A model generated the notes under the pieces. It was not told the DNA's origin. It saw only the letters and a program-made list of their open reading frames with translations, and ran no database searches. From IMG/VR virus record IMGVR_UViG_3300020248_000002: a stretch of DNA of 64,000 nucleotides, one strand, 5' to 3'. The stretch is from a virus. The position numbers and the translations under genes are program-made. Of the stretch, positions 1-64,000 are shown one piece after another (the stretch's first letter is position 1; each line of letters opens with the position of its first letter).

Positions 1-2
1 CC

Positions 3-1100
3 ATACTTTCTGGTTCATACATTGTCATTGGTAATGAAATTTTGCAAGCAACTAACGTTTCTGGTAATGACGTTACAGTTGTTCGTGGACAAATGGGAAC
101 CACTGCTGCTAACCATAACGACGGTGTAACAGTAACTCCATTAACAGCAGCGGGTTCAGCAGGTTTCTATATCTTTGTTACAGGTGAGACATTAACAGGT
201 GGTACATCAAACGCAACTACTGTTGTTCAAGATACTATTACAGTTGATAAAACATTTACAGCGGGATTTATCTGGTCAGTAACATCAGGACAAGAGGTTG
301 TTCCTGAGACCACATTCTCACTAAACATTGATCAAACATATAGATTTGATATTTCTGACTCAACTAACACAGGTTTACCTTTCAGATTCTCTGACGTTAA
401 TGAGGGTACAAACGCTACTCCAACCCCAGGAACTGAATTTACAACTGGTGTTACAAAGGTTGGTACAGCAGGTTCTGGTGGTACTGCATACATTGAAATT
501 GCAATTTCTGCTACTACTCCTGATCCTATATTTTATTATGCTGAAGGACAGGCAGGATACTCTGGATCTATTGATGTAAACCCAGATCCTACTTTTTCAG
601 AAGTATTTGTATATGATGTAGTTGGAACTCCTGTGACTGGTAATACATTTACAGTTGGTACTGCATCACAGACTGTTGGTGTTGTAACAGCAGGTGCCTT
701 CGGATATGTAACTTCTTGGGATACAACTACAAGTAAGTTAAAAGTATTTGTTGATAATGATTCACCTGCTGCATTTGCGAGTTCTGATACATTCCCAGAT
801 ACACCTCCTGGTCAAGGACCTACAAGAGCAGTAGCAACAGTAAGTAGTGTAACTGCTGCAACTGATGTAGAAACTGGAGATTATCTTTACTATGATACTG
901 CTATTGGTGCTAACGCAACAGCAGAACATAAAGGTCTAATTATAGGACCTGGATCACATTTAATTGTATATGCTTCAAGTGCAGATATGAGTGCACAAGT
1001 GAATGGATTTGTTAACACAGTAAGTGATTACAGCATCGTAGATTACGTTCCTCCCGCAGGTGGAATTGGTGGTGGCGGTGGCGGTGGTGCTGCACCCTAA
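3..1100 (+). CDS. Virion structural/tail-fibre-associated protein, 5'-partial
   Basis: Frame is open from position 3 (ILSGSYIVIGNEILQATNV...); Thr/Gly-rich beta content; cupredoxin-like module without Cu ligands (TYRFDISDSTNTGLPFRFS...IFYYAEGQAG). Confidence 0.7.
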   Translation: MLSGSYIVIGNEILQATNVSGNDVTVVRGQMGTTAANHNDGVTVTPLTAAGSAGFYIFVTGETLTGGTSNATTVVQDTITVDKTFTAGFIWSVTSGQEVVPETTFSLNIDQTYRFDISDSTNTGLPFRFSDVNEGTNATPTPGTEFTTGVTKVGTAGSGGTAYIEIAISATTPDPIFYYAEGQAGYSGSIDVNPDPTFSEVFVYDVVGTPVTGNTFTVGTASQTVGVVTAGAFGYVTSWDTTTSKLKVFVDNDSPAAFASSDTFPDTPPGQGPTRAVATVSSVTAATDVETGDYLYYDTAIGANATAEHKGLIIGPGSHLIVYASSADMSAQVNGFVNTVSDYSIVDYVPPAGGIGGGGGGGAAP

Positions 1101-1107
1101 CTAAATA
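1101..1107 (+). promoter_or_regulatory. T4-type late promoter-like motif CTAAATA
   Basis: Resembles TATAAATA; lies 20 nt before the 1128 ATG. Confidence 0.5.
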
Positions 1108-1127
1108 TAAACAGAAGGAAATCCTAG

Positions 1128-4100
1128 ATGGCATTAACTCGTCTTAAAAATATCATCACGTCGAGGACTGGTCGTATTATATACGTCAACCCTGACGACT
1201 TCGATGCGTCGGATGCGTATGACAACCGAGGTAACTCTGCGTTACGACCTTTTAAGACGTTGCAACGTGCCTTTTTAGAAGTAGCAAGATTTTCATATAG
1301 AGTTGGTTTAAGTAATGACGAATTTGACGCATTTAGTATCTACCTATATCCCTCAGAGTATGTTATAGACAACAGACCTGGGGTTGCTACGTTTGGAGAG
1401 ATCACTCCATTTGATGAAAACTCTAACTTTGACTTAACTTCCTCAAATAATATCTTATATAAATTTAACTCTGTTAACGGTGGAGTTATATGCCCAAGAG
1501 GTGTTTCTGTTGTTGGATCTGACTTAAGACGTACAAAAATTGTACCTAAGTATGTACCATATCCCACAACACAAGCATCATTAGGTATCTCCTCTGCTAA
1601 CGAACCGTCTACGTCTGCTATATTCAGACTGACTGGTGGATGTTATTTCTGGCAGATGTCATTCTTTGATGGAGATAACAACGGTGTATATTATAGACCA
1701 GAACTTACTGACACTATTGCACCTAACTTCTCACATCATAAGATAACTTGTTTTGAGTATGCAAACACTACAGACCTAGATCTTTACTACCAAAAGATTT
1801 CTAAGGCATATGCAACAATTCCTGATACTTCTGGTAACATTGCACAAGACCAGATACAGGCAAGAGTAGAAGAAAATAGAATAGTTGGACCTATCTCAGA
1901 TGAATTCAGAGTCTCACAAATTATCAGAAACGGACAAACAGCGACTGCGTTTACTGTTGACATTCAAGATAATCCTGTTAATCACGGTTTCTCTGTCGGG
2001 GTCGCGGTCAATATCTCAGGGGTCACGGGTCCTACTGAAGCAGATGCGAATTTATATAACGGATCCTTCCTTGTAACGTCAGCACAGGGCAACCAGTTTA
2101 CATATCAGATGAGTTCTGAACCAACTGGTAACGCTATTGGTTCTAACGTACTGGTTAAAGTTGAGATTGATACTGTTGACTCTGCATCACCATATGTATT
2201 CAACTGTTCACTAAGATCAGTTTGGGGAATCAACGGTATGCACGCTGATGGTTCACAGGCAACTGGTTTCAAATCTATGGTTGTTGCCCAGTTTACGGGT
2301 ATTTCACTACAAAAAGACGACCGTGCTTTTGTTAAATACAACGCTTCAACAGGTAACTATGAAGCACAAGCAGCGGGTTCAGGTGCACATATTGATGGTC
2401 TAGCAAAGTATAGAAAGGGTTGGCGACACGTTCACATTAGAGCAAGTAATGACTCATTCATACAGGTGGTTTCTGTTTTCGCTGTTGGTTTCGGTGATCA
2501 CTTCTTCTCAGATAGCGGTGGTGACTTATCAATTACTAACTCTAACAGTAACTTCGGTAACACATCTTTAAGATCAAAAGGATTTAAGTCAGCAGCGTTT
2601 ACAAAAGATAAAGCAGGACAGATAACACACGTTATACCTCCTAAAGATTTGTCTGACGTTGCAGAAGTATCAATTAACTGGGTTACATTAGATATTGCTA
2701 AGATAAAAGCAGCAGCAGACCCAACAAAATTATATTTGTATGGTTATACCAATCAAAATGCAAAACCACCCTCAAAAATACAGGGTTACACAGTAGGTGC
2801 AAGAAAAGACTCACCTACATTACCAGATAAAGTTAACGTATTGTTGATAGCAGCGGGAGCAAGTGCACCTACAACACATAGTGCAAAGATTGATCCTTCT
2901 GGACCAGAAGTTACAGGTACATCCCCAGGTGATGATGCAAACCCAATTAAATATGATACCAACCAATCTAACTGGTACATACAGGTTGACTCATCAAACA
3001 ACGACATTTATACTACACTAATTGCAAACAGTCAGTACAATAACTTAGGATTTACACCTACTACATTCATCCGAAGAGTTCCCGATGCAAGAGACTTGAA
3101 AGATAGAATCTATAGATTTAGATATGTACTAGACAAAGATGCGTTCCCAGTTCCTAGAACTCCTATTACTGGTTTTGTTATACAACCTAGATCATCTGAG
3201 ACTAACTCTCCTGCATATGATAAGACATATTATATCTTTGAAGTTGAGACATTCCAAGAGTTTGAACGTGGTGTAAATGATGGTATCTACTATCTAACAT
3301 TGCTTAATGCTAGTGTGTCACCTGCAACATCAAACTTTGATGACTTCTCATTCTCACAACAGACTGTTGATGTATATCCTACGTTTGACAGAGATAATCC
3401 ACTCGCAGACCCAGGACCTGCTATATCAGTCGCAGATAACGAGACACTAGGATTGGTGACAACAACAGATGGTGCATCACCTAATCCAAATGAGGATAAG
3501 CAACTATCAATTACAAAAGAGACTGCACAGTTCTTCTTATTAGAACAGGAAAATAACTTAGGATATAACACTACAGCAAATACACTAAACGCTATTGTCG
3601 TTACATCCCGTCTAGGAGATGAAGAAGAAAGAAAGATCGCACTGAAATTAAATGCTGATAACTCAGTCGCACCTATATTATGTGAACTTAGACGTTATTC
3701 TATTCTTAGAGCGTCAGGTCATACGTTTGAATACCTAGGTTTCGGACCTGGAAACTATTCAACAGCGTTCCCGTCAACTCAGGTAGAAGTTTTAACCCCT
3801 GCACAGGTTAGACTGTCACAGTCATTGAAAGAAGCAGCGGGTGTTGCATACTACTCTGGTGTTAACAGTGATGGTGAACTATTCGTTGGAAACCAAGTTA
3901 TCAACCCAGTTACAGGTCAGATCACGAACGAAGATATTGCACAGTTAAACGTGTTAGGTGAAGAAAACACGACCATTCAGACATTCTCTGAGGTTGTTCT
4001 GACTGATAAACTAACTGTTATTGGTGGTGCATCTAACCAGTTAGAATCTGTATTCTCAGGTCCAGTTACATTCCAAAAGAGAATTACTGCACAGGAGAAC

Positions 4101-4703
4101 ATACAAACTCTAAGACTTACATACTCAAATGATGATGGTACAGTTCTTAGACAGACATTCTTAGCAGAGGATGATGGATCAGGTCAACCAGATATTGATT
4201 CAACACTTGCGTTTAATGATGGAGATATTATATACAATATTGATTGGGTGGCAGGTGACTCATTAGGTTGGATGTATCAGTCAGGAGTTTGGTATCAGTT
4301 TGGTATGACTGACACCACGCCAATAAAAGCAAGAAGATTTAGTAACGTTACACATTATGGTATAGGTACAATGCCTGACGCATCCAATAGGATGAAGATA
4401 TTAGGTAATACATTCCTTGATGGTAACTTAGATGTTACTGGAACTTATGGTGCTGCTGACAAGTATAGACTAGCAACTGGTATTGCTAATAACAATAACG
4501 GTGTTACCTATGCGGGTAATGGATCTACAACTTCGTTTGCAATATCCCCAGGTCACACAGCATACTCTGTTCTTGTATTCTTAAATGGTGTTGCCCAAAT
4601 CCCAGGTGTAGACTACACAGTTACTGGTAATGCAGTTGACTTTAGTATCAGTACTGCACCACAGAATAATGATACTATCCAAATCAGGGAACTTGTTATC
4701 TAA
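1128..4703 (+). CDS. Cyanomyovirus tail-fibre-like structural protein (1191 aa)
   Basis: N-terminus MALTRLKN...YVNPDDFDASD...RPFKTLQRA typical of T4-like cyanophage fibre proteins; C-terminal VFLNGVAQIPGVDYT Ig-like module. Confidence 0.75.
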   Translation: MALTRLKNIITSRTGRIIYVNPDDFDASDAYDNRGNSALRPFKTLQRAFLEVARFSYRVGLSNDEFDAFSIYLYPSEYVIDNRPGVATFGEITPFDENSNFDLTSSNNILYKFNSVNGGVICPRGVSVVGSDLRRTKIVPKYVPYPTTQASLGISSANEPSTSAIFRLTGGCYFWQMSFFDGDNNGVYYRPELTDTIAPNFSHHKITCFEYANTTDLDLYYQKISKAYATIPDTSGNIAQDQIQARVEENRIVGPISDEFRVSQIIRNGQTATAFTVDIQDNPVNHGFSVGVAVNISGVTGPTEADANLYNGSFLVTSAQGNQFTYQMSSEPTGNAIGSNVLVKVEIDTVDSASPYVFNCSLRSVWGINGMHADGSQATGFKSMVVAQFTGISLQKDDRAFVKYNASTGNYEAQAAGSGAHIDGLAKYRKGWRHVHIRASNDSFIQVVSVFAVGFGDHFFSDSGGDLSITNSNSNFGNTSLRSKGFKSAAFTKDKAGQITHVIPPKDLSDVAEVSINWVTLDIAKIKAAADPTKLYLYGYTNQNAKPPSKIQGYTVGARKDSPTLPDKVNVLLIAAGASAPTTHSAKIDPSGPEVTGTSPGDDANPIKYDTNQSNWYIQVDSSNNDIYTTLIANSQYNNLGFTPTTFIRRVPDARDLKDRIYRFRYVLDKDAFPVPRTPITGFVIQPRSSETNSPAYDKTYYIFEVETFQEFERGVNDGIYYLTLLNASVSPATSNFDDFSFSQQTVDVYPTFDRDNPLADPGPAISVADNETLGLVTTTDGASPNPNEDKQLSITKETAQFFLLEQENNLGYNTTANTLNAIVVTSRLGDEEERKIALKLNADNSVAPILCELRRYSILRASGHTFEYLGFGPGNYSTAFPSTQVEVLTPAQVRLSQSLKEAAGVAYYSGVNSDGELFVGNQVINPVTGQITNEDIAQLNVLGEENTTIQTFSEVVLTDKLTVIGGASNQLESVFSGPVTFQKRITAQENIQTLRLTYSNDDGTVLRQTFLAEDDGSGQPDIDSTLAFNDGDIIYNIDWVAGDSLGWMYQSGVWYQFGMTDTTPIKARRFSNVTHYGIGTMPDASNRMKILGNTFLDGNLDVTGTYGAADKYRLATGIANNNNGVTYAGNGSTTSFAISPGHTAYSVLVFLNGVAQIPGVDYTVTGNAVDFSISTAPQNNDTIQIRELVI

Positions 4704-4727
4704 ATAGTAATAGGACTGTAGAACACT

Positions 4728-5582
4728 ATGACCACAAAGATTAATGGTAATCAGATACAGGCAAGTACGAGAGGTCTTGTAACTGCTTGGTCTATATCAG
4801 AACAGTTAAATCTTCCACCGTTGAACCAATCGCAGATTAATGCACTTGGTACACCTGCTTATGGTACTTTAGTTTATAATACGACTGAAGATCAGGCACA
4901 AATTTATTTGCAAGATGCCAACGCAGGAAACCCAGGTTGGGATGATGTAGGTGGTGGTGGTCCTTCTGTTGGTGAAAACTCAATTATTAGAACCAACGGA
5001 ACAAACATAGAAGAAAATATCACTGTTGGACCTTCATTCAATGGTGGAGTAGAGTTTACTAACGGTTTTTCAGCAGGTCCGATACAGATTAATAATGGAT
5101 ATACTGTAACTATTGAGAACGGTGCAACTTGGACTATGATCGGTGACGATGATTTGTCTTTCGCACAATTCCAAGATATAGAATCTGGTCACGGTACATT
5201 CACTGGGACATTATCACACGCAGGTTTACAGGAACATATTTACTACTATCAGACATCTGGTACGGTAAACCATAACTGGAACAACAGTGGTAATATTTTT
5301 GTTAGAAAGACAGGTGGTGGAAACTACACTATCAATCTATCAAATGCACCAGTTGATAACACATTGAAAGCAACCTTAATGACAGTATATACCCGTTTTG
5401 AGGGTGGTACAGGTACACCTACTGGGTGGACTGTAAATGGTTACGGTTGTAACGTATATTATAGTAATGGTAGTGGTGCAAGTGGAACTATCCAAAGAGC
5501 AGACATTTCGATTCATAACCACGAAATCCCTGGAACTGGTAATCCTTATCTCGTACTAATACACGTACACAATTATAGTTAA
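4728..5582 (+). CDS. Tail fibre/adaptor protein
   Basis: GENSIIRTN...NGFSAGPIQINNGYTVTI fibre motif; CTAAATA late motif at 4700-4706. Confidence 0.65.
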   Translation: MTTKINGNQIQASTRGLVTAWSISEQLNLPPLNQSQINALGTPAYGTLVYNTTEDQAQIYLQDANAGNPGWDDVGGGGPSVGENSIIRTNGTNIEENITVGPSFNGGVEFTNGFSAGPIQINNGYTVTIENGATWTMIGDDDLSFAQFQDIESGHGTFTGTLSHAGLQEHIYYYQTSGTVNHNWNNSGNIFVRKTGGGNYTINLSNAPVDNTLKATLMTVYTRFEGGTGTPTGWTVNGYGCNVYYSNGSGASGTIQRADISIHNHEIPGTGNPYLVLIHVHNYS

Positions 5583-5593
5583 CCGTCTTAAGG

Positions 5594-5601
5594 TATAAAT
5601 A
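5594..5601 (+). promoter_or_regulatory. T4 late promoter TATAAATA
   Basis: Exact consensus 24 nt upstream of the 5626 ATG. Confidence 0.75.
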
Positions 5602-5625
5602 ACATTAGGAAATTAAACAGGCAAA

Positions 5626-6426
5626 ATGAGTACCCTTAAAGTTGCATCTATTAGAGACCTGTCAGGCATTGGTGGATTTACACTTGCGTCAGGTAACATC
5701 ACTGCTAACGGAAATTTGACAGTTAGCAACATCACTATTAATGGAACTATGTCTGGTTCATCCAGTCAGATCGTTCCCTCTGTTAGTGGTCAAAATGGTA
5801 AGTTTTTAACTACAAACGGTTCATCTATGAGTTGGACTGATGTTAGTTCAGAAAATATCTCATCCCTACAGGTATGGACAGGTAACGGAACTTGGAATAG
5901 ACCAAGTGGTGTTAAGTATATACATATCAGAGTTCAAGGTGGTGGCGGTGGAGCGTCAGGTCACGGAGAATCAGGAGCAGCGGGTGGATATTCAGAACGT
6001 GTGTTGAATGTAGTAAATATATCTTCAGTTGGTATCACAGTTGGTGGTGGTGGAGGAGGTACTTGGTACTTCGGACACGGTGGTGATGGTGGTTCATCAT
6101 CATTTGGACCATATCTATCAGCAGGTGGTGGACACGGTGCTAATAGAAACAACCAACACTCAGGTGGACTAGGGCGTAATGGTTCTGGTGGAGACCTCAA
6201 TGTTTGGGGTGGAGGAGGACAGTCACACCACGGTGGTGGTGGAGGAGTCGGAGGTTCTTCTCACTTTGGTGGTGCTGTATCAGGAGGTTGGCCAAACGGT
6301 GGTAACTTCTCACACAATCATCAAGATCACGCAGCGTATGGTGCAGGTGGGTCAGGTGGACACTTCCATAGTTTCCGTGGTTCAAACGGTAAGTATGGTG
6401 TTGTTACTGTTATTAACTACAAATAA
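5626..6426 (+). CDS. Glycine-rich tail-fibre tip/adhesin
   Basis: MSTLKV fibre N-terminus; WTGNGTWNRPSGV...VQGGGGG followed by repeated polyglycine motifs. Confidence 0.7.
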   Translation: MSTLKVASIRDLSGIGGFTLASGNITANGNLTVSNITINGTMSGSSSQIVPSVSGQNGKFLTTNGSSMSWTDVSSENISSLQVWTGNGTWNRPSGVKYIHIRVQGGGGGASGHGESGAAGGYSERVLNVVNISSVGITVGGGGGGTWYFGHGGDGGSSSFGPYLSAGGGHGANRNNQHSGGLGRNGSGGDLNVWGGGGQSHHGGGGGVGGSSHFGGAVSGGWPNGGNFSHNHQDHAAYGAGGSGGHFHSFRGSNGKYGVVTVINYK

Positions 6427-6435
6427 GAGGTTACT

Positions 6436-6963
6436 ATGAAAAAAGCATTAATGGATTTTACTGGTTACGTTGCAGACATTGTAGAACCTGGGGAAGAATA
6501 TACACTATTCTTTGGTAGAGGTTGTTCACAGATGTGGGTAAACGCACCTGATAACATAACAAAAGCGTGGACACTAGAATGGAGTCCTGCTGCTGCTGAT
6601 ATGATCTGGGTGGAAAGAACAGAATCATATACAGACCCTGCTACTGCAAGGATTGTAGCGTATGGTGAAATCGGTGAGCAATTAGATATGCTCTACAAAG
6701 ACATTGCAGCGGGAAAAGATTTAGGTGCTGCTGATGCAATATGGTTTAACCATATTAAAGGAGTAAAGGCAGCGACTACTGCACCCTCAAGTGTAGCGGA
6801 ACCAATGGATCCCACTATGACTGAAGAGGAAGTAGCAGAATTTATGAGTGACGGACAAGAACCAAGTGTAAATAGACCTTGCAAATTATCATCACAGGAG
6901 CAACCTTGTTGGGAGAGATATTCTAACTGGGGTGGTGCATATGATGAACTGGGAGCAGGTTGA
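6436..6963 (+). CDS. Putative tail fibre assembly chaperone
   Basis: R..AYGEIGEQLDMLYKDI...WFNHIKGVK motif; directly follows the fibre gene. Confidence 0.55.
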   Translation: MKKALMDFTGYVADIVEPGEEYTLFFGRGCSQMWVNAPDNITKAWTLEWSPAAADMIWVERTESYTDPATARIVAYGEIGEQLDMLYKDIAAGKDLGAADAIWFNHIKGVKAATTAPSSVAEPMDPTMTEEEVAEFMSDGQEPSVNRPCKLSSQEQPCWERYSNWGGAYDELGAG

Positions 6964-6969
6964 CGAAAG

Positions 6970-6978
6970 TGTTATAAT
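6970..6978 (+). promoter_or_regulatory. Extended -10 sigma70-type promoter (TGTTATAAT)
   Basis: Perfect TGnTATAAT 22 nt upstream of the halogenase ATG. Confidence 0.55.
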
Positions 6979-7000
6979 TAGTAGTACAAACTACTGACAT

Positions 7001-8485
7001 ATGAAGTTAGATAGAATCTGCATTATCGGAGGTGGTAGTGCAGGGTGGATGACAGCATCTATGTTGTCAAGACATTTTGAAGGAACTGGTATAGAAATAA
7101 CTGTTGTCGAAGCAGACATTCCAAGAATCGGAATCGGAGAAAGCACGACACAGTTTTTTAATACCTTTATACGGTATCTCGATCTCAAAGATGAAGATTG
7201 GATGCCACATTGTAATGCTACATATAAACACAGTGTCAAGTTTACTAACTTCAACCCAGACGGTTCATTTCATTATCCATTCGGTACAAGAGGCACAGAT
7301 ATACCTCTGACCGAGTATTATAATTGGAGGAGAGGAAGAAATATTGACAGTATGACCTTTTGTAGGGTATTCTCAGATGTTATAGACCCTATTGAAGTCA
7401 ACCGTCTTTATCCTCCATTTTTAGAAAGATACGTGGGTTATCACGTTGACGCACTATTATTCGGAGATTTTTTAAGAGATCATTATGCAATTCCAAAAGG
7501 TGTTAAACACATTAAAGGCACGGTCACTAACATTCAATCCTGCGTGGATGGGGTTAGCAGAGTTTACCTTGGCAGTGGGGATAGGTACGTTGATGGTGAT
7601 CTCTTCATAGATTGCACTGGATTCCGTGCATTATTGATGAATGAACTTAATGTGAAATGGGAAGATTGGAGTACACTATTAAAAAATGATTCTACTTGGG
7701 CAGTAAGAAAACCATATACAGATAAGAAAAAAGAAATACAACCATACACCGAGTGTACAGGTTTGAGTTCGGGATGGGTATGGAATGTACCTACTTGGGA
7801 TAGAATCGGAACGGGATATAATTATTGTTCACAATATATTACAGATGAAGATGCACTTGCAGAGTTTAAAGAGCATCTAGGAGTAGATATACCAGAGAAT
7901 ATGTTTAGATTACTCAAGTGGCCAACAGGGATTAGAGAGAAAGTATGGTCACATAACGTAGTGAGTATTGGTTTAAGTGCAGGTTTTATAGAACCATTAG
8001 AGTCTGGAGGACTATACTCAGTCCACGAGTTCTTATTTAAACTAATACAGGTGTTACCTAAAGCATCTAATAAATGGAACGGATTTCAACGAGAACAATT
8101 TAATCACTCAGTCAGAAAGAAATTTACATCATTCAGAGATTTTGTTGTGAAACATTATACTATGGGTTATAGAGATGATACACCGTTTTGGAAAGATTAC
8201 ACAGATATGGATGCACTAGGTGAGTTTCCAGATTTACTTACACAAGATTGGGAACAAATACAAAACATCAATTACATATCAGAAGGTGAAGCATACTTGC
8301 TAGGAGGTTATGAATATGATATAATGCCAGAACATTATGAAATGTTATCCAAAAGAAATGGATATAACATACCTGATTTTGAAGAACCGATCCTAAGAAG
8401 AACCTTTATGGATCAGACTTTGGGGAGATACCCGAACGCATATGAATACTATGAAAAGTACCTATATAATGAGCAAGGGAATTAA
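7001..8485 (+). CDS. prnA: Flavin-dependent tryptophan halogenase family protein
   Basis: GGGSAG FAD motif, GIGEST, CNATYK catalytic Lys, FIDCTGF, WVWNVP, FIEPLESGG. Confidence 0.9.
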   Translation: MKLDRICIIGGGSAGWMTASMLSRHFEGTGIEITVVEADIPRIGIGESTTQFFNTFIRYLDLKDEDWMPHCNATYKHSVKFTNFNPDGSFHYPFGTRGTDIPLTEYYNWRRGRNIDSMTFCRVFSDVIDPIEVNRLYPPFLERYVGYHVDALLFGDFLRDHYAIPKGVKHIKGTVTNIQSCVDGVSRVYLGSGDRYVDGDLFIDCTGFRALLMNELNVKWEDWSTLLKNDSTWAVRKPYTDKKKEIQPYTECTGLSSGWVWNVPTWDRIGTGYNYCSQYITDEDALAEFKEHLGVDIPENMFRLLKWPTGIREKVWSHNVVSIGLSAGFIEPLESGGLYSVHEFLFKLIQVLPKASNKWNGFQREQFNHSVRKKFTSFRDFVVKHYTMGYRDDTPFWKDYTDMDALGEFPDLLTQDWEQIQNINYISEGEAYLLGGYEYDIMPEHYEMLSKRNGYNIPDFEEPILRRTFMDQTLGRYPNAYEYYEKYLYNEQGN

Positions 8486-8487
8486 TT

Positions 8488-10128
8488 ATGAAAGTTGAAA
8501 ACATTGTTATTGTGGGTGGTGGTTCATCAGGTTGGATGACTGCTGCTGCATTGTTAAAGTGCTGCCCGTGGACAAATGTAATTCTAATTGAATCAGACAA
8601 ACCTACAGTGGGTGTAGGAGAATCTACATTAGGTCATTTCAACAAGTATTTAAGAGCATTAGACTTAGAAGATAAAGACTGGATGCCTAAGTGTAATGCA
8701 ACATATAAGAATAGTATTCAGTTTACAGATTTTAGAGAGAAAGGAACAGTATTTCAATATCCATTTGGTAAATATGATTATAATGATACTGTAGAAGGTA
8801 TGAAAGATTGGTTTGATCTTGCTAGAGAAAGACCAGAAGAATATCCTCCAGAATCATTTGCAGAGTTCTTTAACAAAGAAAACTCAGCATTAGTAAAACA
8901 TAATAAACAATGGGATAATAGAGATAATAGATGGAGAAACTTTAATTGGTTAACTGACGTTGCATATCATTTAGATGCTGAAAAGTTTGCAGAGTATCTA
9001 AGGGATGATTATTGTGATAACTTTGATGATAGATTTACACATATTAGAGGTGAAGTCAGGGGATCGGTGAAAGATATAAACGCAGGTGGTTCACCCGCAG
9101 TCTCAAACAGATATATTAAACAGTTAGCAGTCAGATTAAATGAAGATAAAAGGACTGTAGGTGTTATTGGCGACTTGTTTATTGACTGTACTGGTTTTAA
9201 ATCAGTCCTATTAGAAGAGTATATGGGTACTAGGTTCATTAAATTTAATGATTTAGCAAACGATAAAGCATATTTTGCCCGCATACCATATCTCACACAA
9301 GATGAAAGAGAAAAACATATGCACAACGTGACTGACTGTCAAGCAGCGGAAAATGGTTGGTTATGGTCAATACCACTATGGAATAGGATCGGAGTTGGAT
9401 ACTGTTGGTCATCTCGATTTGCAATGGAAACAGAGACTAGACAAGAGTTTGAAACGTGGATAGAACAAAAATATGGTGTATCTCCAGAACAGTATGAGGT
9501 AGGAACTATTGATATAAAACACGGGTATCACGAAAAAGCGTGGAACTTGAATGTTGTTGCTATTGGACTGTCTTATGGATTTGTTGAACCATTAGAGTCA
9601 ACGGGACTGTTAACAACACACGAAAATATACTCAGACTGGTAGATGTATTATCAAGAAGAAGAGGATATGTAACACAAATAGAAAGAAACTGGTATAACT
9701 ACGCTGCACAGAGAGAAGTAATTGGATTTAGTAAGTTTGTTGCTATGCACTATGCTCTGTCACAAAGAACAGACAACCCTTATTGGAGGTGGTGTTCACA
9801 AAGAAACGAGTATATGACAGAGCAGTTTGATGGTTTGGTAAGAGTTAATGATAACTATGAAAGACTTGGATCATCATTAGACCTAGATCAAACTATGGAT
9901 GTGAATATGAATGGTATGAATTACATAGCAGCAGGTCAAGGAATGATGTTAGGTCGAGATTGGTATTTTGACCGTGATCCAGATGAACTTACATTTGTTG
10001 CAAACAGTCATTCAAAATACTCAAAAGAAGTCAATGACTTTGTTGAAAGTGATGACTGCCCTACACATTATGAATACTTAAGAGACTACATCTATGGAGG
10101 GGATGAATTACGTGCTGAACTTATTTAA
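8488..10128 (+). CDS. prnA: Flavin-dependent tryptophan halogenase family protein (second copy)
   Basis: GGGSSG, GVGEST, CNATYK, FIDCTGF, WLWSIP, FVEPLESTG. Confidence 0.9.
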   Translation: MKVENIVIVGGGSSGWMTAAALLKCCPWTNVILIESDKPTVGVGESTLGHFNKYLRALDLEDKDWMPKCNATYKNSIQFTDFREKGTVFQYPFGKYDYNDTVEGMKDWFDLARERPEEYPPESFAEFFNKENSALVKHNKQWDNRDNRWRNFNWLTDVAYHLDAEKFAEYLRDDYCDNFDDRFTHIRGEVRGSVKDINAGGSPAVSNRYIKQLAVRLNEDKRTVGVIGDLFIDCTGFKSVLLEEYMGTRFIKFNDLANDKAYFARIPYLTQDEREKHMHNVTDCQAAENGWLWSIPLWNRIGVGYCWSSRFAMETETRQEFETWIEQKYGVSPEQYEVGTIDIKHGYHEKAWNLNVVAIGLSYGFVEPLESTGLLTTHENILRLVDVLSRRRGYVTQIERNWYNYAAQREVIGFSKFVAMHYALSQRTDNPYWRWCSQRNEYMTEQFDGLVRVNDNYERLGSSLDLDQTMDVNMNGMNYIAAGQGMMLGRDWYFDRDPDELTFVANSHSKYSKEVNDFVESDDCPTHYEYLRDYIYGGDELRAELI

Positions 10129-10903
10129 AAAGAAAAAGAAAGAACCAAAACCTTGGGTTAGGTTTCACAGTTTGGAGCCTGGATTGGCAGAATGTTATCC
10201 AGTCAAACCAACGTCTAGTATAAAACGTGCGTGGCAAGAAAAAGAAGTAAAGGAAAAGCAATGCCCTTTTCAAGGATCACAGAATAGTTCAAACTGCCCT
10301 GGTATCAAGCAAATTGCGAGAATGGGATGGGTAGTTGTTGCACCTATGGATTTTATTATTATCACAAATGGTGACGGTGCATCTTTTACTTGGGAAACCC
10401 CTGGCAGATTCTCAAGGCACACTAATTACATTAGTAATCACGCACCAGAACAGGTTATTCCATTAATTGACAGTCCACGTGACACATTAGCACACATAAT
10501 TAAGGTGGAAACACCTTGGCGACTGACATCTAGTGATGATGTTGTTCTATTACAACAACACGTTCATTGGAATAATGAAGATCGTTTTACTGCTGTAACT
10601 GGGATCTTTGATCCTAGATATGCTATGCAAGTAAACGTGCAACTACAATGGCACGTTATGGATAGTGGCACAGATGGAACACTTGTAAAAGCAGGTACTC
10701 CATTAGCACAATATATACCTATACCACGTATTTACTTAGAGAAAGGGTGGTATGATATGACAGTCAATAATGCGACTGACAAAGATTGGGATTTAGAACA
10801 CGCTTTTAACTACTCAATCAATGCCGAGTATATGATACACGACAATGTTCAAGGTCGTATATCTAGGGCAATGAAGGCAATTAATTACCACAAAAACAAA
10901 TGA
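10094..10903 (+). CDS. Conserved phage protein, DUF6065/dUTPase-like fold; start uncertain (10094/10103/10112)
   Basis: CPG...GW..P.D, K..TPW, KAGTPLAQYIP motifs. Confidence 0.55.
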   Translation: MEGMNYVLNLFKKKKKEPKPWVRFHSLEPGLAECYPVKPTSSIKRAWQEKEVKEKQCPFQGSQNSSNCPGIKQIARMGWVVVAPMDFIIITNGDGASFTWETPGRFSRHTNYISNHAPEQVIPLIDSPRDTLAHIIKVETPWRLTSSDDVVLLQQHVHWNNEDRFTAVTGIFDPRYAMQVNVQLQWHVMDSGTDGTLVKAGTPLAQYIPIPRIYLEKGWYDMTVNNATDKDWDLEHAFNYSINAEYMIHDNVQGRISRAMKAINYHKNK

Positions 10904-11205
10904 CTATTGACGAACTAATCCAAAATTTCTATCTACAACAGAAACAGGTAGATTTAGAAATTGAAAACTATGACAAAGAGTTTGCTGACAAAAAATTAAA
11001 CCCATACGGTGTTACAACCATTGAGTTTGAAAAACGATCTGAAGCAATTAAGAAAAGATCACAATTAGAAGGTGCTATAGATGCCCTAATGATTTGTAAA
11101 CGTGATGTTCTTGGTGATGACAGTGAAGTTTCTATTCCAAACAACCTTGAGGTTGAAGGTGGTGGAAATGAAGAAATGGAGATTATAGGTGGATCATCAT
11201 CTTGA
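10900..11205 (+). CDS. Hypothetical coiled-coil protein
   Basis: ATGA overlap with the upstream gene; helical QLEGAIDAL. Confidence 0.6.
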   Translation: MTIDELIQNFYLQQKQVDLEIENYDKEFADKKLNPYGVTTIEFEKRSEAIKKRSQLEGAIDALMICKRDVLGDDSEVSIPNNLEVEGGGNEEMEIIGGSSS

Positions 11206-11788
11206 ACCATTAGATGAGGTTCATTGGTTATGGAAACTCAAATACGAGTTTGCATACGAAGGAGAGTCTCTACAAGAACATATCGGTAAACTGATAGATC
11301 ATACTGTACAGAACTATGGAACTGGATCAGCATTAGAAACTGGTGCATCATTTTCTACAGTATATAATCAGGAACATTCTCCACATAATTGGGAAGTGTT
11401 AGAGGATTTGTTCGTATTTCTACAACCAAAGTTACAAGAGATATGGACACATTGGGGATATAGTAACAAAATAACAAAACCCGTTCGTTCTTGGGTAAAC
11501 GTACATAAAAAAACGGGAAAAACTATGGAACATTATCATAATCAATGCCCTATGGTTGTTAGTTGTTATTTAAAAGCACCAAAGAAAAGTGGAAACTTTG
11601 AATACCGAGATCCATTGGAATACCATAGATGGGGTAGTCCAGGGGAACCTCAAATTTCATTATGGAGAGAAGTTGAAGTAGAAACAAATGATATAATAGT
11701 ATTTCCAGGGTGGTTAAAACATAGAACACAGGTAAACCAAACTGATGAAGATAGAGTTTGTTTAACTATTAATTATGATTGCGATTAA
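11189..11788 (+). CDS. 2OG-Fe(II) oxygenase, TIGR02466-like (HxH type)
   Basis: SWVN...EHYH...YLKAP..SGN...IIVFPGWLKH...R. Confidence 0.8.
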   Translation: MDHHLEPLDEVHWLWKLKYEFAYEGESLQEHIGKLIDHTVQNYGTGSALETGASFSTVYNQEHSPHNWEVLEDLFVFLQPKLQEIWTHWGYSNKITKPVRSWVNVHKKTGKTMEHYHNQCPMVVSCYLKAPKKSGNFEYRDPLEYHRWGSPGEPQISLWREVEVETNDIIVFPGWLKHRTQVNQTDEDRVCLTINYDCD

Positions 11789-12311
11789 AGATGACATAAT
11801 ACCTGAGTTATATCAGGACAGAATTTACAGTATGATGACTAACACGGTGTTTCCGTGGACATTTTTAGAAGATGTCACATACAGAGAGAATGATGTAGCA
11901 AAAAATATAAACGCAAACGCAACAGGAACTACTGGATTTGCACATTTATTTTATGATAGACAAAGTGAACACGAGTCACGTTATTGGGATTTCTTATTTC
12001 CATTGTTTCTAACTATTGTAGATAATCCAAACTTTGAATTATTAAGAGCAAAGGGTGGATTACTATTAAATACAAATACAGGTTACAATCACGCACATAT
12101 AGATGCGGAGATACCACACACAACCACATTATATTATGTGAATGATAGTGATGGTGACACCTATTTTTTTGATGGTGATGGATCGGTGATCCAAACGGTG
12201 AAACCTAAAAAAGGTAGGATCGTAACTTTTAATGGGTTAACATATCACTCATCTAGTTGCCCTAAAGAAAACTCACACAGATTAGTTTTAAATTTTAATT
12301 ATGTCATATAA
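11775..12311 (+). CDS. 2OG-Fe(II) oxygenase
   Basis: HID...LYYVNDSDGDT...PKKGR...YHSSSCP...RLVLNFN. Confidence 0.85.
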   Translation: MIAIKDDIIPELYQDRIYSMMTNTVFPWTFLEDVTYRENDVAKNINANATGTTGFAHLFYDRQSEHESRYWDFLFPLFLTIVDNPNFELLRAKGGLLLNTNTGYNHAHIDAEIPHTTTLYYVNDSDGDTYFFDGDGSVIQTVKPKKGRIVTFNGLTYHSSSCPKENSHRLVLNFNYVI

Positions 12312-12930
12312 TTATCCCACAGTAGTTATAGATGATTTCTTTGAGACACCCACACTCGTAAGAGAATGGGCATTGGGATTGGATTATTTACCTGCTGCGA
12401 AACATCCGTCAGGTGGTTATTGGTCAGGTGTGAGAGCAACTCCATTACTACACGAAAATGATTATCGTTTTCATCAGAAATTAGCACAAAAATTAATTCA
12501 GTATATACCACACGCAACATACTTTGAGAAATTAGATGCAACTTTTCACGTATGCACAGATGATTATGAATCGGGATGGATTCATAGGGATGATGATGAT
12601 TATGGTATTGGTGGTTTGATTTATTTAAACGAGACAAATCCACAAAATTGTGGTACAATATTATATGATGTACCCAGTAATGACGATAGCATCAATTATG
12701 AAAAAGAGTTCAAATCAAATGTAACTACAGATGATATTGAACTAAGAAAACGACTGAATAAAATGAGATTGGACTGTAATAAACATTTCACTCCCAATAC
12801 ATCAGTCGAAGCACGTTTTAATCGCTGCATCATATTTGATGGTAGAAAATACCACTCAGGCGGTGATTATTTTGGAAATGACATCACCACAGGTCGATTA
12901 ACCCTAGTATTTTTTGGTAAAGTATTATGA
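12301..12930 (+). CDS. 2OG-Fe(II) oxygenase (DUF6445-like)
   Basis: VVIDDFF, WIHRD, GLIYLN, GT.LY, FNRCIIFDG..YH, RLTLVFF. Confidence 0.8.
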   Translation: MSYNYPTVVIDDFFETPTLVREWALGLDYLPAAKHPSGGYWSGVRATPLLHENDYRFHQKLAQKLIQYIPHATYFEKLDATFHVCTDDYESGWIHRDDDDYGIGGLIYLNETNPQNCGTILYDVPSNDDSINYEKEFKSNVTTDDIELRKRLNKMRLDCNKHFTPNTSVEARFNRCIIFDGRKYHSGGDYFGNDITTGRLTLVFFGKVL

Positions 12931-13658
12931 GAACAATTAATCACGAAGGAGTAGCAGTTGAGGTTCTTGTAGAAGATCGTCTATTTGTTGCCCGCAGTGC
13001 AGTTCCAAAAGAGTTATGTGAACACACAGCACTCGAATATCATATGATAAAGGATGTTGTTCAATATCAATACCCAGATATGCCTATGGGCGACCCTACT
13101 ATGCCTGGGGCATTTAGTATGTACTGCCCTGTATGTTTTGAAGCATTAGGACAATACCATAAACCATTTGTTGAATCATTAATTGAAAAAGAATTATGGC
13201 AAACATTTAGTTATGGTAGGTTGTATGTAAAAAACACAGAGTGCTATCAGCATAGAGATCGTAGTTCGGGAGAATGGGTGGGAAACATTTGTGTAACAGC
13301 AGACCCACAATATAAATGGTCATTCTTTATAGATGTCAAAGGTGAGAAACACGAATTATTTTTGGAAACAGGTGATTCGGTAATTTTCAAAGGACACGAA
13401 GATTTGCATTGGCGACCAAACTACGAAGGAAACAAAGAACAAATACAATGTTTCGTTTCTTATGTTGATAAGAACGGACAATACGCTGATCGAAAATGGG
13501 ATGGCAGACCAATGCTTGCAGCACCTTGGGAAGCAGCGAGTGATTTAGTAAGAAATGAACAATCACAACAAAACCATAATCCTTATTACGGTAAATGTGA
13601 AAACAATACTGGAGAAGGTTATGACGAAGATGATGAAGCATTTGAAGAATTATTATGA
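12927..13658 (+). CDS. 2OG-Fe(II) oxygenase
   Basis: YGRLY...HRDR...GDSVIFKG..LHWR. Confidence 0.8.
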   Translation: MRTINHEGVAVEVLVEDRLFVARSAVPKELCEHTALEYHMIKDVVQYQYPDMPMGDPTMPGAFSMYCPVCFEALGQYHKPFVESLIEKELWQTFSYGRLYVKNTECYQHRDRSSGEWVGNICVTADPQYKWSFFIDVKGEKHELFLETGDSVIFKGHEDLHWRPNYEGNKEQIQCFVSYVDKNGQYADRKWDGRPMLAAPWEAASDLVRNEQSQQNHNPYYGKCENNTGEGYDEDDEAFEELL

Positions 13659-13798
13659 ACCATTACAACTTTGACCCTAATATTACATTTCCAATATCAA
13701 TAGCAGTAATCACAATACTGTTAGCAGGTTATGGAATTTATAAGGGATTTTTTGCAAATCAAAATTTAACAGACCCTTGGGATGACCACGATGACTAA
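13655..13798 (+). CDS. psbN: PsbN (47 aa; absent from the ORF track)
   Basis: Hand translation MNHYNFDPNITFPISIAVITILLAGYGIYKGFFANQNLTDPWDDHDD: TM helix, GY.IY..F and the L.DP(F/W)(E/D)(E/D)H.D PsbN tail. Confidence 0.88.
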   Translation: MNHYNFDPNITFPISIAVITILLAGYGIYKGFFANQNLTDPWDDHDD

Positions 13799-13874
13799 TT
13801 ACGGACTAGAAATAGTGTTTTGGGTAACACTAGGATTATTTCTCATTATTCAATGGGAGAAAGTTAAAAAATGA
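13791..13874 (+). CDS. 27-aa single-TM protein
   Basis: MTNYGLEIVFWVTLGLFLIIQWEKVKK; fills the gap and overlaps both neighbours. Confidence 0.55.
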   Translation: MTNYGLEIVFWVTLGLFLIIQWEKVKK

Positions 13875-14107
13875 ATGAAGTCACAGTATTTGTTTACTTG
13901 TGTTTCTTTGTTGCACTATTCGGAATGACCTTTGCATTTATGTTTAAAATGATGACAGCAACATTAAGGGAAATGGATAGATCACCTGTCAACAGTTATG
14001 GTGATGCTATGAAACCGTACAAAACCACACACCCAGAAATGGATGAGGTGAAAAACGGTGATGAGTTGTTAGTTTTTAAAATAGAAGATGAGGAGGAAGA
14101 TGATTAG
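13871..14107 (+). CDS. DUF2973-like membrane protein
   Basis: N-terminal TM helix plus HPEM...GDELLVF. Confidence 0.7.
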   Translation: MNEVTVFVYLCFFVALFGMTFAFMFKMMTATLREMDRSPVNSYGDAMKPYKTTHPEMDEVKNGDELLVFKIEDEEEDD

Positions 14108-14735
14108 TCCTGCATTTCCAAAAATTCCTGATTATATAATTGTTGATGATCTCATATCTGAAACATATCAAGAATGGTTAATCTCTTTAATTAAAGATGA
14201 GAACTTGATGTGGCACAGAAAAGACTCAGCAATTATGGATGCAAATTCGGAAGATCGCAGAAATGGGTTCTGTAATTTTCATTATATGTATGAGTGTGAT
14301 AAAGGTGGAAATGTATCTCCTTTGTGTAACGCATTTGTTCCTATGTCACTCAACATTATGGACAAAATCGGTGCATTTAATTTAATGAGAATGAGAATTA
14401 ATTGTGTACCCGCTATGTATGAAAACGTGACACAGTTACCACACATTGACTCATACGTTCCAGACAGTTGGAACGTAATATATTATATGGATGACTCAGA
14501 TGGAGACACAGTTATCTACAACGAAAGAACCCTAAATGATTATGACTATAACAAATATCTGAAAGAAGATAACTTCACAGAAAAGGTTAGAGTCACACCC
14601 AAAAAGGGTAGAGCAGTTGCCTTTAAAGGCGACCTATTCCACGCTTCTACGACCCCCAGTAAGACGTGGCGACCAGTTGTTAACATAAACATATCCCTAA
14701 ACCCTATTACACAAAATCCGTATAGTAATGCGTAA
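14100..14735 (+). CDS. 2OG-Fe(II) oxygenase
   Basis: PHID...IYYMDDSDGDT...PKKGR...FHASTTP; start moved to the ATG after the GAGGAGG SD. Confidence 0.85.
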   Translation: MISPAFPKIPDYIIVDDLISETYQEWLISLIKDENLMWHRKDSAIMDANSEDRRNGFCNFHYMYECDKGGNVSPLCNAFVPMSLNIMDKIGAFNLMRMRINCVPAMYENVTQLPHIDSYVPDSWNVIYYMDDSDGDTVIYNERTLNDYDYNKYLKEDNFTEKVRVTPKKGRAVAFKGDLFHASTTPSKTWRPVVNINISLNPITQNPYSNA

Positions 14736-15438
14736 CTACGAACCTAATTTAATTGACTCAGGAGAGGATTGGGTAGTCTGTAAATCAGAAGTTGTATCCA
14801 ATGAATCAGAGGAAATGAAAGTACAACTTGGTAGAGCATATCGTCTATTCAAGAATACTTTTACAGGGTGTGACTCGTCATTAAAAAATGATGGACTAAC
14901 ACTTGATGCACTACCAGATTTATTTTCTCAGGTAGATGCACGACAAGAAGATATGGAACAACTAAAAAATATGAAATCGGGAGACTTAAGTGGATATAGA
15001 TTTTATAATGTATTTAATTTAACTTCTCCTAGTCCTCTGTTTTATCATCTATTAAAAGAAATTAGTGCAATCGTAAGGAAACATTTAGGTAACTTTGGTG
15101 TTAATCCTGATGACCCATTGTGGATGCAATGTTGGATGAATTTTCATAAACCAGATCAAGTGTTAGATTGGCACGATCATCATTTTCCGTGGCACGGATA
15201 TATTAGTATCGACCCAAAAGACTCAATAACAAAATTCAAAGAGCATTTACCAGTAGGAACATACGAGTATAATATAATCAATAAAATTGGGAATATCTAC
15301 TTGGGGCCTGGTTTTTCGAGGATGCACAAAGTCGTAGTTAATAACGATTATGAAGGCGATAGGATTACTTTAGGGTTCGATATTATAACTCAATCAACAC
15401 TACCTGACGATCAATTCTCTCTCATTCCATTATTATGA
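14728..15438 (+). CDS. 2OG-Fe(II) oxygenase-like (HxH type)
   Basis: WMN...LDWHDH...GYISID...MHKV...RITLGFD. Confidence 0.75.
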   Translation: MRNYEPNLIDSGEDWVVCKSEVVSNESEEMKVQLGRAYRLFKNTFTGCDSSLKNDGLTLDALPDLFSQVDARQEDMEQLKNMKSGDLSGYRFYNVFNLTSPSPLFYHLLKEISAIVRKHLGNFGVNPDDPLWMQCWMNFHKPDQVLDWHDHHFPWHGYISIDPKDSITKFKEHLPVGTYEYNIINKIGNIYLGPGFSRMHKVVVNNDYEGDRITLGFDIITQSTLPDDQFSLIPLL

Positions 15439-16067
15439 ACTTATCAGACTCACTAGAAAATGTAGCAGACACAAATGTGTATGGTGTCTTTATGCAACCA
15501 GTAGGAAAGTATAAAGTAAAGAATCACGCAAAATTCAAAACTATCATTATGCAATATATTGCTGAATTAGATGGTTCTAAATTAGAAAATAAGCACCCTA
15601 CTATATCTGTTAATGTCTCACAATTAGGAGATCATCAAATCCTTGAACTACCAGAATTTAGAGAATTAAAAAACGAGATCAAGAACGCAGTTAATGAGGT
15701 AAACAAACAGGCATTTTGCTATGAACTAACTGATGGCACACACTTTGCTGACAGTTATTTGGAATTAGGACAACAGGGTGCGTTATATGCCCCACACGAA
15801 CATAGTAATTGCATCTACTCAGGAACTTATTACGTTAACTTTGATAGAGAAAGGCATACTATGATGAAATTTAGGAGAAATATAATTTCATCACATTATC
15901 CTATACTTCAAGTTGGTACAACACAAATGAACGCATTTAATCAATTAGACTGTACAGTACCGTATGATGAAGGTGATATTATAATTCACCCCCCTAACTT
16001 ACAACACGGATATGAAGGGTCAGGACACGCTAACAGAATTACATTAACTTTTAATGTTGCCCCTTGA
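15435..16067 (+). CDS. 2OG-Fe(II) oxygenase, TIGR02466-like
   Basis: PHEHSNCIYSGTYY...EGDIIIHPPNLQHG...RITLTFN. Confidence 0.8.
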   Translation: MNLSDSLENVADTNVYGVFMQPVGKYKVKNHAKFKTIIMQYIAELDGSKLENKHPTISVNVSQLGDHQILELPEFRELKNEIKNAVNEVNKQAFCYELTDGTHFADSYLELGQQGALYAPHEHSNCIYSGTYYVNFDRERHTMMKFRRNIISSHYPILQVGTTQMNAFNQLDCTVPYDEGDIIIHPPNLQHGYEGSGHANRITLTFNVAP

Positions 16068-16100
16068 CGACATTAAATAGACGCTATAATACATAGTATT

Positions 16101-16322
16101 ATGAACAGCGAAACTAAAATGGTGGGTAAGTCTCGCATTTTAGATGATAGACAAAAATCTATTATCAAAAAAGCAATCGCACTCTATATGGGCGACTTAT
16201 ACAGAAAAAACTCAAGGCACTCTATTGATGATGAACGATTAAAAGTCGATTTGTCAGTAGTAGATGAAATTTGTGAATTACTACATTTGAAATATGAACA
16301 GAGTTCAATTCCAGAGTGTTGA
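16101..16322 (+). CDS. Hypothetical protein
   Basis: ORF preceded by TTGACG...TATAAT (16064-16090, short 15-nt spacer). Confidence 0.6.
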   Translation: MNSETKMVGKSRILDDRQKSIIKKAIALYMGDLYRKNSRHSIDDERLKVDLSVVDEICELLHLKYEQSSIPEC

Positions 16323-16839
16323 TCTATTACCTGTATTTGGTAAACCGATCTATATTCAACATTGTGAGTCTCAACAAGGCACAAAGCAACACGCAGATGC
16401 ACTTTTAGTCAGTAGTGACACAGGTAAAAGTGTGAATAATGATGTTGCAACTAAACAAGTTGCGTGGAAAACATTAATTTATTCACAATTAGAATCTATG
16501 TCAGGTCTAATTGGATTGGAAACGGAACTTAAATTACAAGAGTCCTATGTAAATAGATTGAAACAAGGACAATCGTTGCACTTACTACCAAAAAATGATA
16601 GAATATTAACTGGAGTTTGGTTTATTGAAGAACCTAAAACACAAATGGTCTGGACAGATAATTCAGAGCAATGGTTTGCAGGTTTGGATTTAAAATTTGG
16701 TAATGAAAATCTAGTAAATTCAAATGAATTTCAATTCACACCAACTGAAGGAAACTTTTGTTTATATCCTAGTTCAATGACTCTCAGTATTGGACATACA
16801 GGAAATAACGTGAGTATTCTTGAGTTCTACCTTAAATGA
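16294..16839 (+). CDS. TIGR02466-like oxygenase-fold protein lacking His ligands
   Basis: ESYVN...ILTGVWFI...PTEGNFCLYPSSM scaffold without HxH or the distal His. Confidence 0.55.
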   Translation: MNRVQFQSVDLLPVFGKPIYIQHCESQQGTKQHADALLVSSDTGKSVNNDVATKQVAWKTLIYSQLESMSGLIGLETELKLQESYVNRLKQGQSLHLLPKNDRILTGVWFIEEPKTQMVWTDNSEQWFAGLDLKFGNENLVNSNEFQFTPTEGNFCLYPSSMTLSIGHTGNNVSILEFYLK

Positions 16840-17162
16840 CAACACCCTTATTCTTATCAGAATCAATCCCATTGGAACTAAGAAACATCTTAAAATCACT
16901 AGAAATCGGTATGCCGATTAAATGGAACAATGATGTTGGAACTATTAGTTTCATATCAGATCACTACATCACAATATGTGTCAGAAAAATACCTGACGAA
17001 ACATATAAAGATGGACACAGACAGGTAAATGTAGTATGCCCTCGACACGAGTGGGATAACTTAGAAATTGAAGATTCACACTTCAAAAATGTAAAGAATT
17101 ACAAGGGAAAAACCAATGACCACCCTGGAAATGAGTATTTACCACCTGTTAAAAAAAGATGA
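16836..17162 (+). CDS. Hypothetical protein
   Basis: ATGA-coupled ORF, 108 aa. Confidence 0.65.
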   Translation: MTTPLFLSESIPLELRNILKSLEIGMPIKWNNDVGTISFISDHYITICVRKIPDETYKDGHRQVNVVCPRHEWDNLEIEDSHFKNVKNYKGKTNDHPGNEYLPPVKKR

Positions 17163-17314
17163 TTTTAACTAAAGACGAACTACACGCACTTGAGGATAGT
17201 TTGATGTATCTTTCAACCTATAATCAGGTTAAAATTGAAAAGGATAACTCAGTAAGTTGTAATGAGTTACACGAAAAAATCAAATTAGAGTTATTGAAAA
17301 GGCAATGGCATTGA
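17159..17314 (+). CDS. Hypothetical protein (51 aa, not in track)
   Basis: MILTKDELHALEDSL...; ATGA overlap; fills the gap. Confidence 0.55.
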   Translation: MILTKDELHALEDSLMYLSTYNQVKIEKDNSVSCNELHEKIKLELLKRQWH

Positions 17315-17535
17315 GACAAATGGCGATCGTTCAAGCAAAATCAGAACGAGCGAGAATTAACCTTGCAACATATATGGGTGGAAGCACATTCGTATATATA
17401 GAAAACAAGCGAGAAGATGGTAGGATTTTCGTATCATCAGAATATAATAGAGAGTATTGGTTTTGGATAGACCCTCCTGACGACCCGAATTGGGATTATA
17501 TGGAGGTAAAAGAGGGAGAGGTCGTTAGCGAATGA
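17305..17535 (+). CDS. Hypothetical protein
   Basis: Packed ORF with YWFWI...DPNW. Confidence 0.6.
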   Translation: MALRQMAIVQAKSERARINLATYMGGSTFVYIENKREDGRIFVSSEYNREYWFWIDPPDDPNWDYMEVKEGEVVSE

Positions 17536-17738
17536 TAGTACCCTTAGAACATTTTACAAACACATCAAATAAACCTTATGACAGGAATTGGTATAAGGTT
17601 CATTGTAAAGATAAATCGGTAAAGATTTTACATAGTTACGAAGAGGTGTTAGAATGTTGGTGGAATTTCAACCAATACATTGACAAAGTTGAGGTAATTG
17701 ATGCAAAACGAACTAAACAAAGTGGAATTGGATTCTGA
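17532..17738 (+). CDS. Hypothetical protein
   Basis: PYDR..YKV...YEE...WW...VEVID...GF; ATGA overlap. Confidence 0.6.
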   Translation: MIVPLEHFTNTSNKPYDRNWYKVHCKDKSVKILHSYEEVLECWWNFNQYIDKVEVIDAKRTKQSGIGF

Positions 17739-17895
17739 CCCTAACGGTGGTTTAGAAATCAAACAAAACGAAGATGGTTCATTTATGTTAGAGTGGGATA
17801 AGAATGACCCACGTTGGGCAATGCTTAATGGGTTGTCTCAAGCACAACTAGAACAGATCATCTTAAAAGGATTACAGGAGGAATTAGGTTTATGA
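17701..17895 (+). CDS. Hypothetical protein
   Basis: LEI.QNEDGSF.LEWD.NDP.W..LN; GAGG SD. Confidence 0.6.
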   Translation: MQNELNKVELDSDPNGGLEIKQNEDGSFMLEWDKNDPRWAMLNGLSQAQLEQIILKGLQEELGL

Positions 17896-18110
17896 GTGGA
17901 GATTATGAGACACTAGAAACCAACCAACCAAAAATAACATACTCAGAGGAGATCAAAATTGATGGGGAGGACATACAGATAGTGATGAGACAAGTAGAGT
18001 CAATTCATTGTCAAGTAGCAGAATACCCCACGAGTGAATACTTACAGAGTAGATTAGAGTTAGTTCATTGTGAATTGAAAAGACTCAAAGAAAAATACGA
18101 GGACAATTAG
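17892..18110 (+). CDS. Hypothetical protein
   Basis: ATGA overlap; stop codon lies inside the A1 palindrome. Confidence 0.6.
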   Translation: MSGDYETLETNQPKITYSEEIKIDGEDIQIVMRQVESIHCQVAEYPTSEYLQSRLELVHCELKRLKEKYEDN

Positions 18111-18179
18111 AATACTGTCACACCCTGTCTTGTTAGGCAGGGTTTTTGCTCTTAATATGAAATCACTTATTGAACATTG
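18102..18179 (+). promoter_or_regulatory. Class A early promoter element A1
   Basis: GACAA-N8-CTGTCACAC, TTGTTA (18130), 17 nt, TAATAT (18153). Confidence 0.7.
18122..18147 (+). terminator. Intrinsic terminator overlapping the A1 promoter
   Basis: ACCCTGTCT-tgtt-AGGCAGGGT then T tract. Confidence 0.7.
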
Positions 18180-19448
18180 ATGATTACTTTACGACCACAC
18201 CAACAGCGTATTGTCGATATTATGAAGAACAACACCAAAGGTCAGGTTATTGTACCTACTGGCGGTGGTAAAACTATGTGTATGATACACGATCTCAAGA
18301 GACGTTTACAGACAACAGAAGGTGGAACTCTAAGTTGGTATCCTAAAACTTATGTTGTTGTTGCACCTCGTATCTTACTTGCAAACCAGTTATGCTCAGA
18401 GTTCTTAGAGCAAAATCTTGATGGTAATTATAATCAAGGTGTAGATGTGATGCACGTTCATAGTGGAGAAACACATTTCTACAGTACTACTAAACCAGAG
18501 AAGATCAAAACTTGGGTTAACAATAGTACTAAACATATAATTATTTTTACAACTTATCACTCTTTAAAACGTGTTGTCGAGTCTGATATTACTATTGATA
18601 CTGCTTATTTTGATGAAGCACATAACTCTGTTACGAGGTCTTTTAGTCCTCCTACTGAGTCTGTTTCTTATCATTCTAAATCCACATATTTTTTTACTGC
18701 TACTCCTCGCATTAGTTATCGCCATACTAGGGGAATGAACAACGAAAAGATATATGGAAATATTATTTGTAATATTGAAGCAAAAGAACTTGTCAACAAC
18801 GGTTCGATTATCCCTCCTACCATAGTTCCATTTCATACCAAAGAGAACAGAGATCGGAAACAGGCATTTGATCTTGATAGTCAAACTGTTACAGATATAC
18901 TTGATACTCTTGATAGTGATGACGCACATAAGGTTCTTGTTAGTGTACCGTCTAGCAGAATGTTGGGAGCAATGATGAGTCAAACTGATTTGATATATCA
19001 ACTTGAGAAACGTGGATTTGAGTTCTTGCATATCACATCTAAGTTTGGTGCATACGTCAACAGACAAAAGGTAAACAGAGAAAAGTTTTTCGATACTCTC
19101 ACTCAATACGGTAGAGACAAAGACAAGAAGTTTATCATATTCCATTACAGTATCTTGAGTGAAGGTATTAACGTGTCAGGATTGACCCATTGTATCCTCT
19201 TGAGACAGTTAGATGTAGTCTCTATGGCACAAACTATAGGTAGAGTAATTAGAATGGATACAGAGGATTCTAAGGACATTAGAGAAGGTGTAATCAAAGC
19301 GGGTGCATTAGAGTTTTACAGGAAGAAAACAGGATATGTTACTGTACCCTGTCACGCAAACTACGGTCAGCATATAATCAAGAGATTACAGGCGGTTGTA
19401 GATTCTATATTCATCAATGGACTACCTCCTGAGTCGTTAGTGGTATAA
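18180..19448 (+). CDS. SF2 DEAD/DEAH-like helicase (ResIII-like)
   Basis: LRPHQ, PTGGGKT, FDEAH, TATP, LSEGIN, QTIGRVIR. Confidence 0.9.
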   Translation: MITLRPHQQRIVDIMKNNTKGQVIVPTGGGKTMCMIHDLKRRLQTTEGGTLSWYPKTYVVVAPRILLANQLCSEFLEQNLDGNYNQGVDVMHVHSGETHFYSTTKPEKIKTWVNNSTKHIIIFTTYHSLKRVVESDITIDTAYFDEAHNSVTRSFSPPTESVSYHSKSTYFFTATPRISYRHTRGMNNEKIYGNIICNIEAKELVNNGSIIPPTIVPFHTKENRDRKQAFDLDSQTVTDILDTLDSDDAHKVLVSVPSSRMLGAMMSQTDLIYQLEKRGFEFLHITSKFGAYVNRQKVNREKFFDTLTQYGRDKDKKFIIFHYSILSEGINVSGLTHCILLRQLDVVSMAQTIGRVIRMDTEDSKDIREGVIKAGALEFYRKKTGYVTVPCHANYGQHIIKRLQAVVDSIFINGLPPESLVV

Positions 19449-19451
19449 ATA
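19444..19451 (+). promoter_or_regulatory. T4 late promoter TATAAATA
   Basis: Exact consensus overlapping the helicase stop, 28 nt before the 19480 ATG. Confidence 0.7.
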
Positions 19452-19479
19452 GAAATACGAAACAAAGTAACACGTTAAA

Positions 19480-19881
19480 ATGGCAACTGCAAAAGTAAAA
19501 ACTGCAACGAATGGTATTTGTACTGAATTAGTTGCAAAAGCGAAGGCATATAGACTCGCAAATATTACTGCTAGAATGACATCAGCAGGTACTGGAAGTT
19601 TATCTGATTACAAATTAAATGCTAAAAAAGAAAAACTTGAAAGTGATGATGCGTCAGTAGTTTGGGGATTTGCTAGTAGGACAGCAGGAGACGATTTAGA
19701 GATAGTCGCTACTGCACCAACTGACAGAGGTTCTGTTGTATCAGTATGGGGATTTGTAACCAAAGACGGACTCATAGGTAAAGATGAAGCATCAGCAAGA
19801 GTCAGTACAACTGATATTACAGATAGTTCTACCCTTACCACATTCAAGGCAAATATGACGCACTTAGGGACACATTGGTAG
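19480..19881 (+). CDS. Hypothetical, probably late-expressed protein
   Basis: Ala/Thr-rich; own late promoter; SV(V)WGF motif occurs twice. Confidence 0.7.
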   Translation: MATAKVKTATNGICTELVAKAKAYRLANITARMTSAGTGSLSDYKLNAKKEKLESDDASVVWGFASRTAGDDLEIVATAPTDRGSVVSVWGFVTKDGLIGKDEASARVSTTDITDSSTLTTFKANMTHLGTHW

Positions 19882-19950
19882 GTGTCACATTACCCCCTTT
19901 GCAGGGGGTTTTTTTGTGTCATACTAGGTTCAGTTAACAAACACCAATTT
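19869..19950 (+). promoter_or_regulatory. Class A element A2
   Basis: GACAC-N8-GTGTCACA, CATACT -10 at 19920, CAAACACC leader. Confidence 0.65.
19892..19915 (+). terminator. Intrinsic terminator within A2
   Basis: ACCCCCT-ttgc-AGGGGGT then T tract. Confidence 0.8.
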
Positions 19951-20427
19951 ATGTCAACTAGATCAAGAATCGGAATTGAACTCGAAGATGGTTCAATCAA
20001 ATCTGTATATCATCACTTTGATGGATACCCAGAAGGACTAGGAGTTAAATTACTTACTCACTACACTACTGAAGAATCAGTAAACAAACTTATTGACGGT
20101 GGCAATATGTCAAACTGTTGGTCTGACTCAACATTTGATGTAGAAACAGGAGAGTTCCACCCAGTTGCAGACCCAAAACCTGCATACTATGGTGGAGAAG
20201 ATGAAAAACCAATTATCAGTAAGAAAAGAAAAGATTTCTTTATGATTGATTGTTGGCAAGAGTATTCATACATATTTGTTCCAAACGGTAGAGGTCAAGG
20301 ATTCTGGGCAATGTATGAGGTCAAGCATCAATATGATGAGAACTATGACCAGATACTATCCTATGAAGCAACACCCTGCACTCGTAGAGCGTTAGATCAA
20401 ATTGAAAAAGGAGAGGTATTAGTATAA
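19951..20427 (+). CDS. Conserved phage protein (MxTRSxI...H(F/W)DGYP family)
   Basis: MSTRSRIG...YHHFDGYPEGLG...EYSYIF; start corrected to the ATG after A2. Confidence 0.75.
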   Translation: MSTRSRIGIELEDGSIKSVYHHFDGYPEGLGVKLLTHYTTEESVNKLIDGGNMSNCWSDSTFDVETGEFHPVADPKPAYYGGEDEKPIISKKRKDFFMIDCWQEYSYIFVPNGRGQGFWAMYEVKHQYDENYDQILSYEATPCTRRALDQIEKGEVLV

Positions 20428-20609
20428 TGTTAGGAGAAACTAAACCAAAGGTCGTAGATTGCTATGACCTTTTAACAGGAGAGCAACGTGAACAAATTGC
20501 TGAAATAATGATGGAAGCAATGTCATTTCACGACATATACCCAGATATATGGGAAATGAAAGTTGAAGCAATTATTGATTCGGAGACAGATCAAAATGAC
20601 ATTCAATGA
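20427..20609 (+). CDS. Small acidic hypothetical protein
   Basis: TAATG coupling, GGAGAGG SD. Confidence 0.6.
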   Translation: MLGETKPKVVDCYDLLTGEQREQIAEIMMEAMSFHDIYPDIWEMKVEAIIDSETDQNDIQ

Positions 20610-20751
20610 AGTACAAAGAAGGTGGCAACACTTTCACGAAACAAATGAAGAAATATCATTTGATGATTTCTTATTCTTTAAGAAACTTGCCAAACAGTTT
20701 CCTTACGTCTATACTGAGTGGGGAACATTATTATCAGAGGATAACCAATGA
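20596..20751 (+). CDS. Hypothetical protein (51 aa)
   Basis: MTFNEVQRRW... after GGAG; ATGA overlap with the next gene. Confidence 0.5.
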   Translation: MTFNEVQRRWQHFHETNEEISFDDFLFFKKLAKQFPYVYTEWGTLLSEDNQ

Positions 20752-21248
20752 TGCAAACACCAGAACAAAAGTATCAGCAATTATTTGAGAAAATGTATCA
20801 GTTATGTATTGAGCAAGGTTGGGGCGACCCATTCTCTTATGCTCGATCAAGAGAGATACATCTAGCAGGGGTGTTAGGTCATAAAGTCGCTGAGGATTAC
20901 TCAGGTGCTGACGCATACGACAAATATGATTTACCCATAGAATATAAGTCAACCATAGGTAAGAAGTTGACAGCGACATACAACGGTATATCAGTTCAAC
21001 CAACGTGGGAAGAACAAGTTGATTACCTAGTTGATGAGAAGATAGGAAAGTATCATCATCATTATTATGCACGATACAAAGATGGTAAAATCGTTGAAGT
21101 GTGGCGAATGACCGCAGGGCAAGTCCTTGATATTCTTTTACCAGAATTGAAAAAGAAATTCAATACTGTAAAGAATAGAAAAGACCCACGTTTAGGTCAC
21201 ACTATTAGTAATAAACTAATTGTTGAACAAGGAACTAAAATTATATGA
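20748..21248 (+). CDS. PD-(D/E)xK restriction-endonuclease-like protein
   Basis: E...GADA...IEYKS catalytic-type pattern. Confidence 0.6.
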   Translation: MMQTPEQKYQQLFEKMYQLCIEQGWGDPFSYARSREIHLAGVLGHKVAEDYSGADAYDKYDLPIEYKSTIGKKLTATYNGISVQPTWEEQVDYLVDEKIGKYHHHYYARYKDGKIVEVWRMTAGQVLDILLPELKKKFNTVKNRKDPRLGHTISNKLIVEQGTKII

Positions 21249-21327
21249 CAGTTATAATACTGTCACACCTAGAATTGCATAGTACACAATGCTATGCAAT
21301 ACTAGATTATAGTTAACAAACACCAAA
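21246..21327 (+). promoter_or_regulatory. Class A element A3
   Basis: Perfect TGACAG-N8-CTGTCA, TTGCAT-17-AATACT, internal ATTGCATAG/CTATGCAAT inverted repeat, CAAACACC leader. Confidence 0.75.
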
Positions 21328-21513
21328 ATGATTGACACAATGTTAAATAGCGTTGATGAGACATTCGGAAACACACTTGCCGAACTCATCAAAGAGTATG
21401 TCACAGAATTAGTAGATCATCAAACTGACATCATTACAGACTCAGATTGGTTTTACGAAAAGGTAGAGAAAATGGTTGATGAAAGGGTAGCGGAGAAATT
21501 AAATGCTAACTGA
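21328..21513 (+). CDS. Small acidic hypothetical protein
   Basis: First ORF after A3. Confidence 0.65.
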   Translation: MIDTMLNSVDETFGNTLAELIKEYVTELVDHQTDIITDSDWFYEKVEKMVDERVAEKLNAN

Positions 21514-21805
21514 AAACTGGACAGTAGATCAAAAAAAGAAACTACTTGATGAATATGTGTTATTTCGCATAGAAGAAATGACTAGAGACGAAATGGCATC
21601 ATACGTCTATGATAGTATGAGACAAGAGATCATAGTATCAAGACCTGATCTTACCCTAGACGAGACTCTTAAGCAAGAAATTGACGAGTATGATGAATAC
21701 TTGTATGAAAAACTTACTGACTATGTGTTAGACAAACCAGACTCATACTCAGCATTATGTGAGTTTTTAAGAGATCGACAGGACAACATTTATTATGACA
21801 ATTAA
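21503..21805 (+). CDS. Acidic hypothetical protein
   Basis: Resembles 23377-23595; stop lies inside A4. Confidence 0.65.
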   Translation: MLTENWTVDQKKKLLDEYVLFRIEEMTRDEMASYVYDSMRQEIIVSRPDLTLDETLKQEIDEYDEYLYEKLTDYVLDKPDSYSALCEFLRDRQDNIYYDN

Positions 21806-21878
21806 AATATTGTCACATTAACTATTGTATTCTCTACAAAACTGTTTTAATATTAAATCATACAAACACCAACAAATT
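21796..21878 (+). promoter_or_regulatory. Class A element A4
   Basis: TGACAA-N8-TTGTCA, TTGTAT-17-TAATAT, CAAACACC leader. Confidence 0.8.
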
Positions 21879-22064
21879 ATGAAAAAAGTTTCATTTGCAT
21901 TTATTCTTGACAACTTAACTGAATTAGGTTGGGATTACACCTGCGGTAGAATGTCAAGATCAGGTATGGAAATCTATGACGGTATTATGAGACATTGCGG
22001 TGTCTTAAAAGAAACAGAGCATTGGAATGAAGATGTCTTTGCAGAGTCTAACGGAGATTGGTAA
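21879..22064 (+). CDS. Hypothetical protein (61 aa)
   Basis: MKKVSFAF...LGWDY..RMSRSG; start corrected. Confidence 0.65.
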   Translation: MKKVSFAFILDNLTELGWDYTCGRMSRSGMEIYDGIMRHCGVLKETEHWNEDVFAESNGDW

Positions 22065-22501
22065 TGGGAAAAGCAACAGGACAAATGCAAGAAGAAACAA
22101 GAGAACTTCTTGACCATTATAATAACCTATACAACTGGGATTATAATGAAATGTGTAGGTTCATTGAAAACTATGGAGAGACATATTTTTTAACCTACTA
22201 TGACATATATCATAGACTTTGTGAAGATTATGGTACAGAGTTAGTTGATCTGTTTTCAGATTACTTTGATGTGGATACAGTACCACATTTTGAGAATATG
22301 TACGAGGGTCAATTTGAAACAGCAAAAGATTTTGCAGAATACTATTGTACTGAGGTAGATGAAGCAACAAAAAATCTACCAGATTATGTGACACTTGACT
22401 ATCAAGATATATGGGATAACAAACTCTCAAAAGAATATGTTGAAATTGATTGCTCTATGGTAGATCATACCTATGGACACATATTCAAGTTGAAGTATTA
22501 A
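22064..22501 (+). CDS. ArdA-like antirestriction (DNA-mimic) protein
   Basis: FENMYEGQFETAKDFAE...LPDYV.LDYQDIW matches the ArdA C-terminal pattern; acidic. Confidence 0.6.
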   Translation: MGKATGQMQEETRELLDHYNNLYNWDYNEMCRFIENYGETYFLTYYDIYHRLCEDYGTELVDLFSDYFDVDTVPHFENMYEGQFETAKDFAEYYCTEVDEATKNLPDYVTLDYQDIWDNKLSKEYVEIDCSMVDHTYGHIFKLKY

Positions 22502-22504
22502 AAA

Positions 22505-22582
22505 GACAGTTTAAATACTGTCACACAGACTATTGTATTCTATACACAATAGATTTAATATTAGATCAGTTACAACAACACT
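22505..22582 (+). promoter_or_regulatory. Class A element A5
   Basis: GACAG-N8-CTGTCACAC, TTGTAT-17-TAATAT, ACAACAACACT leader. Confidence 0.8.
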
Positions 22583-22726
22583 ATGACTCTTAAACAACTT
22601 ATTCGAGAGTATGTCAATGACCACTTCGATCACTTTGGATTCTATCCTTATGAAGTTGAAGTAGATGGACAAGTTTACTCATACGGTGGATACTGGCAAA
22701 TTTTAGAAGATACGAGGTTCGACTAA
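22583..22726 (+). CDS. Hypothetical protein (47 aa, not in track)
   Basis: MTLKQLIREYVNDHFDHFGFYPYEVEVDG...; first ORF after A5; TAATG coupled. Confidence 0.65.
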   Translation: MTLKQLIREYVNDHFDHFGFYPYEVEVDGQVYSYGGYWQILEDTRFD

Positions 22727-22989
22727 TGGTTCAACAACAGTACGTTATGCAGTTCACAACAAGAACTGACTACTATCAAAACTTTGAAATATCATTTGAT
22801 GAGTTTTGGGAAGATTATTGTAAGGAAATGGATTTTGATGAAGAGGAGTCCGATCTTAACGATTGGGATAATGAGGACTTGATGCAAGTAGCGTGGGAGT
22901 ACATTCTTAAAGACCCTGAGAAGTATAGATCAGGTAATTCTGACTATGATAACGAGGAAATTATGAACTACACATTACACAGGATTTAA
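22726..22989 (+). CDS. Very acidic protein (24 D/E in 87 aa)
   Basis: Residue count by hand; TAATG coupling. Confidence 0.65.
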   Translation: MVQQQYVMQFTTRTDYYQNFEISFDEFWEDYCKEMDFDEEESDLNDWDNEDLMQVAWEYILKDPEKYRSGNSDYDNEEIMNYTLHRI

Positions 22990-22991
22990 TT

Positions 22992-23231
22992 ATGAAACAA
23001 GATTTTAACAGAGATTATCAACCAGAGGGAGTGAAGTACCATTTCCCTGATGATGACCCATATCAAGAGAGTAACGAAATTTACTACAATATGGTAGATT
23101 TTCTAGATGACTCAGAGGTACATCAAATATGGGAGATTGTGGGTAAGGCAATGGACAGAAATAATATTGTCACAACAGACAACGAAAGTTTATCTGTTAG
23201 GGTGTATGATGAAATCAGTTACGAGGATTAA
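22992..23231 (+). CDS. Acidic hypothetical protein
   Basis: Packed ORF. Confidence 0.6.
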   Translation: MKQDFNRDYQPEGVKYHFPDDDPYQESNEIYYNMVDFLDDSEVHQIWEIVGKAMDRNNIVTTDNESLSVRVYDEISYED

Positions 23232-23236
23232 CACTT

Positions 23237-23377
23237 ATGCCAACAGTACCAACCTATGATTTCCCCCAAAGTCCGATCCTAATAATAGGATTCTTTGGGA
23301 TCTTAGTTGCACTAGCAGTATTGTTTGTTGCAAACAAATCATATTTTTCAAGTCCATTCAATGAGGATAACAAGTAA
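23237..23377 (+). CDS. 46-aa single-TM protein (not in track)
   Basis: MPTVPTYDFPQSPILIIGFFGILVALAVLFVANKSYFSSPFNEDNK; GAGG SD; TAATG coupling. Confidence 0.6.
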   Translation: MPTVPTYDFPQSPILIIGFFGILVALAVLFVANKSYFSSPFNEDNK

Positions 23378-23595
23378 TGGAACTCACTAAAAAACAACAC
23401 GACAATCTCATAGAAATATTTGTTGAGAGGGTAGTTGACAATATGAATACTGTTCAACTTGCCGAGTATGTATCAGCAGATATGATCGAATGTTTTGGTA
23501 GTATGCCACAACAAGAGTGTATAGAGAATATGTACTCATATTATGATGAGGAATTTGTTGAAGAACTAATAGAGGAGGTTAAGGAAATTGACTAA
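23377..23595 (+). CDS. Acidic hypothetical protein
   Basis: Packed ORF. Confidence 0.65.
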   Translation: MELTKKQHDNLIEIFVERVVDNMNTVQLAEYVSADMIECFGSMPQQECIENMYSYYDEEFVEELIEEVKEID

Positions 23596-23770
23596 GTACA
23601 GAGATCAAAAAGCAACTATTTTTTCAGAGATTGCATCAATCCTCGAAGATGGGGATAATGGTACACCTTATGATTTAATAGATTTTATGATCGAATTGAT
23701 GACTAAAGATCAACTTAATCAAGTTGAGGATTTAATCACTAATCAGTATCAACAGTATCACGAGGACTAA
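23588..23770 (+). CDS. Acidic hypothetical protein
   Basis: TTG start after GAGGAGG/AAGGA. Confidence 0.55.
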   Translation: MTKYRDQKATIFSEIASILEDGDNGTPYDLIDFMIELMTKDQLNQVEDLITNQYQQYHED

Positions 23771-23773
23771 TCA

Positions 23774-23935
23774 ATGTATTATGAAGAGGGATTATGGGAA
23801 TATGCCACAGATAAGGCATACGAAATGATGAAACACAGGAAACAATTTCTTGATGATGATACATTTAATTATCAAATAGAATACTGGACTAAAAAAGTAT
23901 ATCAAGAAAATTCACACTTAAGAGGTATTGATTAA
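23774..23935 (+). CDS. Hypothetical protein (53 aa, not in track)
   Basis: MYYEEGLWEYATDKAYEMM...; GAGGA SD; TAATG coupling. Confidence 0.55.
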   Translation: MYYEEGLWEYATDKAYEMMKHRKQFLDDDTFNYQIEYWTKKVYQENSHLRGID

Positions 23936-24126
23936 TGTTAATGTGCAAACCAGTAAATACTTTCAAAACTGAAATATGTGTTGATTGTGGTAATCTATGT
24001 TCACTTGGAACAGGTAGATATGTCAATCGTTATGCAGTATATAACGAGGAAGTCGAGGGTTGGAGGTGTGGATTTTGTGCTGAAGAACTAGACGCACTTA
24101 TGGAAGATTTGATAGAGGACAATTAA
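23935..24126 (+). CDS. Small Zn-finger-like protein
   Basis: CVDCG...G.GRYVNR...CGFC. Confidence 0.65.
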   Translation: MLMCKPVNTFKTEICVDCGNLCSLGTGRYVNRYAVYNEEVEGWRCGFCAEELDALMEDLIEDN

Positions 24127-24195
24127 AATATTGTCACACTAACTATTGCATTATATACAAAATAGTTTTAATATTAAATCAGTTACAACAACACT
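24118..24195 (+). promoter_or_regulatory. Class A element A6
   Basis: GACAA-N8-TTGTCACAC, TTGCAT-17-TAATAT; 58/64 identical to A4. Confidence 0.8.
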
Positions 24196-24357
24196 ATGAC
24201 CAACTATGAAGCATTATTAACTCTCATAGGAGACATCAACAACGCTTTTTGTCACTTAGATGATGATGAAGTTGCTGATATATGTGATGGAGACATCAAA
24301 CTGTTAGACAAAGCAGTTAAGAGATTTAAAACAACTGTATGGGAGAATCAGTTATGA
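24196..24357 (+). CDS. Hypothetical protein (53 aa, not in track)
   Basis: MTNYEALLTLIGDINNAFCHLDDDE...; first ORF after A6. Confidence 0.6.
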   Translation: MTNYEALLTLIGDINNAFCHLDDDEVADICDGDIKLLDKAVKRFKTTVWENQL

Positions 24358-24599
24358 TGACCTATGAGAACTGGATAAAGAGTTGCCCTGACCCTGTTCG
24401 ATTTGCTACAAATTACGTTGATATAGAATCTGACGTATTATCTGTTATTGACACATACGACAGGGAAGAATGGGATAAATCAAAAATTGATGAGGAATTT
24501 ATCAAGGACATTTGTTATCAAGTTTACGATCAAGATTGGTCAGAATGGAATGATTTTATTGCTTATTTAATCGACAACAAAATGGAGGAAATCTTATGA
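24354..24599 (+). CDS. Acidic hypothetical protein
   Basis: ATGA overlap; GGGAG SD. Confidence 0.6.
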   Translation: MMTYENWIKSCPDPVRFATNYVDIESDVLSVIDTYDREEWDKSKIDEEFIKDICYQVYDQDWSEWNDFIAYLIDNKMEEIL

Positions 24600-24670
24600 T
24601 TATCTTAACAATTCTAGTAATTATATTTGTTATAATATTAATGTTAAACTACTACAACCCACATCACTAA
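24596..24670 (+). CDS. 24-aa single-TM peptide
   Basis: MIILTILVIIFVIILMLNYYNPHH; GGAGG SD; ATGA overlap. Confidence 0.55.
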   Translation: MIILTILVIIFVIILMLNYYNPHH

Positions 24671-24671
24671 A

Positions 24672-25010
24672 ATGTATCAACTTAATTTAACAGCAAGAGA
24701 ACTAGGTTTAGTTGCAAATCAATTAGGTTACTGTTATTGTGACCTAGATGAGAACAATGCACCGTCAGGAATGGCATTTGACCGATACGGTAAAGATGCA
24801 GTTGTAGGAGCATTTAGAAAGGTTCAAGAACTCATTAACGATCAATGGTTAACAGAGAATGAACTAGAATTATCTAAAGAGCAACGTAAAACTACATTTC
24901 CAATACCTAGTGAATCAGCATTTGGTATTGAGAGAGATTTCGAGGTGCTAAGAATGAAAAGAAAAGATCACAATAAAATTTCTAAAAGACCTACTTCATT
25001 CTATATGTAA
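24672..25010 (+). CDS. Hypothetical protein
   Basis: Packed ORF. Confidence 0.65.
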   Translation: MYQLNLTARELGLVANQLGYCYCDLDENNAPSGMAFDRYGKDAVVGAFRKVQELINDQWLTENELELSKEQRKTTFPIPSESAFGIERDFEVLRMKRKDHNKISKRPTSFYM

Positions 25011-25012
25011 TT

Positions 25013-25246
25013 ATGAAACAATTTAACATAACAATAAACGAAACAGAGCAACAGATTTTAATTGACTCTATGATGTTCTTTTTTACATTCTATAACAATG
25101 AAACAAAAGGTAATGACACATCAAATACCGTTGATATGTATAGAGTATGGTATAAAAAGAACAAATTAAAAGATAGCAAAGCAACATTTGAAAAAGTATT
25201 CTATGCTATGACAGATAAAAAAGTGTCACTACCAGAATTGAAATAG
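25013..25246 (+). CDS. Hypothetical protein
   Basis: 3' end reads through the A7 palindrome. Confidence 0.6.
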   Translation: MKQFNITINETEQQILIDSMMFFFTFYNNETKGNDTSNTVDMYRVWYKKNKLKDSKATFEKVFYAMTDKKVSLPELK

Positions 25247-25289
25247 ACACATTATCGTTTAATATTAAATCAAGAAACAAAACACTATT
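25209..25289 (+). promoter_or_regulatory. Class A element A7
   Basis: TGACAG-N8-GTGTCAC, TTGAAA-16-TAATAT, CAAAACACTA leader. Confidence 0.75.
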
Positions 25290-25457
25290 ATGTCAGTTTT
25301 ACATCACGAGTCAATCTTAGAAACACTTTATGATGAAGTTGTTGCCGAGTCACTCGAAAATCTAAGAAAAGCAGGATTCAATGTTAAAGAGTCCGATCTT
25401 GATATGGTTGCTATAGATGCCACAGTTGGTAGGAGGTTCGAGGACTTATGCCTATAA
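25290..25457 (+). CDS. Hypothetical protein (55 aa, not in track)
   Basis: MSVLHHESILETLYDEV...RRFEDLCL; first ORF after A7. Confidence 0.65.
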   Translation: MSVLHHESILETLYDEVVAESLENLRKAGFNVKESDLDMVAIDATVGRRFEDLCL

Positions 25458-25615
25458 TCAAACTATCAATCGAAGAGCATCAATCACTCACTAGGTTATT
25501 ATCACACCCTAAAACAATGAAATATAGGAGTGATTTATATGATACAGAAACTTTTGACTCAATGGAAGATAAAGTTTATGATGCAGTAAACAACTTAACA
25601 GTAGAGGATTTCTAA
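25448..25615 (+). CDS. Hypothetical protein (55 aa, not in track)
   Basis: MPIIKLSIEEHQSL...; AGGAGG/GAGG SD. Confidence 0.55.
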   Translation: MPIIKLSIEEHQSLTRLLSHPKTMKYRSDLYDTETFDSMEDKVYDAVNNLTVEDF

Positions 25616-25616
25616 A

Positions 25617-25832
25617 ATGAAAACAGAATCACTAGATAAATCTATTGATGTCTTAATTGACACAATAATGAAATCAACTATTAGAGCAGTTGATGAGAAC
25701 CGTATGGAGGACTCAAAAGCATTATTTGATGAATTTGTTGTAGATGGTAAAGAACCATTAACAGACAATTTCGAGTGGTTATACACTTATTACAAATTTG
25801 ATGATTCAATGCGAGGTATTGAAAATGATTAA
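25617..25832 (+). CDS. Hypothetical protein
   Basis: Packed ORF, GAGGA SD. Confidence 0.6.
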   Translation: MKTESLDKSIDVLIDTIMKSTIRAVDENRMEDSKALFDEFVVDGKEPLTDNFEWLYTYYKFDDSMRGIEND

Positions 25833-25986
25833 TGTACAGATTACTTTTGATGAAGCATACCAGTTTATTAAACTGTATGATATTCTAAGGGATATGGATA
25901 TGCCCTTAACAGAAAAACAAATGAGTGTATTTGAGAAAGTACAATATGCTCAAAGTAGTTCACATTATCAGGATTTACCACAATGA
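25825..25986 (+). CDS. Hypothetical protein (53 aa)
   Basis: MINVQITFDEAYQF...; GAGG SD; start corrected. Confidence 0.55.
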   Translation: MINVQITFDEAYQFIKLYDILRDMDMPLTEKQMSVFEKVQYAQSSSHYQDLPQ

Positions 25987-26357
25987 GCAAATTAACACCA
26001 TTTCAACAGGCACTAGCAACAAATATGGGTCAAGAAAAATTAGACTCAGATAATCTAGTTACACTTGTAAGAAGAAGATTTCTTTTAGAAGAAGTTGTAT
26101 TGACAAGAGAACAGTACGAAAATTACTCATCTAAGGTTGATAGTACTGGTTTTACTTGGGATTCATTAAAATGGGAAAATGCTCAATGGGAAGATTATGA
26201 GTTTGAAAACACTTATTATAGTGCCTATGAAGGCGATATTACAAGTTTTACTGATGATGTAGTTGCATTTATGCAACCTGACCCAGAAAATCGTTTATCT
26301 TATGAACAGTTGCCACTACTGAATAGTGACGATTTTTACGATCAATTCAACAAATAA
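25983..26357 (+). CDS. Acidic hypothetical protein
   Basis: ATGA overlap. Confidence 0.65.
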   Translation: MSKLTPFQQALATNMGQEKLDSDNLVTLVRRRFLLEEVVLTREQYENYSSKVDSTGFTWDSLKWENAQWEDYEFENTYYSAYEGDITSFTDDVVAFMQPDPENRLSYEQLPLLNSDDFYDQFNK

Positions 26358-26364
26358 TTTGAGG

Positions 26365-26446
26365 GTGTGACAGTAAAAATATTGTCACACCTTTTATTGT
26401 ATTTGATACAAAATGGTTTAATATACAAATAGTTAAAAACAACACT
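26365..26446 (+). promoter_or_regulatory. Class A element A8 (longest palindrome)
   Basis: GTGTGACAG-N8-TTGTCACAC, TTGTAT-16-TAATAT, ACAACACT leader. Confidence 0.8.
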
Positions 26447-26710
26447 ATGAACTTTGAAAAAATTTTAGAACAGTTCCAAACTGACCTAGAAAACTATTGT
26501 AAGGAAAATCAGTCCTTACACCCTATGAATCAAGATTTTTGGTTTAGTCAATTTGAAAATGACATTTACGAAATGCAGGAAATCGTTGACGGTATTCTAG
26601 GATTTGACTTTCAAGAAGCGTATAACTCTCAATATGACCCTGAGAGAGTGACTACACCCGAAGAAAGGGATAGAATCGCATTTCAGCAAAAAATGGAAGC
26701 GAAGGGTTAA
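26447..26710 (+). CDS. Acidic hypothetical protein
   Basis: First ORF after A8. Confidence 0.65.
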   Translation: MNFEKILEQFQTDLENYCKENQSLHPMNQDFWFSQFENDIYEMQEIVDGILGFDFQEAYNSQYDPERVTTPEERDRIAFQQKMEAKG

Positions 26711-26711
26711 T

Positions 26712-26927
26712 ATGCAGTACTTAGTAACCGATATTGAATTTGACTTCAATGAAGATTTACCAGATTATTATAGTGTCTCATTTGATGACCAAAAACTAAT
26801 AATCAATGACAATTTAGGTTTATGGGAAGCAACCGACCCTGATGATTTAATCGAAGAAGTGACCGCTAACGCAGGTTGGTGCATTAAATCAATCGACTAC
26901 AAAATACAATTAAAAGAGGACTTTTAA
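26712..26927 (+). CDS. Acidic hypothetical protein
   Basis: VTDIEFDF...WEA...DDL.EE.T...GWCIKSIDY. Confidence 0.65.
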   Translation: MQYLVTDIEFDFNEDLPDYYSVSFDDQKLIINDNLGLWEATDPDDLIEEVTANAGWCIKSIDYKIQLKEDF

Positions 26928-26929
26928 AA

Positions 26930-27145
26930 ATGAATGAACTAAAAAGATATTACATCAATGTAAAATTCGATAAATACGGAACATATACTTTTGAAGCAAA
27001 AAGTAAGGAACACGCTATTGAACTTTACAAAAATGGGGATTATGATTTTTCAGATTATACTGAAGATTTTGGGGAATTTAATGAAGTTATAGAAGATATT
27101 GAAGAAGAAATTTTTACAGATACTCAACTATCATTAGCAATTTAA
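26930..27145 (+). CDS. Acidic hypothetical protein
   Basis: YTFEAKSKEHAIE; GAGGA SD. Confidence 0.65.
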   Translation: MNELKRYYINVKFDKYGTYTFEAKSKEHAIELYKNGDYDFSDYTEDFGEFNEVIEDIEEEIFTDTQLSLAI

Positions 27146-27217
27146 TTATTTCTTAACAATTCAAATATCCATTATTCATTATTTTATGTTATGATGGATT
27201 CATATACAAAAAACACT
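27143..27217 (+). promoter_or_regulatory. Class B early promoter element B1
   Basis: TAATTATTTCTTAACAATTCA box, TGTTATGAT extended -10, AAACACT leader. Confidence 0.65.
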
Positions 27218-27472
27218 ATGGACAACTTTAAAGAATTTCTTGATTATTGTGAATCATTTTATTCACCTAGTCACCCTGATGTGCTTTACCCTATTGATGG
27301 TTTAACTAGGGAAGAATTAGCACTTGCAACTTTAAACTATCTCGACCTATGTGAAGTAGGCACTCACGTTACTTGGGGCGGTGGGGATTCTCTTGATAGA
27401 GAGAGAGTAAGAGATTTTGTTATTGAGCGTAGAGCAACTAATCAAACATTATCAAAAATGGGGGTGGCATAA
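27218..27472 (+). CDS. Conserved phage hypothetical protein
   Basis: F.DYC.SFY...LYP...WGGGDSLDRERVRD; start corrected. Confidence 0.7.
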   Translation: MDNFKEFLDYCESFYSPSHPDVLYPIDGLTREELALATLNYLDLCEVGTHVTWGGGDSLDRERVRDFVIERRATNQTLSKMGVA

Positions 27473-27696
27473 TGGCATTATGTGACGTATGTGGTAATTT
27501 TGATGATGAGCATACTGACGGAGAACCGTCAATTAGGGCATTACCAGATTATCAACCTGATCTCTATTACTATTGGGATTATCCAATAGAAGAAAAATAT
27601 AATTGGCGAGATCATTTTCCTGATGCTGATTGTCTTTGCGAAATTTGTTTTGATATAGCGAATCAAGAAAAGAAAATCAAATGGGAAAATAATTAA
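27472..27696 (+). CDS. Small Zn-finger-like protein
   Basis: CDVCG...DCLCEIC. Confidence 0.65.
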   Translation: MALCDVCGNFDDEHTDGEPSIRALPDYQPDLYYYWDYPIEEKYNWRDHFPDADCLCEICFDIANQEKKIKWENN

Positions 27697-27774
27697 TTAT
27701 TTCTTAATATTTCATTATTGACATATATCAGAAATATATGCAATAATAAATTATACAAAACAACACTAAAAAAA
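27694..27774 (+). promoter_or_regulatory. Class B element B2
   Basis: TAATTATTTCTTAATATTTCA, TTGACA (27718), TGCAATAAT, CAACACTAAAA leader. Confidence 0.7.
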
Positions 27775-27987
27775 ATGTCAAAAAATCAATTCAATTTCAA
27801 ATATACAGTTGAAACACCCAGATTATTTAATTCTGAGGTATATACTGATGATTTAGAAAAAGCAAAGGATTTATCCTTTGAATTTGGGTTAGATTATGAA
27901 TATTCTTGTGTTCGAGATAACAAAACAGGGGAAATAATTGATGAAACAGGGAACATAATGGGGTTAGTAGAGGAGGGTATCGTATAA
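27775..27987 (+). CDS. Hypothetical protein
   Basis: MSKNQFNF...VRDNKTGEII; start corrected. Confidence 0.65.
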   Translation: MSKNQFNFKYTVETPRLFNSEVYTDDLEKAKDLSFEFGLDYEYSCVRDNKTGEIIDETGNIMGLVEEGIV

Positions 27988-28124
27988 TGTTTACACAAAA
28001 AGAAATCCTCTATATGATAGAGTGTTTAAACTTTCATTATTCAGAAAATGATGACAAGAAAAATGAAATTATTGATGTCAATTCTGACATTTTAATTAAA
28101 TTACATAAGGAGTTAATCAAGTGA
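27987..28124 (+). CDS. Hypothetical protein (45 aa, not in track)
   Basis: MFTQKEILYMIECL...; GAGGAGG SD; TAATG and GTGA overlaps. Confidence 0.55.
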   Translation: MFTQKEILYMIECLNFHYSENDDKKNEIIDVNSDILIKLHKELIK

Positions 28125-28345
28125 AAATTAAGCAACTAATTGAAGAATTGGGTTTATTTGTTGATTATGAAAAATCAACTTGTAAACCTGATGATAACAT
28201 AACATTTTATTATTTGAAGAATAACCATTTAACAAATTGTCAATTTGAAAGTTTTTTCGATTGTAATTATGTTGATATTAATGATAATGTTGATTATGAG
28301 TTTACAATTCAAGATACTAGCGAAATTATGGAGGATTCTAACTAA
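28121..28345 (+). CDS. Acidic hypothetical protein
   Basis: GTG start after AAGGAG. Confidence 0.6.
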   Translation: MKIKQLIEELGLFVDYEKSTCKPDDNITFYYLKNNHLTNCQFESFFDCNYVDINDNVDYEFTIQDTSEIMEDSN

Positions 28346-28587
28346 TGAACCAAAAACAGTTTATCGAAGAAGTTTTTGAAATTGCATACGGAGAAAATGC
28401 GATTAATCGAAATTTCACTTTTGAAGAAGTTATTGAAACATTAAGAGAATTTTCAGATAATGCTTTAATTTTTGAAGAATCAGGTTTAACTAGGGAAGAA
28501 TTAGAGAATATCAGCGAAATTAGTCAAGAGTCCTATAAAAAGGGATATATTGATAGAAAAAAAGATGAATTGTTAAAAAAATGTTAA
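28345..28587 (+). CDS. Acidic hypothetical protein
   Basis: FIEEVFEIAYGENAINR...EV...LREFSDNAL; GGAGG SD. Confidence 0.65.
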   Translation: MNQKQFIEEVFEIAYGENAINRNFTFEEVIETLREFSDNALIFEESGLTREELENISEISQESYKKGYIDRKKDELLKKC

Positions 28588-28664
28588 GATCAATTTTTCC
28601 TATTGCATTATGCTTAATTTTCCCTTATATTGGTTATGTACAAACAACACTAACCTAACCTACT
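28588..28664 (+). promoter_or_regulatory. Class B-related element B3
   Basis: TTGCAT-17-TATATT, CAAACAACACTA leader. Confidence 0.6.
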
Positions 28665-28793
28665 ATGGATAAGGATTTAAAAATGCTTCATAGACTTATC
28701 AAATTTGCAGATAAGGAAATTGCGAAGCAAAACGCTAAAACTGAGATTCTTATAGATCAGTTTAACAACAGAAACAACTTACTTAGAGGTTAA
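28665..28793 (+). CDS. Hypothetical protein (42 aa, not in track)
   Basis: MDKDLKMLHRLIKFADKEIAKQN...; first ORF after B3. Confidence 0.55.
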   Translation: MDKDLKMLHRLIKFADKEIAKQNAKTEILIDQFNNRNNLLRG

Positions 28794-28798
28794 ACAAA

Positions 28799-28933
28799 AT
28801 GAATAAAAGACTAGGTTTAATCTTTTTATTGTTACTTGTAATAAATCCTATTACAGGTAACTTTACAAGAGTTCAAATATCTAAAACTCTTGATTTTACA
28901 TCTAACATAATCCACCCTTATAGGTCATACTAA
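28799..28933 (+). CDS. Small membrane protein (44 aa, not in track)
   Basis: MNKRLGLIFLLLLVINP...; GAGG SD. Confidence 0.5.
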   Translation: MNKRLGLIFLLLLVINPITGNFTRVQISKTLDFTSNIIHPYRSY

Positions 28934-29037
28934 TGGAATTATTTTTACTTATCGGTGGTTGTTATGCCTTATTCATAACTGGTAAAGCAATAGCAACTAA
29001 CCTAGACTACCACGCTATACAAAAGGATAGAAAGTAA
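28933..29037 (+). CDS. Small membrane protein (34 aa, not in track)
   Basis: MELFLLIGGCYALFITGKAIA...; TAATG coupling on both sides. Confidence 0.55.
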   Translation: MELFLLIGGCYALFITGKAIATNLDYHAIQKDRK

Positions 29038-29192
29038 TGAATGATGATTTTATGCCATCAATGAGTGATGACTTAGTTAAACTTGCTGACCAATATGAAG
29101 GCAACTTATTAAACTATTTTTGCGGTATGAGTCCAAAACAAAGTAAAAAGTTTAATAAAATGATAAGAGACTCTAAGAAAAAAAGATTTTAG
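29037..29192 (+). CDS. Hypothetical protein (51 aa, not in track)
   Basis: MNDDFMPSMSDDLVKLADQYEG...; TAATG coupling. Confidence 0.5.
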   Translation: MNDDFMPSMSDDLVKLADQYEGNLLNYFCGMSPKQSKKFNKMIRDSKKKRF

Positions 29193-29270
29193 ATTTTCTT
29201 AACAATTCAATCCACAATAATTAATTACCTATGCTAATATAGGTATATAAGCAAAAAACACTTTTTTAAA
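29193..29270 (+). promoter_or_regulatory. Class B element B4
   Basis: TTTTCTTAACAATTCA box, TGCTAATAT extended -10, AAACACTT leader. Confidence 0.65.
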
Positions 29271-29705
29271 ATGCCAACTTTGACTTTTTCAAAACCCAGT
29301 ATTACAACCGCATTATTCGCTATGATGAAGTGTAATACAAAAGGAACTGGTCTAGGTAATACTGAAGTTATTACTAGGTTAGACGGTTCAAATATTGTTG
29401 ACGTAAAATTTTACGATACAATAATTGCTTCAATCGACCACACACATTTTGGTTATAGGTCGGTTAAATTATACAATGGTGGATTTAGAACCAAAACAAC
29501 TAAAGAGAGATTAAACGCAATTCTTAGTGAACTAACTAAGGATAGAGTTTATATCAAACAAGTAAAAAAACAATGGGTAGTAATTGACACTTTAACTGGT
29601 GCAGAAATTCAATTCTACGAAGGTATGAAAGTATTTGAAAAGCATTTAACTATTTCAGATATTGATTATTTTAACACTAACGGATACTACCCACTAGCAA
29701 GTTAG
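29271..29705 (+). CDS. Conserved phage hypothetical protein
   Basis: NTEV...IA.I...GGFRTKTTKERLNAIL motif. Confidence 0.7.
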   Translation: MPTLTFSKPSITTALFAMMKCNTKGTGLGNTEVITRLDGSNIVDVKFYDTIIASIDHTHFGYRSVKLYNGGFRTKTTKERLNAILSELTKDRVYIKQVKKQWVVIDTLTGAEIQFYEGMKVFEKHLTISDIDYFNTNGYYPLAS

Positions 29706-29708
29706 ATA

Positions 29709-29859
29709 ACTGGCATTAAAAGGTTTTAGTGTTCCCTTTTATGTAAGTCCAGTAATATTAATCATATCTCACACTATGGTTAATATTGTTAGGTTAAATT
29801 GATAAATTTAAAAATTTGGTTTTTTTAAGGTTAGAATTGGGAACTCTAACCTTTTTTTT
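29709..29859 (+). ncRNA. Candidate structured sRNA / 3' UTR RNA
   Basis: ORF-free; consecutive hairpins 29709-29753, 29754-29787 and 29795-29810, then a terminator. Confidence 0.4.
29827..29859 (+). terminator. Intrinsic terminator
   Basis: AAGGTTAGA...TCTAACCTT then T tract. Confidence 0.75.
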
Positions 29860-29863
29860 ATGC

Positions 29864-29940
29864 TTTATTATTTCTTAATATTTCATACTCACATAATGTA
29901 AAAAATATGTTATCATAGTATTAACAACACTAATTACACT
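29864..29940 (+). promoter_or_regulatory. Class B element B5
   Basis: TTATTATTTCTTAATATTTCA, CTCACATA-N10-TATGTTATCAT, ACAACACTA leader. Confidence 0.7.
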
Positions 29941-30183
29941 ATGTTCGAGTTTTATCCTTACGCTACAGAGAAGGGAAATATCCCAAACACTATAGTAAGT
30001 AAAATTAATTTTCCTAATAATAGTTTTGGAGCATCTATCGTTTACTTTGAAAATGATGGATTATATGAACTTGCTTTAACTAATAGTTTTGGAAGATTTA
30101 TAACTGGTAATGGAGCAGAATATAAGTATTCTTGCACATTAGCAGAAATTAACTCATATTTGAGACAATGGAGCGAATATTAA
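29941..30183 (+). CDS. Hypothetical protein
   Basis: FPN.FGASIV...GLYELA motif; single-gene cassette. Confidence 0.65.
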   Translation: MFEFYPYATEKGNIPNTIVSKINFPNNSFGASIVYFENDGLYELALTNSFGRFITGNGAEYKYSCTLAEINSYLRQWSEY

Positions 30184-30206
30184 GAGAATATTAAATTCTC
30201 TTTTTT
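30182..30206 (+). terminator. Intrinsic terminator
   Basis: AAGAGAAT-attaa-ATTCTCTT then T tract. Confidence 0.6.
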
Positions 30207-30267
30207 ACTCTCACATATTTTAAAAAATATGTTATCATTAATTTATACAAAACACTTTTTTCCCAAA
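30207..30267 (+). promoter_or_regulatory. Class B element B6
   Basis: CTCACATATTT-taaa-AAATATGTTATCAT, CAAAACACTT leader. Confidence 0.7.
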
Positions 30268-30549
30268 ATGTACAAAATTGCAAATTTCACTCTTGACCTA
30301 TCTACAATTACAACAGAGGATTTAGTCAAAGTATTAGATAAAAAATTTAACTATTGTGGCAACTGGAAGGCAACAGTTTATTCACAGAAAAATTTAGAAG
30401 ATATTGCCCATAATGTTTTACAAGTTTTATATAAACGTGATTCTTGGGTATATGATAATGAAATTTATGTTTCAAGCGAAGTTTTAGAAACTGTTTTAGA
30501 GACAGTAATTCACATTTATGAGGGATATGTAAACCTTAAGAGATTGTAA
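30268..30549 (+). CDS. Hypothetical protein
   Basis: MYKIANFTL...; start corrected; single-gene cassette. Confidence 0.6.
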   Translation: MYKIANFTLDLSTITTEDLVKVLDKKFNYCGNWKATVYSQKNLEDIAHNVLQVLYKRDSWVYDNEIYVSSEVLETVLETVIHIYEGYVNLKRL

Positions 30550-30564
30550 AAAATCTCTTTTTTT
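30538..30564 (+). terminator. Intrinsic terminator
   Basis: AAGAGATT...AATCTCTT then T tract. Confidence 0.6.
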
Positions 30565-30621
30565 ATTCCCATAAATCAAAAATTTATGTTATCATTAATT
30601 TAACAACACTAATTTCCCAAA
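30565..30621 (+). promoter_or_regulatory. Class B element B7
   Basis: CATAAAT-caaaa-ATTTATGTTATCAT, ACAACACTA leader. Confidence 0.7.
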
Positions 30622-31161
30622 ATGCAAACTTTATCTAACTCTCAGCAAACTAGACTAGACAAAATCAATGCTGACCTAAGAAAGTCAAGAGTTTTAGAAC
30701 TTAATGAAATTGTTAACCGTAGTTTACAATTTTCTACTGATTATGGAGTAGAATTTTCTAAAGTCTCAGAAATAGCACTTGATGAGGGAACAGAGAGACT
30801 AGACGAAATTCAAGAATTTCAAGAGACTTTCAACTTAGATATAGATGACGCTATTGAAGAAATTGACACATACGAAAATGTTTGTAATGAGTTACGTTAC
30901 TTCGATTCCCCAGTTGATGAAATTATTGAAGCATTTATTAACTTATTCAGTATAAACGACTTAATGCACTTAGAAGAGTCCTATAGAGGAAAATACTACA
31001 GCGGAGCAGAATTTACAGAGGAATTAATCGCAGAATGTGGTTATATTTCTAACTCACTTCCAAGTTGGATAGAGAACTGTATCGACTACGAAAAAATTTG
31101 GAATCATTCTCTAAGTTATGACTATTGCGAATGGGATAACCATATTTTTAGCAATTTCTAA
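30622..31161 (+). CDS. ArdA-like antirestriction (DNA-mimic) protein
   Basis: EESYRGKYYSGAEFTEELI.ECG...LPSWIENCIDYEKIW...DY...HIF; strongly acidic. Confidence 0.7.
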   Translation: MQTLSNSQQTRLDKINADLRKSRVLELNEIVNRSLQFSTDYGVEFSKVSEIALDEGTERLDEIQEFQETFNLDIDDAIEEIDTYENVCNELRYFDSPVDEIIEAFINLFSINDLMHLEESYRGKYYSGAEFTEELIAECGYISNSLPSWIENCIDYEKIWNHSLSYDYCEWDNHIFSNF

Positions 31162-31192
31162 GTAAAAAAGGGTTTTAATTAATCTTATATAT

Positions 31193-31221
31193 AAAGGGAC
31201 TATTAACAAGTCCCTTTTTTT
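31193..31221 (+). terminator. Intrinsic terminator
   Basis: AAAGGGACT-attaaca-AGTCCCTTT then T tract. Confidence 0.8.
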
Positions 31222-31234
31222 ATTATCCTTTAAA

Positions 31235-31600
31235 ATGATGACTATTTACACGTTTAAAAAAGTAGATGCGGAGACATTTATAGACGATAGCGGAAACATA
31301 TATAAACCTTTACCACTATATGAAGATTATTACATTAAGGAGAATGGCGAGGTCTATTCAACTAAGTGGGGAAAGTGGAAAAAACTTAGGACTCATATTA
31401 ATGAAAACGGTTACAAGAGAGTGACTTTACGACATAACGGTAAGACCGTAGTAAGGAGAATTGCTAGACTTGTTGCAAGTGCTTTTTTAAATGCGGAGAC
31501 TTCAGAAAGTGGACTAACTAACCCTATAGAACATAAGCAAGTGAGACATATAGATGGGAACAAAGTAAACGATCATTTTAAAAACTTGCGGTATAAGTAA
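31235..31600 (+). CDS. NUMOD4-HNH endonuclease-like protein, C-terminally short
   Basis: YYIKENGEVYS...GYKRVTL...RLVASAFL...VRHIDGNKVND...NL. Confidence 0.75.
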   Translation: MMTIYTFKKVDAETFIDDSGNIYKPLPLYEDYYIKENGEVYSTKWGKWKKLRTHINENGYKRVTLRHNGKTVVRRIARLVASAFLNAETSESGLTNPIEHKQVRHIDGNKVNDHFKNLRYK

Positions 31601-31773
31601 GCAAAAAACCCTATTAATAAAAAGGTATAAAAAAATATAGTTTATAATTTTATATCTCTTTAAATATCTCTAGGAATAGGAGTCTTAGGAAGTTAGCACG
31701 AAACGGATTTTTTTTCTACCTATTCTGTTACACTATGTCATAATAACTGCAACTTAACATATATTCCCAGATA

Positions 31774-31830
31774 TTCACATATATTAGAATTATTCGCTAT
31801 AATTAATATAACAACACTAACTAACCCACT
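31774..31830 (+). promoter_or_regulatory. Class B-related element B8
   Basis: TTCACA-18-TATAAT, ACAACACTAAC leader. Confidence 0.65.
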
Positions 31831-32040
31831 ATGGAAACTATTAATCTTAATAACATCACTTGGAGACAGTTCACACAGACAAAATATTTTCAGAAAAGAT
31901 TTAATATGGAAAAATTTACTATGGGCGTGTATGGTGCTAACAAATACCTATCTGAAACTCTTGCATATCTCAGAAAAGAAAATGCGATCCTAGTAGATGG
32001 CGAGAAACTACAATTTCCTAATGAGGGGTGCTTATACTAA
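31831..32040 (+). CDS. Hypothetical protein
   Basis: Last cassette ORF of the early island. Confidence 0.6.
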   Translation: METINLNNITWRQFTQTKYFQKRFNMEKFTMGVYGANKYLSETLAYLRKENAILVDGEKLQFPNEGCLY

Positions 32041-32069
32041 TAGCACCATTCTCAATAAGTGACACAGGT

Positions 32070-32094
32070 GAGAATGAAAACGATTATCATTTTC
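32070..32094. promoter_or_regulatory. Fur-box-like operator
   Basis: AATGAAAAC-G-ATTATCATT versus the AATGATAAT-N-ATTATCATT consensus (16/18). Confidence 0.45.
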
Positions 32095-32098
32095 GCCT

Positions 32099-32120
32099 TG
32101 TGACAGTTGGCAAAGTGGCA
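32099..32120. repeat. Orphan class A palindrome A9
   Basis: TGTGACAG-N8-GTGGCA with no -35/-10 at the usual spacing. Confidence 0.45.
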
Positions 32121-32233
32121 TATTAAAAAATTCCATTTTGTCTAACCTACAAAAGTATAGGGTTTGCTATATTATCGAAAACGCATTTAAGGTACCCTGA
32201 TATATAAAAAAAATCCCAAAAAAAATTTTACGT

Positions 32234-32653
32234 ATGGACCATTTGCTAAAAAAGTACGAGGATGATTACTCCCCTTGGTTAGGTCGCCCTTGGAAACAGC
32301 AAAGGGGTGGAGGGTGTTTCACACTCATCTATGATTATATGAAGGATACTGGAGTACAGGAGTTCTCTCAGGACTACTCTCTTACAGTTAGGGAATACAA
32401 GTTAGAGGATATAGAAGGAGAGGGTTGGAGCATTATCTTCGAGAAAGAAGAAGGTGACTGTGAATTTGACTCAGGTATTTTGAAAAAGAACGACGTGATA
32501 TGCTTCTCATTTGGGGGTGATAAAATAAAGCACGCAGCGATATATTTGGGTGATGGGTTAATACTTCAACACAAGTATGCGTACGTTAGTAATCTAGAAT
32601 ACATAAAATCCTATATACCATTGATACGCTATATTTTACGAAAGAATGAGTAA
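32234..32653 (+). CDS. NlpC/P60 family peptidase (tail-associated)
   Basis: WLGRPW...GCFTL...DVI.F...KHAAIYLGDG.ILQH (Cys-His-His). Confidence 0.8.
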   Translation: MDHLLKKYEDDYSPWLGRPWKQQRGGGCFTLIYDYMKDTGVQEFSQDYSLTVREYKLEDIEGEGWSIIFEKEEGDCEFDSGILKKNDVICFSFGGDKIKHAAIYLGDGLILQHKYAYVSNLEYIKSYIPLIRYILRKNE

Positions 32654-32810
32654 ACGATTTCTAGTTCCCATCGAGGAAGATGACTATGGTGAAATGACTT
32701 TTAAGATACCAGATACGATAGTTGAAGAACTTGGATGGGGAGTAGGAGATATGTTACAATATGATATAGAGGACGATCATTTTATTATCCGTAAGGCAGA
32801 TGACATTTAA
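32646..32810 (+). CDS. AbrB/MazE/SpoVT-like DNA-binding protein (54 aa, not in track)
   Basis: GEMTFKIPDTIVEELGWGVGDMLQYDIEDDHFIIRK. Confidence 0.7.
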   Translation: MSKRFLVPIEEDDYGEMTFKIPDTIVEELGWGVGDMLQYDIEDDHFIIRKADDI

Positions 32811-32967
32811 CTCAAAAGAACTTGGTTTAATCTACAAGGCAGTAGACTTGTATAAGAACTCACTGTCACAGTATCAGTCTGTGGAGTATGAAGATTGTGA
32901 AGAAATATTAGATAGAATAACACCGAATGTGTCCAGATATAGGGGACACTATGTTTGTGACCACTAG
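32800..32967 (+). CDS. Hypothetical protein (55 aa, not in track)
   Basis: MTFNSKELGLIYKAV...CEEILD. Confidence 0.55.
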   Translation: MTFNSKELGLIYKAVDLYKNSLSQYQSVEYEDCEEILDRITPNVSRYRGHYVCDH

Positions 32968-33036
32968 AGAGGCATTTAGAGGGGTCTGACGTGAGAATCG
33001 TTACCCCCGCGTCGTCGTAACTATTCTGAAATCGTG

Positions 33037-33573
33037 ATGAATTTTGAACTAATCGATAACTTCCTCCCCCCGAACGAATTTGAGGAGATCCAAGACTACT
33101 TTACGGGGCAAGACTTTCCGTGGTATGTAAACCAAGCGAAGGTAATGCACGTTGCCCGAATGGTAGATCCTGAGTTGCAAGCGAAAGAGATATATAACTG
33201 GCAAATGGTAAACTACGTATATGGAGGAGGACAACCTCTAGGACCTCAGTATGAGAAGGTATTACCTATAATAAACAGATTACAACCAAGAGCACTGATA
33301 CGTATAAAGGCAAACCTAAACCACCATACAGATAAACTACAGGAATATGACTTTCATACAGACTGTGGTGAGTATGGGTCTAATGAATTTGAAGGTGCTA
33401 CCACTGCAATATACTATCTAAATGACAATAATGGTTATACATACTTTCAAGACGGTACTAAAGTTGACAGTAAGGCAAATCGTTTGCTACAATTTAAGGT
33501 GAATACACCTCACGCAGGTACCAGTTGCACAGACCAAAAGTTCCGTGTAGTATTGAATTTTAATTATTTTTAA
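33037..33573 (+). CDS. 2OG-Fe(II) oxygenase
   Basis: IDNFL...FPW...FHTD...TAIYYLNDNNGYT.F...PHAGTSCTD..RVVLNFNYF. Confidence 0.88.
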   Translation: MNFELIDNFLPPNEFEEIQDYFTGQDFPWYVNQAKVMHVARMVDPELQAKEIYNWQMVNYVYGGGQPLGPQYEKVLPIINRLQPRALIRIKANLNHHTDKLQEYDFHTDCGEYGSNEFEGATTAIYYLNDNNGYTYFQDGTKVDSKANRLLQFKVNTPHAGTSCTDQKFRVVLNFNYF

Positions 33574-33857
33574 TGGAAAACCAAGAAGATCTAGTAATAC
33601 CTCAAGATATAGAGGTACCTAACTTTAAATCTATAGAGGAGGAGAACGAGTGGAGGTTTGAGATGATAGCAAAGACTGCTACTAACCTTGCTAACCGTAC
33701 TCAGCAGATAGAAGCATTTTTAAGTAGAGGTGCTGATATGATACAATATAAAGTTCCTGGAAACGATAATCACAGTAATCTACTACAGGTATTTGATACT
33801 ATTTTTGACAGACTAAATAAAATTGAAGAAACTCTAGCACAAATGGATGCCCGCTAA
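33573..33857 (+). CDS. Hypothetical protein
   Basis: TAATG coupling; coiled-coil C-terminus. Confidence 0.65.
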   Translation: MENQEDLVIPQDIEVPNFKSIEEENEWRFEMIAKTATNLANRTQQIEAFLSRGADMIQYKVPGNDNHSNLLQVFDTIFDRLNKIEETLAQMDAR

Positions 33858-36800
33858 GATTCTAGAAACAGGTCGTTCTTATATGAACCCTGTTGACTCT
33901 GAAGATTATACTAAGACATACACTGGAACTAATGTACCCGCAGGATACACTATACAGTTTCAAGGTGTAGGTCCTGGTGGGTACAAGTTTGGTAAAGATC
34001 AAGTATTTTACCTTGGTGAACCTACTGAGGTGTGTTTAGATAACTGTAATGCAGAGAGAACCACTATCTTTAGGTACTATAGTGGTAAGCAGCGTGATCA
34101 CGCATATACAAAGAGTGATGTTATGGAGGATACTCAGGAAGAGTTCCGTTCCTATAACAGAGAACCTCGTCAAAGGTCAGCAGCATACTTCTCTTTGATG
34201 AAAGATAGTCAAACAGGTACTTCCGCTGTGTACCGTAACTATGATTCCGTAAATAATGATACATATTTAACTACAGGAAGCGGAGGAGAGTTACTAGGGT
34301 ATATTTGGACATCTGAAAGTGCTGCTAACTCATCTGGTTTACTAAAAGGAGGAGAAAGTGTAACTCCTCTGTATGAATATAAGTTACCAAACGGAGTAAA
34401 CCGTGGTCCTGATACATTTTATACAATAAATCCCGTAACTGAGGTAAATTTAGAGGTAGGAGTTGCGGGAGTTCCTGATTGTTTGGATGCTAGACAGCAA
34501 CAATACGCATATGTGGGCATTTTTGGGTATGTAATGACCTCTACAGGTCCAAGAGGTAAGAAAAGAATAGAAAATTTAGGTGGACCGAGGAATACTGGGG
34601 AAATTTCCCGTGCAGGATGGTATAATTGGGATGAAGCGGGTAATTATGGGGAAAGAGACTACTTAGAATCGATGGATAACCCATCTCAGTCAGGTTGGGG
34701 TGGTTCTAACGTAGAAATATTGAGTACAGCAGCGTATTATGAGTGGTTTTACGGAAAAAACGGACCAGTAAAAGGTTCTGTACCAAAATCACTCAATTTT
34801 CACGATGCTTTTGAGGGACAATTCGTATATTACCTCTATGATACCTCATATCCGTGGAATGGACCCGTATATGGTATAAATTTCCTCACAACTAACGCTC
34901 CTTGTCTACAAAACTCTAATCAGCAACCTACTTATGAATATCATACCTTCAATTACACTATAAAAGAGAGTGCGTGGGTTACACAGAAGACTAGGATATA
35001 TGTTGATGCTCCTCAGAACCAAGTAGGTGCAAATGAGTCATTCTGGGGAACTTGCACTGATGAACACCGCATATTTTTTAGATATACCTCTAGCACTGGG
35101 TTTTTTGGAGTAGGAGAACGCATAAACAACTGGATGATTAGTGCGTGTCGCTATTTTGGTGATGAAATGAACTGCGGATATATGGAATTGACCCAAATAA
35201 ACAATGAAACCGCAGGAAATGCGTTCACATACAACCAATCTTTCACTTCAACCAATGGCGGGAGTATAAATGTACTAGCAGGATACGGTATAAAGGACAA
35301 AGCAGCGTTCTGGGGAGTGTATGAGTTCCCAAAAAGAGTATCTTATGTACCAGTTTCACTAAAAGAGGGTGCACTTATACCAGATCGTAACCTAGATGAG
35401 GCATTTTTAGAGGCAAGAATTGATGAATTAGGAAAAGTTGCGTCAATTAACATCATTAATAGCGGAAAAGACTACAAAGATCCCGATCTTGCGATAGAAT
35501 TTCCAGAAACATTGCGTGAACAAGGGTTTGCAGACGATATGAAGTTCCGTCAAGAGATATTTAAGAACGATACAGGTATAAATTTACAGTCAAAAGCGGT
35601 AGAAGACCCAGATTTTAAGGATGGAGAGCAAAGTTCCAAGGACGGAACAGCATCTATTCTTAATGAATCCTATAAAAACGAGTCTGGATTTAGAGGAACG
35701 TTAAGACAAGCACAGTTAAGAGCAGTTTTAGACGATCAAGGTAGTATTATAAACGTAATTATTGAAGATCCTGGTCAAGGATACAGTCCTGCGTCTCAAC
35801 CAAAGATATTAGTTGCAGAAAGATATGAGGAACAACTAGAAGAAAGGGGTACAGACAACCAAGTTCAAGATTTAGATTTACAATATAACTCAACTTTAAA
35901 GACTGGACAATTAGATCCTGAGATGCAAGAGCAGGTAAATGCCAATTTAGATAACTTTGAAGAAGATATTCCTGAGTATGATCAACCTAGAAGTGAAGGA
36001 ACAGTCACAAGTTACATTAATATGCCAGATGTTAACCCAGAAGAGATGAGTAAAGACTGTGAATCTACTCCAAAGAACTGTATTAACCTAGAAGTTGCAC
36101 CTGGATGGAGTGATATTAATAATATTTACGATACAGACACTACTTTTGCAAGTGTGCGGAGATATGCACCAGACTTTAACGAAAGAAACGCGGAAATATC
36201 GCAGATGTGGCAAATGTCCCGTGAAACATCTGATGAAGTTAACGCAGATACGGGTGGAATAGAGTCATTATATCCGCAAGGGTGTGAAGAATGGGAACAA
36301 CCAAACATATTTCACGTAAGAAGGTTCTTTGACATACCGTGTCCTTATGTAACACTAGATGCTGATGGTGAAAAGTCATTATTTGGGTTTATGCCTTACA
36401 AGTATTGTGCTAGTCAACAAGAGACTGCAAGGGTACGTGTATCTATGGAGATAGAAGGCGATGTAAGCGGTGCAGGAGCGTCTGTAAGCACTGCTTTTAA
36501 CAATTTCCTTAAAACACTACCTGCACCCACATTAACACGTCCTAGGAAGATTACAAACCTACCTAATGGAATAAAAGCACATCCTTGTTTCCAAGGAGAT
36601 GCAGAGGGTAGATGTTATCAAACCTCCGCAGGTCAATACGCATTTGTTCCTCTTGGCGGTGATGAAAATACATTTGATTACGGATTATCTGGAATGACGG
36701 AGTTAGGGCAACTACAAACGTGGATAGGAAACAATGTTAGCGGATATGGAGGAAGTACTAACTTCACTTACGGTTATAACACCGTATCAATCGCAGCGTG

Positions 36801-37155
36801 TAGCGGAGGAAAGTTACCTAATCCGTGTTGGCACAATTTTGTCACGGATGGAGTGCTAGATGTCAATAAGGGATATGATGGAGGTGGAAGTGCTCTTTCA
36901 CAAGCGGATTTGTGTAGTTCCTCACCATTACAAGCGTGTAGTGGTACAAACGGTAGTGCTCTGTACCAAGTAGTACACGCTGCTATATCCATAGATCCAA
37001 ACTTAGTCAACGCGGACAACTATATAGAGATGGGACCCTACGAGGGTACATTACTCTATCGTAATTATTCCGCAGCGAGCACAAAGTTACTAGATGACAC
37101 AATGAACAACTACGGAAACCCTTACTTTGATGAATGTGATTTAAGGTTCGACTAA
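33847..37155 (+). CDS. Large virion structural protein (baseplate/tail region)
   Basis: CTAAATA late motif at 33813; INSGKDY and EDPGQGY repeats like those in gp7; position before PAAR and gp25. Confidence 0.65.
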   Translation: MPAKILETGRSYMNPVDSEDYTKTYTGTNVPAGYTIQFQGVGPGGYKFGKDQVFYLGEPTEVCLDNCNAERTTIFRYYSGKQRDHAYTKSDVMEDTQEEFRSYNREPRQRSAAYFSLMKDSQTGTSAVYRNYDSVNNDTYLTTGSGGELLGYIWTSESAANSSGLLKGGESVTPLYEYKLPNGVNRGPDTFYTINPVTEVNLEVGVAGVPDCLDARQQQYAYVGIFGYVMTSTGPRGKKRIENLGGPRNTGEISRAGWYNWDEAGNYGERDYLESMDNPSQSGWGGSNVEILSTAAYYEWFYGKNGPVKGSVPKSLNFHDAFEGQFVYYLYDTSYPWNGPVYGINFLTTNAPCLQNSNQQPTYEYHTFNYTIKESAWVTQKTRIYVDAPQNQVGANESFWGTCTDEHRIFFRYTSSTGFFGVGERINNWMISACRYFGDEMNCGYMELTQINNETAGNAFTYNQSFTSTNGGSINVLAGYGIKDKAAFWGVYEFPKRVSYVPVSLKEGALIPDRNLDEAFLEARIDELGKVASINIINSGKDYKDPDLAIEFPETLREQGFADDMKFRQEIFKNDTGINLQSKAVEDPDFKDGEQSSKDGTASILNESYKNESGFRGTLRQAQLRAVLDDQGSIINVIIEDPGQGYSPASQPKILVAERYEEQLEERGTDNQVQDLDLQYNSTLKTGQLDPEMQEQVNANLDNFEEDIPEYDQPRSEGTVTSYINMPDVNPEEMSKDCESTPKNCINLEVAPGWSDINNIYDTDTTFASVRRYAPDFNERNAEISQMWQMSRETSDEVNADTGGIESLYPQGCEEWEQPNIFHVRRFFDIPCPYVTLDADGEKSLFGFMPYKYCASQQETARVRVSMEIEGDVSGAGASVSTAFNNFLKTLPAPTLTRPRKITNLPNGIKAHPCFQGDAEGRCYQTSAGQYAFVPLGGDENTFDYGLSGMTELGQLQTWIGNNVSGYGGSTNFTYGYNTVSIAACSGGKLPNPCWHNFVTDGVLDVNKGYDGGGSALSQADLCSSSPLQACSGTNGSALYQVVHAAISIDPNLVNADNYIEMGPYEGTLLYRNYSAASTKLLDDTMNNYGNPYFDECDLRFD

Positions 37156-37325
37156 TGACTCCAACTTACCACATCTATCTAAACGAGAAGTGTTTATTCA
37201 AAAACTTAAACCAAGAAGAGTTTGATCTCATCTGGGGTAGGATATATAAGTCCTACTTTGCGGATGAACTCACATACTCTGCTGTTTTTGAAAAAGCAGA
37301 AGACTATTCAGACGCATCTTTCTAA
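37155..37325 (+). CDS. Conserved cyanophage hypothetical (56 aa, not in track)
   Basis: MTPTYHIYLNEKCLFKNLNQEEF..IW...ASF; TAATG coupling. Confidence 0.65.
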   Translation: MTPTYHIYLNEKCLFKNLNQEEFDLIWGRIYKSYFADELTYSAVFEKAEDYSDASF

Positions 37326-37326
37326 A

Positions 37327-37854
37327 ATGGGAAAACCAATGCCAGTTGCAAGTCATAATGGTCTACCTTGTAGTGGGCACGGGATTCCTATACCTTCAAC
37401 TATTCACGCTCAACAACCTTGCGGAAGTCCACCCATACCATTTACTATCGAGATAAAAGATAAAACTTGTTGGTGGCCACCCACTCCATTGATTCCTCTA
37501 ACTGGATTGACACCTGAGAGATCATTAGTATTAGTAAATAAACTTCCTATTATGTTGGAGATGGATGTTTTTACTCCGCACATATCTCCTACTACAAATA
37601 TCATAAATTATTTGTGTCCCTGCGGAAAAGCAATGTGTATTATTCCAACACCAATAATTTGCGGATTGTTGACTATAGAAGATAAAGGTGGTATTGGTCA
37701 CGAAAGAATTTTAAACGCTACTACATTTACAGTATTTGCCCTTAAGAGAAGAGTTGCCAGAATGCTAGACCCATTAGGTGCAGGATTACCAAAAGTATCC
37801 TGGCCGTGTAAATCGGTTGTTGCTTATGGTTCACCTACTGTTCTCTGTGGTTAA
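37327..37854 (+). CDS. PAAR-like baseplate spike tip (gp5.4-like)
   Basis: CSGHG...PP...VLVN.LP...D.FTPH...H...TVF..KR.VAR..DP..C...VA.GSPTV; start corrected. Confidence 0.7.
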   Translation: MGKPMPVASHNGLPCSGHGIPIPSTIHAQQPCGSPPIPFTIEIKDKTCWWPPTPLIPLTGLTPERSLVLVNKLPIMLEMDVFTPHISPTTNIINYLCPCGKAMCIIPTPIICGLLTIEDKGGIGHERILNATTFTVFALKRRVARMLDPLGAGLPKVSWPCKSVVAYGSPTVLCG

Positions 37855-37858
37855 TCCA

Positions 37859-37990
37859 ATGGAAAAGACTAAAACGAAAAGTTTTGACGAATGGATGAAG
37901 GAAATGTTAGAAGGGCAAGAAGAAGATTTGCCAGAGATTCCTGATGCGTCAGGAATAGATATAGATATAGATTATAGTCATTCACACTGA
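37859..37990 (+). CDS. Small acidic hypothetical protein (43 aa)
   Basis: MEKTKTKSFDEWMKEM... Confidence 0.45.
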   Translation: MEKTKTKSFDEWMKEMLEGQEEDLPEIPDASGIDIDIDYSHSH

Positions 37991-38049
37991 GGGAGTACAA
38001 AAGATCTCCACTTAGAAGGAGTGCCCTCTTATAAAACTACATTATTACT

Positions 38050-38187
38050 ATGGCAAAAACTTTCAGTATGGGTCAAACTATTGAATCCAAACCTAAAAAA
38101 ACACGACAAGGCAGAGGACAACACAGTAAGTATTCTGCAACTTCTCGTAACAAAGCAAAAAAACGTTATCGAGGACAAGGTAAATGA
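38050..38187 (+). CDS. Small basic protein (45 aa, not in track)
   Basis: PKKTRQGRGQHSKYSATSRNKAKKRYRGQGK, a motif I recognise from T4-like cyanophages near gp25. Confidence 0.75.
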   Translation: MAKTFSMGQTIESKPKKTRQGRGQHSKYSATSRNKAKKRYRGQGK

Positions 38188-38321
38188 TTCGAGTAGATAT
38201 GAGTGAAGATTTTATTAAAACTGGTGGATGGTTAGTAACTATGCCCGAACGTGATAAATACTTAAAACAAATGAAAGTTTTGAGTAATGGCGTACAAGTT
38301 CAGAGCAGAACGAACTCTTAG
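38184..38321 (+). CDS. Hypothetical protein (45 aa)
   Basis: MIRVDMSEDF...; ATGA overlap; overlaps the gp25 start. Confidence 0.4.
   Translation: MIRVDMSEDFIKTGGWLVTMPERDKYLKQMKVLSNGVQVQSRTNS
38253..38260 (+). promoter_or_regulatory. Late promoter GATAAATA
   Basis: 7/8 match to consensus, 26 nt before gp25. Confidence 0.55.
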
Positions 38322-38700
38322 CAGACAATTCAAAGACTTCAGTATTCAGATGAGAGCAAATCCGAATACTGAAGATTTTACTGTGGTTAAGAATGAAAAC
38401 GCTATTAAGCAATCAGTACGTAATTTAGTATTAACTGGAATGGGTGAAAGACCATTTCAACCTAAGATTGGATCACGTTTGAGACAACTATTATTTGAAC
38501 CATATGATGTTTTTCTAGCACAAGACATAAAAGAAGAAATCATCAACGTCGTTAAAAGACTAGAACCAAGAATTAATGTTCGTCAAGTTAGAGTTTTTAA
38601 TGACCCAGAAGATGAAAACAATCTTCGTGTTGAATTTGACTATACTATTGTTGGTGAAACCTTGATACAAACTGTTGACTTCCTATTGGAGACAATATAA
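38287..38700 (+). CDS. gp25: Baseplate wedge subunit gp25
   Basis: NENAIKQSVRNLVLT..GERPFQP.IGS...LLFE...EPRI. Confidence 0.93.
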   Translation: MAYKFRAERTLSRQFKDFSIQMRANPNTEDFTVVKNENAIKQSVRNLVLTGMGERPFQPKIGSRLRQLLFEPYDVFLAQDIKEEIINVVKRLEPRINVRQVRVFNDPEDENNLRVEFDYTIVGETLIQTVDFLLETI

Positions 38701-40794
38701 ATGCCCGCAATACCCTCAAATTTAACTTCTTTAGATTTTTCGGAAATAAAAGAATCTATCAAATCTTATATGAGAACTCGAACTGAGTTCACTGATTACG
38801 ATTTTGAAGGTTCTGCTGCTTCATATCTACTAGACGTACTAGCATATAATACATATTATTCTGCTTTCAACGCTAATATGGCGATGAACGAAGCATTTTT
38901 AGAGTCAGCAACAATAAGAGACAACGTAGTAAAGATAGCAAAACAGTTAAATTATACACCTAGATCAATAAAAGCAGCAAAAGCGTGTGTTGCTTTTTCT
39001 GTACAAACTACATTTGTTGGTGCTAGTACCACTTATCCATCTACTGTAACTATTCCTGCGGGTGATGTATTTGTTTCATCTGTTGATGGTCAAGCATTTA
39101 CATTTACTGTTCCAGAACAGATCACTCAAATGGTAGATCAACAGACTGGTATTGCATCTTTTAACAAAACAATCATATATCAAGGAAACTTACTTTCATA
39201 TGAGTATGATGTTGTTGATGTTAAAAAAAGAAAATATGAAATTCCTGTTGACAACATAGATACAGACTTACTTTATGTGTCTATTTCACCTAACGCTCAG
39301 AGTGAAGAGATTGACACTTATAACCAAATTACAAATATTGTTAATGTTGACGGAACAACTCGTGGATATTTCTTAGAAGAAACTGACGATTTAAGATATA
39401 CAATTATATTTGGTGATGGTGTTATTGGTAGAGAACTAATTGCAGGTGAGGTTATAAGACTGAAATATGTTAGAACAGATGGACCAGAAGCAAATGGTTG
39501 TAAGAAGTTTACTTTTATAGGTCAAGTAAGAGATAATACTGGTCGTGCTGTATCATCTGCTAACATCTCTCTAGCGACCGTAGATGCCTCTCAGGACGGT
39601 GAAATGGGAGAAGATGTTATATCCATCAAGTACAATGCTCCAAGGGCATTCAGTGCTCAAAACAGAGCAGTCACGGAGTCCGACTATGAATACATTACTA
39701 AACTGGTTTATCCTCAAGCAAAGTCTGTTACTGCATATGGTGGAGAAAGAATCTATCCACCAGTTTACGGAAAGGTCTTTGTTGCTGTAAAAACTAAGTC
39801 TGGTGCTGCATTAAACGCAACTACTAAGAAGCGTATTAAGAATGATTTGTTGAAATACTCTATGGCAGCGATCGAACCAGTTATTATCGATCCTACAACT
39901 CTATACATACGTCCTAAGACTTATGTGTTCTTTGATGGTACTTCAACAACACTTTCTAATAATGAACTTGCTTCTAGAGTTCTAGGTGCTATTGATGAGT
40001 ACAATACTCAAGGATCTGCAAATAGATTTAATGGAAGAATTGATAGATCTGCGTTCCAAACAATGATCGACCAGTCACAAAATTCCATAGTTGGTAATCA
40101 AACCACTATGACTCTTGGTTTAAATGTTACAGGATTCCCATTTGGAAGCACATTTACTCAGTGTGTAGACTTTGGTAACTCCATAGTTAATCCTGGTGAT
40201 ATTGGTGCAGGTAATCCTTCTGACTCATCTGGAGGAATAACTTGTAGTCCTAATTTCTCATCAGTAAAGACTGGTACATTCTACTCAACAGGTTATACAG
40301 AAAATTTACTAGATCTTGCTGTATCATCTCAACAACTAACTACAAACTCAGTATTGAGTATCAGTACATTTGTAGAAAATGATGCTAGTGCACTTTTACC
40401 AGTAAACGTAAGAGATGATGGTAGAGGTAGTTTGATAATGGTTACAAAACTTGATGAAAAAGAAGTTATTCTTAAATCTGGTGTTGGAACCGTAGATTAT
40501 AAAACTGGAGAAGTTTGTTTAGGTCCTATAGACGTAGCAAGTACTCCTGATGGAACAACACGTATTCCTGTTACAGTTCTGCTAGATAGTGGTAATGTAA
40601 ATATAGGAACTGGTGTAGATCCTACTATTTTCAACCCACAAGTAATTACTATAGATTACACCATTGATGGAACTAATATTCCAAACTTCGATCCGTTAGA
40701 CTTTACTCCAATTAACTTTGACGGAACCTCGATAAATATAATTGATTATCCAACCACGGTATTTGAATACCCTGAGTTTGACACTTGCTTCTAA
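38701..40794 (+). CDS. gp6: Baseplate wedge subunit gp6
   Basis: LDF..IK...FTDYDFEGS...LLDVLAYNTYY...NE.FL.SA..R; QNRAVT..DY; PP.YGKVF. Confidence 0.93.
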   Translation: MPAIPSNLTSLDFSEIKESIKSYMRTRTEFTDYDFEGSAASYLLDVLAYNTYYSAFNANMAMNEAFLESATIRDNVVKIAKQLNYTPRSIKAAKACVAFSVQTTFVGASTTYPSTVTIPAGDVFVSSVDGQAFTFTVPEQITQMVDQQTGIASFNKTIIYQGNLLSYEYDVVDVKKRKYEIPVDNIDTDLLYVSISPNAQSEEIDTYNQITNIVNVDGTTRGYFLEETDDLRYTIIFGDGVIGRELIAGEVIRLKYVRTDGPEANGCKKFTFIGQVRDNTGRAVSSANISLATVDASQDGEMGEDVISIKYNAPRAFSAQNRAVTESDYEYITKLVYPQAKSVTAYGGERIYPPVYGKVFVAVKTKSGAALNATTKKRIKNDLLKYSMAAIEPVIIDPTTLYIRPKTYVFFDGTSTTLSNNELASRVLGAIDEYNTQGSANRFNGRIDRSAFQTMIDQSQNSIVGNQTTMTLGLNVTGFPFGSTFTQCVDFGNSIVNPGDIGAGNPSDSSGGITCSPNFSSVKTGTFYSTGYTENLLDLAVSSQQLTTNSVLSISTFVENDASALLPVNVRDDGRGSLIMVTKLDEKEVILKSGVGTVDYKTGEVCLGPIDVASTPDGTTRIPVTVLLDSGNVNIGTGVDPTIFNPQVITIDYTIDGTNIPNFDPLDFTPINFDGTSINIIDYPTTVFEYPEFDTCF
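40731..40738 (+). promoter_or_regulatory. Late promoter GATAAATA
   Basis: Inside the gp6 3' end, upstream of gp7. Confidence 0.45.
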
Positions 40795-40813
40795 GCACCA
40801 AAAATAATAAGAG

Positions 40814-43800
40814 ATGAAGTCAGTTAAGGTATCCCAACGGTTACAGGACCAGATCCCTGCGTTTATAAAAGAAGAGGATCAGTCTTTTGTAGACTTGCTA
40901 GTACAATACTACAAGTCACAGGAGAAAAGTGGTAAACCGTATGATATTTTAAACAATATTTTAAGTTATACAGATATTTCAAGTGACGAATATGATCCTA
41001 ACTTTATTTCTTCATCATCTATTGTTTTAGATCGCATAGGTGCTACTGATCAAAATATTACTGTAGAAACTGTTGATAATTTTCTTGAGAAAGATGGAAC
41101 AATAAAGATTGATAATGAAATTATTTTTTATGAAGAAACAACTAAATCACCAGAGGTTGTATTTACTCCAGGTGTCAATAAGTTAGAATTTGATAAGAAA
41201 ATACAAGAGTTAGAAAATATAAGACCTCTATTTGATGGAACTGAAACAAGTTTCCAATTAAAACTACTTGGAACTCCAATTACACCAAGTTCTGTTGAGT
41301 ATTTACGTGTTATAATAAATGGTTTGCAGTTAGAACCTAATGTTGATTATTTTCTTGATGGATCAAACATTAGATTCCAAACTCCTCCTGCAAACCTTGC
41401 AGGATCAACTACAGTAACTAAGATTGAATATCTTATAGGTTATACAAGTGTTCCTGTTAGAGTTTTAGATGTAATTAATATAACTGACGACCTTGTAGGT
41501 GCAAAAATACTTCCATTAAGGTTAAACACTGTTGTATATACACCTTTATCTACAGTATCTTGTTTGATTGCTGTAAATGGAGTGGTTCAAGAACCATTTA
41601 CTGACTACACAGTTTATAATGATCATTTAATACTAAAAAAAGCAGTATCTTTAAATGATAAGATTACTGTAAGGTCTGTTGAACTAATTGCACCTCAATT
41701 TGGTAAAGGTGCTTCTGCTATTGCTAGAGTTAGTGATAATAAAGTTACAGATTTAATTGTAAAAAATGGTGGTCAAGATTATAGAATTAATTTCACACCA
41801 AAAGTAACTATTCTTACTCCAGAAGGTGTAACTGGTAAAGAAGCGACTGCTGAAGCACTTGTAAATGGTATTAAGAATGTACAATTAATTGATGGTGGTC
41901 AAGGTTATACTTCTGCTAACCCTCCTGTAGTTGTATTTGATACACCCGCAGATCCTTCTGGTTCTATAGCAAAAGCAACTGTAACTGTTGATGATGCTAC
42001 TGGTCAAGTCACAGGAATTAACGTACAATCATCTGGATCTGGATATGACACTATTCCATCCATTAGTTTTACAAATGCAGCAGGTGCAACTATTAGTGAT
42101 GCTCAAATTGACTCGGAAGGAAAGGTAGTTGATGGATCTATCCAAGTATTAACTAAAGGATTACATTATACAACTGCTCCAGAAGTCTATATTGATGCTC
42201 CTGTTGATCCTATTGGTATTAGAGCATCTGCCATAGCAGTTTTAGATGATCAGAGCAGAGTAGACAGGATTGAAATGATTTCTCCTGGTAGAGGATATGT
42301 AACTCCTCCTAGATGTCGTATTATTGATCCTATAGGTGCTCAAATACTTGATGTTAAGGTATCTGGTGGTAAATTAACTGATATTCAACTTTTAACTGGT
42401 GGATCTGGTTACAATGATGCACCATCTGTTTATATTGTTGATAATAGAAAGAATTTATCTGGTGAAGCAATAGGTGGAACTGGAGCAACTGCTGTTGCAA
42501 CAATATTCAATGGTGAAATTACTGATATTAATATAACAAGTTTTGGTGATGGATATTCTGATACTGAACCTCCACAAGTCTTTATCGCAAGTCCAAAAGC
42601 AGCAGCAGCGTCTTGTGATGTTGGATTTCAAGAAATAACTGGTTTTACAGTTCATTCACACGGTTCTGAATATCAACCATCACAATTTAAGAATTGTAAA
42701 AGAGGAGTTTCTGGTGTTTCTTCATATGATATTAGAGGAAACCAAGTATTTACTAATGAAGCACAAAGTATTCAATCTTCACACGAAGTTGGAACTTCTA
42801 TAGAAAATTTAGATTCTTTATTTGCAAAAACACTATATGAACGTTTTGTAAATCAATTCTTACCTGATGCTGATATTGATTACACTACAATCAACGCTCC
42901 ACAGATTGTTAAGACAATTAAAGACTTTTATGTCTCTAAAGGTACAAAAACTGCTACAGAATACTTATTTAAAATATTATTCTCTGAAAATGTTGATGTT
43001 TCATATCCAAAAGATGAATTAATCAAACCATCTGCTGCAACTTGGTCTGTTGACACTATTATTCGTGTTGAATTGATAAGTGGTAATCCAGTTGATATTT
43101 TAGACTCTCAATTATTCCAATATGCAGATGCTGTAGATACAACTGTTGGAAATGCTGTATGTTTAGTTGAAAACGTTATTGCAATCAACACTGGTGATAG
43201 AACAATCTATGAATTATCAATATCTGAGGAAACTTTAGAAGGTAAGTTCTCAATACCTTATAAAACCACTCTTGTAGAACCACTAACGACAACTGAGTCT
43301 ATTATAACTGTTGACTCTACTATTGGGTGGCCAGAAAGAAACGGTATCATCATTATGGGTGATAGTGAAAGAATACAATATAAAGAAAAATCATTAAACC
43401 AGTTTATTGAGTGTACACGTTCTAAAAATGGTATTGTAGAAGATTGGGATTCTGGTACTCCAATTTACTCTGATATTTTCTGTTATATCAATAGAGGACT
43501 AGATACTGAAGTAAAATTACGTGTTCTTGGTATTGCTGAAGCAACAGGAACAGTTCTTACTGATACTGGTTCATATTATCTTCCTAGTGACAAATTAAAC
43601 GTAGCATCTCTTGGTTCTTCATCTACAGATCAGAGAGTTACATCTTGGTTATATAATGTTAAAAAATTAATCTCTGTAAACAATATTGAACCAGGTGGTC
43701 TTAATAACCAGACTGCAACTGTTTACACTACAAATAATCACGGTCTTCTTGTTGGTGACTCTGTAACAATCTATGGTGCAAACCCAACGATATTTAACGG

Positions 43801-46800
43801 TACGTTTTCTGTAACTTCTCGTATTAGTGCTACTGTATTCTCATATCAAATATCTGCTCCTGCACCTAATTCACCTCAAGGTAACATTTTGATGTCTGTT
43901 GACCTTAATAAAGGTAAATCAGATGAAGAATCAATCAATAACTCTATCGCACAATTTACAACTAATGTACAAAATACGTTCTTCAACTCAAATTACTCTT
44001 ATATTGCTACAACAGGTATTCCAAACTATAAAGTTGGTCCGTTCATTGGGTCTGCTCTACTCCCAGGAAACCAAAGAAAGTTAAGTAGATTTCCTAGAAT
44101 TGTTGATACTGTATCACGTCGTGATGATTTATCATTTGGTCCTATTGGATGTTGGGTAAATGGTGTTGCTGTTTGGTCTTATAAGTCTCAAATTAAGACA
44201 AAATTTGGTGGAATTACAAGTTTTGATATTGTAGATGCAGGTGAAGGATATGACGCTGCTTCTAAACCATTAATTGAAATAAGTGGTGGTGGTGGATCTG
44301 GTGCTGCTGCTAGTGTTGTTGTAAATGGTTCTTTATTTAATGTTGATGTAACAGCAGGTGGTTCTGGATACACCTCATCTCCATTAGTTTCTATTGTTGG
44401 TGGAGGTGGATTTGGTGCTACTGCAACTGCTGTTATTACAAATGGAGTTGTAAGTAAAGTTCTTGTTGAAACACCTGGTCAAGGGTACACCTCAGCACCT
44501 ACTGTAAGCATCTCAGGAGGCAATGGAACAGGTGCAACTGCTACTGCCGAGGTAAGAGGTCCTATTCAATCTATTAGTGTAGATACAGCAGGATCAAGTT
44601 ATACAACTGCACCTAATATTAAATTAAATTCTGGTGAAGGTGCTGTTGCACAACCAATTATTATCAATGGTCGTATTGTATCAATCGCTATTATTAACTC
44701 AGGTAGTGGATATACATCTCCTCCTAATGTAATTATTAATGGTGATGGTTATGGTGCTATTGCAAAAGCAACCATAGGAACATTTGGTGAAGATAAAGGA
44801 CGTGTTTTAAGTATTACTGTTGAGAACAGAGGTATAGGATATTCAACTGGTCTTACAACTATTCGTTGTGAATCTATTGGTCAAGGTGCATCATTTACTG
44901 CAAATGTATTTGAGTGGACACAGAACTTAGAAACTGAACTATCAGGACTAATGGATCCTTCTCGTGGTTATGTATTTGCAGGATATAACACACAATATGG
45001 TGGTGAATATGCACATTTATCAGATCCTAAACAATTACGTTATGTTCTTGGTGATAATGTATTTAAAGATCCATCATCAGGAAATCTTAGAGAACTTTCA
45101 GCAGGACTAAGACACTCTCCTATTATTGGTTGGGCATTTGATGGAAACCCAATATACGGACCATATGGTTATATTGATGCTGCTGATCAGTCATCTGGTA
45201 TTAAGAGATGTGTATCTTCTTACAGAGTAAAACCTGCGTTATTATTTGACAGTGCAACCAATCCAAATCCAGTTCGTGCTGATGGACCACTATTATCAGA
45301 CAAACCCGCAGGAACTTATATAGAAGATTATGAGTATGTGTTCCAAGCAGGTGATTTAGATCAGTATAATGGTAGATATTGTAAGACACCTGAATATCCT
45401 GAAGGAACTTATGCTTATTTTGTTTCCATTGACGCATCAGAAGCAGGTTTACCTGTATTCCCATATGTCTGTGGACCACAATTATATTCAAGACCTGACG
45501 AATGGAACTATAGTCAAGATGCTGTACAAACCAATATTCCTCTTGATGTTGTTAGATTCCGTGATCCTTATGAAGATGTTGACATTGATATTCAACGTAC
45601 ACCTAACCAAGATACAGATACTCTTGTAACTGAGATAGGTGACGAGTTTATCTTTGAAATAGAAGATACTAACAGAGATGGTGTTATATCAACAGAAGAA
45701 GAAAACGAATTAAATTATATCTCAGAAGAACCTGTACTGCAATTATTTGATTACTACCCTAGTGTATCTACTAGATCACAGGTTGATATTGAGATTGATA
45801 CTACTACTAAATTTGAAGATGCTAAAATTAGTGGATTTGTAGTTGAAAACCCAGGTATATCATATAAAGTTAATGATAAGTTGTTCTTTGACGATACAGG
45901 AACTGGTGGATATGGTGCATCTGCTAAAGTAAATGCTGTAAAAGGTATTGATGTCAGTCAGTACACTTCATCTATGGTTAATGATTCACCGTTAGCAAAG
46001 ATTACAACTACTGGTGAACACGATTTAAGAGTTAATGATGAAATTATTGTTGATAGTATTCCTATTATTGATCAAACAAACAAAACATTTAGAGTAAAAG
46101 TTGTATCTGGTGTTGAAACAGTAAATATTAGTCAACAAGGTCTTGGATATAATGATGATATTCCACCAACTTACGAAATTGTTACAGGAACTGGTCAAGA
46201 TTTTAAATTAGAACTTGTACAACTTGAATCTGGTGCTGTTAATACAGTTAATATTATTAACTCTGGATCAGAATATACACCTAGCAATCCACCAGAAGTT
46301 AGAGTAAGTCATCCACAAAGATATAAAAAAGCAAATTATGCTCTTACATTATTAGATGAGAGTAGTGGTATTGAGAAAATAGTAAAACTTAAAGATATTG
46401 TTACTGCTGATGATAGAACATTCTATGTTGTCGGTGAAGCAGATGATGTTGATGGAGATTCAGCAGGATTACTTGCAAAATTCAATAGTGATGGTAGATT
46501 GTTGTGGACACGTACAATGGCACCACTACAACCTGCTGCGGGAGATAAACGTTGTGTATTTAACAGAATTTATCTTGAAAACACATCACCACATTCTATC
46601 TACGTTGTTGGTGAAACAATTCCTAATAATGTCAACTTATCATACAATCCAGACCTAGTTGTTGCCAAATATACCTCTGGATTTGATGCACAGAACAATC
46701 CTACTGCTGTTCCTGTATGGCAACGTGAAATTGCAGGTATATCTGGTTCTTCAAGAAGAGATTATATATCATCCTTAACTATAGATGATAACGGTCAAAT

Positions 46801-49800
46801 ATACGTTGGTGGTACAACAGATACTAACTCTCCAAATCCAGATGATATGTGGATTGCTTTGTTAGATGAACAGGGTGCTATTAAAGAAAAACGTAAGATA
46901 TGTACTGCATCAGGATCAGAACAATTAACAGACCTTAAATTTACAAGTGATAACACCTGTATATTTGTTGGTGTTAATGATCCTGCGGGAACGAGTGAAA
47001 TTATTATTGGTGAAACTAACTATGATAATGTAACTATTAACGTTTCTTGGAGTAGACAGTTTGGTAATACTGGATATAGATTCTCTAATCCTAAAATTAC
47101 TATTGATGACTATGGTTCTAGATACGTAACTGCAACTGCATACCAAATTTCTAATACCAAGAATACTGGTGTTTTGTATATGAAGTTTGCACCTAGTGAT
47201 TACAAAACTCCATCAGTTGTTAAATTACTTTCACCTACTGGTGTATTTGAAGATATACAATCAACTGGAGTTAAATTTGATATATTTGGTAATATTGATG
47301 TTGGTGCATACGTTAAATATGCTTTCAATGATCATAGAGCAATCATATTCAAGATTTCTTGGAATACAAGTAATATATTAACTGCTGCTTCTGTAAAACA
47401 GGTTAGTGGTATTGGTTTCCAACCAACTACAATTAGTAACGATAATTCTGGTGATACTATTATTGCAGGTAATAAAATTGAATCTAATGAATTAGCAATA
47501 CTCAATTTTGAATCAACTATAACTGGAGATGAAACATATAATAATACTTTAACAGCAGGATGGTCTGTAGATCCTACATTAGATACTTCTAAATGGAAAT
47601 ATGGTGCACAGTCAGCAAATATCAGTGCTGCTGCGAATAGACTATCGTTAGACTGGGGTGCTGATGTAGCAACAAATTATACTATTGAAGCGTGGATCGC
47701 TATTGGGCAAGCACAATACAATGCTCAAAGTTCTACACCAAATATTTTTGATGTTGCTCCTACTACAGGTGATAATGCAGTTGTAGAACTAGAAGGTGAT
47801 GCTACAAGTCCTGATTTTGGTAAAGTTCGTTTAAAGTTAGGTTCTAATACTTACCTATCTACAACCACAACTAACTGGACAACATTTAATAACGAAGCAT
47901 TTATACACGTTGCTCTTGTTAAGTCAACTCCTGGTGTTGGTACTTACGTTTATAAAGTATTCATCAATGGTGTTGAACAAATTGATGTAACAAGTACAAC
48001 TATAGATACACAACTTAAATCTATACTATTATTTGGTAAATCATCTCCTGTTGTCGCTAGTTCTATTGGTGGTTGGGTAGATAATATTTCTGTATCAGGT
48101 ATTGCAAAATATAGTGATACATTTACTCCTGCACAAGCAGTTGGTTCTAATAAAACAGTATCTGCTTTCTGCTACAAGTTAGATAGAGAACAAACTAAGA
48201 CTGGAACATATACATTAAACACCGTTCAAACTGGTATGCAGATTCAAGTCGCAGCCGCTGTGAACGACTTTACGTTTAATACCCAGGTGATTACTTCTGG
48301 AGATTGGACATTAGGTCCTGCGGGTCTACAAATACTTGATTATGCTGATGTTGTATCAAATAATGTTGAAGGAACTTACTCATTTACGTCTACAGATCAG
48401 ATATATGAGACTAGAACTGCTACTATCCCAACACCTCTTGGTAGAAAACTACTACTAAGCACTACTGTTATTCCTAAATTCTATATTCGTGATGCAATAT
48501 ATCAGTCTATTGATACTGTAAAGACAGTAACATTTAACCAAACAGCAAACTTTACTAAAGGTTCTATATTACAACAGTATTCAGTTATTGGTGGACAAGA
48601 TGTAGTCAGTGCATACGGTACTATTGTAAATGTTCGTGGAGCACAAGGACAGGTTGATATTGGTAATATTATTGGTAATTTTGATACTACTAAGAAATTA
48701 AAATCAACTGCAAATGATGTAAACCTTATTAATCAAACATTTTTAGTTGAAACAACTATACCTCAATGGTTTACAAACTTCAGTTATACAACTGGAGATG
48801 AAGTTTATAATGCAGGTAAGATCTATACAGCAGGTTCTACTGGAGTTTCTGGTGCTAGTGCTCCTATTCATACGATTGGTACAGTAACTGATGGAAATAT
48901 AAACTGGGTATATACTCGTGATGCAGGTAGTTTTAATATAGATCTTGCAAATACTTCATATTCTAGTGGAACATTAAATCAATTTGGTTCTTGGAGACCA
49001 TTTGTAGCAACAGATTACTCAATTAGAATTGAAGCAGTATATGAGGGATCAGCATTTATTAAAGGTGATAACATTGATGCTGACGCTGTTGGTCTTTCAG
49101 CAACATTCGATGCTACTGGAAAGATAATAACAATATCAGGTTTAGTTGGAGTTAAGAAATTCCATCTTACATCGAATCTTGATAAAGATATTATTCCAAC
49201 TGGTGCTCTAGCATTTACAGATTTAGTATTCTGTGTTTCTACAAGTAGGCATAATTTTACTCAAAACGAAATTATATTTGTTGAAGGATTTACAACAACT
49301 GAATATGGTGGATCATTCTTTGTAGAAGAGGTTCTTGATAGTAGAAGATTCTTATATCGTTTAAGATCAACTGCTGTACAAGATCCTTCATTTACAAGTT
49401 CTACTATTGCAAGTGTTAATATCTACGCTAAACATCCACAATTATTATTTGTTCGTAAACATCAATACATATTTGACCTTGATGATCCATCTAATTTTGG
49501 ATATTATATGTCGTTCTCTAAGGATAATCAATATAAATTAGAATATCCTTTTGTAAACATTGTTAGAGAGGGTATCCCAGGTTTAACTGACCAAACATCA
49601 CCTAAACCACTTGTTAAGTTTATTGTTGATGAAGATGTTACCAATATTTCATATTACTTCGATCCATCAAGAACTCTTCCAAGTAACTCTCCTGTAGGTG
49701 AAGCATCATTTATTGACGTTATAGAAACTCCTTATAAAGGAACATTTAATATTAATCAGATATTATCAGATACAGAATTTACATTCCCACTTCTTGTAGA

Positions 49801-52800
49801 ACCAGAAAAAACAACTGCTCCTTTAGGAACAACTGAAACAGGTCTTACAAGAGCATCTTATAGTACAACTTCTCTAAAAGCGATTGGTCCTATTGCAAGT
49901 ATCAAACTGGTAAACCCAGGTGGTTTCTATCAGAAATTACCTATTGTTACTGATATATCATCTGATAGAGAAATTGAGAAAATACGTATCATATCTGGTG
50001 GTACAGAATACATTAATGGCATCTATTATAATGTTCCTATTGCAGGAGATGGTGAAGGTGGTCTATGTAATATTACAGTTGCAGATGATGGTGAATTAAC
50101 AGGTGTTATTACTGCTGTTGAATTAACATCTCCAGGTAAAGGATATACTACTGCATCTATTGATATTGATACTATTCCAGGAATATTGGGATCACTATTA
50201 CAAGGTTCTGGTGGACAACTTGATGTTGTAATTCCTGCTGAGGGATCTGGTGCATCTGTGTTCTTACAAGGTACAAGTATTGGTAAGATTAAGAAACTTA
50301 AAAATAATGAATTTGGTTTCGGTTATTCTCACGATTATACACTAAGACCTGAGATTACATTCCCTGTAAACCTTCAGTTGTTTAATACTGCTATACTTTC
50401 TGAAATTAAGGTTACAGATCCTGGTTCTGGTTATACATCAATTCCTAGAGTTGTTATTGAAGGTGGTGGTGGATCAGGTGCTGAAGCAGAAGCGATTGTT
50501 AAAAATAATAGACTATCTGAAATAATAATTAAAAATCCTGGATCTGGATATAGTTCTGAACCATCAGTTACACTTAAGTCAGAATTTAACTATGTTGTAA
50601 ACCTTGATTTAGGATATTTACAGTTTAACTTCCCACACGGTATTACAACTGGTGCTGCTGTTCAACTTAGAGCAGAAGATTTAGGATCTACAGTTGGTGT
50701 TCTACCAAAACCAAGTTCAGCAGGTTTGGTTAGTTTAAGTTCTACAACCACTTACTATGCTATTGCAGGTGAGGCAAATTCACTTGAAGCAGACCAACTT
50801 AGAATAGCACTAACACAAGTTGATGCTGAGTCTGGTAACTTTATTACATTCTTAACTCAAGGTGATGGTCGTCAGATTCTTCTTACTGAAGTATTTGGTG
50901 GTCAAGCAACTGCTATTGTACAAACATCTCGTTTCTTAAAAGGAGAACTTGTATATCAAGGTTCATCCCTAGAAACTGCTACTGCAACAGGTTACGTTTC
51001 AGATAATGAAGGTTGGCAGATTGGTCCTCGTATATTAAAACTTGAAAACTATAACGGAAATTGGACTGTTGGAGAACGTGTAACTGCACAGGTATCTCGT
51101 GCATCTGGTTTGATTGATAACTTATCTATTGCTCGTGGTACATTGAATATAGACTCAATGACAACCACTACTGGTCAGTTTATTGATGACATTGGTAAAC
51201 CATCTGAAATTGTACAGAAAATTCAAGACTCTTACTTCTATCAGAACTTCTCTTACGTTATTAAATCACAAACTCCTATTAACGAATGGAGAAAGAGTAT
51301 TCTTGAAACCAATCACCCAGTTGGATTCAATATGTTTGGTGAATTGGCACTTGCAGCAGGTAAAGATATATCAGGAAGAAAGGTTGTATCTGATCTTGTT
51401 AAAGAAGTTAATATCTTTAGTGCTACTAATATTAATCAGATTACATCTTTTGCTAACTCACAACCAATATATACCGAGTTTAATAACACTGAAGTATTAT
51501 TCAGACAAAGAAGACTTACTAACTCTGAAGAAATCTTAACTTCTATTGTTAAAAAACTTGATAATATTGATAATGACTTTAATGGTGTTAAAACACAATT
51601 CCCATTGACTGTAGAAGGTGAATCTGTAACTGCAACTGATGATCAATTATTGATTCTTATTAACGGTGTTGCCCAGTCACCTGGAACTGCATTCACAACA
51701 TCTGGTCCATCTGTTGTATTCTCAGAACCACCTAAAGCACCATCAAGAATTAAGTTTAGAAATCTTACATTCTCTCAAATTAATATTATAAGATATACAT
51801 TTAGTACAACATCTGGTATTTTCCCACAAACAGGTAAACCTGTAAGGTCTTTACAGAACGAGGGAACTGCAACTGTCATTGATAGTGGTGTAGATTACAT
51901 TGATGTTATCGATGTAGAAGGTACTTTCCAGATTGGTGACAATGTTTTAGCGTCATCTAGTGGATTTGATGGTACATTAAGTGCTGTAACTGGTTTAACT
52001 AGCAAAACAATTTACGAACAAGGTGAAAGAATAACAAATTTACAAGGTGATTTTGCAATTATTGAAGAAAATAACCTTAGAGATGGTGTTGTAGACGCTA
52101 GATTGGTAGTTTCTCGTACATCTGGTACATCTGAATTTGAAACTGGTGACTTTAATATCAAATTTAACGACACAATATACTCTGCTGCATCTAAAATTGC
52201 TGCAAGAGTTACTGTAATTGCACCATATACAGACGATGTATCTCAACAAATCATTGATACTGTTGATTTATCACCTCCATCATCATTCTTTGGTCTAATT
52301 TTCCAACGTGTTCCTTCAATTACCTATCCAAATACTATCTTAGACAATATTTCTGAGACAGTTATCAATCCAGAAGAACTATATGAAGAGGGAACTGCTA
52401 ATAACCAAGACTTCTTAGACTTTGAAGAGGTAAGAAACCAAGAAATTAGATATAATTATCTGTCAGGATCACAATTTGTAGCAGGTGACTCAATACGTAA
52501 CAAACAAATCTACTATGATAACGCTTCATTAGTAGGTGTAGACGATCAACGTTCATTTGATGCTGCTGTATTGATAAGAAAGAATGCTAGATTCATTGCT
52601 GAAGAAGCAGTTGGATTAATGAAGGCATTTTTCCCATCATTTGTAGTTCCATCATTAGGTGGAGATAGAGATTGTGAAGATGATATTGTAGATATTTTAA
52701 ATATTGTTGCATATCAATTAGAAGTTGATGGTAACTCAGAAATCTGGGATGCTGCTAGTACATATGTACAGGGTAATGCAATATATCACGTTGATGGTGA

Positions 52801-55800
52801 AGTAGCACAAACAATATACGCATTTAACAAAGCACGTGATTTAGCGATACAGTGTATCCGCAATGAAGTTATTAATACAACTACCACTAATCTACCTCAA
52901 TATAGAGATCCTACTATCACAGAAGAGTTTGCTGTTATAAGCAATAGTCACGGTGATGCAAGAGATTTAATTCTTGCTAATAAATGGTTCATTGCATATG
53001 AAGCATTACATTATGCTAAAACACAAAATCCAGGATATAACGTATCAGGTGGAGATGTTCATTGTTTATCTGATATTGTTGATGTTCTTGAAGCGATGGT
53101 TTATAACTTAGCACACGGTGGTAATAACTTTGTATATAAAGCAACTAAGAAAACTCTACAGTATGGTGTAACATCTGGTGATAGAGATACTATTGTAGAT
53201 GCTTTTACTAAGGCAAGAGATATTGCTATTGAAGTAATGAGAAATAATGCTTGGACAAAAGCAGGATCTCATAACTGGAATCAAGTAACTGATACATCTA
53301 TAACCGCTGATCCTGCAAACCCAACTTGTCAGGCAGTTGCATCAGCAATTACTACACTAATGAATATTTTGATTACTAATCTTGGATCAACTGCATCTCC
53401 AGGAACAGTAGCAGCATTTGAAGCAGCAGTAACTGAGACTGCACCTTCTGGAGCGTATGCAGGATATACTAACAGTTGTGTTAATCAGGCAAATGCTATA
53501 ACATCCTATATGAGAATCATTACTGATACTCTAGAGGATCCTACAGGTGGCACTCCTGCAACATATCAGTGGGCAATTACTAATGTACCTCGTGTTCTTC
53601 CTCCTTATGCTTTTGTGGATGGAGAAACTTTACGTTGTGCTAAACACGCTTATAGAGATAAATCATCTGGTGGATTCTTTGTATTTGGTGATACTGTAAG
53701 AGCAGTTACATCAGGTGCAACATATGATGTTATTGGATCTAATGCAGGTAACAAGTGGATCTTCTCTAAACAGATTAGTGGTGTATTACAAGCAGGTGAG
53801 TACATAACCAACTCTAAACTTACATATGCAAACGTATCTCAAGATAAATTAACATTTAAAACTGATTCTGGTTCACTTAGATTTACTGGATCTGGTTCAT
53901 ATGCTACTTTCCCATCAAGTAATGCTGTATTATTTGGTGATGGAGCAGATGCTGCTACTGGTGACTATACAATGGAATTATGGATACGTCCTGCTTCTGT
54001 TACTGGCACACAGAGACTTATTGATCTTAGAGAGTCATCTTCTGACACTAAGTTAGGTATATTGATGTCTGGTCAGTCACTTCGCTTATCTATAGGTGCT
54101 AGTGATGTAATTACTGTTAGTTCTGCTATTACTACAATCAATAACTGGTATCATATTGCAGTATCTCGTTCTACAAGTGTTACTAAACTGTTTGTAAATG
54201 GTCAGCAGATGGGTACATACACTGATACAAACAATTATAATGCAAATAGTAAGATTACTGTTGGTGCAGGATGGAACAATGGTAATCCTTTCAATGGTTG
54301 GATTGATAATCTTATAATCCGCAAAGGAATTTCCCAGTACAATAGTAGTTTTACTCCCCCTATTATCTTTAACGATAGTACAGATGTATCATTCGCACTT
54401 CTTGGTGAAGCACCATTCCCTATGGAACAGAGTGCAGTATATGCAACATACGTTAATCATATAATATCTACTGCTACTGCTGATGAAGTTGAGCTATGGC
54501 GTTCTGAACTTACAACTGAAGGTGTTGATCTTAGTCGTGAAGAATATAGAATATGTGCTGAAGTTATACGTAAGAATATTGACTATATTGCTGAAGAAGC
54601 AGTTGGTCGTCTTAAGTATAGATACCCTGATTTTGTCATCCCTGGTGATGGTGGTATGAGTGGTTATGGATCTAATGTTTGTCTACGTGATACTAAATCA
54701 TATATTATTCCTGCTATAATTGACGATCTTATATCAGGTGGTAACTTCCAAACAACCATTGTTGGTCGTGCTTACATTGAAGGATCTGGTGCATTACAAC
54801 ATATTGGTGGTGAGCAATTACAATCAATCTATACTTGGAGAGAAGTTGCAAAACTTTGTATTGATGTAATTACATTAGATGAAGCAGATTTAGAAGGAAC
54901 TTATTCAACTAAAGTTCGTGTTCCTAATTATTTTGCATCTCCTGCATCTTCACAGATACAAACTGATATTATGACTCTTGTAGATGATCTATTAGATGTT
55001 ATAGGTCCTACAGGTCATAGATTTAGAGATGGTGCTGATTTAATTTACTTTAATAGAAAAGCAATCGCTGATGAAGCAGTATATTATATTGAAAACAAAT
55101 ATCAAGTACAAGTTGGTTTCTCAACAGTAAATAAACTAACAATACCTAATAGAGCAAAATGTGTAAGAGATATTAGAGATCATATACTTCCTGCTATTGC
55201 AGGTGACTTGGTTACAGGTGGTAACTTTGAAACTCAAGCAATGATTGATAGTTATCTCGATAATGAGACTAATATCAATTATATTGAAGATGAATTGCTT
55301 GCAATGATTGATGCGATTGAATATGCTAAGAAGTTAGCACAAAAAGCAATACAAGGTTTATTAATTGGTAGAAATGAGAACCCTGCTCAAGTCGCTGCTG
55401 ATTTCTCTGATTACTATCAGATGTTATACACAGATGAGTCTGTTTATCGTGACGATACTATTACAATAGATCCTAAAGCATATACTGGATCTGATAGAGA
55501 TCTTGACGCTGCAAATCTTTTACAGCAAAATGCTAAGACCATTGCAGGTGAAGCAGTTGATATTCTAACTAAAACATCGTTTGCACAATCTAAGAAGTTT
55601 AGAGTTCCAGGTGGTAAAGTTAACTGTGAAGATGATATTGTTGACATCATCGAATCTGTAGCACACGATTTACGTTTTGGTGGTAACAGCGAGACATATG
55701 ATGCTGCTGCTTTATACTTAAATACTGATTTAGCATTAAGTCACGTAACTAATCAATCTGATGAGACAATCTATGCGTTTAAGTTAGCAAGAGATATGTC

Positions 55801-58800
55801 AATCCTAACCATCAGAAACCGTTTAGGGTTTACTCCCTATGAGAGTGAGGCAGCAACAGGTGGATTAGGACAAGCAATACAGAGACCTGATTACTATAAT
55901 AATGCTACAACCAATGGTTACTATGATGCTGCAAATGAAATTGAAAATAATATAAGATTTATCGCTACAACTGCTGTTGGTCGTGGTATGTCTCAGTATC
56001 CTAATTTGGCATTCTCTGGTGGTTATAATTATCAGTCTTGTGTTGATGACGTTGTAGATTTACTTGAAGCATTAGTATTCAACTTAAAGCACGGTGGTAA
56101 CAACCGTATGTGGTATTCAAGTGAGTTCTATATTACAGTTGGAAATGCTATACAGCATATTAGTAACCAAGCAGCAGAAGTTAAATATATCTTTGAACAA
56201 GCAAGAGATATTGCAATACAAATAATGAGACAGCAGATTGTTACAATTAATGGTGTAACAGAAGGAAGTGCAATATATGATTCTAGTATTACTATTGATG
56301 GTACTAATACAACAGTTGGTAACTTAACTCCAACAAATGTAGAATACTTCCCAACTACAGGTAATTTAAGACTTACTGTTAATGGTCATAACTTAACTAC
56401 AAGTGATAGTATTCAACTTGCTCAAAACTCATTAACATTTACTTGTGATTTTGATGGTAATGCAACAAACCATACATATCCAAGACCATTAGATCCTTCT
56501 AGCGGTGCTTTATTACCAGTTACAGCATTTACTACAAATACATTTACAGTAAATGTAGGAACTACTGCTAACGGAACTCACGATGTTACTGATGCAATAT
56601 ATGAAGAAGCAACTGGTAATCTATTCTTAGATATTGGTACAAATAATCTTAATGTTGGAAGACATATTAAGTTCTCTCAAGATTATGCAATAACATTTAC
56701 TTGCACAAAAGATGGTAATACTACTAACCACGCATATCCTCGTCCTACTGACTATGCTAGTGGTAAATCATTAGAAGTTTTAGAAATTAGTGATTCTGCG
56801 TTTACAGCAACAGGAGCAACATATTCACCTACTACTGGTGCTATGACCCTGACTGTTCCTCAACACGGATTTAGTAATGGTGATCAGATAAGACTTGTTA
56901 ATAATTCATTGAACTTCACTTGTACAATGGATAACAACTATAGTGTACATTCTTATCCTCGTGCTAGTGATCCTGCATCAAACCAGTATCTAACAATCAG
57001 CAACGTTGCTACAAATACTTTTGATGTAAACGTTGGTTCTACAAATACTCTAAATTATACTCCATCAAATGTTGTTTACAGTCCTACTACAGGAGATATG
57101 GTTATCACAATCGGTAATCACAGTCTTGTTCCTGGATCACACATTAAGATTGCTGATAATTCATTAATATTTACTTGTTTAGAAGATAATAATGCTACTG
57201 AGCATTCATATCCTAGAACAACAACTACAATACATCAGAGCACTGCTGCTGTATATGAACCTACTACAGGTATGATGCAGTTGACTGTTCCTCAACACGG
57301 ATTTGCAAATGGTGATCAAATTAAGATTGCAACTGATTCTCTAACATTTACTTGTGGTCAAGATAACAATCAAACAAATCATACATATCCACGTGCTACT
57401 GACCCTGCTGCTAATTCTTGGTTAGAAATTTCAGATGTAACTGCAAATACATTTAAAGTTCAAGTTTTATTATCTACTGGAATACCTTCAACAAATACAA
57501 CACCACACACATATGTTTCTTCTGCTACAAATAATATTACTTGGAAGAAAGATAGAGCATATGATGTTCCTTTAGAAGTAAAAGCAGTTGGTCAAACAAC
57601 TATTACAGTTAATGTTTTAGCATCTGGAAGAATCCCATCTACTAACGTAACTACTCATACATTTGTAAATGCTGCAACAAATGCAATAAGTGCAGGTGGA
57701 AATTACACTCATACATTCATATCTGCTGCACCTGGAGGTGTTAGATTTAAGAATGGACGTATTAAGGTTAATGTAAACCCTGCACCTACAAACGAACAAT
57801 ATCCACATACATTTGTAAGTGCTGTTTCTGGTGCTGTATCTTATGGTGGTAATCATCCTCACAACTTTGTAAGTGCTAATACTAATGCTATAACCTTTAT
57901 TATTGGTGGTGGTGGAGTTCGTTGTGTAAATGAAGCAGCGTCTATAACAACATTAATGGGTATTCCTATCAATCTATTTGATAGTAGTAATACAAGTAAT
58001 CCTACAGCATATCTAAATGGAATTACGAGAACATTACCACTCGAATGGCCACTTACAGGTGAACGTGCTATTAGACGTGACGTTTCTATAACTTACGATT
58101 CAGCAGGTAACGGAAACTGCACCACACAGAGTTCAGCGATTAATACCCTTTGGGAGATACTTATTAATACTATTGATACTGCTGCTCAAGGAAATGGTAG
58201 TCATCTTGCAACTATAACCAGAACTGCACCTGTCACTAACAACACTGTATATAAAGGTGGAACTTGTTACGATGTCACATCTGCTGCACACGTACTATTC
58301 AAGACACTTCTTCACGGTCTTGGAAGTGGCACAGAGATGTATAAACAATCTGCAAGATTATTAATATACAATGACACATATACTCGATTAGAATCATATG
58401 AGAAAACTTTAAATCAATATCCTGGTTATGCAGGAGATGCTTCGTTTGCTGAACCAATACAAAAAGCGATTGTATATGACTTCATTACAAATGGTAATGC
58501 TAGGACTTTACAATTAGTTAACTCTTGGTTTGATGCTGATGGTAATTTCGTAGCATACCCAACACTCTTTAGAACTCGTCTTCTTTATCACGCAAGAATG
58601 ATTAAAGAGTTGATGGATCATATCTTAAAAGGAACTGCACCTGATCCTGGTGTAAATGCTAACCAACCTCTTTATTCACTTGATGGAACTAATCCTGATA
58701 GAGAATTACGTCCTACTGCGACTGCATCTCATAAGTTACATCAATTATTCCACTTAATATTAACTGCGTTACAATACTCACAATTCCCAACAACATACTT

Positions 58801-61800
58801 AAGAACACAATTTGACGCAGGTGTTGCTGTTTATGATGGAGTTATTAATGTTGCTAATAACTTTGAACCATATGATAGAGTTGCTTATATTGTTCTAGGA
58901 TCTAATATTCCAGAACTTGATGGAACAACCTATTATGTACATCCTAATTCAACATCTAATAAGATAGTTCTTACAGAATATATTGATGGAGAACCAATAT
59001 ATCTAAGTCCAGGTCTAGCATCACAGTTACATACACTCGCTGTTGAAGTAGATCCAGGTGTAGATCGTGTACCTACAACTTATGGAACACGTGATGTACC
59101 AACACCAATCAAAGCAGGTTTCAACCTTGCTGATGTTATCTACGGTGGAACATCTGGTGCTACTGCTCAGATAGTTCGTATGGAAGATAATTTAGCAGAT
59201 ATTATGTATCAGGCAAAATATATGACCTGTAATACATTCTCTGCACAAGGTGGTGGAACTGGAATCAAGATTCAGAATGGTGAGACAGTTGTTGTTCAAG
59301 GTGCTACTCAAAATACTGGTAAGGTTCTTGCTACTGATAACGAGACATATATTAAGTTGATTGATTACAATGGAACATTTACAGCAGGTGATACTATAGA
59401 AGGTGTTACATCTGGTGGTACTTGTACATTTGCTGATGAGCACGATAGACTTCTTGTTAATTTCCGTCAGGGTGAATTTATTGCAACTGATAAGTTCTTC
59501 TCTACAGATACTGGATCTAAAGCAACTGCTCTAATTGTTAGAAACAATAACGGTGCACTAATTGATAATCAGAGTGGTAGAATCACTTACGACATCACCA
59601 CAGTAACTGGAGAGTTTAAACCCCAAGATGTTATCTATGGATCTGTTACTGATCAAATTATTGAAATTGAATCTTTTGTTACTCTACCTAATTTTGGTGA
59701 GTATGTACACGGTAGACAAATTACAAGACTTACATATGTTCAGTTAATTACTGATACAGGTGTTACTGATACATTTAATGTTGGTGATGTATTACAGGTT
59801 CAATCTGGTGGTATTAGTATTGGTTGGACAGTGACTGTTACTGAGATTGATACAAATAATAATTACGTATTTGTTGCAAATGAAACTGGAACTCCAGAAG
59901 GTGTAACTATTTCTGATATTGCAAGTAATTCACAATATCAACTTGCTAAAGTACCAGTTGGAACTCTATTCCCATCCGTATATACAGGAGTTGCAGCAGT
60001 TACAATAACAGATACAACAGCATACGGTAAGATTGCTAAGATTACACAGTTTGGTACTCGTGCTGTTCTCCACTTAGAAGGAACAAGTGGAACATTCCAG
60101 AAGAACTCACAAATTATTGGAGACAATGGTTTCAAAGGTGCTTGTTCATCTGCTAGATCTTTAAGAGGTAGAGTACGTAGATTCTTTAGAGGATTTGATG
60201 GTGTACAAAAGGCATTTAAACTAACTCAAGGAAATGGTACACAATACTTCCCAGATCCCGCAGGACATATGATGATCTTTGTGAATGGTATCTTACAACC
60301 ACCTGGTGCTGACTACGCATTCACAGCATTCTCAGATAACATACAGTTTACTGAAGCACCTGCTATAGGATCAACTTTCCACGGTGTATATAAAGGTAAG
60401 TTAAGACAATTAGATGATATATCATTCGACTTTGATTCATTACGTAACTCATTCAACTTAAAGTTAAATGGAGTGTTCTACTCATTGACTTTAACTGATG
60501 GTGTACAATCAAATACAATCTTACCTGAGAACAATATTATTTGTCAGTTAAATGGTGTTATACAGGAACCTGGAATTGGTTTTGAAATTGTTGGTTCTAG
60601 AATTATCTTCTCTGAAGTTCCTCGTGCAGGTTCAACCTTCGTTGCATTCTCTTATGTTGGTTCTGATGTTGACGTTATTGCAGCAACAGTTGTACCACCT
60701 ATTGAAGCAGGTGATGAACTTATCATTGATGGTGAGGAAGAAACAAGAACAGTTGCTCTTATTGAATCATCTAACTCTCTAATTACATTTGAGTATGGTG
60801 GAGCAGTTAAAGGACGTAATGCTTCTGCACTTGCTGAAATTGAAAAAGGACGTATTACCAATGCGATATTAACAAACTCTGGTGATGGTTATAGTACAAG
60901 ACCACAAGTTGATGTTATATCTTCAACAGGATTTGGTGGACGTATTAAGGCACTTGTTGGTGTAGCAAGAATTGATGTTAAGAACGCAGGTCAAGGATAT
61001 TCATTACCTACTATTGTTGCAAATACAACTGTTGCAGATGATTTCTTAGGACCTACAGGACCTGCATTAAATGGTGGTATTGATATTTACGATCCTAACT
61101 TCATACCTGTAACAGGTGGTACTGGAGTCATAGAGAACTTTATAACAATAACTGAATCACCTAGAAATATTACTGTTAACCAAGGTCAGACTGCTACATT
61201 CCAAGTTGCAGCAAAAGTAACAATATCTAATGTTGTTGCTTATCAAATTAATGTTGCTGATAAGTCTGTTAACCATCCTTACTATGGTCAAGGATCTGGA
61301 AAAGGTTATAACTTTACTGGTGGTCAATTTAATTCAAGCACTGAAGCACCAACACTTGTATTTGTTCGTGGAGCAACATATCAGTTTAATCAAAACGATG
61401 TTACCAATGCTACTCACGCACTTTACTTTAGTGAAGATGCTACTGCTTATGGTGGCAATAGTAGATATGAGACTGGTGTTGTATATCGTCTTAACGGTAA
61501 TCAAGTTGCAGACTACGCAACATATGCTGCGGGATTTAATGCTGCTACAACACGTAGTGTTAGCATTACAGTCGCTGCTGATGCTCCTGCTACTCTTAAT
61601 TACGTATGTGGTAATCATCAGTATATGGGTTCAGCAATTAACGTTAACAACGGAACTCTTTCATATCAGTGGCAGAAAAAAGATTATGGAACATCAAGTT
61701 GGAACAATATCACTGGAGCAATTAGTTCTACATATACAACTGCTGCTACTACACAGGCAGATACAAATGATGAATATCGTGTTGGTATCACATCTAACGG

Positions 61801-61900
61801 TGCAATCCCTGTTCTATCAACTGCTGCTGTTCTTACCGTCAACATCGGTGCAACAACACTCAGTTCCTTCACACCTACCCAAATCTTTGACGACGACTAA
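40814..61900 (+). CDS. gp7: Giant baseplate wedge initiator gp7-like protein (7028 aa)
   Basis: Follows gp6; Q.P.FI.E...F...YY.SQE start, IKDFY.SKGT...LFKILF, IQDSYFYQNFSYVIKS...HP.GF; many GSGY...P.V repeats; YHYH-like, beta-propeller, LamG and Ig modules. Confidence 0.85.
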   Translation: MKSVKVSQRLQDQIPAFIKEEDQSFVDLLVQYYKSQEKSGKPYDILNNILSYTDISSDEYDPNFISSSSIVLDRIGATDQNITVETVDNFLEKDGTIKIDNEIIFYEETTKSPEVVFTPGVNKLEFDKKIQELENIRPLFDGTETSFQLKLLGTPITPSSVEYLRVIINGLQLEPNVDYFLDGSNIRFQTPPANLAGSTTVTKIEYLIGYTSVPVRVLDVINITDDLVGAKILPLRLNTVVYTPLSTVSCLIAVNGVVQEPFTDYTVYNDHLILKKAVSLNDKITVRSVELIAPQFGKGASAIARVSDNKVTDLIVKNGGQDYRINFTPKVTILTPEGVTGKEATAEALVNGIKNVQLIDGGQGYTSANPPVVVFDTPADPSGSIAKATVTVDDATGQVTGINVQSSGSGYDTIPSISFTNAAGATISDAQIDSEGKVVDGSIQVLTKGLHYTTAPEVYIDAPVDPIGIRASAIAVLDDQSRVDRIEMISPGRGYVTPPRCRIIDPIGAQILDVKVSGGKLTDIQLLTGGSGYNDAPSVYIVDNRKNLSGEAIGGTGATAVATIFNGEITDINITSFGDGYSDTEPPQVFIASPKAAAASCDVGFQEITGFTVHSHGSEYQPSQFKNCKRGVSGVSSYDIRGNQVFTNEAQSIQSSHEVGTSIENLDSLFAKTLYERFVNQFLPDADIDYTTINAPQIVKTIKDFYVSKGTKTATEYLFKILFSENVDVSYPKDELIKPSAATWSVDTIIRVELISGNPVDILDSQLFQYADAVDTTVGNAVCLVENVIAINTGDRTIYELSISEETLEGKFSIPYKTTLVEPLTTTESIITVDSTIGWPERNGIIIMGDSERIQYKEKSLNQFIECTRSKNGIVEDWDSGTPIYSDIFCYINRGLDTEVKLRVLGIAEATGTVLTDTGSYYLPSDKLNVASLGSSSTDQRVTSWLYNVKKLISVNNIEPGGLNNQTATVYTTNNHGLLVGDSVTIYGANPTIFNGTFSVTSRISATVFSYQISAPAPNSPQGNILMSVDLNKGKSDEESINNSIAQFTTNVQNTFFNSNYSYIATTGIPNYKVGPFIGSALLPGNQRKLSRFPRIVDTVSRRDDLSFGPIGCWVNGVAVWSYKSQIKTKFGGITSFDIVDAGEGYDAASKPLIEISGGGGSGAAASVVVNGSLFNVDVTAGGSGYTSSPLVSIVGGGGFGATATAVITNGVVSKVLVETPGQGYTSAPTVSISGGNGTGATATAEVRGPIQSISVDTAGSSYTTAPNIKLNSGEGAVAQPIIINGRIVSIAIINSGSGYTSPPNVIINGDGYGAIAKATIGTFGEDKGRVLSITVENRGIGYSTGLTTIRCESIGQGASFTANVFEWTQNLETELSGLMDPSRGYVFAGYNTQYGGEYAHLSDPKQLRYVLGDNVFKDPSSGNLRELSAGLRHSPIIGWAFDGNPIYGPYGYIDAADQSSGIKRCVSSYRVKPALLFDSATNPNPVRADGPLLSDKPAGTYIEDYEYVFQAGDLDQYNGRYCKTPEYPEGTYAYFVSIDASEAGLPVFPYVCGPQLYSRPDEWNYSQDAVQTNIPLDVVRFRDPYEDVDIDIQRTPNQDTDTLVTEIGDEFIFEIEDTNRDGVISTEEENELNYISEEPVLQLFDYYPSVSTRSQVDIEIDTTTKFEDAKISGFVVENPGISYKVNDKLFFDDTGTGGYGASAKVNAVKGIDVSQYTSSMVNDSPLAKITTTGEHDLRVNDEIIVDSIPIIDQTNKTFRVKVVSGVETVNISQQGLGYNDDIPPTYEIVTGTGQDFKLELVQLESGAVNTVNIINSGSEYTPSNPPEVRVSHPQRYKKANYALTLLDESSGIEKIVKLKDIVTADDRTFYVVGEADDVDGDSAGLLAKFNSDGRLLWTRTMAPLQPAAGDKRCVFNRIYLENTSPHSIYVVGETIPNNVNLSYNPDLVVAKYTSGFDAQNNPTAVPVWQREIAGISGSSRRDYISSLTIDDNGQIYVGGTTDTNSPNPDDMWIALLDEQGAIKEKRKICTASGSEQLTDLKFTSDNTCIFVGVNDPAGTSEIIIGETNYDNVTINVSWSRQFGNTGYRFSNPKITIDDYGSRYVTATAYQISNTKNTGVLYMKFAPSDYKTPSVVKLLSPTGVFEDIQSTGVKFDIFGNIDVGAYVKYAFNDHRAIIFKISWNTSNILTAASVKQVSGIGFQPTTISNDNSGDTIIAGNKIESNELAILNFESTITGDETYNNTLTAGWSVDPTLDTSKWKYGAQSANISAAANRLSLDWGADVATNYTIEAWIAIGQAQYNAQSSTPNIFDVAPTTGDNAVVELEGDATSPDFGKVRLKLGSNTYLSTTTTNWTTFNNEAFIHVALVKSTPGVGTYVYKVFINGVEQIDVTSTTIDTQLKSILLFGKSSPVVASSIGGWVDNISVSGIAKYSDTFTPAQAVGSNKTVSAFCYKLDREQTKTGTYTLNTVQTGMQIQVAAAVNDFTFNTQVITSGDWTLGPAGLQILDYADVVSNNVEGTYSFTSTDQIYETRTATIPTPLGRKLLLSTTVIPKFYIRDAIYQSIDTVKTVTFNQTANFTKGSILQQYSVIGGQDVVSAYGTIVNVRGAQGQVDIGNIIGNFDTTKKLKSTANDVNLINQTFLVETTIPQWFTNFSYTTGDEVYNAGKIYTAGSTGVSGASAPIHTIGTVTDGNINWVYTRDAGSFNIDLANTSYSSGTLNQFGSWRPFVATDYSIRIEAVYEGSAFIKGDNIDADAVGLSATFDATGKIITISGLVGVKKFHLTSNLDKDIIPTGALAFTDLVFCVSTSRHNFTQNEIIFVEGFTTTEYGGSFFVEEVLDSRRFLYRLRSTAVQDPSFTSSTIASVNIYAKHPQLLFVRKHQYIFDLDDPSNFGYYMSFSKDNQYKLEYPFVNIVREGIPGLTDQTSPKPLVKFIVDEDVTNISYYFDPSRTLPSNSPVGEASFIDVIETPYKGTFNINQILSDTEFTFPLLVEPEKTTAPLGTTETGLTRASYSTTSLKAIGPIASIKLVNPGGFYQKLPIVTDISSDREIEKIRIISGGTEYINGIYYNVPIAGDGEGGLCNITVADDGELTGVITAVELTSPGKGYTTASIDIDTIPGILGSLLQGSGGQLDVVIPAEGSGASVFLQGTSIGKIKKLKNNEFGFGYSHDYTLRPEITFPVNLQLFNTAILSEIKVTDPGSGYTSIPRVVIEGGGGSGAEAEAIVKNNRLSEIIIKNPGSGYSSEPSVTLKSEFNYVVNLDLGYLQFNFPHGITTGAAVQLRAEDLGSTVGVLPKPSSAGLVSLSSTTTYYAIAGEANSLEADQLRIALTQVDAESGNFITFLTQGDGRQILLTEVFGGQATAIVQTSRFLKGELVYQGSSLETATATGYVSDNEGWQIGPRILKLENYNGNWTVGERVTAQVSRASGLIDNLSIARGTLNIDSMTTTTGQFIDDIGKPSEIVQKIQDSYFYQNFSYVIKSQTPINEWRKSILETNHPVGFNMFGELALAAGKDISGRKVVSDLVKEVNIFSATNINQITSFANSQPIYTEFNNTEVLFRQRRLTNSEEILTSIVKKLDNIDNDFNGVKTQFPLTVEGESVTATDDQLLILINGVAQSPGTAFTTSGPSVVFSEPPKAPSRIKFRNLTFSQINIIRYTFSTTSGIFPQTGKPVRSLQNEGTATVIDSGVDYIDVIDVEGTFQIGDNVLASSSGFDGTLSAVTGLTSKTIYEQGERITNLQGDFAIIEENNLRDGVVDARLVVSRTSGTSEFETGDFNIKFNDTIYSAASKIAARVTVIAPYTDDVSQQIIDTVDLSPPSSFFGLIFQRVPSITYPNTILDNISETVINPEELYEEGTANNQDFLDFEEVRNQEIRYNYLSGSQFVAGDSIRNKQIYYDNASLVGVDDQRSFDAAVLIRKNARFIAEEAVGLMKAFFPSFVVPSLGGDRDCEDDIVDILNIVAYQLEVDGNSEIWDAASTYVQGNAIYHVDGEVAQTIYAFNKARDLAIQCIRNEVINTTTTNLPQYRDPTITEEFAVISNSHGDARDLILANKWFIAYEALHYAKTQNPGYNVSGGDVHCLSDIVDVLEAMVYNLAHGGNNFVYKATKKTLQYGVTSGDRDTIVDAFTKARDIAIEVMRNNAWTKAGSHNWNQVTDTSITADPANPTCQAVASAITTLMNILITNLGSTASPGTVAAFEAAVTETAPSGAYAGYTNSCVNQANAITSYMRIITDTLEDPTGGTPATYQWAITNVPRVLPPYAFVDGETLRCAKHAYRDKSSGGFFVFGDTVRAVTSGATYDVIGSNAGNKWIFSKQISGVLQAGEYITNSKLTYANVSQDKLTFKTDSGSLRFTGSGSYATFPSSNAVLFGDGADAATGDYTMELWIRPASVTGTQRLIDLRESSSDTKLGILMSGQSLRLSIGASDVITVSSAITTINNWYHIAVSRSTSVTKLFVNGQQMGTYTDTNNYNANSKITVGAGWNNGNPFNGWIDNLIIRKGISQYNSSFTPPIIFNDSTDVSFALLGEAPFPMEQSAVYATYVNHIISTATADEVELWRSELTTEGVDLSREEYRICAEVIRKNIDYIAEEAVGRLKYRYPDFVIPGDGGMSGYGSNVCLRDTKSYIIPAIIDDLISGGNFQTTIVGRAYIEGSGALQHIGGEQLQSIYTWREVAKLCIDVITLDEADLEGTYSTKVRVPNYFASPASSQIQTDIMTLVDDLLDVIGPTGHRFRDGADLIYFNRKAIADEAVYYIENKYQVQVGFSTVNKLTIPNRAKCVRDIRDHILPAIAGDLVTGGNFETQAMIDSYLDNETNINYIEDELLAMIDAIEYAKKLAQKAIQGLLIGRNENPAQVAADFSDYYQMLYTDESVYRDDTITIDPKAYTGSDRDLDAANLLQQNAKTIAGEAVDILTKTSFAQSKKFRVPGGKVNCEDDIVDIIESVAHDLRFGGNSETYDAAALYLNTDLALSHVTNQSDETIYAFKLARDMSILTIRNRLGFTPYESEAATGGLGQAIQRPDYYNNATTNGYYDAANEIENNIRFIATTAVGRGMSQYPNLAFSGGYNYQSCVDDVVDLLEALVFNLKHGGNNRMWYSSEFYITVGNAIQHISNQAAEVKYIFEQARDIAIQIMRQQIVTINGVTEGSAIYDSSITIDGTNTTVGNLTPTNVEYFPTTGNLRLTVNGHNLTTSDSIQLAQNSLTFTCDFDGNATNHTYPRPLDPSSGALLPVTAFTTNTFTVNVGTTANGTHDVTDAIYEEATGNLFLDIGTNNLNVGRHIKFSQDYAITFTCTKDGNTTNHAYPRPTDYASGKSLEVLEISDSAFTATGATYSPTTGAMTLTVPQHGFSNGDQIRLVNNSLNFTCTMDNNYSVHSYPRASDPASNQYLTISNVATNTFDVNVGSTNTLNYTPSNVVYSPTTGDMVITIGNHSLVPGSHIKIADNSLIFTCLEDNNATEHSYPRTTTTIHQSTAAVYEPTTGMMQLTVPQHGFANGDQIKIATDSLTFTCGQDNNQTNHTYPRATDPAANSWLEISDVTANTFKVQVLLSTGIPSTNTTPHTYVSSATNNITWKKDRAYDVPLEVKAVGQTTITVNVLASGRIPSTNVTTHTFVNAATNAISAGGNYTHTFISAAPGGVRFKNGRIKVNVNPAPTNEQYPHTFVSAVSGAVSYGGNHPHNFVSANTNAITFIIGGGGVRCVNEAASITTLMGIPINLFDSSNTSNPTAYLNGITRTLPLEWPLTGERAIRRDVSITYDSAGNGNCTTQSSAINTLWEILINTIDTAAQGNGSHLATITRTAPVTNNTVYKGGTCYDVTSAAHVLFKTLLHGLGSGTEMYKQSARLLIYNDTYTRLESYEKTLNQYPGYAGDASFAEPIQKAIVYDFITNGNARTLQLVNSWFDADGNFVAYPTLFRTRLLYHARMIKELMDHILKGTAPDPGVNANQPLYSLDGTNPDRELRPTATASHKLHQLFHLILTALQYSQFPTTYLRTQFDAGVAVYDGVINVANNFEPYDRVAYIVLGSNIPELDGTTYYVHPNSTSNKIVLTEYIDGEPIYLSPGLASQLHTLAVEVDPGVDRVPTTYGTRDVPTPIKAGFNLADVIYGGTSGATAQIVRMEDNLADIMYQAKYMTCNTFSAQGGGTGIKIQNGETVVVQGATQNTGKVLATDNETYIKLIDYNGTFTAGDTIEGVTSGGTCTFADEHDRLLVNFRQGEFIATDKFFSTDTGSKATALIVRNNNGALIDNQSGRITYDITTVTGEFKPQDVIYGSVTDQIIEIESFVTLPNFGEYVHGRQITRLTYVQLITDTGVTDTFNVGDVLQVQSGGISIGWTVTVTEIDTNNNYVFVANETGTPEGVTISDIASNSQYQLAKVPVGTLFPSVYTGVAAVTITDTTAYGKIAKITQFGTRAVLHLEGTSGTFQKNSQIIGDNGFKGACSSARSLRGRVRRFFRGFDGVQKAFKLTQGNGTQYFPDPAGHMMIFVNGILQPPGADYAFTAFSDNIQFTEAPAIGSTFHGVYKGKLRQLDDISFDFDSLRNSFNLKLNGVFYSLTLTDGVQSNTILPENNIICQLNGVIQEPGIGFEIVGSRIIFSEVPRAGSTFVAFSYVGSDVDVIAATVVPPIEAGDELIIDGEEETRTVALIESSNSLITFEYGGAVKGRNASALAEIEKGRITNAILTNSGDGYSTRPQVDVISSTGFGGRIKALVGVARIDVKNAGQGYSLPTIVANTTVADDFLGPTGPALNGGIDIYDPNFIPVTGGTGVIENFITITESPRNITVNQGQTATFQVAAKVTISNVVAYQINVADKSVNHPYYGQGSGKGYNFTGGQFNSSTEAPTLVFVRGATYQFNQNDVTNATHALYFSEDATAYGGNSRYETGVVYRLNGNQVADYATYAAGFNAATTRSVSITVAADAPATLNYVCGNHQYMGSAINVNNGTLSYQWQKKDYGTSSWNNITGAISSTYTTAATTQADTNDEYRVGITSNGAIPVLSTAAVLTVNIGATTLSSFTPTQIFDDD
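52559..58510 (+). repeat. Helical protein repeats DA..LI..N..FIA.EAV...C.(R/D)D.....A...DL..GGN (6 copies plus 1 degenerate)
   Basis: Read from the translation; Cys codons at 52673, 53063, 54680, 55160, 55625, 56039. Confidence 0.85.
56320..57900 (+). repeat. Five beta-rich protein repeats Y.P.TG...FTC..D.N...H.YPR..D plus five H(T/N)(F/Y)(V/I)(S/N) return strands
   Basis: Read from the translation. Confidence 0.85.
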
Positions 61901-61908
61901 ATACTCTT

Positions 61909-63276
61909 ATGGCAGCAAATGGATCCTATAATAGTAGCAATAATGTCCTAACAGTAACTGGCGATGGTTTGCCATCTCCAGTGAACTCAGGAACTTTTCC
62001 TAATGCTAACAATTCAAACACAATTACATCATATGCTTTCAACCACAACTTTGTTTACAGAGGTGGATCAAACACGTCTGATTCTGGGGTTGTCGGTTTG
62101 GGTGCTATTGGTATTGCTGCAAACGGTGTCGTCTTCTTTAATCCTAGTGCAGGAACTGATGGGTCGCCCCCGTCAGGATTTTCCTACGTGGCAGCGGGTA
62201 TTGGTTCTGCTGTTAATTATGGAGAAGATAGTTGTGGTGGGTATCCTGAGTCAAGTGGTCAGTACCGTTATAACGACAGCGACTTCATAGATTGTTGGAA
62301 TGCCAATCAAGTGATGGCAGGATATAATGATTACTATGGTTCATCTCAATATAATGGTGATAATATTAGACACCCTGATGGTCACTCTAAGATAATAGGT
62401 TATAGTTTTGATGGTTATCCTGTGTATGGTCCTTATGGATATACAGATGCTAATGATAACACTACACCTGTAATCAGAATGTCTTCTGGATGGACAGTAA
62501 GAACTCAAGAAGCACCTGGAAGACCTGCATATGATACAACATACCCCGCAGGTGTGTTTATGGAAGATTATGAATATACTGGTGGAACAGGAAAGTTAGA
62601 TACACATAACGGTAGACATTGTGTAACACCTGAGTATCCTAGTGGTACTTTTGCATACTTTCTTACTGAAGATAATTCTGGAAATCCAGTATTTCCTTTT
62701 ATGATGGGTTTGACCTCGAAAGAGGCAATGGTAGTACCTGCCAATGATGGTTTTACACAAACTGCACCACCTACTGATGATGGTGGCGATACTCCCGATC
62801 AACCCCCTACTCTTGTAATTACAAATCAACCAACAAACGCTACTATTCAAAGTGGAAACCTTCAACAGTTTAGTTTGTTAGCAGAAATACAACCACAAAA
62901 TGATACTATTGCATATCAGTGGCAAGTATCAACAGATGGTGGATTTGCTTGGTCTAACTTAACTGGTAATACATCAGCAACACTGAATATAAATGCTCAA
63001 CCATTTATGACAGGTTATCGTTATAGATGTGTGTTGACTGGTCCAGTTGGTGCATCTACTCAAGCACAAAACTCACCTTTAATAAGTAATTTGGCGATCC
63101 TTACTGTAACAGGTAGTGGAACGACTATAGATTATGCCAGTATCCTCAAATTTGACAGTGGTATTGGAAAATACGATATGACTCCAGTTAATTTTGACAG
63201 GGATAATAACAACCCTGACTTTACTATACAGAACTTTACACTGGATAATTCGACAACTTCCTTCGATATGACATAA
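61909..63276 (+). CDS. YHYH-like domain plus Ig-like structural protein
   Basis: GAIGIAANGV.FF...GHSKIIGYSFDGYPVYGPYG...LD.HNGR...TPEYP.GT.AYF; ITNQP...YQWQ.S...YRYRC; CTAAATA at 61897. Confidence 0.75.
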   Translation: MAANGSYNSSNNVLTVTGDGLPSPVNSGTFPNANNSNTITSYAFNHNFVYRGGSNTSDSGVVGLGAIGIAANGVVFFNPSAGTDGSPPSGFSYVAAGIGSAVNYGEDSCGGYPESSGQYRYNDSDFIDCWNANQVMAGYNDYYGSSQYNGDNIRHPDGHSKIIGYSFDGYPVYGPYGYTDANDNTTPVIRMSSGWTVRTQEAPGRPAYDTTYPAGVFMEDYEYTGGTGKLDTHNGRHCVTPEYPSGTFAYFLTEDNSGNPVFPFMMGLTSKEAMVVPANDGFTQTAPPTDDGGDTPDQPPTLVITNQPTNATIQSGNLQQFSLLAEIQPQNDTIAYQWQVSTDGGFAWSNLTGNTSATLNINAQPFMTGYRYRCVLTGPVGASTQAQNSPLISNLAILTVTGSGTTIDYASILKFDSGIGKYDMTPVNFDRDNNNPDFTIQNFTLDNSTTSFDMT

Positions 63277-63303
63277 ATAAAACTGTAGAAAAAACCCCCT
63301 ACT

Positions 63304-64000
63304 ATGGCTAAGCAGAATGTAAACGTCGGTGTATCGGCAAATGATGGTACAGGAGATACCCTCAGAGACGGTGCTATAAAACTTAATAACGTAATTAACG
63401 AGTTATACACCCAACTTGGTGATAATACTAATTTGCAAGTTAGTATTGGATCACCATCAACAAACCAAGTCCTTAAATGGAATGGAACAGTATTTACAGA
63501 AGGAGATCTGGCATCATCTAATTTGACTGATGTTGACTTGACTGGTATTGGAAATGGTCAAGTACTAAAATGGAATACAGCAAACTCAAGATTCCAACCT
63601 GGTGATGACTTACAAGGTAGTGGTGGCGGTGGGGGCAATGCCATTACTAACTTGACTAACAATGGTTCTAATAACGTTGTTATCTCAACTCATTTTCTAC
63701 CAAACACCGACAACACATATGACTTAGGTAGTAACTCACTTAAGTTTAGGGATTTATATCTATCCAGTTCTACTATTTGGATGGATGATACAGGTATTTC
63801 TATAGGATCTGATCAAGAAATTACTCGTAGAAAGAGAAAAGCACATACTGTTCATAGTATAGACACAGGTGCTACTCGTACTATTACATCTAAATTAGCG
63901 TCAGAAAACTCTACAGAAGAAGAGGGTCTTCGTTTACGTTTTAGTGCGATGAAAGTAGGAACACCTCTAGAAATTGAGGATGTTAATGGTAATAAAATTG
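63304..64000 (+). CDS. gp9/gp10-like baseplate tail-fibre connector, 3'-partial (not in track)
   Basis: MAKQNVNVGVSANDGTGDTLRDGAIKLNNVINELYTQLGD; QVLKWNG repeats; CATAAATA late motif at 63272. Confidence 0.8.
   Translation, partial: MAKQNVNVGVSANDGTGDTLRDGAIKLNNVINELYTQLGDNTNLQVSIGSPSTNQVLKWNGTVFTEGDLASSNLTDVDLTGIGNGQVLKWNTANSRFQPGDDLQGSGGGGGNAITNLTNNGSNNVVISTHFLPNTDNTYDLGSNSLKFRDLYLSSSTIWMDDTGISIGSDQEITRRKRKAHTVHSIDTGATRTITSKLASENSTEEEGLRLRFSAMKVGTPLEIEDVNGNKI

What the first reader, a model, noticed from the sequence alone, without database searches (positions are those of the whole stretch)
52559..58510. Phycobiliprotein-like repeats with bilin-type Cys motifs in a virion protein: a possible light-sensing baseplate
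Seen: six repeats such as AEVIRKNIDYIAEEAVGRLKYRYPDFVIPGDGG...VCLRDTKSYIIPAIIDDLISGGN and AKCVRDIRDHILPAIAGDLVTGGN (the others have CEDD, CLSD, CEDD, CVDD), then ...AF.KARD.AI, and later closing helices TCQAVASAITTLM, SCVNQANAITSYM, RCVNEAASITTLM, NCTTQSSAINTLW and TCYDVTSAAHVLF. Known: phycobiliproteins read roughly I..NA..IV..A...L....P.LI.PGG...ACLRD/KCARD...YA..AG(G/D)...KMKD.A...DCSALASEIASYF, with bilins on Cys82/84 (CxRD) and beta-Cys153/155, the latter attached by T-type lyases. Many cyanomyoviruses encode bilin synthesis (ho1, pebS, pcyA) and a CpeT-like lyase with no clear target, and some adsorb only in light. Inference: these may be globin/phycobiliprotein-fold domains that are chromophorylated and give the virion a light sensor or antenna mimic. 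Counter-evidence: the two Cys types tend to be present or absent together (repeat 7 lacks both), which also fits structural disulfides. No bilin genes lie in this window.
Basis: partly seen in the sequence, partly recalled or inferred. Interest (0 to 1): 0.88.

Follow-up and report, generated by a model that had tools for sequence, protein, structure and literature searches.

The report
Phycobiliprotein-fold domains in cyanophage baseplate protein
A 7,028-residue baseplate protein of a T4-like cyanophage contains six (plus one decayed) domains that are true relatives of the host's light-harvesting phycobiliproteins; two keep the full pigment-attachment site, so the virus particle may carry a bilin pigment, which is testable but not shown.

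Summary
Window 52.5-58.7 kb lies in one 7,028-aa ORF (40814-61900) at the gp7 position of a T4-like baseplate module. It holds six ~130-aa repeats, a degenerate seventh and five Cys-led "closing" helices.

The repeats are phycobiliprotein (PBP) homologues:
- PF00502 scores above its cut-off on the half-protein.
- A 114-repeat profile hits only PBPs in the PDB (E 2e-6); hhalign gives 95.7%.
- AF2 models match PBP beta chains (Z 16.0, rmsd 2.2 A, 138 residues).
- In the model a closing helix serves as helix H of the outer domain, so the domains are nested.

Across 1,137 repeats from 151 proteins the bilin-site motif C-x-R-D is kept (Cys 96%, Arg 92%, Asp 99%), and 81% have that Cys as their only one. 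In this window only R3 and R4 keep CxRD; R1, R2, R5 and R6 have CxDD or CxSD.

Among cultured phages the repeats occur only in cyanophages. In metagenomes they also occur in psbA-less jumbo phages that carry heme oxygenase plus bilin reductase. P-HM1, P-HM2 and S-PM2 (light-dependent adsorption) have them; P-SSM2 and P-SSP7 do not.

Bilin attachment and light sensing remain untested. I found no publication. This scan has noted the same family in at least 73 other genomes.

The parts
40814..61900 (+). Giant virion/baseplate protein, 7,028 aa, at the gp7 position after the gp25-like and gp6-like genes
   Evidence: ORF. PHROG 701 'virion structural protein' and 2885 'baseplate wedge subunit'. PF23786 Baseplate_wedge 28.3 bits against a cut-off of 27, plus YHYH and LamG domains.
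52535..52936 (+). R1, PBP-fold domain (res 3908-4041), site CEDD; outer domain of the first nest
   Evidence: In model m914ffba4135a, R1 plus helix 321-337 aligns to PBP beta 31-177, Z 16.0.
52934..53320 (+). R2, PBP-fold domain (res 4041-4169), site CLSD; inserted between helices G and H of R1
53321..53383 (+). Closing helix c1 (res 4170-4190, Cys4172); inferred helix H of R2
   Evidence: Helix 266-286 in the model. Cys invariant in 17 orthologues. Assignment to R2 is inferred from the nesting.
53477..53536 (+). Closing helix c2 (Cys4222, helix 4225-4241); helix H of R1 in the model
   Evidence: VIA model range 5..337 aligned to PBP beta chain 32..177 with 138 aligned residues. Cys invariant in orthologues.
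53918..54313 (+). Laminin-G/ConA-like lectin domain between the two repeat blocks
   Evidence: PF13385, 70.8 bits. This is the only part that hits non-cyanophage phages.
54524..54949 (+). R3, PBP-fold domain (res 4571-4712) with the complete C-L-R-D site
   Evidence: PF00502 19.1 bits alone. AF2 pLDDT 84.6. VIA Z 11.9 to PE beta, 11.6 to the ApcE bilin domain.
55001..55462 (+). R4, PBP-fold domain (res 4730-4883) with the complete C-V-R-D site
55466..55912 (+). R5, PBP-fold domain (res 4885-5033), site CEDD
55901..56308 (+). R6, PBP-fold domain (res 5030-5165), site CVDD
56321..57913 (+). Beta-rich insert with five ~75-85-aa repeats (T-F-T-C-x2-D-x-N-x3-H-x-Y-P-R), between R6 and the later closing helices
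   Evidence: Translation. Cys at 5211, 5297, 5370, 5455, 5514. PHROG 5342/1276. Not folded here.
57923..58321 (+). Closing helices c3, c4, c5 (Cys5704, 5769, 5818); inferred H helices of the R3-R6 nest
   Evidence: Motif. Assignment is by analogy with the R1/R2 model, not modelled.
58319..58738 (+). R7, degenerate repeat (res 5836-5975) without Cys, Arg or Asp
38287..40794 (+). gp25-like and gp6-like baseplate wedge genes immediately upstream
   Evidence: PHROG 261/43 and PHROG 219.
61909..63999 (+). Downstream virion protein and gp9/10-like gene
   Evidence: PHROG 25852. PF07880 T4_gp9_10_N.

Best explanation
Shown by computation: the distal half of this gp7-position baseplate protein is built from nested phycobiliprotein-fold globin domains. 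They belong to a large family of such domains in giant virion and fibre proteins of cyanomyoviruses and of uncultured aquatic jumbo phages. Each domain has helices B to G (PBP residues ~32-147) without the X/Y dimerisation hairpin. In this protein helix H is supplied later by a 'closing' helix, after the next domain has been inserted. Inferred: the site Cys84-x-Arg86-Asp87, kept in about 90% of family repeats and in R3 and R4 here, binds a bilin through a thioether. The bilin would come from the host (PEB/PCB) or from phage heme oxygenase plus bilin reductase. Attachment would be either lyase-free, as shown for BBAG globins with the same motif, or through a lyase such as phage CpeT at the Cys that precedes the closing helices. 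R1, R2, R5 and R6 (CxDD/CxSD) are more likely apo or differently liganded scaffold copies. More speculative: a pigmented baseplate periphery makes adsorption light-dependent or protects the particle from photo-oxidation.
For: Homology:
- PF00502 31.8 bits (cut-off 22.2) on the half-protein, and 45-61 bits on family members.
- The 114-repeat profile against the PDB gave 83 hits at E<1; the 60 shown are all PBPs or PBP-derived fluorescent proteins, best E 2.2e-6, with the Cys aligned on Cys84.
- hhalign against 10 Synechococcus PBPs: 95.7%, E 8.5e-9, 107 columns, template 32-147.

Fold:
- R3 model pLDDT 84.6. All top-50 Foldseek hits are PBPs or PBP-derived proteins. VIA Z 11.9 (130 aa, 3.3 A) to PE beta and 11.6 to the ApcE bilin domain.
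- R1-R2-closers model pLDDT 80.5. PBP beta Z 16.0, rmsd 2.2 A, 138 aa, model 5..337 to chain 32..177.

Site conservation: Cys 96%, Arg 92%, Asp 99% over 1,137 repeats. 1,024 have CxRD. 925 of 1,137 have exactly one Cys.

Genomic association:
- The two complete psbA-less jumbo records found through repeats both carry adjacent HO+FDBR.
- Of FDBR-bearing records that are at least 90% complete, 4 of 5 carry 8-25 repeats. These fall in at least four TerL lineages.
- Near-complete relatives of this window's phage carry an FDBR, and one also carries CpeT.
- S-PM2 cpeT lies 1.4 kb upstream of its 3,779-aa repeat protein.

Host range and phenotype: among cultured phages the repeats are found only in cyanophages. 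P-HM1, P-HM2 and S-PM2 have repeats; P-SSM2 and P-SSP7 have none. This matches the reported light dependence of adsorption (PMC6628666).

Precedent: BBAG globins with CXRD attach bilins without a lyase (PMC10151467). The role of phage hemO+FDBR is called 'enigmatic' (PMC11480375).
Against: There are no chromophore data of any kind.
- Four of the six repeats here replace the propionate-binding Arg with Asp or Ser.
- The window has no bilin genes, and its nearest held record, a 49% fragment, shows none.
- Some phages break the association. P-SSM2 and a 56-kb phage have an FDBR but no repeats.
- CpeT-type lyases serve Cys155, not Cys84 (PMC10452541).
- Closing helices add no score to a PBP HMM.
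- The association counts are small, partly selected on FDBR, and not corrected for shared ancestry.
- A conserved Cys-Arg-Asp could have a structural or inter-chain role.
- AF2 models are predictions, and the second rests on only 17 close orthologues.
Confidence: 0.5

Rival explanations
1. Exapted apo module. A phycobiliprotein or BBAG gene was captured and multiplied as a compact helical building block for long baseplate and fibre proteins. No pigment is bound, and Cys/Arg/Asp are kept for folding, for inter-chain contacts in a trimeric fibre, or for inter-chain disulfides.
For: Up to 35 tandem copies per protein behave like a structural spacer. In this window four of six sites have lost Arg while the domains persist and are conserved among orthologues. 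R7 persists without any site residue.
Against: Apo copies should drift at ligand residues, yet Cys 96%, Arg 92% and Asp 99% are among the most conserved columns over 1,137 repeats at about 20% mean identity. 81% of repeats have a single Cys, so no intradomain disulfide is possible. Co-occurrence with HO+FDBR in psbA-less jumbo phages has no explanation under this model.
Confidence: 0.35
2. A ligand-binding or receptor-binding globin domain that uses the same pocket for something other than a bilin, for example heme, a metal, or a host surface molecule.
For: The fold is also close to heme globin sensors (Z 8.3) and photocobilin domains (Z 8.9-9.9). The CxDD variants have an acidic pocket that is unsuited to propionates. 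A lectin-type LamG domain sits between the repeat blocks.
Against: Sequence similarity is specifically to PBPs, not to heme globins. No conserved His appears among the top residues of any of the 135 profile columns. The genes that co-occur make bilins.
Confidence: 0.1
3. Chance or compositional resemblance of an unrelated helical repeat to phycobiliproteins.
For: Single-repeat Pfam scores are below the cut-off, Foldseek E-values are only about 0.02-0.3, and helical folds often give middling Z-scores.
Against: Profile E 2.2e-6 with only PBPs among the 60 hits shown. hhalign 95.7% over 107 columns. Z 16.0 at 2.2 A over 138 residues. The motif aligns in register on Cys84/Arg86/Asp87.
Confidence: 0.02

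Closest known systems
Light-harvesting phycobiliproteins (Pfam PF00502; CpcA/B, CpeA/B, ApcA/B)
   Same: Globin-type fold with helices B to H. K-C-x-R-D-[IV]-G-Y ... Y-x-L-x-x-G-G in helix E, in register with Cys84, Arg86 and Asp87. Closest by sequence to phycocyanin alpha, closest by model to beta chains. A Cys precedes helix H, as beta-Cys153/155 does.
   Different: No X/Y N-terminal hairpin (the hhalign match starts at template 32). Domains are nested or tandem inside multi-thousand-residue virion proteins rather than free ~170-aa subunits. There is no evidence of (alpha-beta)3 discs or of chromophores. Many copies here have CxDD.
BBAGs, bilin biosynthesis-associated globins (Rockwell, Martin and Lagarias 2023, PMC10151467)
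   Same: PBP paralogues outside the light-harvesting role. Some have CXRD, occur in genomes with HO and FDBR, and attach bilins without a lyase. Wegner et al. 2024 name BBAGs as a possible partner of phage bilins.
   Different: BBAGs are small cellular proteins in conserved clusters with V4R or B12 proteins. The phage domains are embedded in structural proteins and are not next to HO-FDBR. I did not test their position relative to BBAGs in a tree.
ApcE (core-membrane linker) bilin-binding domain
   Same: A PBP domain embedded in a large multidomain protein; ApcE attaches its bilin autocatalytically (my own knowledge, not checked here). VIA Z 11.6 to 4xxi_A.
   Different: ApcE has a single PBP domain with a loop insertion, is cytoplasmic and is part of the phycobilisome.
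T4 gp7 baseplate wedge protein and cyanophage giant 'baseplate wedge initiator' proteins
   Same: Gene position after gp25 and gp6. N-terminal baseplate-wedge match. The nearest cultured homologue is annotated 'baseplate wedge initiator' in S-SZBM1.
   Different: About seven times longer than T4 gp7 (my own knowledge of its size), with PBP-fold, LamG, YHYH and beta-repeat insertions.

Membership tests
Phycobiliprotein family (PF00502) | Sequence match to the family profile above the curated threshold | tested here: met
   31.8 bits (cut-off 22.2) summed over the half-protein. R3 alone scores 19.1 and R6 13.0, both below the cut-off. Family members score 44.8 and 61.2 bits. hhalign 95.7%.
Phycobiliprotein family (PF00502) | Globin-like PBP fold, helices B to H | tested here: met
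   Predicted models only. Z 11.9 for a single repeat. Z 16.0, rmsd 2.2 A, 138 residues, up to chain residue 177 for R1 plus its closing helix.
Phycobiliprotein family (PF00502) | Cys84-x-Arg86-Asp87 chromophore site | tested here: met
   Complete in R3 (CLRD) and R4 (CVRD). Cys and Asp only in R1, R2, R5 and R6. None in R7. Family-wide 90% CxRD.
Phycobiliprotein family (PF00502) | N-terminal X/Y helices that form the alpha-beta monomer | tested here: not met
   Profile-profile and HMM alignments start at PBP residue ~32-38. Repeats follow one another with no room for a hairpin.
Phycobiliprotein family (PF00502) | Covalently bound bilin | not testable with these tools
   Needs spectroscopy or MS of virions or recombinant domains.
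Phycobiliprotein family (PF00502) | Second site at beta-Cys153/155 before helix H | tested here: inconclusive
   A Cys precedes each closing helix, and the closing helix superposes on helix H in the model. However, the closers add no PBP-HMM score compared with shuffled controls.
BBAG (bilin biosynthesis-associated globins) | Association with HO/FDBR genes | tested here: inconclusive
   Association is at genome level in jumbo phages and in relatives of this phage, but the genes are not adjacent and none lie in this window.
BBAG (bilin biosynthesis-associated globins) | Lyase-independent bilin attachment | not testable with these tools
   Shown for BBAGs in PMC10151467; untested for the phage domains.
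T4-type gp7 baseplate wedge protein | Position in the baseplate module and an N-terminal wedge domain | tested here: met
   Follows gp25-like and gp6-like genes. PF23786 28.3 bits against a cut-off of 27 at residues 689-736.

The most novel reading that the evidence does not exclude
The particles of many cyanomyoviruses and aquatic jumbo phages are themselves biliproteins. Nested or tandem PBP-fold domains in baseplate and fibre proteins are covalently loaded with PEB or PCB in the infected cell. This would give the long-sought acceptor for phage ho/pebS/pcyA/pcyX/cpeT genes, including those in phages of non-photosynthetic hosts, and a virion-borne photoreceptor that gates adsorption by light.
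Probability: 0.3. Interest if true: 0.95.

Novelty: new variant of a known kind. Interest (0 to 1): 0.8.

Why it matters
Two open questions become directly testable.

1. Why do phages, including ones that seem to infect heterotrophs, carry heme oxygenase, bilin reductases and a T-type lyase? Wegner et al. 2024 call this enigmatic.
2. Why do some cyanophages (S-PM2, P-HM1/2) adsorb only in light, independently of host photosynthesis? Liu et al. 2019 (PMC6628666), citing Jia et al. 2010, say that phage tail fibres and/or host receptors may be light-sensitive.

A virion-borne biliprotein would answer both and would be the first pigment-bearing phage particle I know of. If the domains turn out to be apo, this is still a clear case of a host light-harvesting fold recruited as a structural brick, and a large new branch of the phycobiliprotein/BBAG superfamily. 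Four full-text searches of the paper library found no description of it. That library is incomplete, so this is only a partial check.

Tried and rejected
- megablast of the region against cultured phages found nothing; the window's own record seems to be withheld.
- The window's own assembly is not held. Its nearest record, G001, is a 49% fragment with no CpeT, FDBR or psbA, which is uninformative.
The contexts of the top metagenomic proteins were therefore reached only through IMG/VR loci.
- I tried an unbiased control sample of near-complete cyanomyoviruses through psbA, but almost all contigs were short, so no 2x2 table was possible.
- TerL relatives of the 364-kb phage were all one tight clade at 87-100% identity and were not used as a control.
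- Chimeras of repeat plus closing helix scored no better than shuffled closers on a 10-sequence PBP HMM. Closers alone did not align to the helix-H region.
- My first closing-helix regex was wrong and found nothing; it was corrected.
- Tandem Repeats Finder saw no DNA-level repeats in 56.3-58.0 kb.
- The wide VIA search on the second model had not finished when I stopped. The pdb_via re-alignment was used instead, which can only re-rank Foldseek's own hits.
- Model coordinates cannot be read, so pocket volume and Cys-Cys distances could not be measured.
- I did not run complex prediction, because no bilin ligand is offered.


Full report
**Anatomy.** The finding lies inside one open frame, window 40814-61900 (+), 7,028 aa.
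- It follows gp25-like (38287-38700) and gp6-like (38701-40794) baseplate wedge genes. A virion protein gene and a gp9/10-like gene follow it.
- Its N-terminal part matches the phage baseplate-wedge family (PF23786, 28.3 bits), and the whole protein matches PHROGs of giant 'virion structural' and 'baseplate wedge' proteins. It therefore sits at the gp7 position of a T4-like cyanophage.
- Orthologues at 62-99% identity occur on IMG/VR contigs of 172-187 kb.
- The closest cultured homologue is the 'baseplate wedge initiator' of Synechococcus phage S-SZBM1, at 36% identity.

- Six repeats of about 130 aa align at 27-45% identity to R1. A seventh at 16% has lost the motif residues.
- Between R2 and R3 lies a laminin-G/ConA-like domain.
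- Between R6 and the last three closing helices lies a beta-rich block with five further repeats.

**The repeats are phycobiliprotein homologues.**
- Pfam PF00502 scores 31.8 bits on the C-terminal half (cut-off 22.2). R3 alone scores 19.1.
- A profile of the seven repeats searched against all PDB sequences gave 41 hits at E<10, 37 of them phycobiliproteins.
- I collected 1,137 repeat instances from 151 proteins. I built a 114-sequence alignment of repeats sharing under 55% identity, taken from the window and from loci.
- That profile gave 83 PDB hits at E<1. The 60 shown are all PBPs or PBP-derived fluorescent proteins, the best at E 2.2e-6. It aligns PBP residues 38-104, with the repeat Cys on Cys84.
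- Profile-profile comparison with ten PBPs of a Synechococcus genome gave 95.7% probability, E 8.5e-9, over 107 columns, template 32-147.

**The predicted structures agree.**
- AlphaFold2 of R3 gave pLDDT 84.6 and pTM 0.79.
- The top 50 Foldseek hits are all PBPs or PBP-derived proteins, at prob about 1 and TM 0.5-0.6, but with E only about 0.1.
- An all-against-all VIA search put PE beta first (Z 11.9, 130 aa, 3.3 A). Next came the ApcE bilin domain (11.6), allophycocyanins (11.3-11.4), photocobilins (8.9-9.9), globin sensors (8.3) and haemoglobins (5-6).

**Nesting.** A model of residues 3905-4260 (R1, R2 and two closing helices) had pLDDT 80.5.
- It aligns to PBP beta chains at Z 16.0, rmsd 2.2 A, 138 residues. 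The model range is 5..337 and the chain range 32..177.
- With only about 140 residues aligned across 333, the match uses R1 plus the last helix (321-337, preceded by Cys4222).
- So R2 with its own closer is inserted between helices G and H of R1.
By sequence this could not be confirmed.
- For R3-R6 and closers c3-c5 the same arrangement is an inference.

**The site.** Family-wide, the three bilin-site residues are among the most conserved columns.
- Cys is at 96%, Arg (+2) at 92% and Asp (+3) at 99%. In all, 1,024 of 1,137 repeats read CxRD.
- The family consensus K-C-x-R-D-V-G-y-I-v-D-A-v-a-y-D-L-l-y-G-G-N parallels helix E of phycocyanin alpha.
- 925 of 1,137 repeats contain exactly one Cys, and Cys makes up 0.7% of these proteins. 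An intradomain disulfide cannot explain the conservation.
- In this window only R3 and R4 are canonical. R1, R5 and R6 read CxDD and R2 reads CxSD. These variants are fixed in orthologues and typify the gp7-like giants.

**Distribution.**
- In 50,697 cultured-phage records, the repeat parts of three different queries hit only Synechococcus/Prochlorococcus phages and unassigned marine viruses. Hits to Pseudomonas or Acidovorax phages fall on the LamG part.
- In metagenomes the family is much wider. Many IMG/VR contigs are 12-35% fragments of roughly 350-kb phages, and only 2 of 43 long records have psbA.
- The two complete psbA-less records (271 and 364 kb) both carry an overlapping heme oxygenase / ferredoxin-dependent bilin reductase pair.
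- In the reverse direction, 12 of 26 FDBR-bearing viral records carry 1-25 repeats, including 4 of the 5 that are at least 90% complete.
- TerL identities of 28-45% between groups indicate at least four lineages.
- Near-complete relatives of this window's phage carry an FDBR, and one also carries CpeT. G041 (psbA+) and G028 carry CpeT.
- These counts are small, partly selected on FDBR, and not corrected for ancestry.

**Link to phenotype (anecdotal).** Liu et al. 2019 report that P-HM1 and P-HM2 do not adsorb in the dark, while P-SSM2 and P-SSP7 do. They cite Jia et al. 2010 for S-PM2, whose light-dependent adsorption is independent of host photosynthesis.
- The repeat profile finds 6, 6 and 13 copies in P-HM1, P-HM2 and S-PM2, and none in P-SSM2 or P-SSP7.
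- CpeT follows the same pattern; FDBR does not.
- In S-PM2, cpeT lies 1.4 kb upstream of the 3,779-aa repeat protein, inside the baseplate module.

**Literature.**
- Rockwell et al. 2023 showed that BBAG globins, PBP paralogues with CXRD, attach bilins without lyases.
- Wegner et al. 2024 call the role of phage hemO+FDBR 'enigmatic' and mention BBAG-like partners as a possibility.
- Four full-text searches found no description of PBP-like domains in virion proteins.
- This scan's own notes record the same family in at least 73 other genomes, including the jumbo-phage link and the nesting. I reached the jumbo-phage link independently, and I checked the nesting after reading those notes.

**Verdict.** PBP homology and fold are close to certain, about 0.95. 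Bilin attachment to at least the CxRD copies is plausible, about 0.5. A light-sensing role is speculative, about 0.2-0.3. In this particular protein most copies have a modified site.

Noticed in passing
window 7001-8485 and 8488-10128 (+): Two adjacent tryptophan-halogenase-family genes (PF04820, 338 and 281 bits) in the phage genome.
   Followed up: no
window 56321-57913 (+), residues ~5170-5700 of the giant protein: Five ~75-85-aa beta-rich repeats, each with T-F-T-C-x2-D-x-N-x3-H-x-Y-P-R (a Cys/His/Asp motif that could bind a metal), inserted inside the PBP-domain nest. Followed by P-S-T-N-x-T-x-H-T-F-V repeats.
   Followed up: no
window 44990-45433 (+), residues 1393-1540: YHYH domain (PF14240, 105 bits) inside the giant baseplate protein. 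The downstream gene 61909-63276 matches the same part of the giant-protein PHROGs that overlaps this domain (PHROGs 701, 2885, 4406, 708).
   Followed up: no
window 24000-32000: Low-GC stretch (29-32% against 35-40% elsewhere) filled with small ORFs of 80-180 aa.
   Followed up: no
L144 (G039:283000-292000) and L145 (G028:193000-202000): In the psbA-less jumbo phages the HO-FDBR pair sits near chaperone genes: Hsp70/DnaK and a CsgG-SH3 protein in G039, Cpn60 and thymidylate synthase in G028.
   Followed up: partly
L316 (S-PM2 NC_006820.1 160000-178000): The RefSeq record places 16 tRNA features inside the 3,779-aa 'short tail fiber' CDS under the same locus tag. This looks like an annotation error.
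   Followed up: no
L001-L020 (genome contigs): Repeat-bearing contigs are binned into MAGs of Verrucomicrobiales, Flavobacteriales, Planctomycetaceae, Euryarchaeota, Rhodobacteraceae and others. They are probably mis-binned phage contigs and give no reliable host information.
   Followed up: partly
G069 (IMG/VR 3300020204_000079, 56 kb, 98% complete): A small phage with an FDBR gene but no PBP-like repeats. This is a counter-example to a strict FDBR-repeat link.
   Followed up: no
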